From Anaerolineales bacterium (GTDB taxonomy: Bacteria > Chloroflexota > Anaerolineae > Anaerolineales > RBG-16-64-43): 32,820 nt of DNA. Under the pieces are notes generated by a model that worked only from the letters and a program-made list of their open reading frames with translations, searched no databases and was not told where the DNA came from. This document shows positions 1 through 32,820 of the stretch, one piece after another. The position numbers were made by a program, and so were the translations under genes. Location of the stretch: positions 1 to 32,820 of the forward strand of contig JBJYXS010000338.1 in assembly GCA_046260075.1 (NCBI GenBank), written 5' to 3'. Positions within the stretch are counted from its first letter, which is position 1. Every line of letters starts with the position of its first letter.

Positions 1-1498
1 CGGGCCCCTGCGGGCGCGTCACGCCGCGCTGGTCGGTTCCCGAACAGGTCGGCGGCGCGGCGGAGTCGATCGCCGGGCTGACGGCGTCGAGCGCGTGGGT
101 GAGCGTCAGGCCGCCGTTCATCGCCAGCGGATCGAGCATCGGATCCGTGTTGACCAGGTCGCCGGCATGCGTAAAGGAGCAGGTGTCGGCGCTGTCGATG
201 TTGTACCCGCTCGAGGAGGGGATCAGCCCCGAGCAGTTGTCCGTGCCGTTGCGGGAAAGGATCGTGTTTTGGAACCAGACCGTTCCCATGACGTGATGGA
301 CGCCGTCGACGGCGTTTTCGGCGATGGTCGAGTAGGTCGCTTCCAGCTTCCCGTTGGCAACCTGCGCGGCGCCGCCCTGGGCGGCCTGGTTTCCGCTGAC
401 GGTGGAATGGTCCAGGTCCACCTCCCCCAGCACGCCGGTTTGGAGAATCGCGCCCCCCTCGCCCGAGGCCTGGTTGCCGTTGAGCAGGCTTTGGGCGAAC
501 TCCGCGCGGCCTTCATTGTAGATCCCGCCGCCGGAAACGGACTGGTTGGCGGTGAGCGCGCTCTCGCTGGATTTGACGAATCCGTCTTCCGTGTTGAAAA
601 CGCCGCCGCCGACGCCCCCGGCGGTGTTGCCCTGGAGCGTGCTTTGATAGAGGAGAATTCTCCCGCTGTTGCGAATTCCGCCGCCGTCGGTTCCGGCGCT
701 GTTGTTGACGACCCGGGAACGGGAGATGATGAATCCGTCGACCCCCACGTTCTGCTGCAGGTCCAATCCGCCGCCGGTCAGCGCGGAGATGTTATCCGAA
801 ACGGTGCTGTCCCAAATGCCGCCGCCGGGCGTGATGGCGCCGTACATCAGGTTGGCGATCACCACGATTCCCGCGCCCATATCGGCGCTGTTGCCGGTGA
901 CGGTCGAATGGTCGACGAGAAGCACGCCGTACCCCTCGCTGAGAATCCCGCCGCCGTGGGAGGTTCCGGGGCCCGGCGCCGCGACGGCCGTGTTGTGGCG
1001 GACGGTGGAGTTATCCGCCAGGCGCAAGTACCCGGTGTTGAGGATACCGGCCCCCTCCTTGGCGCGTCCGTTTTGGACGATCAGGTTCAGCATGGTGGCG
1101 TGGGCCGGGTGATTTTGTATCTGGAACACCCGGTCCAGTTGGTTGCCGTCGATGACGGGGTTGCCGATCCCGGAAAAGATGGTTTCGTCGGTCACGTCCA
1201 GATCGCCTGTCGCGGCGGCGTCCTCGCCGGCGCCCGGGATAGTGAGGGTGTATGTCCCGGCCGGAATCCGGATTTCCTGCTGACCGGGGCAGGTGTTGGT
1301 GAAGATCACCGCTTCGCGCAGCGAGCAGTCCGCCGCCGAGCAAACTCCATCGTTGGTATCGGCGGTCTTGGTGACCGTGACGCTCAGCGTGGAGCAGGGC
1401 AGCGGCGCGGTGGAAGGGCTGCAGCCGGCCAGGAAGAACACGGCTTGTGAAAGTCCGATGAAAACCGATCCGCGGATGATTTTTTTTAGCAGCATCAT
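1..1498 (-). CDS. Parallel beta-helix repeat lipoprotein with CSLREA motif and a choice-of-anchor-Q-like C-terminal region. Partial: the 3' end runs off the window.
   Basis: Missing from the ORF track because the frame stays open to position 1. My own minus-strand translation from ATGATG (1498/1495) gives MMLLKKIIRGSVFIGLSQAVFFLAGCSPS, a signal peptide with an LAGC lipobox. It continues with TNDGVCSAADCSLREAVIFTN (literal CSLREA) and many Gly/Asn-rich beta-helix repeats (GGGIxN, STVSGNxA). Near the edge it reads DPMLDPLAMNGGLTLTHALDAVSPAIDSA...CSGTDQRGVTRPQGP. AGGAGGA (1508-1514) lies 9 nt upstream of the ATG. The 451-aa plus-strand ORF 95..1450 is its antisense shadow. Confidence 0.8.
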   Translation of the reverse strand, partial: MMLLKKIIRGSVFIGLSQAVFFLAGCSPSTAPLPCSTLSVTVTKTADTNDGVCSAADCSLREAVIFTNTCPGQQEIRIPAGTYTLTIPGAGEDAAATGDLDVTDETIFSGIGNPVIDGNQLDRVFQIQNHPAHATMLNLIVQNGRAKEGAGILNTGYLRLADNSTVRHNTAVAAPGPGTSHGGGILSEGYGVLLVDHSTVTGNSADMGAGIVVIANLMYGAITPGGGIWDSTVSDNISALTGGGLDLQQNVGVDGFIISRSRVVNNSAGTDGGGIRNSGRILLYQSTLQGNTAGGVGGGVFNTEDGFVKSSESALTANQSVSGGGIYNEGRAEFAQSLLNGNQASGEGGAILQTGVLGEVDLDHSTVSGNQAAQGGAAQVANGKLEATYSTIAENAVDGVHHVMGTVWFQNTILSRNGTDNCSGLIPSSSGYNIDSADTCSFTHAGDLVNTDPMLDPLAMNGGLTLTHALDAVSPAIDSAAPPTCSGTDQRGVTRPQGP

Positions 1499-1671
1499 CG
1501 TTCTCCATCCTCCTGCAACGGCGGTCTGTGAAGGGCCGAAGACGCCGGAATCGCCGGCCGACCGGCTGTGGAAGAGTACAATACCGGTGTGCAAAGTGTA
1601 CCCTTAAAGTGCCGGGAACGAATCCAAAAAACCTCCATAGAACCTATACGGGGCCGGTGTTGACCGGAAAA

Positions 1672-2421
1672 ATGGCTGATCTGGAGCGGGAAATCGTCCG
1701 CTGCCGCCGCTGCCCGCGATTGGTGGAATGGCGCGAACAGGTGGGGCGCGAAAAGCGGCGCGCCTACCGCGCGGAGATATATTGGGCCCGGCCGCTTCCC
1801 GGTTTCGGCGACGAACGCGCTCGCGTGCTGGCTGTGGGGCTTGCGCCGGGAGCGCATGGATCGAATCGCACCGGGCGCATGTTCACCGGCGACGCATCCG
1901 GGGATTTCCTGTTCCCCGCTCTGTTTCGGGCCGGATTCTCATCCCGCCCGGAGTCCGTCGCGCGCGACGATGGGTTGGAGCTGCGCGGCCTGTTCATCAC
2001 CGCGGTGTGCCGTTGTGTTCCGCCGGGAAACAAACCCACTCCGGAGGAGATCCGCAATTGCCTTCCGTTCCTGGAAGAGGAAATCCGGTTGCTGGGCGGG
2101 TTGTGCGGGATAGTGGCGTTGGGGAAGATCGCCTATGATTCGTTGGGCCGTATGTATCCCGTAACGGAACCCGGTCTGTCGGGGATGAAAATCCGTCCGG
2201 ATGGATCCAAACGACGTTCTCCCTCCGGGCGTCCGGCATTTTCGCACGGCCGGCTTTGGAGGATCCGCCGGCCGGCGGAGGACGGCGGAGGACCGTCGTG
2301 GATCCTTGCTTCGTATCATCCCAGCCGGCAGAACACGCAGACCGGGCGGCTGACGCGGGCGATGTTCGACCGGATCTGGCGCACGGCTCGCGCTCTGGCG
2401 CGCACCGAGACGGGAGCGTGA
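1672..2421 (+). CDS. Uracil-DNA glycosylase, family 5 (UdgB-like) with an Fe-S cluster
   Basis: This is the ORF 1528..2421. I place the start at MADLEREIVRCRRCPRLVEW (ATG 1672), because the upstream 48 aa are Arg-rich junk. The motif VGLAPGAHGSNRTGRMFTGD matches the family-5 GLAPxxHGxNRTGR signature rather than the family-4 GEAPG signature. The N-terminal CxxC and later Cys residues fit the Fe-S UDG families. The C-terminal HPS region is present (ASYHPSRQN). Confidence 0.85.
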   Translation: MADLEREIVRCRRCPRLVEWREQVGREKRRAYRAEIYWARPLPGFGDERARVLAVGLAPGAHGSNRTGRMFTGDASGDFLFPALFRAGFSSRPESVARDDGLELRGLFITAVCRCVPPGNKPTPEEIRNCLPFLEEEIRLLGGLCGIVALGKIAYDSLGRMYPVTEPGLSGMKIRPDGSKRRSPSGRPAFSHGRLWRIRRPAEDGGGPSWILASYHPSRQNTQTGRLTRAMFDRIWRTARALARTETGA

Positions 2422-2446
2422 ACCCGTCCGATTCCGTTAATCAAAG

Positions 2447-5218
2447 TCAATCCATAATCGCCATGAAGGTTTCGGCGACCTGCGGATCGAAGTGCTTGCC
2501 GGATTGCGCGATGATGTACTCGCGCGCCTGCTCTTTCGTCCAGGCTTGGCGGTATGGACGGTCCGACGTCGTGGCGTCCCAGACGTCGACGACGGCGAAG
2601 ATCCTCGCCGCCAAGGGGATCTGTTCGCCCTTCAGACCGCGCGGATACCCCGTCCCGTCCCATTTCTCGTGGTGGCAATAGGGGATGTCGAGCGCTTGGC
2701 GGAGGTAGATGATCGGGGAGAGCATCTCGTAAGCGTACAGCGGGTGGCGGCGCATGATATCCCACTCTTCGTGGGTCAGGGCGTCGCGTTTGAGCAGGAT
2801 GCTGTCGGGGATGCCCATCTTCCCCATGTCGTGCAGCAGCGCGCCGCGGCGGATGTGGACGATATGCGATTCCTCGACTCCCATCGCGCGCGCCAACCGT
2901 TCGGTCATTTCGGTGACGCGTTCGGTGTGGCCTTCGGTGCCCTCGTCGCGCAGGTCGAGCGCCCGCGACCAGCCTTCGATCGTGGTGTCGTAGGCGAGAT
3001 TCAGCTCGGCGTTGGAACGCTGCAGGTCGTCGAAGAGCGCGGCATTATCGATGGCGATGGCGGCCTGGACCGTAAGGGATTCCAGGAAGTCGAACCAGTC
3101 CGCGTCCGCCGCCAGAGTCGTGCGGAAGAACACCTCCAGCACGCCCTTCACCTGTCCTTTGACGATCAGCGGCGCGGCGCAGTACGACTTGAACTTCTCG
3201 GAGGAGAATTTCGGCGAGCGGGCGAGGCTCCCCACGTCCACTTCCAGGTTCTGAATGAAGATCAGCCGCCGTTCATGCGCCGCCTGGCCGGCGTATCCTT
3301 CGCCCAGGCGCAGATGGGTGTGGTGCAGGGCGTCGGAACGGAAGCCCTTTCCGGCGACGAATTCCAGAAGCGTGGTCTTGGAATTCAGCAGTAAAACGTC
3401 CACCGCGTCCACGTTCGAACGCCGCGATACTTGGTCGAGCAGGATTTCCAGCGTGAAGTGCAGGTCCAGGCTGGAGCTGATGGTTATATCGATGTCGCGC
3501 AATGTCTGCAGCCGCTCGAGCCGGCGCTGGGTTTCGTCGTACAGGCGCAGGTTTTCCAGCATGGGAGCGACCTGGCTGCCGAGGGTGCGCAGCAACAGGA
3601 TGTCGGCGTGAGGGTAAAAATCGTCCGGATCGCGCCGCCCGAACAGCCAACCCCCGCGGGTTTTTCCGCGGGTTTTCAGGGCGTTGCCCAACCGGACCCT
3701 GGAGATGGGGGCGGCGGCGGCCCGGTCGGCCGGCCGGTACCGGCCGGCCGACCGGATCAACGTTTCCATTTCCCCGAATTCAAGGGGCTTTTCGGGGAGG
3801 TTGATTCCATCCGCGTAAAACAGCGCAAAACCGTTTTCCGTTTTCTGGTACAACGCCGATTCGCGGATCAACAGGCTGGGCGTCACGTCGCGGCCGAGCA
3901 GGCGGATCAGCAGCGCGGGTTCGAACGCCGCCGGCAGCTGCAGCGCGAAATCGCGGACGATATCCTGCGGATTGTGGCGGGCTCCGTAGGCCATGGTGTC
4001 GAACCATTGCTGGAAGCGGGCCCGCAGGCCCGGCGCGGCGATGACAAACACCAGCGTCACCAGCAGGCTGAAAGCCAGCGATTCGTCGGCGAGGCGCAGG
4101 GATTGGCTGGCGATGGAGAACACGAAGATGATCGCCAGGCTGTACAGCAGGATGAAGCTGTACAGGCTCAATGCCCGGTTGGCGCGGAATTCCAGACCGC
4201 CCAAATTGCGTTTATATATCGCATAAAAATAGAACGCCGGCAGTAAGGGGATGGCCAGATAGGTTGCGATCAGGGCCGTTTCGGGCGGGGGATTCCCGCG
4301 GGTCAAGGCCGGGGTGATCACGAACAGCAGGCCGGGCAGGAACGCCAATCCGATGCCGAGGAAAATCAACCGCAGCGCCAGCCGCTCCGGCGCGGTGAGA
4401 CGGGCCAACAGGCGATACATCAGCAGCCCCAGGCTGCCGAGGATGGCGATGATCAGGCCCAAATAAAACATCAGCCCGGGCAGTACTTGGAATATCTCGA
4501 GGACGCCGAGCGTCGCACCGGCGATGTAGAACAGGAGCAGGAAGGGCCGCCGTTGGGAGCGGAAAAGCGGGCTGGGGATTTCCAGGTGGAGGTGGATGTA
4601 GAGCGGCGCGATCAGCCAGGTCAGCATATGGATGATCAGGGACGAGTAGGGGACGAGCGACAGCGACATGCCGACCGCCAGATAGATTGCGGTGATGTAG
4701 TTGAAGATGACCAGCAGCAGCCACCGCCGGTCGCGCGGCCGGATGAGGATCAGCACGGCCGTTCCCGCCATCCAGAAGGGCAGATAGACCAATGCTTGGA
4801 TCAGGTTTTCGAACCGGTCGGAAAAAGTGGGATGGACGAGGATCCACTGCCCGGCGCTGGCGACGCCGTCGTGCAGGAAGGTTATGGTGGCCGAATCCCC
4901 CGGACGGTATCCGGTGAACGGGACAACATTGGGGTTCTGTAAATACTGCTCGAGCGTCATCCCGCCGACCGACAGCAATTGGTCGCCGACCTGCAACGTC
5001 GCTTCGTTTTCCAGGCACCATTGCAGTTGATTGTCCTTGTTGTTCTGGCAGTCGGCAAATCCCGTGACCGTCCAGTTCGCATCGTACTCGACGCCCGGAA
5101 TCGGGGAGAGGTACGTGGCGGCGACGGCGTAAAACAGGCAGATCAGCAACGCCAGGATCGACACCAGCAACAGGAATGCATCGACGAATTGCTGCAGGCC
5201 GGGTCTTTTATCATCCAT
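2447..5218 (-). CDS. Multi-pass membrane sensor with a PDZ-like extracytoplasmic segment, a GAF domain and a C-terminal HD-GYP domain (predicted c-di-GMP phosphodiesterase)
   Basis: 923-aa ORF. It has an N-terminal TM helix followed by LQVGDQLLSVGGMTLEQY...GDSATITFLHDG, which looks PDZ-like. About ten hydrophobic helices follow. The GAF-like block reads GEGYAGQAAHERRLIFIQNL...APLIVKGQVKGVLEVFF. The HD-GYP signatures are LLHDMGKMGIP and HHEKWDGTGYPRGL. Its ATG shares one base with the stop of the upstream gene (TGATG at 5216-5220). Confidence 0.9.
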   Translation of the reverse strand: MDDKRPGLQQFVDAFLLLVSILALLICLFYAVAATYLSPIPGVEYDANWTVTGFADCQNNKDNQLQWCLENEATLQVGDQLLSVGGMTLEQYLQNPNVVPFTGYRPGDSATITFLHDGVASAGQWILVHPTFSDRFENLIQALVYLPFWMAGTAVLILIRPRDRRWLLLVIFNYITAIYLAVGMSLSLVPYSSLIIHMLTWLIAPLYIHLHLEIPSPLFRSQRRPFLLLFYIAGATLGVLEIFQVLPGLMFYLGLIIAILGSLGLLMYRLLARLTAPERLALRLIFLGIGLAFLPGLLFVITPALTRGNPPPETALIATYLAIPLLPAFYFYAIYKRNLGGLEFRANRALSLYSFILLYSLAIIFVFSIASQSLRLADESLAFSLLVTLVFVIAAPGLRARFQQWFDTMAYGARHNPQDIVRDFALQLPAAFEPALLIRLLGRDVTPSLLIRESALYQKTENGFALFYADGINLPEKPLEFGEMETLIRSAGRYRPADRAAAAPISRVRLGNALKTRGKTRGGWLFGRRDPDDFYPHADILLLRTLGSQVAPMLENLRLYDETQRRLERLQTLRDIDITISSSLDLHFTLEILLDQVSRRSNVDAVDVLLLNSKTTLLEFVAGKGFRSDALHHTHLRLGEGYAGQAAHERRLIFIQNLEVDVGSLARSPKFSSEKFKSYCAAPLIVKGQVKGVLEVFFRTTLAADADWFDFLESLTVQAAIAIDNAALFDDLQRSNAELNLAYDTTIEGWSRALDLRDEGTEGHTERVTEMTERLARAMGVEESHIVHIRRGALLHDMGKMGIPDSILLKRDALTHEEWDIMRRHPLYAYEMLSPIIYLRQALDIPYCHHEKWDGTGYPRGLKGEQIPLAARIFAVVDVWDATTSDRPYRQAWTKEQAREYIIAQSGKHFDPQVAETFMAIMD

Positions 5219-6171
5219 CAGGCAACCGCAGTGATTTCCGGCGGAACCGGAATCCCAAGATTCTGCAATAGGTGCACCAATGGCACGATGTACTGATGGA
5301 TCACCGCGTGAAGCGGCGACGGATCGTCAAACGGCGTCTCTTTAAGGATCTTGCGCGCCTCCTGATAGCTTTGACACAATCGGTACATCGCATAGCTCAC
5401 GGCTCCGGAGCGGATCAGGATCTGCTGGGCGGATTTCAGGACGGCCGGATCGTCAACTTGAGTCCGGATGTCCCGAAACCGTTCCCGGTCGGGGTGGTCG
5501 GCGGTCAGTGCGTACAGGAACAACAGGTTGTTGCGTCCCTGTATCCAATCCGGATTGGCCGGAGTGTCAAGGGCGTCCTGGATGTCGTCGTGGATTTGGA
5601 TCGCGTCGCCGGTTATCGCCCCCAGCCGGCGGAGGCTCTCGATGGTTTTTTTCTTCGCCTTGCCGAGAATCCCGCCGATGTGCATGGCCGTGCCGAAATA
5701 CGAAGAGCTTTTCGCGTGGGTCACCTTCCAGTAATTCTCCTCGCCGGTGAGATTGCGCGCGTCGAGGTCCTGGCCGTAGGCCATGGTCAGCGCCATTTGC
5801 GCCAAGGCGTCCATCACCGCCGCCCGCCGGGCGGCGTCCACCGGGGCATTGGCGATGACGCGGAAGGCGATCGACTGGAAACCGAATGAGAGGTTGGCGG
5901 CCATGGCGTCGCCGATCTTGAGATGCTCCCCCCGCGGATCCTCATCCAGCATGTCGTCCACCAACAGGATGCTCAAGATCATGCACAGGATGGCGGCCGA
6001 TCCGGGAGCCACCGCCGATTCGTCGCCTCCCACCGCCCGGCAGGCGCGCAACGGCCATTCCCAAACCTGATGGGGCCGGGCGATATGCCGTTCGAAAATA
6101 TCCGCTATGGCCGGCCAGTCCGCCACTTCCGGCAGGTCCATGACCTGTTTCTTGACATCCTCTATATCCAT
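5218..6171 (-). CDS. Divergent polyprenyl-synthetase-fold protein. Candidate ComQ-like isoprenyl transferase by inference; otherwise a short-chain prenyl diphosphate synthase.
   Basis: 317-aa ORF. The first Asp-rich motif is LLVDDMLDEDPRG and the second is IQIHDDIQDAL. It also has AYGQDLD (GQxxD) and HAKSSSY (KT-like) blocks. The N-terminal GGKRxRP-type motif is degenerate (ERHIARP). GGAGGG lies 5 nt upstream of the ATG. The stop overlaps the start of the HD-GYP gene. Confidence 0.8.
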   Translation of the reverse strand: MDIEDVKKQVMDLPEVADWPAIADIFERHIARPHQVWEWPLRACRAVGGDESAVAPGSAAILCMILSILLVDDMLDEDPRGEHLKIGDAMAANLSFGFQSIAFRVIANAPVDAARRAAVMDALAQMALTMAYGQDLDARNLTGEENYWKVTHAKSSSYFGTAMHIGGILGKAKKKTIESLRRLGAITGDAIQIHDDIQDALDTPANPDWIQGRNNLLFLYALTADHPDRERFRDIRTQVDDPAVLKSAQQILIRSGAVSYAMYRLCQSYQEARKILKETPFDDPSPLHAVIHQYIVPLVHLLQNLGIPVPPEITAVA

Positions 6172-6245
6172 GGGTTCCCTCCGTCATAATTATGGTGAAA
6201 ACCGGCGATTTGGCAACAGGGAAAAACCGGCGGTCCGTTTAAAGT

Positions 6246-6275
6246 CCGTAGCGCGGAGAGCCGTCCGCGCTACGG
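6246..6275 (-). terminator. Perfect 12-bp GC-rich hairpin between the small ORF and the polyprenyl-synthase-like gene (candidate attenuator or partial terminator)
   Basis: CCGTAGCGCGGA (6246-6257) and TCCGCGCTACGG (6264-6275) are exact reverse complements around a 6-nt loop. On the minus strand the hairpin is followed by ACTTTAAAC and, about 20 nt later, by TTTTT. The U-tract is not canonical, so termination efficiency is uncertain. Confidence 0.4.
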
Positions 6276-6388
6276 TGAATTCCGCCTGGAAAGCGGCGCA
6301 TCCGGTGCTTTCTGCCGTCCCTGACCGTCGACCGGCCAAATCCCCCCTGGTCAGTCGCCTGATGCCGCAAGTTGTGATGGATTTGATC

Positions 6389-6532
6389 TCAGCGCCAGTA
6401 GTCCCAGCCGACCAGACTGGTGGCCTTCATTAATTCCTCTGGTTCCTCGATTTCGGTCAGGCCGAATAGCGCCTCAATTAAGGAGCTCTTTTCTTCCGAG
6501 CGCAGAAGGCTGTGGAATTTCTCAATGGACAT
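6389..6532 (-). CDS. Unannotated 47-aa acidic peptide with a Trp-rich C-terminus (candidate pheromone or RiPP precursor)
   Basis: Below the size cut-off of the ORF track. My translation is MSIEKFHSLLRSEEKSSLIEALFGLTEIEEPEELMKATSLVGWDYWR followed by a stop. AAGAGGAGG precedes the ATG, with a 6-nt spacer (GTTCGC). It sits in a 670-bp stretch with no other credible gene, on the same strand as and directly upstream of the polyprenyl-synthase-like gene. There is no independent conservation evidence. Confidence 0.55.
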   Translation of the reverse strand: MSIEKFHSLLRSEEKSSLIEALFGLTEIEEPEELMKATSLVGWDYWR

Positions 6533-6842
6533 GCGAACCCTCCTCTTTAAGCGTGTACAGGACGTGCTCTCTTTGGGCTTTACGGTCGATCCCGGACAGG
6601 ACGGAAGCGGGATATGGCTCGTTTACCCGCATGGGTTAATTATATGTCAATAATGAAAAAAGGCCACTTGACTTTCGGGGGAGGGGAGGGTGGAATAGCA
6701 GCGATTGGCGGCTTGCCGTCGTATGATGAAGCCTTACGAAGGTCACCCGCATAATCCGTGAAGGCTTGGGAAACCGGATTTCGCTGTTCCGCGGATGGCC
6801 GGTCTCGCAGCCCGGCTCCTCTGCGGGAGCGAGATGGAGATA

Positions 6843-7589
6843 TTACCCGGAATCCGCCTCGGCCAACAGATCGCGGGATCGTTCCAGCGGCCGGCCGTCG
6901 ATCGCCCGCACCCGGTATCCGAAGGAATCCAACAGCTCCAGACATTCCCGGTGGACGTTCCCGGAATGGGTGGAGAGAAAGATGGGCGGGCGCCGGCCGG
7001 CGAGGATCCGTCGGGCTCCCCGCAGCGCCAGGGCTTCGGCGCCCTCGATGTCGATTTTCAGCAGGTCCGGCGCGGGCGCGTCTTCCTGTTCCATCCACTC
7101 GTCTACTGCGACGGCGCGCACCTCCAGCGTCCCCTGTCCGCCGATCCGGCCCCGGGATGTGCTGGAATCCGGCTCGAAACGAATCGTCCCGCTCCGTTCG
7201 GCGACCGCCGCTTCGATCACGGTTGCGTTTTCGATCCGGTTTAGCTTCAGATGCCTTCGAAGGAAACCCGCGTTGCGGGGCAGCGGCTCAAAGGCGAACA
7301 CCCGCCCTGCGGCGCCGGCGGCGAAGGAGGAGATCAGCGTGTAATACCCGACGTTGGCTCCCAGGTCGTACACTACTCCGCCGGAGGGAACGGATGCGGC
7401 GAACAGGGCGGTTTTTCCTATTTCGTAACTTCCCAGCCAGTATCCGTGATTGCCGGATCCGACGATCCATTTCCTTCCCCGCACGGGGCCCTGCAGAATG
7501 GGCAGCACGGTCTGGGGCGGTATAAGCCTTAAGGGAAAGCGCAGGATTCTTCCGATCAGCGAGGCGTTGGAAATTCCGGTCCAGTTCAT
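6843..7589 (-). CDS. FkbM-family SAM-dependent methyltransferase
   Basis: 248-aa ORF with VYDLGANVGYYTL (SAM-binding loop), FAFEP and LLKIDIEGAE blocks, all typical of the FkbM family. AAGGAA lies 4 nt upstream of the ATG. Confidence 0.9.
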   Translation of the reverse strand: MNWTGISNASLIGRILRFPLRLIPPQTVLPILQGPVRGRKWIVGSGNHGYWLGSYEIGKTALFAASVPSGGVVYDLGANVGYYTLISSFAAGAAGRVFAFEPLPRNAGFLRRHLKLNRIENATVIEAAVAERSGTIRFEPDSSTSRGRIGGQGTLEVRAVAVDEWMEQEDAPAPDLLKIDIEGAEALALRGARRILAGRRPPIFLSTHSGNVHRECLELLDSFGYRVRAIDGRPLERSRDLLAEADSG

Positions 7590-7667
7590 ATCGTTCCTTG
7601 GATTCGTGCCGGCCGCGGCTGCGGGAGAATACCCGCCGGCCGGATCATTGGGAGCGACGCCGGCTCC

Positions 7668-8420
7668 TTATCCGGGCACGAGGATGTCTTGCAGGAAAAC
7701 CGCGACATCCTGCGCGCCGGTTTCGTCGGAAGCGTGAGCGGGGATCCGGTGGAAGGATTCCCTGCGCAGGATGACGTCCCGCAGCGGCACGGGATGCCCG
7801 GCCTCGGCCGACGCGCGGCGGACGAAGAGTGCTCTCTGGGTGCGGTGGCACGCCATCGCCGCCAACTTGCGGTCGAATACGGAATTAACGGGAACGATGA
7901 AATCCGCCGGATCGTCCCGGTTGGCCGACCGCTTGCGCGGGTGATCGTCGTAATCCGCGTTGAAGGAATACAGGAAAGGGATGCCGCCAAGCTGCGCCGC
8001 TTGGCATCCGGCACGGTGGGTCAGAAGGTGGGCCGGATGCCCGTACTCGCCGTTGGATCCGTGGGTGATCAGGACGTCGATCCCCATCGGGCTGAGACGG
8101 CGGAGGATTTCCGGGAGGATTTCCCGGGGCGAAGCGGCAAAGGGGTGCAATGCCCCGTCCGGTCCGACGTCCGGATCGCGGAACGGCAGGCAGTCCGCCG
8201 AAACGCAACCGAGGGCGCGAGCGGCGCAGCGCAGCTCGGCTTCACGGAAGTCGCCCAATTCCGCCCGCGGGCAGAGCGGCGGCTCCCCCGCCTCGCCTCC
8301 CTCGCCGCGGGTGCAACACAGGATCCTCACCTCGGCGCCGCGTTCGGCCAGCAGCGCCAGCGTCCCGCCGGCGAAAACCGTTTCGTCGTCGGGATGCGCG
8401 ACAAGGCAAAGGATCCTCAC
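7668..8420 (-). CDS. PIG-L/LmbE-family N-acetylglucosaminyl deacetylase
   Basis: Contains ILCLVAHPDDE and GHPAH motifs. The track ORF extends to the ATG at 8552. That extension adds a 44-aa Arg/Pro/Ser-rich tail and overlaps the upstream gene by 50 bp. I prefer the GTG at 8420 (VRILCLVAHPDDE), but the start is uncertain. Confidence 0.8.
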   Translation of the reverse strand: MRILCLVAHPDDETVFAGGTLALLAERGAEVRILCCTRGEGGEAGEPPLCPRAELGDFREAELRCAARALGCVSADCLPFRDPDVGPDGALHPFAASPREILPEILRRLSPMGIDVLITHGSNGEYGHPAHLLTHRAGCQAAQLGGIPFLYSFNADYDDHPRKRSANRDDPADFIVPVNSVFDRKLAAMACHRTQRALFVRRASAEAGHPVPLRDVILRRESFHRIPAHASDETGAQDVAVFLQDILVPG

Positions 8421-8502
8421 GGCCTGCTCACGCTTGCGGCATGCAGCAAACGGGCCGGGGGATTCGCTTCCCCGGCCCGCGGATGGCGGAGAATGCGGCG
8501 CG

Positions 8503-8964
8503 TCAACGGGATTTGCCTTCGACCGATTGGATCGCCTGTTCGGCCGTGACATTGGCGTACAGGACCGACATCAGGCCGGGCAGGTATTTATTCATCGTCA
8601 TGACGTTGGAATACACCACCTGGCGGATCAGGATGTGGTTCAGGTCGGTGCCCTCCACATCGATGCTGGTTTTACAGCGGATATCCCCGTCGCTCACGTC
8701 CATTTCGAAGTTGCCGATCACCAAACCGTAATTGGCGCGGGTGATGTATTCCATCGCCGCCTCGCGGCGTTCCTCGGGGGCGGGGTTGGGGCAGATGGAG
8801 TAGAAGATGAATTGCTGCTGTTGTTCCCGGGCCTGCGCGAAACAGGTCCATTTCCCGTTCTTGCCGGAAAAGCCGGTCCGCAGGATGGGCTTGCCTTCCA
8901 TCTCGGTGAAGGGCCAATCGTCTTCGCGTAAAAATTTTTTTACCGCCTCGAGTATCTTGCCCAT
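8503..8964 (-). CDS. YbjN-domain (type III chaperone-like) protein
   Basis: The start is set at MGKILEAVKKFL (ATG 8964), with AAGGA 6 nt upstream. The pattern WPF..., FIFYSICP..., EYITRANYGLVIGNFEMDVSDGDIRCKTSI resembles the YbjN family as I remember it. No profile search was run. Confidence 0.65.
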   Translation of the reverse strand: MGKILEAVKKFLREDDWPFTEMEGKPILRTGFSGKNGKWTCFAQAREQQQQFIFYSICPNPAPEERREAAMEYITRANYGLVIGNFEMDVSDGDIRCKTSIDVEGTDLNHILIRQVVYSNVMTMNKYLPGLMSVLYANVTAEQAIQSVEGKSR

Positions 8965-9278
8965 GAAAAATCCTTGTGGCTTCGACTCCTTGCGACGCAA
9001 CATTGCTGTTCGGCCCCGAGGCGGGCCGAACACCGTGTATAGGGAAGGATTTTATACGGAATGACGCACCTTAGCAACCTGCCGATCCTGCCGGCCGTAC
9101 CGCCCCGCTTTCCGCGGCGGGATCGGGCCGGGGCTGCCTAGTCGTCGTACGGGCGTCCCTCCCGGGGGCCGGCGGGAACGCACGCGGAGGAAATGCCGCC
9201 GTACGAAATCCGGGATGCCGACCGGATGTTCCGCCATACGTCCGTCACGGCAGCGGAAAGGGAAGGAAAAGAAGGCAT

Positions 9279-10451
9279 ATGCCGAAGATTCGGGATGCGG
9301 AAATCGTCGATGCCCAAGGCCGTCCGGTCCGTCTGGGGGGGGGCGCGTCGGCGGATGGGTGAGCATGGGAAATTACCTCGATGGCTACCCCGGTGATGAA
9401 AGCGGATTGCGCCGCGCGGCGGCGGACATCCTGGGGCCGGAGCGGGCCCGGATCCTGTTCGGCCGCCGCACGGCATGTGCTGCGGTGGCGGCGCCCGCAG
9501 TTCCCGGAGCGGTTCGTCGTCCTGCGGCGGGAGATCGGCCGCCGTTACCGCCGTGTGGACACCGTGGCGGGGTGTCACCTGATGATCGAACCGGTGACGG
9601 GCGCTCCGGCTGGCTGATTCAAAGCCAAGTACCGGACCGATTGGAAGGCCATCAATGCGCCGTACCGGCGGGCGGCGGCTTCCATCCGCGACGCCGACCC
9701 CGATCACGTCATCTTTCTGGAGGGGGATTTCTTTTCGGCGAATTTCAAGAAGCTGGATCCGCCCTTCGCCCCCAATCTGGTGTACAGCAGCCACAACTAC
9801 AGCCCCCCGTCGACGCTGCCGGGGAAATATCCGGGAAGCTTCGACGGCAAGACGTGGAATAAGAAAAGGCAGGCGGATGCCTTCCGTTAACTTCAGGGCA
9901 CCCGGTTCGCGGAGGAGAACCGCGTGCCGCTGTGGGTGGGGGAATTCGGCGCGGTGCTGACCGGCGGGGCTGCGGATGCGCCTCACCGCCTTCGATCGCT
10001 CGAGCATCAGATATCCATCTTCGAGGACCACCGGACCCACTGGACGATTTGGACCTATAAAGACATCGGCGTGATGGGCCTGACGGAGGTGGATCCGCGC
10101 AGCGAGTATATGAATTTAATGCGGCCGGTCCTGCGCGCCAAGAAAATCCTGGGGACCGACGGCTGGCTGGAAAAGGACCCGCCGAAGACCGATCTCCAGA
10201 AGTCGGTCCGCCGGCTGGCGGCGACGGCCGAGCGCGCGATCCGCGATCCGGACATCGACCATTCCTCCAACCGGTTGTTCCTGGGCCAGGCGGGCTATTT
10301 CGCCGGCCTGATGCAGCCGGCGTTCGCCAAGCGGTTCAAGGGCCTGTCGGAATCGCGGATCGACGAGGTGATGCCGTCGTTCGCCTTCCGCAACTGCCGG
10401 GTGCGGAAGGATTTGGCGGGGGTAGTAGAGAAATACTGGAAGGAGCAATAA
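9279..10451 (+). pseudogene. Decayed glycoside hydrolase family 5 (cellulase-superfamily) gene
   Basis: GH5-like pieces lie in two frames. MPKIRDAEIVDAQGRPVRL comes from ATG 9279. VGGWVSMGNYLDGYPGDESGLRRAAADILGPERA follows after a G9 run (9335-9343) in another frame. The first frame then returns with FPERFVVLRREIGRRYRRVDTVAGCHLMIEP, where the acid/base NEP motif reads IEP (9585-9593). There is an in-frame TGA at 9615-9617. Next comes FKAKY...IRDADPDHVIFLEGD...NLVYSSHNY, then an in-frame TAA at 9888-9890, then VPLWVGEFG (nucleophile Glu at 9942-9944) continuing to the stop at 10451. About 80-100 aa normally found between the GGW block and the NEP strand appear to be missing. Confidence 0.7.
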
Positions 10452-10484
10452 CCCGCAGGGGTTATCCGATCCATCGCGATTGCG

Positions 10485-10521
10485 AAAAAAAACGGGCGGC
10501 CTGATGGCTGCCCGCCGTTTT
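10485..10521. terminator. Bidirectional intrinsic terminator between the convergent GH5 remnant and ahcY
   Basis: An A8 tract (10485-10492) precedes the stem. The stem pairs CGGGCGGCC (10493-10501) with GGCTGCCCG (10506-10514), giving 9 bp with one G-U pair and a 4-nt loop. CCGTTTT follows. Read on the minus strand, the stem is followed by T8. Confidence 0.6.
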
Positions 10522-10552
10522 CCATACACCGATGCCGATTCACCCTCTCGAT

Positions 10553-10590
10553 CCTCCCCCGCAATCCGCATGGGCGGAGAACGGGGGAGG
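10553..10590. repeat. Homopyrimidine/homopurine palindromic hairpin, copy iv
   Basis: The outer stem pairs CCTCCCCCG (10553-10561) with CGGGGGAGG (10582-10590). The inner stem pairs TCCGC (10565-10569) with GCGGA (10574-10578). It lies 14 nt beyond the ahcY stop codon. Confidence 0.6.
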
Positions 10591-10603
10591 GCAGGGGAGG
10601 GGG

Positions 10604-11977
<1,374 letters not shown>

Positions 11978-12934
11978 TTAGGACAGAATTTTTTCGGCTG
12001 TTGTGTCTTTTCCGAAGGTTTCCGTATACCGCGCGAGGAATTCCGCCCGCGAGTAGGTATGGTTTTGGGTTCCCACCTCCTCAAGGCAATACGTGGCCGC
12101 CAGTGCGCCGAGTTGGCCGCAGAGAGGCCAGGAGGCATTGTGCAACAAACCCTTGAGCAATCCGCCGCGGAAAGCATCGCCCACGCCGGTCGGATCGGCC
12201 ACGCGCCGCGGCGCGACGATCGGTATCTCGAAGGTCTCCTTTTCGGTTTTGATCCGCGATCCCTTTTCGCCGAGGGTGACGATCACGACCGGGACGGTTT
12301 GCTCGAGCTCCGCCTCGCTGCGGCCGGTCTTGCGGGCGATGAGTCCGAATTCATATTCGTTGCAAATCAGGATCCGGCAGGCGTCGATTCCGACCGCGAT
12401 GTCCGGTCCGTCCATCCGGGCCGCCTGCTGGGAGGGATCGTATATCAGGGCCAAACCGAGTTCCCGGCACTCGCGGGCGTGCTTGACCATGGCGGCGGGA
12501 TCGTTGGGCGAGATCACCACCCAATCCGGCCGCGGCTCCACGCCGTGCAGGGAGAGTTCGGCGGCCCGGGCCATCGCCCCGGGGTAGAACGAAGCCAGTT
12601 GGCAGTTTGCCTTGTCGGTGGTGGCGAAGAACGAACCGGTATAGCAATCATCGTATGGAACGGTCAGCGAGGTGTCGACCCCCGCGGATTCGAGCGCCGT
12701 CCGGTATTCGCCGAAATCCTTGCCCACGGTGGCCATCAGCCGCGGCTGCTCGCCGAGCAGCGCCAGCGTGTAGGCGATATTTCCGGCGATCCCGCCGCGG
12801 TGCCGGGCCAGGCTGTCCACCAGAAACGACAGGCTGAGCGATTCCAATTTTTCGGGGAGGATCTGTTCGCGAAAGAGGCCCGGAAAGGTCATCAGGCAAT
12901 CGAAGGCGATGGATCCGGTGAGGACAACGTTCAT
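11978..12934 (-). CDS. PfkB-family carbohydrate/nucleoside kinase (probable adenosine kinase)
   Basis: The real gene is the C-terminal 318 aa of the 788-aa track ORF. It starts at MNVVLTGSIAFDCLM (ATG 12934), with GGAGAG 4 nt upstream. It carries the motifs HRGGIAGNIAY, ICNEYEF and DPTGVGDAFRGG (PfkB signature 2). Its position directly upstream of ahcY fits adenosine salvage. Confidence 0.88.
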   Translation of the reverse strand: MNVVLTGSIAFDCLMTFPGLFREQILPEKLESLSLSFLVDSLARHRGGIAGNIAYTLALLGEQPRLMATVGKDFGEYRTALESAGVDTSLTVPYDDCYTGSFFATTDKANCQLASFYPGAMARAAELSLHGVEPRPDWVVISPNDPAAMVKHARECRELGLALIYDPSQQAARMDGPDIAVGIDACRILICNEYEFGLIARKTGRSEAELEQTVPVVIVTLGEKGSRIKTEKETFEIPIVAPRRVADPTGVGDAFRGGLLKGLLHNASWPLCGQLGALAATYCLEEVGTQNHTYSRAEFLARYTETFGKDTTAEKILS

Positions 12935-13039
12935 GATCTCTCCAGTAAAAAAACGCTCCCTTCGCGAGAGCGCAGCCGGTGTATGGTAACATGCGCAGGC
13001 GGCTTTGTCAAAAAAGCGGGCCGCGGTTATCCTTTGGAT

Positions 13040-15430
13040 ATGCATCTTCTCCGCCGGATTCCGATCCCCATCCTGCTGGCGCTCACGGCCTGCACGCTTC
13101 CCGCCGGCGGGCCGCCGGCTACGCTTACGCCTTCCCCCTTTCCCGCCGCCACGAACGCCGGCGTGCCGCCTTCGCCGGCCGTGATTCCGACGGCGACATC
13201 CGCCGCAAGCGATTTCCTCGTCCTCGGCGACCGGGCATTGCTCAACGGGGACTATCCCACGGCGATCGCGCAGTACAATGCGGCGCTTGCGGCGGGGGCG
13301 GAAGGGGAGCGCGCGGCCTTTTTCCTCGCGCGGGCGATGTGGGAATCGGGGGATCCCGCCGGGGCGCAGGCCATGCTGGACAGCCTGGCGGCGACGGCTC
13401 CGGCGGGGCCGTACGTTTCGCGCGTCCGTTTCCTGCAGGGGGAGATCGCCGCCGCACAGGGGGATTGGGCGGGTTCGGTCGCGGCCTACCAGCAATTCCT
13501 CGCTTTGGCTCCCGGTCTTCTCAACGACATCGTCCAGGAACGGGTCGGCGATTCCTCGCTCGCGGGCGGCTGGACGGATCAGGCGGTGCAGGCCTACGCC
13601 GCCGCCGCCGAAGCCGCCGCGCCCGGGGCGAGGATCTGGCTGTGGGAAAAACAGGCCGATGCGCTTTCCGGCGCGCGCCTGGCGGAGCCGGCGATCGCCC
13701 TCTACGAGCAGGTGCTGGCGGCGACGTCGAACGATTACGCGAGGGCGCGGCTGAACCGCAAGATCGGGGGGGCGCTCATCGCCCTGGGGCGGGCGGAAGA
13801 AGGGTATGCCCGCTATCAGACCGCCCTGCAATATCCCATGTCGCACGACGCCTTCCTGTGCCTTTCGGAGTTGCTGTATGCCGGGTATGCGGTCGACAAC
13901 CTGACGCGGGGGATCATCGATTATTACGAGGGGGTGTACGACACGACCCTGGTGGTCCTCAGCGATTACCTGGCTCAAAACCCCGCCGAACCGGCCAAGG
14001 CGCACTATTTCCGCGGTCTGGCTGCGCGGGCCGGCGGCGCGGCGGCGGAAGCGGCGGGCGATTTCGAAACCGCGGTCGCGCTCGGGACGGAGACCGGTTT
14101 TTGGGATGCCGCCCTGTTCGAATGGGCGTACACGCTCTGGGCGTGGCTCGACGATTACGCCGGCGCCTCCGCGATCCTGGTCGGATTGGCGGACGCGGCG
14201 CCGGCCCATCCGCGCGCGCCGGAGGCGCTCTACACGGCCGCCCGGATCTCCGAGCGCGGCGGCGACCTGGTTTTGGCGGCCCAGTTGTGGTTGCGCACGG
14301 CCGCGGATTACCCGGCCGATTCGGGGGCCGCGGAGTCGCGCCATCAGGCCGGCGTCGCGCTCTACCGCGCGGGCGATTACGCCGGCGCAGAGGACGCCTG
14401 GTCGGCGGGCCTTTCCTCCGGCGACGGGTGGGCCCGATCGCGGGCTCTGTTCTGGACCGCCAAGGCCCGCGGGCAGCGCGGCGATGCCGGCGCCGCCCGC
14501 ACGTTCCTAGAGCAGGCCGCCGCCGCTTCGCCGACCGATTATTATTCCGAACGGGCCGCCGATGTGCTCGAAGGGATGGCGGCCTTCACCCGCGTGAGGG
14601 ATATCAATATTTCGTTCGATTCGGATGCGGAATTCCTGCAGGCCGAAGCCTGGGTGCAATCGGTCTTTGCGTCGGAAGCGGCGATGGAGCAGCGCTACGC
14701 CGCCGTGCAGAATGATCCCCGCCTGCAGCGCGGGCGGATCCTGTGGGATCTCGGCCTGTACGACGATGCGCGCGCGGAGTTCGACGGCCTGTGGTACTCC
14801 GCAGCGGGCGACCCGGCCGGTTCGCTGTACCTGAGCCGTTATTTCCAGACGATCGGATACTACCCGGGAGCGATCCAGGCTGCGCGCAAGGTGCTCGATG
14901 CGGCCGGGTTCAACGACGCCCAGACTCTCGCCGCGCCGGCGTACTTCAGCCACATCCGGTTCGGACCGCACTTCGCCGATCTCATCGTCCCGCAGGCCGC
15001 CGCGCGCGGGCTCGATCCGCTGCTCCTGTTCGCGCTGGTGCGCCAGGAATCGCTCTTCGGCGTGTCGGCCGCATCCGCCGCCAACGCCCACGGCTTGATG
15101 CAGCTGATCCCCTCGACCGCCGAGGCGATGGCGGCCCAATTGGGGTTGGGTTCGCTGGGGATCGCCGATCTCTACCGGCCCATCATCAACGTTCAACTCG
15201 GCGCGGAGTACATCGCCCGGCAGCGCGATACGTTCGGCGGGAATCTCTTCCTGGCCTTGGCGGCCTACAACGCCGGACCGGGAAGCGCCGCGTTCTGGAA
15301 CGACCTGGCCGGCGGCGACGACGACTTATTGGTGGAGGTGATCCGCTACGAGGAAACCAGAAATTACGTGCGGCGGATTTATGAGAATTATGTCATCTAC
15401 AGGGATTTGTATCAGGTGGTGCAGGGATGA
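13040..15430 (+). CDS. Lipoprotein with TPR-like helical repeats and a C-terminal Slt-type lytic transglycosylase domain
   Basis: The real gene is the last 796 aa of the 1632-aa track ORF. It starts at MHLLRRIPIPILLALTACTLP, a signal peptide with a lipobox. The SLT catalytic region reads ALVRQESLFGVSAASAANAHGLMQLIPSTA...AAYNAGPGSA. Confidence 0.9.
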   Translation: MHLLRRIPIPILLALTACTLPAGGPPATLTPSPFPAATNAGVPPSPAVIPTATSAASDFLVLGDRALLNGDYPTAIAQYNAALAAGAEGERAAFFLARAMWESGDPAGAQAMLDSLAATAPAGPYVSRVRFLQGEIAAAQGDWAGSVAAYQQFLALAPGLLNDIVQERVGDSSLAGGWTDQAVQAYAAAAEAAAPGARIWLWEKQADALSGARLAEPAIALYEQVLAATSNDYARARLNRKIGGALIALGRAEEGYARYQTALQYPMSHDAFLCLSELLYAGYAVDNLTRGIIDYYEGVYDTTLVVLSDYLAQNPAEPAKAHYFRGLAARAGGAAAEAAGDFETAVALGTETGFWDAALFEWAYTLWAWLDDYAGASAILVGLADAAPAHPRAPEALYTAARISERGGDLVLAAQLWLRTAADYPADSGAAESRHQAGVALYRAGDYAGAEDAWSAGLSSGDGWARSRALFWTAKARGQRGDAGAARTFLEQAAAASPTDYYSERAADVLEGMAAFTRVRDINISFDSDAEFLQAEAWVQSVFASEAAMEQRYAAVQNDPRLQRGRILWDLGLYDDARAEFDGLWYSAAGDPAGSLYLSRYFQTIGYYPGAIQAARKVLDAAGFNDAQTLAAPAYFSHIRFGPHFADLIVPQAAARGLDPLLLFALVRQESLFGVSAASAANAHGLMQLIPSTAEAMAAQLGLGSLGIADLYRPIINVQLGAEYIARQRDTFGGNLFLALAAYNAGPGSAAFWNDLAGGDDDLLVEVIRYEETRNYVRRIYENYVIYRDLYQVVQG

Positions 15431-15451
15431 AATCCTGCGGATCAGGATTTC
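15429..15451. terminator. 9-bp hairpin spanning both stop codons of the convergent slt-like and msrA genes
   Basis: GAAATCCTG (15429-15437), a CGGAT loop, and CAGGATTTC (15443-15451). The plus-gene TGA is at 15428-15430 and the minus-gene TGA at 15442-15444. There is no long U-tract on either side. Confidence 0.45.
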
Positions 15452-15999
15452 TCATCCGGTATTTTTAATTTGTCGCGGAAGGCAATCCGGAATTTTCGGA
15501 CTTTCGGATTGATCGTCAACACACAATATATCTGGTTCGGATTGTTTCTGAAGTAGTTGCGGTGGTACTCCTCGGCTTTGTAAAAATGAGAAAACGGGGC
15601 GATCTCGGTGACGATCGGCAGCGGCCAAACCTTCTCCGCTTCGATCCGGCGTTTGACTTCCTCGGCTGCCTTCCGCTGGGCCGGGCTGTGATAAAAAACC
15701 GCCGACCGGTATTGGGTCCCCACGTCCGCTCCCTGCCGGTTGGGCGTTGTCGGATCGTGCGTGTGCCAGAAAATCTCCAGCAGGTCCCGGTAGGTGATGT
15801 CATCCGGATGAAACGTGATCTGCACGGCTTCGGCGTGGCCGGTCATGCCGGTGCAGACTTCCTCGTAGGTCGGATCCGTCTTTTTCCCGCCGGCATAGCC
15901 GGGAACGACGTCTATTACGCCGCGCACGTCCTGGAAGACGGCTTCGACGCACCAGAAGCAGCCGGCGGCGAAGGTAGCGGTTTCGGTTTTTTTGGACAT
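15442..15999 (-). CDS. msrA: Peptide-methionine (S)-S-oxide reductase
   Basis: 185-aa ORF with FAAGCFWCVEAVF, GYAGG, EVCTGMTGHAEAVQITF and GTQYRSA, the canonical MsrA blocks. Confidence 0.95.
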   Translation of the reverse strand: MSKKTETATFAAGCFWCVEAVFQDVRGVIDVVPGYAGGKKTDPTYEEVCTGMTGHAEAVQITFHPDDITYRDLLEIFWHTHDPTTPNRQGADVGTQYRSAVFYHSPAQRKAAEEVKRRIEAEKVWPLPIVTEIAPFSHFYKAEEYHRNYFRNNPNQIYCVLTINPKVRKFRIAFRDKLKIPDEKS

Positions 16000-16068
16000 G
16001 GTGTTTTCCTGCTTTCTATCCTAATCCTCTATCCCCGCCTGCTCCCGGAAGACCGCAGGTGCCCCATT

Positions 16069-16098
16069 CCCCCTTTCCGTAGTATGGAAAAGGGGGGG
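16069..16098. repeat. Homopyrimidine/homopurine palindromic hairpin, copy ii (imperfect)
   Basis: CCCCCTTTCC (16069-16078), a GTAGTAT loop, and GGAAAAGGGGGGG (16086-16098). It abuts the stop of the methyltransferase gene at 16099. It is preceded by CCCCATTCCCC, as at copy i. Confidence 0.55.
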
Positions 16099-16914
16099 TT
16101 AGGACAGCTTGTAATACAACAGCCGGTGGGCCTTCGCTGCGGCCGGGAACAGGCCGGCCAAACGGAACATCAAGGCATTCGCCCAACCCAGCTTACCGAT
16201 ATCTTCCGATTGGGTGAAGGTCCACTCTTCCAGCAGGCGGATCCCCGGCGCCCACGCCTCAAGGTCCTTGGGATCGTCGATTCCCCAACGGACGACCGCG
16301 CCGGTCCGCCGCAGCGAGGCCGCTCGCTTGACGTTCCGGGCGGTCAGGGTGCTGAAGGCGTCGAAGGCCAGCTCGCTGTCGGGGAACGTTTCCCGCAGCC
16401 GGAGGATCAGCTCCTTCACCTTTTCCTCGGGCAGATACATCATCAGCCCTTCCGCGGCGATGAACACGGGCGCGCCGCGCGGCACAGCGTCCATCCAGCC
16501 ATAGGCAAGCACATCGGAGGCGATCATATGGTAGTTTCCGGTTTCGGCGAAGAATTTCCGGCGGAGGGCGATCGCGTCCGGAAGGTCCACGTCGAACCAG
16601 CGGACCGTGCCGTTATTAACCCGGAAGCAGCGCGTATCCAGCCCGCAGCCGAGGTGCAGCACCACTCCGTCCGGCCGGCGGGTGAGGAAATCCCGGATGT
16701 AGCCGTCGATCCGTTTGGCGCGCATGAAGACCGTCAGACGGGTCCCGGTGGCGACCCGCAGGCGTGCAAAATCGTAGTCGACCCGTTCCACGATCTTCCA
16801 GGCCGCGTCGTCCGGGAACAAGCCTTTGGGAACGCCGAGGGTCTTGCAGTACAGCGTGATCATCAGGGTTTCCTGTTCGGCGGTGAGGGTGATTTTTTCT
16901 TTCTCTCCGGTCAT
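16099..16914 (-). CDS. Class I SAM-dependent O-methyltransferase (TcmP/LCM-like, COG3315 type)
   Basis: 271-aa ORF with VVLHLGCGLDTR (SAM-binding motif of this family), WFDVDLPD and AEGLMMYL blocks. Its ATG overlaps the stop of the upstream GNAT gene (ATGA at 16911-16914). Confidence 0.85.
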   Translation of the reverse strand: MTGEKEKITLTAEQETLMITLYCKTLGVPKGLFPDDAAWKIVERVDYDFARLRVATGTRLTVFMRAKRIDGYIRDFLTRRPDGVVLHLGCGLDTRCFRVNNGTVRWFDVDLPDAIALRRKFFAETGNYHMIASDVLAYGWMDAVPRGAPVFIAAEGLMMYLPEEKVKELILRLRETFPDSELAFDAFSTLTARNVKRAASLRRTGAVVRWGIDDPKDLEAWAPGIRLLEEWTFTQSEDIGKLGWANALMFRLAGLFPAAAKAHRLLYYKLS

Positions 16915-17366
16915 GGCGTATCCTTTTCGGTCCCGGCGACTGAGGCATCCTCATCCCAGAACATCGTCATTCCGGCGCCGAACTTTCCACTCGGCCGGGT
17001 GAAAAAACCGTACCGTTCGTAGAACGGTTCCTTGCCTTGGGCGGCCATCAGGCCGACGATCGTGTGCCGGACGGCGTGCCGGCGGACGTACTCCATGATC
17101 CTGTCCATCAGCCGTTTTCCGATTCCCATGCCCTGGCACGCCGGGACGACGATCACGTCTTGTATATAATGTACGAGTTCCCCGTCGCCGACGACCCGCG
17201 CCATGCCCACCAGCTCGCCGTTCCGGCGGGCGCAGAGGCAATACGACGAACGGCGCAGGCAGTCCGCGATCGCCTGCGATTCGGGCAGCGTCCAGCCGAC
17301 GGCTTGGCGCACGGCTTGATATTCCTCCGGCGCGGGATATTCTTCCCGTATGACGACGTCTTCCAT
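16911..17366 (-). CDS. GNAT-family N-acetyltransferase
   Basis: The start is set at MEDVVIREEYPAPEEY (ATG 17366). The acetyl-CoA motif is VVPACQGMGIGKRLM, followed by FYERYGF. Confidence 0.85.
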   Translation of the reverse strand: MEDVVIREEYPAPEEYQAVRQAVGWTLPESQAIADCLRRSSYCLCARRNGELVGMARVVGDGELVHYIQDVIVVPACQGMGIGKRLMDRIMEYVRRHAVRHTIVGLMAAQGKEPFYERYGFFTRPSGKFGAGMTMFWDEDASVAGTEKDTP

Positions 17367-17374
17367 GATGCGCC

Positions 17375-17791
17375 TTATCCGCCGCCGGCCGGCGGCGGTT
17401 TGTTCAACCCGATGATGTTGCCTTCCGAATCGGTCCGGTAGGTTCCTTTGTTTAAATCCAACAGAACCAGCCGGTTGTCCCAGGGATCGCACACCACGGC
17501 GCAGCGTCCGACGGGAATGTCGAACGGCGGTTCGACGAGGGTTCCGCCGGCTTGCACGAACTCCGCCGCCGCCCGGTCGGCGGATTCGACCAGCCAGTCC
17601 ACTTCCGCGTTCGGACGCTCGGTTTGCAGGAGAATTTCCGTATCCGATCGGGGAAGACGCAAACCGGCCTGGGTCGGGCTGCGCCAGATCAACTCATGGC
17701 CCAACCGGTCGCGGTAAAAGCCGATTGCGGCATCCAAGTCCGGTACGGGCAGCTCAACGCAGTCTACTTTTTGCAGAAGGGGTTTTTTCAC
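17375..17791 (-). CDS. VOC-family (glyoxalase/bleomycin-resistance fold) protein
   Basis: The sequence reads VDCVELPVPDLDAAIGFYRDRLGHEL...VVCDPWDNRLVLLD. GGAGG (17801-17805) lies inside the first codons of the track ORF, 9 nt upstream of a GTG at 17791. I therefore prefer that start over the ATG at 17809. Confidence 0.8.
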   Translation of the reverse strand: MKKPLLQKVDCVELPVPDLDAAIGFYRDRLGHELIWRSPTQAGLRLPRSDTEILLQTERPNAEVDWLVESADRAAAEFVQAGGTLVEPPFDIPVGRCAVVCDPWDNRLVLLDLNKGTYRTDSEGNIIGLNKPPPAGGG

Positions 17792-17835
17792 GGTGCGGCA
17801 CCTCCGCATGCTTCGCGGGATTGTAGCATTCCTTA

Positions 17836-17971
17836 GTCATTGCGAGGAGGCGGAAAGCCGATGATCTTGCGGCTGTCCGCCGACGAAGCAATTTCGTGTT
17901 GATTGCAAAAAGAAGATGGTTTCGTCGAGGCGATGGCGAAAGACCGCCGCATTGCCTCTCCTCGCAATGAC
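17836..17971. repeat. Bipartite palindromic intergenic element of the GTCATTGCGAGG family, copy a (MITE/REP-like)
   Basis: It has perfect 14-nt terminal inverted repeats, GTCATTGCGAGGAG (17836-17849) and CTCCTCGCAATGAC (17958-17971). Internal blocks GATCTTGCGGCT and CGAAGCAAT are shared with copy b. It fills the gap between the VOC gene start and the bcp stop. Confidence 0.7.
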
Positions 17972-17977
17972 CTTTTA

Positions 17978-18424
17978 TCACGCGCCGACGGCTTTCAATG
18001 CCTCTGCGACGCTTTCCTCCGGATCGATGCGGATTCGGATATCCGCCAAGTTGCCGTGCTCGTCGATCACAAAGTGGCTGCGGATCAGGCGGAGCCCGCT
18101 CCAGGCGCCGTAGGATTTCGCGACGCTGTGATCCGAATCCGCCAGGAGCAGAAACGGAAGGCCGTGTCGGGTTTTGAACCTCCGGTGGGATTCGACCCCG
18201 TCCGGGCTGATTCCCAGGACGACCGCGTTGCGTTCCGTTATCTCCGGATAGTGATCGCGGAATCCGCAGGCTTGGGTGGTGCAGCCGGGGGTGTCGTCCT
18301 TGGGGTAGAAGTACAGGATCACGCGCCGGCCGCGGAACTCCGAAAGGGTCACCGCCTTTCCGGAGTCGCCGGGCAATACGAAATCCGGTGCCGGATCTCC
18401 GATGGAGAGGGGTTTGGTGTTCAT
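17978..18424 (-). CDS. bcp: Thiol peroxidase / peroxiredoxin, Bcp type
   Basis: The start is set at [15 protein letters not shown] (ATG 18424), with AGGAGA 5 nt upstream. [16 protein letters not shown] is the Bcp/PrxQ active-site block. Confidence 0.9.
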
Positions 18425-18689
18425 GGCATTCTCCTGGGAATGGAAGGTGTCCGCGGGATGCGACGGATACGCCTTGCCGGAAGGAAACGACCTCCGACGT
18501 GCAGGCAATGGGGGCCGATGCGTTTCCTCTTATATATATACATCCAAATGAAGAGTTCCGATTTGGAGGATGCTGTCCGGTTTTGTAAAACAGGATATTT
18601 TTTCGGTTGGACGGGAAAGGACTTATCAATAATTAATCCGCCGGCGCGCCCAACCCGGCCCCATGCCGTCTCTGCTTTGCGATGCGTTT

Positions 18690-18740
18690 CCCTTTTTCCC
18701 TCCTCGAATCCGTGCAGCGGATACGAGGAGGGAAAAAGGG
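18690..18740. repeat. Homopyrimidine/homopurine palindromic hairpin, copy iii (perfect 17-bp outer stem)
   Basis: The outer stem pairs CCCTTTTTCCCTCCTCG (18690-18706) with CGAGGAGGGAAAAAGGG (18724-18740). The inner stem pairs ATCCG (18708-18712) with CGGAT (18718-18722). It lies 8 nt beyond the DinB stop. Confidence 0.75.
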
Positions 18741-18748
18741 AGGGGTCG

Positions 18749-19255
18749 TTATGCCGCCCGATACGGCGCTTCCTCGTCGATGTTGCCCACGAATTGCGGC
18801 AAGTCCGTGTGTCCAAGCGCCTGGCGGATCCCCAGGTTCTCGCCGTTGTGGTACCAATAATGGTAGATCACGCGCAACAGAAGATTGCCGATCCTGTACC
18901 GCCCGAATCCCTCGCCCCGGTCGAGTTCGGCCTTCATATCGCTCTCGGAAAGCCCGTCCAGCCACGGGTCAACCGCTTCGGTGACGGCCTTCCAGGCCTT
19001 CTGCACCCTCCCGAACTCCGGCGTGCTGGCCGGCGCTCCATAGGCAAATTCCACGTCCACGTCCGGAAACAGAATTCTCTTCTGCCCGCCGAAGAGGAAG
19101 CATTTCTGTTCCTGCCATGCCAGATGCCCGACGTTCCAGCTGATGCAGTTCATCGGCGGCAGCCGCCGTTGGGCGTCGGCCGCCGACAGCCCGGTCAACC
19201 CCCGTTGAAATTCCTTCCGTGCAAACCGTAATTGGGTTACCAATGGATGAGTCAT
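18749..19255 (-). CDS. DinB-family (DinB/YfiT-like four-helix bundle) protein
   Basis: 168-aa ORF. The blocks NCISWNVGHLAWQEQ and VIYHYWYHNGEN carry the spaced His residues typical of DinB-like metal-binding bundles. AAAGGA lies upstream of the ATG. Confidence 0.8.
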   Translation of the reverse strand: MTHPLVTQLRFARKEFQRGLTGLSAADAQRRLPPMNCISWNVGHLAWQEQKCFLFGGQKRILFPDVDVEFAYGAPASTPEFGRVQKAWKAVTEAVDPWLDGLSESDMKAELDRGEGFGRYRIGNLLLRVIYHYWYHNGENLGIRQALGHTDLPQFVGNIDEEAPYRAA

Positions 19256-19598
19256 CGTTGTCCTTTCGGACCGCCGGGGCGATCCTCACAGATATTGAGA
19301 TCACCGGATTATAGATCGAAGGACATCAGCCCGTCAGGGGGATTTCCAGAGTCGGGCAGCCCGCATCCGTGCCGCGCGGTACATACGAACGATCCACGGT
19401 CACGGCATCTTTACCGCTGGTACTTTCGGTCATCGGCCGCGAGCGGACAGGACGAATGGCCCTCCCCGTTGGTACTACCGGTTCCGCGGAATTTTCAAAT
19501 CCGGACCAATGTATGGGAGAAGAAGTGACATTCGTCGCGACGTTTCGCATTACCATAAGATCACACGGCGGAAACGGCCGCCGGTCGAAGGTTTTCGC

Positions 19599-20675
19599 AT
19601 GCCCTCCGTTTCCGGATATCGCAGGATCCCGCTCCTCGCAGCCGCTGCTCTCGCGATAGGTTGTTCGTCCGTGAGCGGTGCGGTTTCGGGCGCCTTCCGC
19701 CAGCAGGCCGTCGATGATCTCAACGCCTTTCTCCCGCCGTCGAAGACGCCGTTTCAGCCGGATCTCGACTCTGCAATGATGTTCTCTGCGCCGATTCCCT
19801 CCGCATACCCGCCGGCGGATACGGCCGCGCCGGCCGTTACCATCCGGATCACCGTCACCGAATCTCCGGCCGCCACGCCGACGCCGACGGAGACGCCGAC
19901 GATGACGGTGACCGTGACACTGACTCTCCTTCCTTCGGTAACCATTCCGCCCTACCTTTCGCCCACGGTCACCAAAACCAAACTGCCGTACAAAAAGCCG
20001 ACCGCCACCGCAAGCCCGAAGACGGAAGTTCAAATAACGGCCACCGCCACGCCCCTTCCGACCTACACCGCGACGCCGCTGCCCAGCGAGACTCCCACGG
20101 CAACATCGGATCCGTGCAGTCCGACGCCGTCGGCAACCCTTTCGGGCAGCGAGACGGCAACGCCTACCCGCACCATCACCTCCACGCCGACGATCACCGC
20201 CACGCCGACCGAAGTCCCGACGGTGACGCAAACGCCCTTGCCGTCGGCCACCCCTACGCCCGCTCCGACCACGATGGGATGCGCAACGTTCAACTTCGAA
20301 TGGGAAGCCGAGGTGGCTGTGATGCTCAACGAGGAGCGCGCCAAATACGGGAAGTATCCCTTGATCATGAACGACAAATTGACTCAATCCGCGCGCGCCC
20401 ACAGCGTCGACATGGTGGTCAACAAATTCATGTCCCACACCGGATCGGACGGTTCGACGGTGCAGGAGCGGGAACGCAGAGTGGGATATTACGGACGGTA
20501 TTGGGGCGAGATCATCGGCGGCGGCACGCCGACGATTTCGGTGACGTGGTGGATGAACGAGCCCGGACACCGGGACATGGTCCTGGGCACGAATTGGCCG
20601 TATGTGGATTACGGCGTCGGGTATGCCTATTGCCCGGGGCAGGGATGGTTTACGGTGGATTTCGGAGCCCCGTGA
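19599..20675 (+). CDS. CAP/SCP/PR-1-like domain lipoprotein with a long Thr/Pro-rich linker (paralog 1)
   Basis: The start is set at MPSVSGYRRIPLLAAAALAIGCSS, which carries a lipobox. About 190 aa of T/P-rich linker follow. The C-terminal domain reads EAEVAVMLNEERAKYG...LTQSARAHSVDMVVNKFMSHTGSDG...WMNEPGHRDMVLG, the CAP-domain pattern. Confidence 0.85.
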   Translation: MPSVSGYRRIPLLAAAALAIGCSSVSGAVSGAFRQQAVDDLNAFLPPSKTPFQPDLDSAMMFSAPIPSAYPPADTAAPAVTIRITVTESPAATPTPTETPTMTVTVTLTLLPSVTIPPYLSPTVTKTKLPYKKPTATASPKTEVQITATATPLPTYTATPLPSETPTATSDPCSPTPSATLSGSETATPTRTITSTPTITATPTEVPTVTQTPLPSATPTPAPTTMGCATFNFEWEAEVAVMLNEERAKYGKYPLIMNDKLTQSARAHSVDMVVNKFMSHTGSDGSTVQERERRVGYYGRYWGEIIGGGTPTISVTWWMNEPGHRDMVLGTNWPYVDYGVGYAYCPGQGWFTVDFGAP

Positions 20676-20887
20676 CGGCGACGGCCGGGCCGAAGGAGCC
20701 GTTGTAGTACGAAAGATGGATGCCGCCGGCCGAACTGGTACTTTCGATGTGACCCATTGGTCCCGACGGCACTTCGAATCGAACCGGAACAAGACGAATG
20801 TAAGGGAAGGAAGGCACCTTTACCGATCGGTTTCCGCATACAATGAAGGTACGGAAGAGATTCCCGTCCGGATAACAGGAGGCAAAC

Positions 20888-21862
20888 GTGGTACGCAATG
20901 GAAGGCTGCGCGGTGTGATCGTATCGCTTTCCACCGTGCTGGCCGTCGGTTGTACGGGGGCGGTCGGCTCAATTCCTGCGGCGCGGCAGCATCAAGAGGC
21001 CGTTGAGGATTTTAGCGCCTTCCTCCCGCCTTCCCATACGCCGTTCCTTCCGATATTCGCCACGCGGACCCCGACGGATTTTCCCGCCGCCGCATCGTCG
21101 CCGACCGTTGAGGTGACGAAAACGCCCGAGTTCACGATCGTGGAAATAATGACCGAAACGGACACGCCGACGGAGACATTTACCGTGATCATCCTCCCGT
21201 CGGTGACGCCCACATCGGTCGCCCCTGTTCTTCCCTCCCCGACAAAGACGTATGTCCCGAAGGTATATCCGACCGTCACGCGAACCAGCAAACCGGTGGT
21301 TCCCTACTACTCGCCGACCATCACGCTGACGGCAACGCCCGAAACCCCAAGCGCCACTCCGACGGAAACGCTTTCGCCGACCGCGTCCCCGACTCTTTCG
21401 GGAAGCGAAACCGCCACGCCGACCTTCACCGAAACGCCTCTCCCGACGAACACACCGTCGCCGACCCATACACACACCGCAACCGCCGAAGGCGAATACA
21501 ACTTCCCGGGCTGCACGTGGATATTAAATGAGGATTTCGAGCAACAGATCTACCAGCGCATCAACCAGGCCCGTGCCGACGAGGGATTGTGGTCGCTCTC
21601 CTGGTACGGCCCGCTGGCCTACGGCGCCCGGTACCACAGCATCGACATGGGCTGCAACCGGTATTTCGCCCATACCGGCGGCGTGTACGAGAACATCCTG
21701 GGCGGGTATAACACGGTGGAACAGGCGTGGAATTGGTGGTGGAACAGCAAGCCGCACCACGACAACATCCTCGGCCGGTATTATTACAAGTGCGGGGTCG
21801 GATACGCAAACGTGATCGGTTCGCCCTACCGGTATTATTGGACGATCCAGTTCAGCCGCTGA
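20888..21862 (+). CDS. CAP/SCP/PR-1-like domain lipoprotein with a Thr/Pro-rich linker (paralog 2)
   Basis: The start is a GTG with AGGAGG (20877-20882) 5 nt upstream. It has an LAVGCTG lipobox, a T/P-rich linker, and a C-terminal domain reading QQIYQRINQARADEG...GARYHSIDMGCNRYFAHTG...WWNSKPHHDNILG. Confidence 0.85.
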   Translation: MVRNGRLRGVIVSLSTVLAVGCTGAVGSIPAARQHQEAVEDFSAFLPPSHTPFLPIFATRTPTDFPAAASSPTVEVTKTPEFTIVEIMTETDTPTETFTVIILPSVTPTSVAPVLPSPTKTYVPKVYPTVTRTSKPVVPYYSPTITLTATPETPSATPTETLSPTASPTLSGSETATPTFTETPLPTNTPSPTHTHTATAEGEYNFPGCTWILNEDFEQQIYQRINQARADEGLWSLSWYGPLAYGARYHSIDMGCNRYFAHTGGVYENILGGYNTVEQAWNWWWNSKPHHDNILGRYYYKCGVGYANVIGSPYRYYWTIQFSR

Positions 21863-21886
21863 GGAAAAACTGACCGGCAAGGCCGT

Positions 21887-22780
21887 CTACCCTCCGGCCG
21901 GGGATCCTCCCGGGCCGGACCAGGTGACGATGTATTCCATCCGATCGTCCGCGCGGCCGATCGGCCCTTCGCGGACGGCCCATTCCCCGCGCATTCCCTT
22001 TTCCGCAGCGGAGAGTTCGAAGTGGCACATGGCGATGCCCATGTCGATTTGCTGCAGATCGGCCAGGCGCAGGATGCGCTGGAAGAACCCCTTGCGGTAT
22101 CCCGGAGTCCGCTGCAGATGGAAATGCCAGTCGTTGCCCGTCCGCAGAATCCGCCAGGGTTGATTATTCGATGCGGACGGGCCCAGGCGGACCATTTCCA
22201 AGGGCTGCGCGTACATGCCGGCCGCCTCGGGGGAGAGCGGCGTGGAAAACGAACCGTCGAAAAACAATTTTTCCCAAGGCAACCGGCGCGCCGAGCCGGC
22301 TATGGCGCGGATCGGCCCGCGTTTTGCCCGCTCCGGATCCGCCGCCATGCGTCCGGTGGCAACCACCGCCGGGAGTTCCTCCTCCGGGGCAAGGGAGATC
22401 TTGCCGGCGAATGTGCTGTGGGTGAACGTCCCGCCCAGCCAGCAACTTCCCAAACCCAGGTCGGTTGCCAGCAGGACCAATTCCTCCATGCGGTAGCCGA
22501 AATCCGCCAGGCATTTCTCGGACGGCCGGACGGCGCCGATGAGAAACCCGGTTGCCCCGCGGATGAATCCGTAGGTGCCCAATCCTCTCAGGGAATCGGT
22601 ATCCTCTTCGGATGCGGCGATCAGGCGGAAACGCATCCGCCCGCCCAACGGCCCGCAAACAGCCGCCGCCATGGCCTTCTCGATCCGGCGCCGTTCCCCG
22701 GCCCCGATCGGTTCAGGGGCGTACGTCCGGCAGGAAAAGCGCTGCGGGATGAGCCGGGATGCGGGTTGGCGGTATGGCAT
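21887..22780 (-). CDS. Nitroreductase-family protein
   Basis: The start is set at MPYRQPASRLIPQRFSCRTY (ATG 22780). The upstream 66 aa of the track ORF are translated repeat sequence. Family-typical blocks are RFSCRTY, LGLGSCWLGG and GPSASNNQPWR. Confidence 0.85.
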   Translation of the reverse strand: MPYRQPASRLIPQRFSCRTYAPEPIGAGERRRIEKAMAAAVCGPLGGRMRFRLIAASEEDTDSLRGLGTYGFIRGATGFLIGAVRPSEKCLADFGYRMEELVLLATDLGLGSCWLGGTFTHSTFAGKISLAPEEELPAVVATGRMAADPERAKRGPIRAIAGSARRLPWEKLFFDGSFSTPLSPEAAGMYAQPLEMVRLGPSASNNQPWRILRTGNDWHFHLQRTPGYRKGFFQRILRLADLQQIDMGIAMCHFELSAAEKGMRGEWAVREGPIGRADDRMEYIVTWSGPGGSPAGG

Positions 22781-22799
22781 CGGATGCGTCCTTTCGATT

Positions 22800-22968
22800 G
22801 TCATTGCGAGGGGGAGAAGACGGCGATCTTGCGGCTTCGCCCCCGAAGCAATCTCCCGGTCCACCGGGCGGAAGGTTTTGCGGGTTTCGGCGGATGGCCC
22901 CTGAAAGGCACCGGGATACACTTCGTCGGGATGCCGGCGAACCGCCGGCATCCCGACGAAACCATGAC
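22800..22968. repeat. Bipartite palindromic intergenic element of the GTCATTGCGAGG family, copy b
   Basis: Unit A is GTCATTGCGAGGGGGAGAAGACGGCGATCTTGCGGCTTCGCCCCCGAAGCAATCTC (22800-22855). Unit B holds a perfect 18-bp hairpin, TTCGTCGGGATGCCGGCG (22922-22939), AAC, CGCCGGCATCCCGACGAA (22943-22960), and ends in ACCATGAC. The element fills the gap between the GNAT stop and the nitroreductase start. Confidence 0.7.
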
Positions 22969-22974
22969 ATATGG

Positions 22975-23451
22975 TCACTTCCCCGCCGCCAGCGTTTTTT
23001 CCATCCTGATGTGCGGAATGGTCACCAGTGTGAATATTTCGGATACGGCCCGGTAGCCGAGTCGTTCGTAGAATCCGCGCGCGTACAGGCGCGCGTTCAG
23101 CGTCAGCTTGGAAATGTTCCTTTTTCGCGCGGATCGTTCCGCCCGTTCAACCAGCGCGGCGCCGATCCCCCGGCCGCGGTACGCCGGATCCACCGCCATC
23201 TGGCGCAGATCGGCTGTTCCGTCGCCCGGAACGGCCAGCAGGACGCAGCCGACGATTCGGCCGCCTTCATCCTCCGCCACCCAATGAATCTGGGCGTCTT
23301 CGCCGTTTATATCGCGTTCGGAAAGCGTCATCCCCAACGGCGTCCGCAACACCCGGTTGCGAAGATCCTTCTCGCCTTCGTATTCCGGATCTGCGGTGGT
23401 GATCCGCCGATACTGAATTGACAAGGAGCGCGGATTGTCGCCGGCTTTCAT
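22975..23451 (-). CDS. GNAT-family N-acetyltransferase
   Basis: 158-aa ORF with QMAVDPAYRGRGIGAALV (acetyl-CoA binding motif) and FYERLGY. Confidence 0.9.
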   Translation of the reverse strand: MKAGDNPRSLSIQYRRITTADPEYEGEKDLRNRVLRTPLGMTLSERDINGEDAQIHWVAEDEGGRIVGCVLLAVPGDGTADLRQMAVDPAYRGRGIGAALVERAERSARKRNISKLTLNARLYARGFYERLGYRAVSEIFTLVTIPHIRMEKTLAAGK

Positions 23452-23461
23452 GGCCGCTGTC

Positions 23462-25081
23462 TCAAGGGAAGGATTGCAGCAATATCATCGAGGAGATATC
23501 CACTGACATCAGTTTCGTGGCCGCGATAAACCAAACCGTCGTATCCTTCCAGGCGACGACCTCGGGTCCGAAGAAAGAATCGCCGGATATATCCAGATCA
23601 AGTGTTTCTTGTCCGATAGTGCTTCCGTCTGTCGGATCGATCGTGTCGAATGTGATCCGGTTGGGATTGGCCCGGAAAACAGCCAGACGGATCCGGCCGT
23701 CGATCAGCCGCCAGGTCCAGATCGACCGGTCGTCGTCCACGTGGGCGAAGGCGGCGTCCGGCGGATCGAGCGGTTCCGCATTCTCCATCATGTAGTCCCA
23801 TACGGTGGCGCCCGATTGCGGATCGATCCCGCGCAATCCGTATTGTTCGGTCCCGCGGGTGCGCTTGGTGCGGAGGATCAGAACGCCTTGTTCAAGGGCC
23901 AGCGGCACCAGTTCGTAGTCCTCGTCCTCCATCACCTTGCGCACCTGTCCGTCCGCCTTGGAGAGGGACCAAAGTATATCTTCGTCGGCGAAAAATAAAG
24001 TCTCCGCGGTGAACAGGGTGCGGTAATCCTGCGATGAAGAAAACCCGTCCTCCTCCACCGTCTGCCAGATACGCCCGCCGCCCGCGGCGTCTCTGCGTTC
24101 AATGCAGCTCGGGTGCCACCCGTAGAAAAGGTACAGCGACCGGTCCGTCGACGGGATCGAAGGGTCCGGGTCGAAAAGAAACATCGAGCTGGCGCTCAGC
24201 GTACTTGACGGATAGCCGTCCGGAAGCGAGCACCCGGGAACGATCCGTTGCTCGACGATCCCGTCCGCGAGGCCCAATTGGAAAAGGGCGGTATCCTCCT
24301 CCGTGTCGATCACCCATAGGCCGCCGTCGGCGATGACGAAACCATTGGTGTATCCGTCCATCCTGCGCTTCCAGGCGGATTCCCCGGTTTGGGAATCGAA
24401 CGCTTCGATCATGTAATCCTTAGTCAGAACGACCACCCGGCCGTCCGTAATGCTCAGACATTCTTCGCAATACCCCAGCTCGTCCGAAAGTTGGGCTTGC
24501 CATAGGGGCGTGCCGTCCGCGGAGTGATAGGCGTGCAGTTCCTCGCCTTCCACGGTGAAAAAAACCGAGCCTTCCACGGCGATTCGCTGCAGATCGGAAA
24601 TGCTCTCGAACGGCTTTCCGCGCCAGATCACTTTCCCTTCGAAGGGATTCACCCGCAGGAGTTGATAAATTTCTTTTCCGCGATCGTACGAAAAGACGAT
24701 GAAATCCGGGTCCCCCGGCGAATCCGTGGGCAGCAGCGCAGCCGGTCCATAAACGGCCGGTTCGAATCCCAACTGGATGGCTTGATCTGTGACGAGGACC
24801 ACCGTCAATACACCCAAACCGGCGACCAGGATTAATCCCAGCATAGTTGCCAGACCGCGGAACCCCTGAGCGCGCGCGGGGCTGGGGGAAAACGGCGGGG
24901 GCCATTCAGACGGCCGTTCCTTTACGGGGCGGTCTTTCAATTTGGCGGGTTGATCGGGCTGCAACGGCCGTTCCACAACGGAATTGCAAAATTGGCATCG
25001 CGTGGTGATCTCGCCGGCTCCGAACAGCAGCGGCGCTCCACAGGAGGGGCAGGCGACTTTGCGTAATTTCGGTTCGGCCAT
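23462..25081 (-). CDS. Membrane-anchored protein with an N-terminal zinc ribbon, one TM helix and a PQQ/BamB-like beta-propeller domain
   Basis: The zinc ribbon is CPSCGAPLLFGAGEITTRCQFCNS and the TM helix is LATMLGLILVAGLGVLTVVLV. Repeated G.(V/I/L)W propeller-blade motifs follow (GKVIWRG, DGTPLWQA, GESAWKR, GRIWQT, GATVWDY). I prefer the ATG at 25081, because AAGGAGA (25088-25094) lies 6 nt upstream of it, over the track start at 25099. Confidence 0.8.
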   Translation of the reverse strand: MAEPKLRKVACPSCGAPLLFGAGEITTRCQFCNSVVERPLQPDQPAKLKDRPVKERPSEWPPPFSPSPARAQGFRGLATMLGLILVAGLGVLTVVLVTDQAIQLGFEPAVYGPAALLPTDSPGDPDFIVFSYDRGKEIYQLLRVNPFEGKVIWRGKPFESISDLQRIAVEGSVFFTVEGEELHAYHSADGTPLWQAQLSDELGYCEECLSITDGRVVVLTKDYMIEAFDSQTGESAWKRRMDGYTNGFVIADGGLWVIDTEEDTALFQLGLADGIVEQRIVPGCSLPDGYPSSTLSASSMFLFDPDPSIPSTDRSLYLFYGWHPSCIERRDAAGGGRIWQTVEEDGFSSSQDYRTLFTAETLFFADEDILWSLSKADGQVRKVMEDEDYELVPLALEQGVLILRTKRTRGTEQYGLRGIDPQSGATVWDYMMENAEPLDPPDAAFAHVDDDRSIWTWRLIDGRIRLAVFRANPNRITFDTIDPTDGSTIGQETLDLDISGDSFFGPEVVAWKDTTVWFIAATKLMSVDISSMILLQSFP

Positions 25082-25193
25082 CGGGGGTCTCCTTGCCATT
25101 GGTTGGGTGTGATCTTATCACGGTGCACGAAGGTTACAAATATCCGCGGAGGGGATGGGGATGACCCCGTTTATCCCTTCCGGACTCTCGCCG

Positions 25194-26009
25194 TCAATTT
25201 TTATGGCGGTAGAAACCTGTCATCCGCATACCCGTCCGTTCGGATTCTGATCCGGCGCGAGCCGCCACATCCCGCCAGTAGGCGGAATCCGCAGCGCAGT
25301 GTTTGGCGGTTTCGGCGACCGACGGGTCGCGACGGGCGATCGCTTCCAGGGTCCGATTCCAGCTGCCCGCTGCCGTATTGATGGCCTCCACGGCAAAGGA
25401 GTCGGTGATGCCGTACAGCGCGTCGACGATCCGGCGGATGTCGGATAGACCGGGTATGTACGGGCTGATAAAGGCATAGGTGCGGATTCCGCGTTCGCGC
25501 AATGCCGCGAGTGCGGCCAGCCGCCGGGAAGGCGGCGCGGCGCGGGGTTCCAGCAGTTGCGCCCAGCCGTCGTCTGTTGTCCCAAGGCTGAGGCCGACGG
25601 TGGCGGCGGGCGCACACCCCAGCAGATCCGCATCCCGCAGCACCAAATCGGATTTGGTCAGGATTTCGACCGGCACCCCGTGCCGCGCCAATACTTCCAA
25701 TATCTTTCTTGTCAATCCGATCGTCCGTTCCGGCGGCTGGTAGGGATCGGTCACGCTGGAGAGCAACACGCACTCCGTCAGCGGCCGGCGCCGCCGCGTC
25801 AGCTGCCGTTCGAGGAGCTGGGGGGCGTTCGACTTGGCGTCGAGGAAGGATCCCCACGGTTCGGGATGATCGGTGAACCGTTTCATGAAGGCGGCATAGC
25901 AGTAGACGCAGCCGTGCACGCAGCCGGTGTACGGGTTGATCACATACTCGATGCCGGGCAGGCGGCTTTTTTGGAGGATGCCCTTGGCTTGGATTTCGCG
26001 AATGCCCAT
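25194..26009 (-). CDS. Radical SAM protein, SplB/COG1533-like (DNA-repair-photolyase-type family)
   Basis: The start is set at MGIREIQAKGIL (ATG 26009). The CxxxCxxC motif is in NPYTGCVHGCVYCYA. The overall length and the LLSSVTDPYQP block fit the COG1533 family as I remember it. Confidence 0.82.
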   Translation of the reverse strand: MGIREIQAKGILQKSRLPGIEYVINPYTGCVHGCVYCYAAFMKRFTDHPEPWGSFLDAKSNAPQLLERQLTRRRRPLTECVLLSSVTDPYQPPERTIGLTRKILEVLARHGVPVEILTKSDLVLRDADLLGCAPAATVGLSLGTTDDGWAQLLEPRAAPPSRRLAALAALRERGIRTYAFISPYIPGLSDIRRIVDALYGITDSFAVEAINTAAGSWNRTLEAIARRDPSVAETAKHCAADSAYWRDVAARAGSESERTGMRMTGFYRHKN

Positions 26010-26024
26010 TGATGAACCCTGTCT

Positions 26025-26066
26025 GTGATTGCGAGTGGATGGAAGACGGCGGATTTTCGTATGCGG
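26025..26066. repeat. Degenerate partial copy (c) of the GTCATTGCGAGG-family element
   Basis: GTGATTGCGAGTGGATGGAAGACGGCGGATTTTCG shares ATTGCGAG and the 10-mer GAAGACGGCG with copy b. It is intergenic, between the radical SAM start and the GH18 stop. Confidence 0.35.
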
Positions 26067-26116
26067 TTTGAGCGGATATTCCGGAGGGGTGGATCGTCCT
26101 TCCGCGGAGATCTTTC

Positions 26117-27202
26117 CTACGGCGGACAGCCGTTCGCCAAGGCCGAATATACGGCCCGCAACAGCGAGGCATCGTCCGCGCTGTCCTGGCCAAGTTCCCA
26201 CATCATGATTCCCCCGAAGCCGTAGTTTTTCGCATAACATACTTTCTTCTGAACGGTGGCGATTCCATTAAAGAAGATGTCTTCCACTTCGTCCGTTTCC
26301 GGCGGCGGTTCGAACGTTTTCCGGATATCGGAATACGGATAACCGGTGAACGGGCTGGACATCTTCCGGCCGTAGAACGGAATGCCCAATACCAATTGGG
26401 ATCGTGCATATCCGGCCCGAAGAAATACTCCCAGATCGGAGATAGCCTGCTCGTAGGTCGAGTGGCGCGGTCCGTTGTCGTACGACATCACATGAATGCG
26501 GTCGATTCCCTGGTATGGGGCAAGGTCTATCCCGGGAAGCGGGATGATGGCGACGCTGGCGGTCAGCCCGGCCTGCTGGACGGCTTCGATGAGGGAAACG
26601 TATCCGCTGATTTCCGACGGGCTTTGCGGAAATTCCCAGTCGAAATCGAAGCCGTCGAGGTCGTTGGCGGCCGCGAATGTCATCAGCTCGTCGAAGAACC
26701 TTTGCCGCTGCAGCGGGTGGGAGACCGCCTTGGCGAAGTTTTCCGACCGGCCATATCCGCCTACCGAGACGTGCAGTCGCGTTCCGTAGCGGATTTTCAT
26801 TTCCCGCATGCGGTCCAACGTGAGCGGATCCAGCCGGCTGGTGTCCAGTGAGCCGTTCGGATCGGGTTCTGCGGAAAAATAAATGAAGTCGGAAAGGCAA
26901 TTGCCCCAGGACGGTTCGAGCAACCGGTATTCCGGCAGATACCCGGCCACGAGAAATCCATCCGGCAATCCGCCGGGGGGCGAGCACCATCCCTCCGGAG
27001 CCGGGGACGGGGACGCGTCGGCTGTCGCGGTGGGGCTGGCCGTGAAGATACGGGAGGCGGTGTGCGTCATTGGCGGCCCGGTGCTTTCCGCAACCAGGGG
27101 CGACGGCTGGGTTTGCGGAGCGCAGGCTGCAGCCAACCACGGTACGACCGCGAGAATGCCCCAACGGAAGGAAGGCTTTCCCAAGCTGTGACGGAGTGAC
27201 AT
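26117..27202 (-). CDS. Glycoside hydrolase family 18 (chitinase-like) lipoprotein
   Basis: The start is set at MSLRHSLGKPSFRWGILAVVPWLAAACAP, which carries a lipobox. The catalytic motif is LDGFDFDWEF (DxxDxDxE). It also has MSYD and GGIMMWELGQD blocks. Confidence 0.85.
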   Translation of the reverse strand: MSLRHSLGKPSFRWGILAVVPWLAAACAPQTQPSPLVAESTGPPMTHTASRIFTASPTATADASPSPAPEGWCSPPGGLPDGFLVAGYLPEYRLLEPSWGNCLSDFIYFSAEPDPNGSLDTSRLDPLTLDRMREMKIRYGTRLHVSVGGYGRSENFAKAVSHPLQRQRFFDELMTFAAANDLDGFDFDWEFPQSPSEISGYVSLIEAVQQAGLTASVAIIPLPGIDLAPYQGIDRIHVMSYDNGPRHSTYEQAISDLGVFLRAGYARSQLVLGIPFYGRKMSSPFTGYPYSDIRKTFEPPPETDEVEDIFFNGIATVQKKVCYAKNYGFGGIMMWELGQDSADDASLLRAVYSALANGCPP

Positions 27203-27422
27203 ATCGGCTGCCGTTCCGCAGTCTGCTGTTGTCCCATCGACCGGGGACTCCCCTGCCGGATTGTTCCCGAACGTCAGGGGACTGCCGCCTGCGGGGATCG
27301 AATTATACAGGTTCGGCGGGATATGGCTTTCCACGGCCGGTCGCCCGCACGGAACCGCCGGGCCGTACAGGCGGGAAAGGGGGCTACAATACCACCATCG
27401 GTAACTTTGCAAAGGAGGCTCC

Positions 27423-29363
27423 ATGCACGGCCACCATGGCTTCGGCCGGTCGGCGATGCTCAACCCCGAGGAAAAGCGCCCCGCGGTCAACCGGGCCTTG
27501 CTGTTGCGCGTGGCGGCCTACGCCCGGCCGTACGCGCGGACGATCGCCGGGATGCTGCTGCTGATCCTCTTCACTGCATCCCTGTCGCTCGTGTCCCCGT
27601 TGATATTCCGCGAGATGATTGACCGCGTGCTTCCGGCGGGCGATCTCCCGCGGCTGATCCTGCTTTCGCTGGGCCTGTTCCTCGTACCCCTCCTGCGCGG
27701 AGGGGCGGGCGTGCTCCAGCGCCGCTTAAACGCCGCCGTCGGCGAAGGGGTGATCTACGACCTGCGTGCGGCGCTGTTCGAAAAATTGCAGCGCATGTCG
27801 CTGCGTTTCTTCACCCACACCAAGGTGGGCGAGCTGATGAGCCGCCTGAACAACGACGTGGTCGGCGCGCAGAATGCGATCAGCAACACCGTCGTAAACA
27901 TCGTAACCAATTCGATCCAGGCCGCGGTCGTGCTGGGTGTGATGATCTCGCTCGAGTGGCGGCTGACGATCGTCAGCGTGCTCGTGCTGCCGTTCGCCAT
28001 CCTGATCTCGCGCCGGCTGGGCGCCAGCCTGCGCGACGCCGCCCGGCGGCAGATGGAAATGAACGCGCGCATGAACGCCCATATGAACGAGACCCTGAAC
28101 ATCGGGGGCGCGCTGTTGGTCAAACTGTTCGGACGCGCCCGCGACGAAGCGGCCCGCTTCCGCGAGCGGGCCGCTCAGGTGCGCGATCTGGGCGTGCGCC
28201 GGGCGCTGATCGGGGCCACATTTTTCGTGTTCCTCGGGCTGTTGACCGCCGTCGGGACCGCATTGGTGTACGGCGTCGGCGGATACCTGGTGATCCAGAA
28301 AACCTTCACTGTCGGTACGATCGTCGCCTTCGGTTCCTACCTCGGCAGCCTGTACGGTGCGCTGCAGGGCCTGGCCGGAGCGCCGGTGGAGTTTTCCACT
28401 TCGGTGGTGAGCTTCGAGCGCGTGTTCGAGGTGCTTGATCTGCCGCTGGATATTCCGGAACGGGCGGATGCGGCTCCGCTCGGCAGGGTGCGGGGCGAGT
28501 TGGTGTTCGAGAACGTCTCCTTCCGCTACACCGCCGACGAGGGCGGGCTGTTGAGCGATGTGAAGCGTTTCCGGATGGATTCGGTGGAGGCGGTATTCTC
28601 CGCCGCGGCGCCGGAACGGGCGGCGCCCGGCCCGGCCGAGGGAGAGGATGCATCACAAGCCCGGGCGGCTGTGTTGGAGGATATTTCCTTCCGAGTCGAA
28701 CCCGGAAAGCTGGTTGCTTTGGTCGGCCCTTCAGGCGCGGGAAAAACGACGCTCACCTACCTCATCCCGCGGTTGTACGATCCGAATGCGGGGCGGATCC
28801 TCCTGGACGGACGCGATCTGCGCGAGCTGCGGCTCGATTCGCTGGCGGCTGCGGTGGGGATGGTGACCCAGGAAGCCTACCTCTTCCACGATACCGTCCA
28901 TACCAACATCACCTACGCCCGGCCCGACGCGGCCCAAGAGGACGTGGAGCAGGCCGCGCGGACGGCCAACATCCATTCCTTCATCGCCGGCTTGCCCGAT
29001 GGATACGATACGATCGTCGGCGAGCGCGGCTACCGCCTCTCGGGCGGGGAAAAACAACGCATTGCCCTGGCGCGCGTGATCCTGAAAAATCCGCGCATTC
29101 TGGTGCTCGACGAGGCCACCAGCCATCTCGACAGCGAATCCGAGGCGTTGATCCAGGAGGCGCTGCGGCGGGTCATGGCCGGACGGACCAATGTGGTCAT
29201 CGCCCACCGGCTCAGCACGATCCTTTCGGCCGATCTGATTCTGGTGATAGACCGCGGGCGCATCGTCGAGCGCGGCACGCATGCCGAGCTGCTGGCCCAC
29301 GGCGGCCTGTACCGGCACTTATATGAAACGCAGTTCCGCACGAAGGCGGCCGGCGGCGTGTGA
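27423..29363 (+). CDS. ABC exporter, fused permease/ATPase (MsbA/ABCB type)
   Basis: A six-helix TMD is followed by Walker A (GPSGAGKTT), the signature LSGGEKQR, Walker B (ILVLDEATSHLD) and the H-loop (IAHRLST). AAGGAGG (27412-27418) lies 4 nt upstream of the ATG. An alternative start is the ATG at 27456. Confidence 0.9.
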   Translation: MHGHHGFGRSAMLNPEEKRPAVNRALLLRVAAYARPYARTIAGMLLLILFTASLSLVSPLIFREMIDRVLPAGDLPRLILLSLGLFLVPLLRGGAGVLQRRLNAAVGEGVIYDLRAALFEKLQRMSLRFFTHTKVGELMSRLNNDVVGAQNAISNTVVNIVTNSIQAAVVLGVMISLEWRLTIVSVLVLPFAILISRRLGASLRDAARRQMEMNARMNAHMNETLNIGGALLVKLFGRARDEAARFRERAAQVRDLGVRRALIGATFFVFLGLLTAVGTALVYGVGGYLVIQKTFTVGTIVAFGSYLGSLYGALQGLAGAPVEFSTSVVSFERVFEVLDLPLDIPERADAAPLGRVRGELVFENVSFRYTADEGGLLSDVKRFRMDSVEAVFSAAAPERAAPGPAEGEDASQARAAVLEDISFRVEPGKLVALVGPSGAGKTTLTYLIPRLYDPNAGRILLDGRDLRELRLDSLAAAVGMVTQEAYLFHDTVHTNITYARPDAAQEDVEQAARTANIHSFIAGLPDGYDTIVGERGYRLSGGEKQRIALARVILKNPRILVLDEATSHLDSESEALIQEALRRVMAGRTNVVIAHRLSTILSADLILVIDRGRIVERGTHAELLAHGGLYRHLYETQFRTKAAGGV

Positions 29364-29372
29364 GGAGTCGCG

Positions 29373-30491
29373 CTATCCGCCGGCGGCGATGTCGGGCGGC
29401 CCGGAGATGTCGATCGACGGCGGGGGGTCGACGCCCCGCCAGACGGCGTCGAGGGCCATCAATGCCGTCAGATTGCGCCACGGCCAGCCGAAGGTCATGG
29501 CATACGGGTCGTCGAAATAGTTGTACCACCAAGTCAGGTGCATCCCGTCGGAGCGCAGTCCGTGCCAGGGAAGGGGCTGCACGGCCCGCCAGAAGTTCCA
29601 CAACGGGATGTCGTAATCGTAAGCCATCCGCCCGACGGCGGCGTTGATCCGCCAATTCCCCTCCCAATTGCTGGCCTTTGTGTACATGATCGGGACGGTC
29701 CCGTGCTGGATCAGCGTGTCGACGATCGTCCGCATCTGGGTTTCGAACAGCGACGGGCTGGCGTAGTCCATCGTGCCGACCATCACCAGGGCGAAGCTGG
29801 GTTTGTTGATCCGCAGCTCGCACAGGAGCGGGCTCTCGCCGGCATAACAGTAGGCCGGATGGGCCCACAATGGGGAAAGGACCGCCGAGGTGGTGAAGCC
29901 GTAGTGGCCGGCGCGGCTGATCCGCCCGAAGTAACCGGCGAAGTGCTCGATCGCGTCTTGCAGGTAGGCGTATTCGCCCAGGCGGTAATAGGCCGTCGAC
30001 AGGTCGAATATGCCGAGGAAGCGCGGGGGAGTTCCCTCGCAATCGCCGATCACCGAAAAGGCGTTGCGGACGTTTCCCATGGACTGCCCCAGGGCGAAGA
30101 TCTCGCGGGCGCGGTCGCTGACCTCTGGAACGACCGGGTAGTCGTACCATTCCAGGCGGACTCGGGTCGGGGTCAGGGTCGGGCTCGCGGTCGGGGAAGG
30201 GGTGGCGGTGGGCGGGATGCTTGTGGCGGTGGCGGCTTGGGGCTGGAACGGCGTATGCGTCGCCGTCCGGTGGCCGGTCGGTTCCGCCTCGGCGGCGGGT
30301 GCGCCGGCAACGAAGGCCTGTGTGCCGCATCCCAAGGCAAGGGCAAGCAGCAGCAGGAAGGTTCCCAGGAGGATCCACCCCGATTGACGCCCCGGAAGGC
30401 GGATTCCATGATTTCCCGCGGAGCGGTTTTTCATCCGGGGTTGGGAAACGCCGGTTTTCCGGCTGTTTATCTTCTTTCCTGTAACATTCAT
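29373..30491 (-). CDS. Lipoprotein with an SGNH/GDSL-hydrolase-like motif pattern (hypothetical)
   Basis: It has an LALALGCGT lipobox and a T/P-rich linker. The motif blocks are SVIGDCEG (block-I-like, with Cys where Ser is expected), ALVMVGTMD (block-III-like) and SDGMHLT (block-V DxxH-like). The start is uncertain, with a second ATG at 30434. The family call rests on motif resemblance only. Confidence 0.6.
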   Translation of the reverse strand: MNVTGKKINSRKTGVSQPRMKNRSAGNHGIRLPGRQSGWILLGTFLLLLALALGCGTQAFVAGAPAAEAEPTGHRTATHTPFQPQAATATSIPPTATPSPTASPTLTPTRVRLEWYDYPVVPEVSDRAREIFALGQSMGNVRNAFSVIGDCEGTPPRFLGIFDLSTAYYRLGEYAYLQDAIEHFAGYFGRISRAGHYGFTTSAVLSPLWAHPAYCYAGESPLLCELRINKPSFALVMVGTMDYASPSLFETQMRTIVDTLIQHGTVPIMYTKASNWEGNWRINAAVGRMAYDYDIPLWNFWRAVQPLPWHGLRSDGMHLTWWYNYFDDPYAMTFGWPWRNLTALMALDAVWRGVDPPPSIDISGPPDIAAGG

Positions 30492-30751
30492 CCGCCGGCC
30501 TTTTCAGACGAATTCCATAAATATTACCGTGTACCGGCACATGATTTCAAGGTGACCATTTTCGACGGGTCGGGAGAGGGTATTACGGGGCCGGGTCGGC
30601 GCGAATCATATGGAGCAGCCCGCATTTTCCCGCTCCAGAGATACTTTTTTATGTTTGCCCAAGCGGCTCTTCCACGGGACACCCGGCGGCTGCCATTCCG
30701 GATACAATGATGTGTGGAAGGCCGACTGTTTTTTCGTCTGCCAATCTCGAC

Positions 30752-31558
30752 ATGAAAAAGCTCCGACCGTTTATCGGGCCGGGTGTGGTCCTTCTCCTTG
30801 CGGCGGCGGCCACCGTCGCGCTGCAGCGGCTGCCCTTTCCCTGGCCCGGCTGGCGCTTGGCTTCCTGCTACCCCGGCTGCTTCTGCGAGGCGTTCCACTC
30901 CGGGGGAGTGGTTCAGCCCCAGAGCAGTTATTCCAACCTTTTCTACATCCTGGCCGGGTTGTTGATCCTCGGCGCCGGGGGACTTGCGGGGCGGGAACCG
31001 CGCTCAAACCTCATGGCCCGCCGCAGGGGATATGTCGCGGGCTTCGGCTGGGCGGTCGTCGCGATCGGCGCCACGTCGATGTTCTTCCATGTTTCGCTGA
31101 CCCGCGTCGGCCGCTGGCTGGATTACATGGGCATGTACGCCTTCTCCGCCTACGCGCTGCTCTACGGCCTGGCCCGCCTGCGCCGCTGGAACGGAGCCGC
31201 TTTCATCACCCTATACGGCCTGCTGCTGGCGGCGCTTGGGGTGTTGTGGTTCGTCGCGCCCGGATACCGGAGGCCGCTGCTGGGCGCCTTGATCCTGGGA
31301 ATCGTCGCCGTCGAAGCCGCCGCCCATCGGCTGCGGCGCCCGATGCGCATCCGCACCCGATACCTGACGGCCGCGCTGGGCTGCTTCCTGGCCGCCTATG
31401 CCGTCAATATGCTCGATGAGAGCGGGGTGATCTGCCGCCCGGACGGTATGCTGCAGTGGCACGCCGTCTGGCATTTCCTTACCGCGGCCTCGACGATGCT
31501 GCTGTTTTTTTATTATCGGTCGGAAGATGAGGGGAAAGTAGTAAAAGGGTGTAATTAG
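30752..31558 (+). CDS. Alkaline-ceramidase-family (CREST superfamily) integral membrane protein
   Basis: The start is set at MKKLRPFIGPGVVLLL (ATG 30752). Four blocks line up with conserved alkaline ceramidase blocks as I remember them. CFCEAF matches WCEENY. SYSNLFYI matches NTxSNL. SMFFHVSLTRVGRWLDYMGM matches SxxFHxTLxxxxQxxDExPM. WHAVWHFLTA matches HAWWH. Confidence 0.78.
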   Translation: MKKLRPFIGPGVVLLLAAAATVALQRLPFPWPGWRLASCYPGCFCEAFHSGGVVQPQSSYSNLFYILAGLLILGAGGLAGREPRSNLMARRRGYVAGFGWAVVAIGATSMFFHVSLTRVGRWLDYMGMYAFSAYALLYGLARLRRWNGAAFITLYGLLLAALGVLWFVAPGYRRPLLGALILGIVAVEAAAHRLRRPMRIRTRYLTAALGCFLAAYAVNMLDESGVICRPDGMLQWHAVWHFLTAASTMLLFFYYRSEDEGKVVKGCN

Positions 31559-31583
31559 CTTTTAGAAGTCCCCATCTGCCGGG

Positions 31584-32820
31584 TCACCGCCGGCCGAACT
31601 CCGCCGCATGGCGTTCAATCACTTCCACCGCGCGGGCCGTGCCGTCTTCGGCGCGGATGGCCCGGCCGACCGCGGCGGCCCGCGCGCGGATGCCGCGGTC
31701 GTGAACGGCGGCGGATATGGCGCTCGCCAGGGATTCGGCCGTCATGCCCTTCGCGGTCGTCGTCCGCGGACCGGCGCCCATTTGCGCCACCCGTTTCGCC
31801 CAGGCGTGTTGATCGCCCGCAAAAGGGGCGACGATGCTGGGCACGCCGGATCGCAGGCCGGCACCCGTGGTGCCCGCACCGCCGTGATGCACGACCGCCG
31901 CCATCCGCGGGAACAGCCAGCTGTGCGGAACATCATCGACGAACACCGCGTCCGCCGAGGTTTCCAGGCGGGCGATTCCGCCCCATCCCGTGGAGATCAC
32001 ACCCCGCTGCCCGGAGAGTTCCAATGCGCGCAATGCCATGCGTCCCCGCCGCTCCGGTTCCTTGTCGCTCATGCTGCCGAATCCGATGTACACCGGCGGG
32101 GGTCCGCTCTCGAGGAAGCGCGCCAGCGAAGCGTCCGGGCTCCAATCCGGCCGGGCTTCGAGGAACCAATAGCCCGTGACGTGGTGGACGTCTTCCCAGT
32201 CCGGCGGTTTGGGAACCACCAGCGGGCTGTAGGCGAACAGCCAGGGCGTCCGCAGCTTCCGGCGGGAATCGAGCATCTCCCGCATCGAACGCCACGGGGG
32301 AAGCCCAAATCGCTCGGCGCGCCAGCGGTTGAACGACCCGCCGAGGAACGGCCAGGCGATGCGCAGGAACAACTCATGCGTCAGGCGGTTGATCCCGCCG
32401 CCCAGGGACGGCTGGAACGGCAGGAAGAACGCGGGGAAGGCGCGGGTGGGCGGATACATCGGCTGGGCGGACACATATGCCATCGGGATGGCTCGGCGGA
32501 AGGCGATATCCGCCCCGCCGCATTCGGTGATCGGCAGGATCAGGAAATCCGCATCCTGCGCCGCCCTCATCGCGTCATCCAATGCCCCGCCGACCAGCGT
32601 GTCCATCACGCGCCGGACCGTCCGCAGTTGACGCGGCAGGTTGCGGCTGTTTAACAGGGAGGTGATTTCCGGACTGCGGATGACGTTTTGCACGTCGAAG
32701 TGCATGATATGGACATCTACGCCGTACGACCGGATCCATCCGGCGAGATCGGGCGGGGCGACCAGCTTCGCAGAGTGGCCGGCGCGCTGCAGGCCCAGCG
32801 CCAGCGCCAATTGCGGCTGG
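31584..32820 (-). CDS. GT1-family glycosyltransferase, sterol/lipid glucosyltransferase-like (UGT80/MGT type). Partial: the 5' end lies beyond the window.
   Basis: The frame stays open past the TTG listed at 32810 and reads ...QPQLALALGLQRAGH, which is the end of the GxxGDxxP N-terminal motif. The C-terminal donor-binding block is VPHSWLFPRMAAVVHHGGAGTTGAGLRSGVPSIVAPFAGDQHAWA. Confidence 0.88.
   Translation of the reverse strand, partial: QPQLALALGLQRAGHSAKLVAPPDLAGWIRSYGVDVHIMHFDVQNVIRSPEITSLLNSRNLPRQLRTVRRVMDTLVGGALDDAMRAAQDADFLILPITECGGADIAFRRAIPMAYVSAQPMYPPTRAFPAFFLPFQPSLGGGINRLTHELFLRIAWPFLGGSFNRWRAERFGLPPWRSMREMLDSRRKLRTPWLFAYSPLVVPKPPDWEDVHHVTGYWFLEARPDWSPDASLARFLESGPPPVYIGFGSMSDKEPERRGRMALRALELSGQRGVISTGWGGIARLETSADAVFVDDVPHSWLFPRMAAVVHHGGAGTTGAGLRSGVPSIVAPFAGDQHAWAKRVAQMGAGPRTTTAKGMTAESLASAISAAVHDRGIRARAAAVGRAIRAEDGTARAVEVIERHAAEFGRR

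Follow-up and report, generated by a model that had tools for sequence, protein, structure and literature searches.

We analysed a window of 32,820 nucleotides from an Anaerolineales bacterium (GCA_046260075.1 JBJYXS010000338.1:1-32820), in which three genes for a small peptide, a prenyl-synthase-like enzyme and a membrane receptor follow one another on the minus strand from 6532 to 2447 (Table 1). In the terms of ComQXPA (ComX pheromone, ComQ Trp prenyltransferase, ComP sensor kinase, ComA regulator) their order is X-Q-P. The receptor ATG shares one base with the enzyme TGA (TGATG), and this overlap, the three genes, the hairpin and both Shine-Dalgarno sites are all present, which confirms the first-pass annotation at its coordinates.

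Table 1. Features of the cassette, in the order of transcription (positions in the window).
Feature	Position	Strand	Basis
Shine-Dalgarno GGAGG, six nt 5' of peptide ATG	6539..6543	-	direct sequence reading
Precursor peptide gene, 47 aa	6389..6532	-	ORF call and jackhmmer homologues
Perfect 12-bp hairpin, 6-nt loop, between peptide and enzyme genes	6246..6275	-	sequence
Sigma-70-like promoter match TTGCCA-16-CATAAT, 5' of enzyme gene	6189..6216	-	motif scan
Shine-Dalgarno GGAGGG, five nt 5' of enzyme ATG	6177..6182	-	direct sequence reading
317-aa trans-prenyl-synthase-fold enzyme	5218..6171	-	ORF; Pfam PF00348, E 7e-19
923-aa receptor gene	2447..5218	-	ORF and Pfam
Sensor membrane module, residues 1-400, 10 TM helices	4019..5218	-	hydropathy, AF2, hhalign
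Extracytoplasmic PDZ-like domain, residues 38-131, TM1-TM2 loop	4826..5107	-	AF2, Foldseek, ComP counterpart
Cytoplasmic GAF-like domain, residues 410-560	3539..3991	-	Foldseek GAF matches, TMt <=0.69
GAF domain, residues 585-724	3047..3466	-	Pfam GAF_2, E 7.6e-13
HD-GYP phosphodiesterase domain, residues 752-914	2477..2965	-	Pfam HD_5, E 1.1e-40

The peptide has the sequence MSIEKFHSLLRSEEKSSLIEALFGLTEIEEPEELMKATSLVGWDYWR, with 10 acidic and 5 basic residues. Alignment with its relatives divides it into a leader of about residues 1-37, in which F6 is invariant and L22 conserved, and a hypervariable core, ...SLVGW43DYW46R, in which W43 is invariant and W46 occurs in at least 90% of relatives; the family pattern is F..L.S...L..AL in the leader and W-x-x-W in the core. 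Of 81 related loci, 75 encode a homologous small peptide beside the enzyme gene (jackhmmer), and W-x-x-W is found in 90 of 96 family peptides versus 1.9% of the other small ORFs of the same loci, so that the layout exceeds chance. The small ORF proposed by the first-pass annotation is thus a member of a peptide family kept across two phyla, Chloroflexota and Acidobacteriota. The peptide had no match in Pfam or NCBIfam, including the ComX family PF05952. Acidobacterial members extend 10-20 residues beyond W-x-x-W and consequently recognition of a free C-terminus is not general.

The arms of the hairpin that follows the peptide gene occupy 6275..6264 and 6257..6246. Hairpins stand at the equivalent position in related loci, with the arms CGTAGCGCGG/CCGCGCTACG in L001 and L005-L008, a 15-bp stem of changed sequence followed by TTTTTT in L002, and a 15-bp stem of unrelated sequence in L003. 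As no T-run follows the 12-bp hairpin of the present cassette, it probably acts as a partial terminator or as a stem that stabilises the mRNA, and would in this way set the ratio of peptide to enzyme. In a promoter scan over 2300-7000 the sole match was TTGCCA-16-CATAAT, and because 0.9 matches are expected by chance this site is weak evidence for a candidate promoter of the enzyme gene. The first-pass annotation does not mention the site.

The first Asp-rich motif (FARM) of the enzyme, DDMLDEDPRG at D72-G81, has the pattern D72 D73 xx D76 x D78, and the second (SARM), DDIQD at D195-D199, is a canonical DDxxD preceded by Q192. WEWP, in the family WE[WL]P, stands where GGKRxRP is expected, and motif alignment reveals that the GK motif after the SARM is deleted and that one Arg of RRG is retained. 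Since the canonical DDxxD and this Arg are kept, unlike in ComQ and StheQ, the enzyme may still hold a diphosphate-binding acceptor site. Its AF2 model (pLDDT 93.9) matches isoprenyl diphosphate synthases in Foldseek with TM scores of 0.75-0.81 and the indole prenyltransferase Ord1 with 0.70, the top matches being true synthases and Ord1 only the 31st. JGI labels homologues of the enzyme as geranylgeranyl pyrophosphate synthase.

Against NCBIfam equivalogs, whose cut-offs are 275-600 bits, the enzyme scores at most 76 bits, and its identity to solved synthases does not exceed 25%. At E<=1e-30 its family is discrete and counts about 180 50%-identity clusters, with a patchy, lineage-restricted distribution. 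Profile comparison with ComQ by hhalign, a check that the first-pass annotation had proposed, was favourable (95% probability, E 2.8e-8, 234-235 columns); the match to E. coli IspA is shorter, at 155 columns, and by score the enzyme is about equally close to ComQ (64) and IspA (57). Taken together, the low NCBIfam scores, low identity, discrete family and ComQ match distinguish the enzyme from housekeeping GGPP/FPP synthases. Both the enzyme and real ComQ sequences are without the GGKRxRP IPP-site motif and the GK after the SARM, whereas their SARMs differ, with DDxxD here, xGDYY in ComQ and NDxxD in StheQ. The earlier view that VDDMLDEDPRG is nearer to ComQ than to the canonical motif holds in part, but type-I GGPP synthases have a closely similar motif, DDVMDEAQVRRG. 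Four trans-IDS-like enzymes, ComQ, PalQ, StheQ and the P domain of ChrPC, prenylate a Trp of a neighbouring small peptide (PMC10853753, PMC13290415, StheQ preprint), and a Gln together with the first SARM residue has been implicated in positioning this Trp (PMC13290415; StheQ preprint, bioRxiv 10.64898/2026.08.29.745113). The counterpart of these two residues is Q192-x-x-D195. We regard the 317-aa protein as a putative ComQ analogue, a peptide Trp prenyltransferase.

Loop charges place both ends of the receptor's sensor module inside (positive-inside rule), and AF2 models the module with a pLDDT of 84.5 and a pTM of 0.81. The PDZ-like domain in its first outside loop is acidic, has conserved C57 and C68, and consists in the model of 5 strands and 2 helices. 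Its PDZ match by sequence is sub-threshold (E about 0.1) and its Foldseek matches to the DegS/DegQ PDZ are weak (E about 0.1); ComP has a Pfam-significant PDZ in the equivalent place. Published work on ComP (PMC9620489) describes 10 TM helices with a PDZ within the first outside loop, followed by a cytoplasmic domain and then the output. Receptor and ComP align in hhalign with E 4e-14 over the full alignment and 1.3e-5 for the N-terminus alone, and the sensor module is colinear with the ComP N-terminus at a score of 50.7, against 18-28 when the controls are block-shuffled or reversed; composition can raise the similarity of membrane domains, but these controls speak against such an effect here. 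With its 10 TM helices, the PDZ-like loop between TM1 and TM2 and the GAF-like domain on the cytoplasmic side, the sensor module has the ComP architecture. This GAF-like domain is part of the conserved module, and in the L020 receptor the equivalent region has a Pfam GAF_3 match. The HD-GYP domain has intact motifs, LLHDMGK and HHEKWDGTGYP (HHExxDGxGYP), aligns with the solved HD-GYP enzyme 4mcw (E 4e-46) and also resembles the cGAMP-specific HD-GYP enzyme 5z7c (E 2e-40).

The linkage of peptide, enzyme and receptor that the first-pass annotation had suggested looking for in related genomes is kept, with the receptor module adjoining the enzyme in 66 of 78 loci and the two genes overlapping or 0-9 nt apart in most Chloroflexota loci. 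Of 56 relatives, 45 have the sensor module fused to a histidine kinase, HisKA_3 kinases being among the outputs, and 11 to GAF+HD-GYP, as in the present receptor. Additionally, 21 loci have NarL/ComA-type regulators adjoining the cassette, and 20 acidobacterial loci have REC-EAL regulators there. The outputs of the sensor module are interchangeable, and HD-GYP is one among several. Evolution is fastest in the outside loop (37-41% identity versus 82-92% for enzyme and output domains); for example, the PDZ-like domain is 37-41% identical to that of relatives whose enzyme is 82-85% identical. Together with the divergent peptide core this looks pherotype-like, and we propose the PDZ-like domain as the determinant of ligand specificity. 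Neither a protease nor an exporter gene is conserved around the cassette in the relatives. The FkbM, PIG-L and YbjN genes, already thought to lie outside the unit, accompany the cassette in its closest relatives only and were directly observed beside it in the loci L001 and L002. A Pyr4-type terpene cyclase is encoded a few genes upstream of the cassette in seven close relatives; such a gene is absent from the present window.

This comparative evidence on peptide family, enzyme and receptor module backs the first-pass reading of a ComX/ComQ/ComP-like signalling cassette with a c-di-GMP output. We give a probability of about 0.65 to the cassette being a peptide-pheromone signalling unit of this type, for which we infer prenylation, secretion and c-di-GMP hydrolysis from sequence. 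The precursor would be translated from a strongly initiated small gene, and the hairpin 3' of it probably lets the peptide message exceed that of enzyme and receptor. The FARM would bind an allylic prenyl diphosphate (C10-C20) and, because the IPP site is lost, the prenyl group would be moved to the indole of W43, which is invariant and opens the W-x-x-W motif, and possibly to W46 too. Leader removal and exit of the lipidated C-terminal peptide may rely on factors encoded outside the cassette, as for ComX in Bacillus, which is secreted though export genes are unlinked. The ComP-like sensor would recognise the peptide, probably by the PDZ-like domain and the 10-helix bundle, and relay the signal via the GAF-like and GAF domains to HD-GYP, whose hydrolysis of c-di-GMP or a related cyclic dinucleotide would be altered directly, without phosphorelay.

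Several other explanations share parts of this evidence. The modified peptide could mainly be a RiPP product, a membrane-active or antimicrobial lipopeptide, with a membrane protein that autoregulates or gives immunity, as in the nisin-NisK model, and no cell-density signal. A precursor made of leader and hypervariable core agrees with this, as do the Pyr4-type cyclase upstream in seven close relatives, with FkbM and PIG-L beside it in L001 and L002, and the membrane activity of which prenylated Trp peptides are capable (PMC13290415). We nevertheless think it unlikely, given that genes for transport, proteolysis or immunity are not conserved alongside the unit and that the one partner linked to it universally is a sensor coupled to signalling outputs. 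The tailoring-like upstream genes, moreover, do not extend past the closest relatives, and the window has no cyclase gene. Slightly less credible is a small isoprenoid product (an unusual prenyl diphosphate, an Ord1-like prenylated indole or a terpene) sensed by the receptor, the small protein being a regulator, chaperone or scaffold. Beyond F6 that protein is invariant only at the Trp of its C-terminal W-x-x-W, the expectation for a Trp-prenyltransferase substrate, and its core is hypervariable like those of pheromone precursors; the enzyme has lost its IPP-binding motif, and the adjacent peptide is the substrate in four characterised precedents. These points stand against an intact FARM and SARM, the one RRG Arg, and nearest solved structures that are true synthases, with the free-indole prenyltransferase Ord1 matched too.

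To a similarly small degree we credit a prenylated peptide that stays lipid-anchored in the producer membrane and acts in cis on the 10-TM protein as co-factor or tethered ligand, a private switch with no quorum sensing. Export and processing genes unlinked to the cassette, the long tails of acidobacterial peptides past the Trp motif and the translational coupling of enzyme and receptor genes would suit such a switch, but the fast evolution of the extracytoplasmic loop fits an external ligand and pherotype diversification, and ComX is also without linked export genes yet secreted. That the 317-aa protein is an ordinary GGPP/FPP synthase among coincidental neighbours, as the JGI label and the PF00348 match would have it, is highly improbable for a protein that misses all NCBIfam equivalog cut-offs by far, has neither IPP-site nor GK motifs, is restricted and patchy in distribution, and is linked near-universally to a W-x-x-W peptide and a sensor in two phyla.

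We found no published description of this large Chloroflexota and Acidobacteriota cassette family. Read as a pheromone unit, it resembles ComQXPA in the conserved Trp near the C-terminus of a small precursor, an IPPS-fold enzyme without IPP-site and GK motifs, the profile match being significant, a sensor that combines 10 TM helices with a PDZ within the first outside loop and a linker domain in the cytoplasm, three adjacent genes on one strand, and a sensor loop and peptide core that diverge fastest; relatives of the cassette even carry HisKA_3 kinases and NarL-type regulators. In contrast to Bacillus, the order is X-Q-P rather than Q-X-P, the peptide, with its W-x-x-W core, is unrelated in sequence to ComX, and the hosts are Chloroflexota and Acidobacteriota instead of Firmicutes. 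GAF+HD-GYP takes the place of the kinase, and phosphorelay and ComA are consequently absent here.

Outside Firmicutes, the published system closest to the cassette is StheQ/StheX of Sphaerobacter thermophilus (2026 preprint, bioRxiv 10.64898/2026.08.29.745113), a Chloroflexi ComQ-like IPPS-fold enzyme with an adjacent Trp-tailed small peptide that is prenylated in vitro on its penultimate residue, a Trp. W46 is also second from the C-terminus, and the present enzyme shares with StheQ as described the FARM pattern D-[DE]-x-x-D-x-D and a Gln three residues before the second motif. StheX differs in its 69 aa, its WW-x ending and its position downstream of its enzyme, and StheQ in a pseudo-SARM, NDxxD; neither a receptor nor a biological role is reported for the pair (bioRxiv 10.64898/2026.08.29.745113). 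PalP/PalX/PalQ of Paenibacillus alvei is likewise a three-gene cluster, of histidine kinase, precursor and isoprenoid-synthase-superfamily Trp prenyltransferase, but the leader of PalX is of the NHLP type and its Trp strictly C-terminal, PalQ is terpene-synthase-like and falls in a separate sequence cluster, and the output of PalP is a kinase (PMC10853753). With membrane-bound HD-GYP c-di-GMP phosphodiesterases and RpfC/RpfG the receptor shares an HD-GYP with intact catalytic motifs. RpfG couples a cell-cell signal to c-di-GMP hydrolysis. The Rpf (DSF) signal is a fatty acid, whereas a prenylated peptide is presumed here, and the Rpf HD-GYP is a separate response regulator phosphorylated by RpfC, whereas in the present cassette sensor and HD-GYP form one polypeptide.

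The three minus-strand ORFs claimed by the first-pass annotation, encoding a putative peptide precursor, a putative Trp prenyltransferase and a receptor, were recovered as stated from an ORF reading of the window, and their positions are listed below with the associated signals.

Features of the cassette in the window
Feature	Position	Strand	Detail or basis
Peptide ORF, 47 aa	6532..6389	-	C-terminus SLVGWDYWR
Enzyme ORF, 317 aa	6171..5218	-	ORF reading and Pfam
Receptor ORF, 923 aa	5218..2447	-	ATG uses the A of the enzyme's TGA
GGAGG	six nt 5' of peptide ATG	-	direct reading
GGAGGG	five nt 5' of enzyme ATG	-	direct reading
Perfect 12-bp hairpin	6275..6246	-	between peptide and enzyme genes
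Promoter-like TTGCCA-16-CATAAT	6216..6189	-	promoter scan

The intergenic hairpin is also found in relatives, with the version at the related locus L002 having an altered sequence and a T-run behind it. No RNA family was matched when the entire window was scanned with Rfam, and thus the hairpin does not correspond to a known riboswitch or attenuator. A TTGACA/TATAAT pair at 6650..6639, 5' of the peptide gene, was rejected as a promoter since its two elements lack a spacer and the promoter scan did not call it; consequently, no promoter is assigned to the peptide gene.

Databases hold more than 1000 relatives of the enzyme, all about 316 aa in length and mostly from Anaerolineae MAGs. Three loci with enzymes that are 82%, 68% and 51% identical to that of the window have the order small ORF, enzyme and GAF/HD-GYP protein. 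A scan of one genome per species identified an enzyme relative in 160 species and returned 80 loci, distributed within the Chloroflexota among Anaerolineales, Caldilineae, Ardenticatenaceae and Promineifilaceae, and within the Acidobacteriota among Thermoanaerobaculia and Holophagales. The pairing of enzyme and receptor noted in the window extends well beyond this genome, as the receptor module (residues 1-560) adjoins the enzyme gene in 66 of 78 loci. The small ORF, which had been proposed as part of the unit, is likewise conserved, with an iterative profile search seeded with the window's 47-aa peptide finding a homologous small ORF in 75 of 81 loci. In at least three of the six peptide-less loci (L011, L015 and L030) the enzyme gene has scant or zero upstream sequence. 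The enzyme gene additionally occurs in L029, L061 and L065, which come from MAGs assigned to Promethearchaeota, Patescibacteria and Truepera, respectively. The first two contain the peptide and the receptor module as well, neither of which was detected in L065. These three contigs are probably mis-binned, or else the genes have moved horizontally.

The enzyme gene thus has beside it the gene of a small peptide whose Trp near the C-terminus is conserved, as is the case with ComQ-type prenyltransferases of InterPro IPR033965. The peptide ORF lies upstream of the enzyme in 74 of 96 cases, at a median distance of 114 nt, and in Acidobacteria the enzyme is followed by a second copy. Alignment of the peptides shows an invariant F6 and a conserved L22 in the leader, and in the core an invariant W43 with W46 present in at least 90% of sequences. 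The resulting W-x-x-W motif occurs in 90/96 peptides versus 1.9% of other small ORFs from the same loci, and is followed mostly by 0-3 residues in the Chloroflexota peptides listed and mostly by about 10-20 in acidobacterial ones. Scans of the 47-aa peptide against Pfam (E<=5) and NCBIfam (E<=0.01) returned zero matches, so any likeness of its leader to Nif11 or NHLP leaders stays an impression. Specifically, the ComX family PF05952 does not match the window peptide even at E<=5, with real ComX scoring E 3e-7. In a number of acidobacterial loci (L031, L033, L034, L037, L039, L043-L060, L073 and L077) paralogous W-x-x-W precursor genes flank the enzyme gene, one on each side (for example, L031 7642-7833 and 9257-9451), with 10-20 residues after a motif that often reads W-x-x-W-P. 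These same loci have a hybrid histidine kinase and a REC+EAL regulator directly upstream.

A housekeeping GGPP synthase is an alternative identity for the enzyme, and its fold is what such a synthase would have. The protein matches the Pfam family polyprenyl_synt (PF00348, E 7e-19), its AF2 model (pLDDT 93.9) has the all-alpha trans-isoprenyl diphosphate synthase fold, and Foldseek places the model at TM 0.75-0.81 to Rv0562 and archaeal GGPP synthases, with the indole prenyltransferase Ord1 ranking 31st at TM 0.70. This identity was rejected on motifs, scores and distribution. The enzyme is at most 25% identical to any solved synthase, and all 13 NCBIfam synthase matches fall far under their cut-offs of 275-600, with the best equivalog (IdsA) scoring 76 bits against a cut-off of 468. 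When 1.84 billion representatives were searched exhaustively, a discrete enzyme family of ~180 representatives emerged at E<=1e-30, so that the enzyme does not cluster with housekeeping synthases, in agreement with the first-pass annotation, which had read it as a peptide-modifying enzyme. A plasmid search with the enzyme gave zero matches.

An alignment of the enzyme family with real ComQ proteins and E. coli IspA locates the motif differences. The first Asp-rich motif (FARM), D72 D73 M L D76 E D78, is invariant across the family and aligns with DDLEDED of ComQ. Lys and Arg of the GGKRxRP motif hold the IPP diphosphate in FPP synthases, and this motif is absent from both the enzyme family and ComQ, with WEWP standing in its place in the window enzyme. 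Compared with E. coli IspA, the RRG after the FARM has become PRG in the window enzyme, which keeps one Arg. A 6-residue deletion after the second Asp-rich motif (SARM) removes the GK motif, and ComQ has the identical deletion. WE[WL]P and PANPDW are found family-wide. The SARM itself, DDIQD (D195, D196 and D199), is invariant in 70 family members with no pseudo-SARM degeneration. The second motif of StheQ and ComQ is described as an NDxxx pseudo-SARM (bioRxiv 10.64898/2026.08.29.745113); that of B. subtilis 168 ComQ reads xGDYY. Lacking the pseudo-SARM, the enzyme would by this motif stand outside a strictly defined ComQ family, and retention of the canonical motif makes it look like an evolutionary intermediate leading from synthases to ComQ. 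Profile comparisons give the family the same intermediate appearance, as hhalign scores 64 against ComQ (E 2.8e-8, 234-235 columns) and 57 against IspA (155 columns), with ComQ against IspA scoring 27 (143 columns). Two studies implicate a Gln just before the SARM and the first SARM residue in the placement of the Trp indole in Ord1, PalQ, ChrPC and StheQ (PMC13290415; bioRxiv 10.64898/2026.08.29.745113), and the window counterparts are Q192 and D195. We infer that the enzyme would transfer a geranyl or farnesyl group to the indole of the peptide Trp.

Hydropathy, loop charges and the AF2 model (pLDDT 84.5, pTM 0.81) give the receptor 10 TM helices with both termini inside. The outside loop between TM1 and TM2 is acidic, spans 106 residues (33-138 by hydropathy) with conserved C57 and C68, and has in the AF2 model a folded core (residues 38-131) of five strands and two helices. 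PDZ matches of this loop are sub-threshold by sequence, and Foldseek finds weak likeness to two PDZ domains that bind peptides, those of DegS and DegQ. On the basis of the modelled topology together with these weak but consistent matches, the loop may be described as PDZ-like; in Bacillus ComP, Pfam assigns a significant PDZ to the corresponding position. Residues of about 410-560 form a cytoplasmic GAF-like domain. ComP has been modelled as a protein of ten TM helices whose first outside loop holds a PDZ and in which a cytoplasmic 'Part 1' precedes the kinase (PMC9620489), a plan that the window receptor fits in TM count, orientation, PDZ-like first loop and a cytoplasmic linker domain ahead of the output. 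Since the full-length hhalign match to ComP (98%, E 4e-14) may contain kinase columns, the comparison was redone on N-terminal regions alone against three ComP sequences. This gave a colinear match over 417 columns (probability 81%, E 1.3e-5, score 50.7) versus scores of 18-28 for reversed and block-shuffled controls.

Identity between the window and four relatives (L005-L008) was also assessed part by part. The receptor GAF domain is 91-92% identical, the HD-GYP domain 87-88%, the enzyme 82-85% and TM2-10 70-75%, with the outside PDZ-like loop at 37-41%. The peptide cores vary as well (GWDYWR, GWGYWA, GWGYWM and GWGKWG). Such divergence of sensor loop and peptide core is known from ComP/ComX pherotypes. 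The low loop identity and differing cores point to the outside loop as a candidate ligand-specificity determinant.

Pfam finds no HisKA_3 plus HATPase_c output in the window receptor, which instead has a GAF domain at 585-724 and an HD_5/HD-GYP domain at 752-914 (PF13487, E 1.1e-40). The HD and HHExxDGxGYP motifs are conserved in an alignment with the solved enzyme 4mcw (E 4e-46), and the next-best solved match is the 3'3'-cGAMP-specific enzyme 5z7c (E 2e-40). The domain would presumably hydrolyse c-di-GMP. Among 56 complete module-bearing proteins, 45 have histidine kinase outputs (38 HisKA and 4 HisKA_3, with 19 hybrids carrying a receiver domain) and 11 have GAF+HD-GYP like the window. A REC+GerE regulator of NarL/ComA type is added in 21 loci, and a REC+EAL protein in 20 acidobacterial loci. 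A tie to c-di-GMP degradation is therefore seen twice, by different enzymes. Signalling genes also lie directly upstream of the peptide gene in several Chloroflexota loci (L003 1-5290, L023 1835-5599, L024 3682-7443 and L026 3676-7440), comprising a second large HD-GYP protein or extra multi-domain kinase and receiver genes. Some 1 kb upstream of degQ-comQ, the Bacillus comQXPA loci L087-L090 have an EAL+HDOD gene (for example, L088 2726-3955), a proximity to the ComX system that is either coincidental or meaningful.

The FkbM, PIG-L and YbjN genes, which had been left outside the unit, do lie outside it, for they stand beside it in L001 and L002 and do not recur in the rest of the family. They were rejected as members together with a Pyr4-like gene, all being confined to the closest relatives. 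The latter encodes a Pyr4-TMTC-like membrane terpene cyclase (208 aa, PF25129) between PIG-L and FkbM (L001 3943-4569 and L002 2188-2814). Homologues are found in seven close relatives in all (also L005-L008 and L012), 5' of the enzyme on the same strand. The gene is absent from the window, where 78 nt alone separate the PIG-L and FkbM genes (7589-7668). A terpene cyclase near a prenyltransferase could, by analogy, cyclise the prenyl group, as a review describes for the C domain of ChrPC (PMC13290415). A uracil-DNA-glycosylase-family gene (window 1528-2421, plus strand) is convergent with the receptor gene, and its presence as the same neighbour in L002 makes it synteny of related genomes and not part of the unit. 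The window further encodes a 1632-aa TPR plus lytic-transglycosylase protein (10532-15430, plus strand), a radical SAM protein (25194-26240, minus strand) and an ABC exporter (27423-29363, plus strand), none of which is found again beside the cassette in relatives. The exporter was weighed as a candidate for exporting the peptide, a role that linkage does not support.

Anatomy, homology and synteny define a real cassette, and in silico evidence supports its interpretation as a pheromone cassette. In the proposed mechanism the enzyme would prenylate the invariant Trp of the precursor, and the peptide would be trimmed and exported by factors unlinked to the cassette. The lipopeptide would then be sensed outside the cell by the ComP-like module, with the signal reaching the HD-GYP domain via the GAF-like and GAF domains and changing cyclic-dinucleotide hydrolysis. 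We put at about one in two the probability that these loci represent a phylum-spanning family of prenylated-peptide pheromones in Chloroflexota and Acidobacteriota, kin to ComQXP and built around a plug-in ComP-like sensor that in this Anaerolineales lineage is wired directly to c-di-GMP degradation. If true, this would be the first time that a lipidated peptide pheromone is seen to act on a second messenger with no phosphorelay in between, and Anaerolineae would gain their first defined quorum-sensing system. The cassette is widespread in Anaerolineae and Thermoanaerobaculia, which are abundant and largely uncultured in soil, sediment and wastewater. Because the signal would connect to c-di-GMP turnover by two independent routes, one the fused HD-GYP domain and the other an acidobacterial REC-EAL partner, we predict peptide-dependent control of a biofilm/motile switch. 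The enzyme family may additionally be a new source of Trp-lipidating biocatalysts, and the sensor, as a swappable module, could serve as a part in synthetic signalling circuits.

To our knowledge, Trp-prenylated peptide pheromones were for long regarded as restricted to Bacillus and a small number of other Firmicutes, and a cited census of ComQXPA covers Firmicutes alone. Literature searches that paired ComQ with HD-GYP, or ComQXPA with Chloroflexi, turned up no account of this family or of a version coupled to HD-GYP, and a search of ComQ with Acidobacteria and Chloroflexota class names gave no ComQ paper in the top 15. Two related systems have been published. In Paenibacillus, the PalPXQ cluster combines a kinase, a peptide and a prenyltransferase (PMC10853753), and StheQ/StheX is a Chloroflexi pair from Sphaerobacter thermophilus, reported in August 2026, in which the Trp second from the C-terminus is prenylated (bioRxiv 10.64898/2026.08.29.745113). 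By the preprint's description StheQ has a pseudo-SARM and is reported with no receptor or role; in contrast, the window cassette provides the putative receptor that is missing from that report. The cassette is best filed as a variant of the ComQXP kind, with a peptide that by sequence is not of the ComX family.

Follow-up and report, generated by a model that had tools for sequence, protein, structure and literature searches.

A small peptide gene with two invariant tryptophans, a divergent isoprenyl diphosphate synthase-family enzyme and a PDZ-bearing receptor form a conserved cassette suggestive of prenylated peptide signalling in Chloroflexota and other phyla

Does a 47-codon reading frame on a contig from the Chloroflexota encode a peptide signal of the ComX type, a class of prenylated pheromones that, to our knowledge, was long thought to be confined to the Firmicutes? 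The frame lies at positions 6389..6532 on the minus strand of a stretch of 32,820 nucleotides from an Anaerolineales bacterium (contig JBJYXS010000338.1), which was analyzed as a whole and is referred to here as the window. A preliminary description, made from the sequence alone, had placed the frame in an otherwise empty gap of about 670 bp and had likened its product to ComX-type and other RiPP precursors, on account of a helical, acidic and leader-like N-terminal part and a short aromatic tail carrying two Trp residues. We found the gap to measure 671 bp, between the stop of an FkbM-type gene (6843) and the start of a gene here called Q (6171), and the frame, here called X, to run within it from ATG to TGA, with a translation identical to the peptide that had been quoted. 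The FkbM-type methyltransferase gene itself occupies 6843..7589, upstream of X.

The substitution pattern shows that X is a real protein-coding gene under purifying selection. When six relatives were compared by the Nei-Gojobori method, dN/dS was 0.04-0.20 in 11 of the 15 pairs, dS being saturated in the other four, so that the ratio is given only where dS could be estimated. The length, start codon and stop codon of X were all retained across these six relatives, and each of the five other frames was interrupted by a stop codon in at least one of them. In addition, a second metagenome encodes a 47-aa protein that is 96% identical to X, and of the approximately 13 nucleotide differences between the two in the ORF, approximately 11 are synonymous. 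The preliminary description had suggested a search for homologs with synonymous-biased conservation, and had held that a reading frame broken in relatives, together with the lack of a transcript, would speak against the gene. The frame is instead kept, RNA contigs cover X (see below), and the search by tblastn and iterated HMM recovered 64 homologs among the small ORFs of 52 loci.

These homologs, of which a locus often has two or three as paralogs, flank Q immediately, upstream and/or downstream, and diverge down to 20-30% identity across phyla. In a 58-member alignment the sole invariant residues are M1, F6, W43 and W46, with L22 nearly so, which places both tail tryptophans that had been singled out earlier among the few fixed positions of the family. 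The tail of X itself reads G-W43-D-Y-W46-R. The spacing W-x-x-W is found in 60 of 63 members, the other three having W-x-W or WWW, and apart from the two Trp residues the tail is hypervariable; in 27 of 60 members the first Trp comes directly after a Gly. A single residue follows the second Trp in the window's clade, 10-19 residues follow the W-x-x-W in many family members, and in the Thermoanaerobaculia the motif takes the form W-x-x-W-P-P followed by 10-19 residues. The leader (residues 1-40) is predicted to form three short helices, which an AlphaFold model places at residues 3-11, 17-26 and 31-40, with residues 41-47 unstructured; the model thus supports the helical character first proposed for the N-terminal part, and the tail appears floppy. 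X has neither a signal sequence nor a double-glycine site.

The peptide matched no family in Pfam or NCBIfam, even at E values up to 1. When 5.8 billion proteins were searched with a profile, 150 family members emerged, all of them 'hypothetical' or unnamed and none with a Pfam domain. In 1.84 billion representatives, scanned exhaustively with an HMM at E values up to 0.001, the family amounts to at least 354 clusters, defined at 50% identity. The W-x-x-W motif, or its W-x-W or WWW variant, was present in every member inspected, and was doubled in some. X is therefore a member of an unnamed small-protein family for which neither Pfam nor NCBIfam has a model.

We used Q to scan a genome collection, which returned 51 loci, mainly from Anaerolineales and other Anaerolineae and from Thermoanaerobaculia and other Acidobacteriota, with one from a cultured member of the Nannocystaceae. 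X adjoins Q in all 45 informative loci, which come from Anaerolineae, Thermoanaerobaculia and Myxococcota, at a distance of about 50-1100 bp in nearly all loci, and it was found in every locus whose flanking DNA was long enough. These include locus L045, at first below threshold, whose X homolog ends in PWFIW. The synteny of X, Q and a membrane sensor extends across phyla, and these three genes are all that the loci have in common; no further conserved cassette gene (protease, exporter or second enzyme) was found among them. The Nannocystaceae locus has Q and X without the sensor. Genes for the FkbM methyltransferase, a PIG-L deacetylase and a YbjN protein were considered as core parts and rejected, being conserved in the nearest clade only. 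Elsewhere in the window we looked at genes for UDG, SLT/TPR, a nitroreductase, a radical SAM protein, GH18 and, some 20 kb off, an ABC exporter; all are ordinary, and none is linked to the cassette of X, Q and receptor.

Q (5218..6171, minus strand) lies immediately downstream of X on the same strand and encodes a divergent protein in the trans-isoprenyl diphosphate synthase (trans-IPPS) family, 317 aa in length (PF00348, E = 6.9e-19); databases label it 'geranylgeranyl pyrophosphate synthase'. Its structure model (pLDDT 92.6) is placed by Foldseek in the trans-IPPS fold, which does not discriminate a synthase from a peptide prenyltransferase. With canonical trans-isoprenyl diphosphate synthases, such as those making GGPP and nonaprenyl or octaprenyl diphosphate, Q shares this fold, the FARM (DDMLDED, residues 72-78), the SARM (DDIQD, residues 195-199), a GQxxD motif and a conserved Lys. 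Across 46 members of the Q family, the FARM LVDDMLDEDPRG is nearly invariant, and the intact SARM Q-[IV]-x-DD-x-x-D-A...PAxPDW is found in all 46. In contrast to the canonical enzymes, the family has lost the region-I GGKRxR, which is replaced by W-x-x-P-x-x-A-C-x-A-V-G-G, and the RRG after the FARM has become PRG. Q also scores only about 76 bits against NCBIfam synthase equivalogs whose cut-offs are 450-600 (best, 76 against 468), its matches there being isoprenyl diphosphate synthase models and a few chance matches, all far below cut-off. Unlike canonical synthases, moreover, Q is obligatorily linked to X and a sensor. Thus, of the features of a chain-elongating synthase, the FARM and SARM are present while the GGKRxR, the RRG and an above-cut-off score are absent, and as judged from its sequence Q is apparently not an ordinary synthase.

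What Q does instead is suggested by its context. Like ComQ, it is a trans-IPPS enzyme with a FARM encoded beside a Trp-tailed precursor, but it does not have the pseudo-SARM (NDxxx) of ComQ and StheQ, its own SARM being intact. The best structural matches of Q are true synthases, and in the sequence and fold searches of the PDB it was at most 26% identical to any solved structure. The indole prenyltransferase Ord1 (PDB 9V4G/9V4J) was among the matches, and both the PDB sequence search and Foldseek put Q at about equal distances from true synthases and from Ord1. The latter has the same all-alpha trans-IPPS fold and shares with Q the first SARM Asp and a Gln one turn earlier (Q192 and D195 in Q); it differs in that it farnesylates free tryptophan, not a peptide, and is only about 20% identical to Q. 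PalQ/ChrPC-type enzymes likewise use the first SARM Asp (PMC13290415). Since both Ord1 and these enzymes use this residue, the intact SARM is compatible with prenyl transfer by Q, and it would also permit chain elongation. We propose, by analogy, that Q may be a Trp prenyltransferase acting on X.

The third gene (2447..5218, minus strand), whose ATG overlaps the Q stop codon, encodes a 923-aa receptor in which a first transmembrane (TM) helix is followed by a PDZ domain, a TM bundle, a GAF-like module, a GAF domain and an HD-GYP domain, as seen from Pfam, from profile comparison with the PDB and from the TM map. The GAF (aa 585-724) and HD-GYP (aa 752-914; PF13487, E = 1.1e-40) domains were found with Pfam, and the motifs LHDMGK and HHEKWDGTGYPRGL are visible in the HD-GYP translation. 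The receptor is accordingly a putative HD-GYP cyclic di-GMP (c-di-GMP) phosphodiesterase. The first extracytoplasmic loop (aa 44-138; 4805..5089, minus strand) is identified as a probable PDZ domain at the profile level only: a 30-sequence loop profile found PDZ domains in all 60 PDB matches listed (DegP/Q/S, RseP-type and others; best E = 1.8e-6), whereas single loop sequences reached PDZ in Pfam only at the sub-threshold E values of 0.0085-0.33. A conserved Cys pair in this loop fits its extracytoplasmic location. Behind the PDZ lie about nine TM helices and then the GAF-like module, and the TM region carries the conserved motifs FWLxGT, RPRDxRW, HLHL and YAIYKxxLGxLEFRANR. A site-2-protease-like role for the PDZ and TM region was considered and rejected, since there is no HExxH and the conserved motifs are others.

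The N-terminal portion of the receptor, about 560 residues, is kept beside Q in approximately 43 of 52 loci, and the C-terminal output varies. In the window's clade the output is a GAF plus HD-GYP; Pfam found no HisKA_3 kinase or LuxR-type regulator in the window. By comparison, HisKA_3 plus HATPase_c (the ComP class) is the output in L014, L015, L036 and L045, the last of which additionally encodes, next to Q, a REC-GerE/LuxR regulator of the ComA class, and a hybrid HisKA/HATPase/REC kinase is found in Thermoanaerobaculia and others. Nine of the Thermoanaerobaculia loci have a REC-EAL protein. Given the HD-GYP in the window's clade and the REC-EAL in the Thermoanaerobaculia, two distant lineages would appear to feed the input of the cassette into c-di-GMP degradation.

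The receptor is not conserved evenly along its length. Compared with the window's receptor, those of close relatives are 42-49% identical in the first TM helix and 39-44% in the PDZ loop, with identity rising to 70-77% in the TM bundle, 78-79% in the GAF-like module and 88-89% in the output domain. Over the same relatives the tail of X reads WDYWR, WGYWR, WGYWA, WGYWM, WGKWG, WGIWM or WAAWH. The peptide tail and the extracellular domain of the receptor therefore diverge together, which, combined with the tight linkage to signalling genes, suggests that they form a ligand-receptor pair.

The DNA around X also bears marks of a gene that is expressed in its own right. A Shine-Dalgarno sequence, AAGAGGAGG (6547..6539, minus strand), precedes the ATG by a 6-nt spacer, GTTCGC. 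It had initially been regarded as one of the strongest in the window, and the site is indeed there, but the octamer match by itself is not significant: AGAGGAGG occurs once in the window and at least once in 56 of 100 shuffles. What is significant is its conservation, AGAGGAG-GTTC-(N2)-ATG being invariant in seven relatives. Further upstream, the hexamers TTGACA (6650..6645) and TATAAT (6644..6639) directly abut each other, exactly as had been described in tentatively calling a promoter there. A DNA alignment of seven relatives upholds only one of the two: the -10-like TATAAT falls in an invariant block, ACATATAATTAA (6636..6647, minus strand), but the TTGACA positions vary (TTTACA, ACACA, TTCACA, CCACA). 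About 25 nt upstream of the TATAAT, the alignment of relatives revealed a conserved GAAAGTC box (6670..6676, minus strand), possibly a promoter or regulator site. The 5' leader contains a hairpin, GCGGG-N14-CCCGC (6607..6630, minus strand), in which 3 of 6 pairs covary among relatives.

Between X and Q there is a second, GC-rich hairpin of 28 nt, CGTAGCGCGGA-CGGCTC-TCCGCGCTACG (6247..6274, minus strand), whose stems are invariant in the DNA alignment of relatives and in whose loop two positions vary. It is terminator-like, with a T-run behind it in relatives that is weak in the window, and was not called by the terminator scan. A putative sigma-70-type promoter for the Q-sensor operon, TTGCCA-16 nt-CATAAT (6189..6216, minus strand), matches the consensus at 10 of 12 positions and is conserved in relatives; it was the only one found by the consensus scans, which revealed neither a sigma-70 promoter for X nor a canonical terminator. 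The hairpin between X and Q, together with the separate Q promoter, suggests that X and the Q-sensor pair are separate transcription units. A known riboswitch or sRNA was also considered for the region 6100-6900 and rejected, as Rfam gave only chance-level matches there.

X is transcribed as a short abundant RNA. In five metatranscriptomes (runs X20, X22, X25, X26 and X27), an RNA of about 300 nt (6301..6621) lies over X alone, with a depth that reaches 65 times that of the neighbours; the contigs are strandless, and the RNA is assigned to the minus strand from the gene. Two rhizosphere metatranscriptomes gave one contig each, 6316-6621 and 6338-6618, with the flanking genes uncovered, and a wetland run holds a diverged variant of the transcript. 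The X26 contig (6301-6620) has a depth of 52.4, compared to 0.8 or less elsewhere in 4800-7700. The contigs end at 6618-6621 in all five runs, and in X26 an Illumina adapter junction follows immediately after 6620, indicating that many cDNA inserts end there and that the dominant RNA 5' end is at approximately 6620; the 3' ends at 6301-6338 may be assembly breaks caused by strain variation. This 5' end is 19 nt downstream of the TATAAT, within the loop of the leader hairpin, and could be either a transcription start or a processing site. It does not coincide with the start that had been anticipated near 6630-6640.

Several known systems resemble this cassette in part. In the quorum-sensing system ComQ-ComX-ComP-ComA of Bacillus subtilis and other Firmicutes, a small precursor with a critical Trp near its C-terminus likewise adjoins an enzyme of the trans-IPPS superfamily and a membrane receptor of polytopic build; some relatives of the cassette even pair a HisKA_3 kinase with a regulator of the LuxR type, as in ComP and ComA, and the faster divergence of the X tail and receptor input than of the rest resembles pherotype polymorphism. 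In contrast to that system, X cassettes occur in Chloroflexota, Acidobacteriota and Myxococcota, in the order X then Q and with own promoters, and the X family is unrelated in sequence to ComX and has two invariant Trp residues (W-x-x-W). ComQ has NDxxx where Q has a true SARM, DDxxD, and the window's receptor, unlike ComP, carries an extracytoplasmic PDZ, a GAF-like module and an HD-GYP output in place of a kinase. These likenesses, together with the invariance of W43 and W46, the PF00348 neighbour and the three-gene synteny, support the reading of X as a ComX-type or other RiPP precursor that was offered at the outset.

The first enzyme-peptide pair from Chloroflexota, StheQ/StheX of Sphaerobacter thermophilus, was reported in August 2026 (bioRxiv 10.64898/2026.08.29.745113), and we compared X and Q with it by its published description only. 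There too a trans-IPPS-fold enzyme stands beside a small helical protein with a disordered tail bearing two Trp residues, and the FARM of StheQ has the same DDxxDxD spacing as that of Q. StheX has an ordered leader and a disordered tail, and is prenylated on the Trp second from the C-terminus (bioRxiv 10.64898/2026.08.29.745113), the position of W46 in X. It differs from X in its length (69 aa), in ending WW-x and in its place downstream of stheQ; the SARM, intact in Q, is a pseudo-SARM (N215) in StheQ, and a receptor is absent from that paper. In Paenibacillus alvei, PalQ/PalX/PalP form a cassette of a trans-IDS-like Trp prenyltransferase, a precursor and a histidine kinase (PMC10853753), which is similarly a three-gene arrangement, with a precursor that carries its Trp at the C-terminal end and a preference for Gly before this Trp. 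In PalX, however, the leader is of the NHLP type and the Trp is strictly C-terminal, whereas X has a new leader family and its homologs mostly carry residues after the last Trp. In the literature searched we found neither the X precursor family nor the PDZ-bearing receptor described, nor any version coupled to HD-GYP.

Taken together, we consider that X, Q and the receptor probably constitute a Trp-prenylated peptide signalling cassette of the ComQ/ComX/ComP type. X would be produced from its own strongly transcribed small gene, and its three-helix leader would dock on Q, which would alkylate either Trp or both in the W-x-x-W, using a FARM-bound prenyl diphosphate. That X is prenylated on Trp is suggested by its gene context, and by analogy with StheQ/StheX and PalQ/PalX the likeliest site would be W46, second from the C-terminus. 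A lipidated C-terminal fragment might then be released and exported by factors outside the cassette. Outside the cell this peptide would be read by the adjacent receptor, the fast-evolving PDZ possibly recognizing the free C-terminus and the TM bundle the prenyl group. The receptor would control its fused HD-GYP phosphodiesterase, such that build-up of the peptide would alter c-di-GMP levels directly, whether upward or downward. This model must accommodate the intact SARM of Q, a cassette with neither protease nor exporter, and the long stretches that follow the W-x-x-W; since many family members carry such residues, strict C-terminal recognition of the PalQ kind is impossible family-wide.

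The gene context would fit equally well if X were a prenylated RiPP with a mainly antimicrobial or membrane-active function instead of one in quorum sensing, its sensor providing for autoinduction or immunity, as happens in lantibiotic systems. Membrane activity is possible for prenylated Trp peptides (review PMC13290415), and a transcript level as high as that of X is typical of bacteriocin precursors. We nevertheless regard this function as unlikely, because the cassette has no conserved genes for immunity, an ABC transporter or a protease, and because the tight linkage to a kinase plus LuxR regulator and to REC-EAL and HD-GYP outputs, like the joint divergence of peptide tail and receptor extracellular domain, is better suited to signalling.

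It seems distinctly improbable that X is an intracellular subunit or regulator of a chain-elongating synthase Q, its Trp tail plugging or tuning the active site in the manner of the small subunits of heteromeric hexaprenyl and heptaprenyl synthases, with the sensor linked for another reason. Known small subunits of heteromeric prenyl diphosphate synthases have 140-250 aa, compared to 47-70 aa for X. The presence of duplicated X genes, and of tails that are hypervariable except for the two Trp residues, suits substrates or pheromones; X mRNA also far exceeds Q mRNA, and Q is without the region-I Lys/Arg motif for IPP binding and falls below every synthase equivalog cut-off. These points stand against the FARM and SARM that Q keeps, its best structural matches with true synthases, the lack of secretion signals in X, and the stability of the StheX-StheQ complex (bioRxiv 10.64898/2026.08.29.745113), all of which a subunit would explain.

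Very doubtful, too, is the idea that the Trp residues of X are modified in another way or not at all, with X acting as an unmodified ligand of the receptor, secreted or cytoplasmic, and Q supplying an isoprenoid for some other purpose. PDZ domains bind unmodified C-termini, and the receptor carries a PDZ at the profile level. On the other hand, no enzyme gene other than Q is conserved alongside X across three phyla, and those trans-IPPS-like enzymes beside small Trp-tailed peptides that have been characterized all prenylate that Trp (PMC13290415, PMC10853753, bioRxiv 10.64898/2026.08.29.745113). Finally, that X is a chance open frame in a non-coding leader or sRNA region, as its shortness, the lack of a matching annotation model and the covarying leader hairpin might suggest, is refuted by the substitution pattern, with dN/dS of 0.04-0.2 at dS values up to saturation, a preserved frame, length, start and Shine-Dalgarno sequence, homologs at 20-30% identity across phyla and no Rfam match.

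The favoured reading, a prenylated peptide signal, has implications beyond this window, which points to a far larger unnamed family (at least 354 clusters) with its own precursor type and enzyme branch. Unlike in the Sphaerobacter report, the X family has a recognizable, putatively cognate receptor. It is conceivable, and we put it forward tentatively, that the W-x-x-W peptides are a phylum-spanning class of prenyl-tryptophan pheromones, with PDZ receptors that read the free C-terminus and that have repeatedly been wired to c-di-GMP degradation; the relevant cassettes come from soil, rhizosphere and wetland samples and belong to Chloroflexota, Acidobacteriota and Myxococcota. X would then be a signalling gene with high expression that has been overlooked, or left without a name, by gene callers and annotation pipelines. 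If the reading is correct, the Q family would be a source of new Trp prenyltransferases, their SARM intact, for lipidating peptides, and the receptors would represent PDZ-based sensing of a lipidated peptide. Quorum sensing by a peptide signal would feed directly into c-di-GMP turnover outside the Firmicutes, and testable ligand-receptor pairs would become available for signalling in abundant, mostly uncultured phyla of the soil and rhizosphere.

A complete ComQXPA-like quartet was found in an Anaerolineales MAG (locus L045, 3253-7569), where a homolog of X, the gene for the 47-aa peptide precursor, stands with Q, the trans-isoprenyl-diphosphate-synthase-family protein, a HisKA_3 kinase and a REC-GerE/LuxR response regulator. 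The C-terminal end of this X homolog reads PWFIW, and the kinase carries the same PDZ/TM input as the receptor of the window. In that receptor, the PDZ loop (4805-5089, minus strand) contains a Cys pair (C-x6-10-C) that is conserved across most family members, a pattern which suggests an extracytoplasmic disulfide.

The genes that lie upstream of X on the minus strand (6843-9033) encode an FkbM-family methyltransferase, a PIG-L-family deacetylase and a YbjN-like protein. Since their synteny with X is confined to the nearest clade (L002-L007), they fall outside the core of the cassette of X, Q and sensor; within that clade, a role in tailoring of the peptide is possible.

Two hairpins were identified on the minus strand around X. 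The hairpin in its 5′ leader (GCGGG-N14-CCCGC, 6607-6630) shows covariation among relatives at 3 of 6 pairs, and its loop holds the dominant RNA 5′ end, at ~6620, as marked by an adapter junction. The conserved TATAAT lies 19 nt upstream of this end, which may have been created by processing or may mark a transcription start of an unusual kind. The second, a 28-nt GC-rich hairpin (6247-6274), occupies the interval between X and Q in all seven close relatives, with invariant stems; in L002-L006, unlike in the window, it is followed by a T-run. The metatranscriptome contigs covering X do not reach this hairpin, ending upstream of it.

The cassette of L018, whose Q is 52% identical to the Anaerolineae versions, sits on a contig that binning assigned to a Promethearchaeota archaeon; this contig is probably bacterial and mis-binned. 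In the Thermoanaerobaculia loci L019, L020, L027-L031, L034, L035, L038, L040 and L043, Q is flanked by two or three diverged X paralogs, for example ...GDWAVWPP... upstream versus ...GWAEWPP... downstream. In every one of these paralogs 10-19 residues follow the motif, and nine of the loci also contain a REC-EAL response regulator. A 273-aa database protein (P0284) is built from four repeats in tandem, all with DTWGNWPP or DTWTNWPP at their ends; it could be a precursor with multiple cores, or else an artefact of assembly. In the cultured Nannocystaceae bacterium ST9 (Myxococcota; L046, 6001-7466), Q is followed by two tandem X genes with two W-x-x-W motifs apiece, and no sensor homolog was found nearby; ST9 offers a strain tractable for chemistry.
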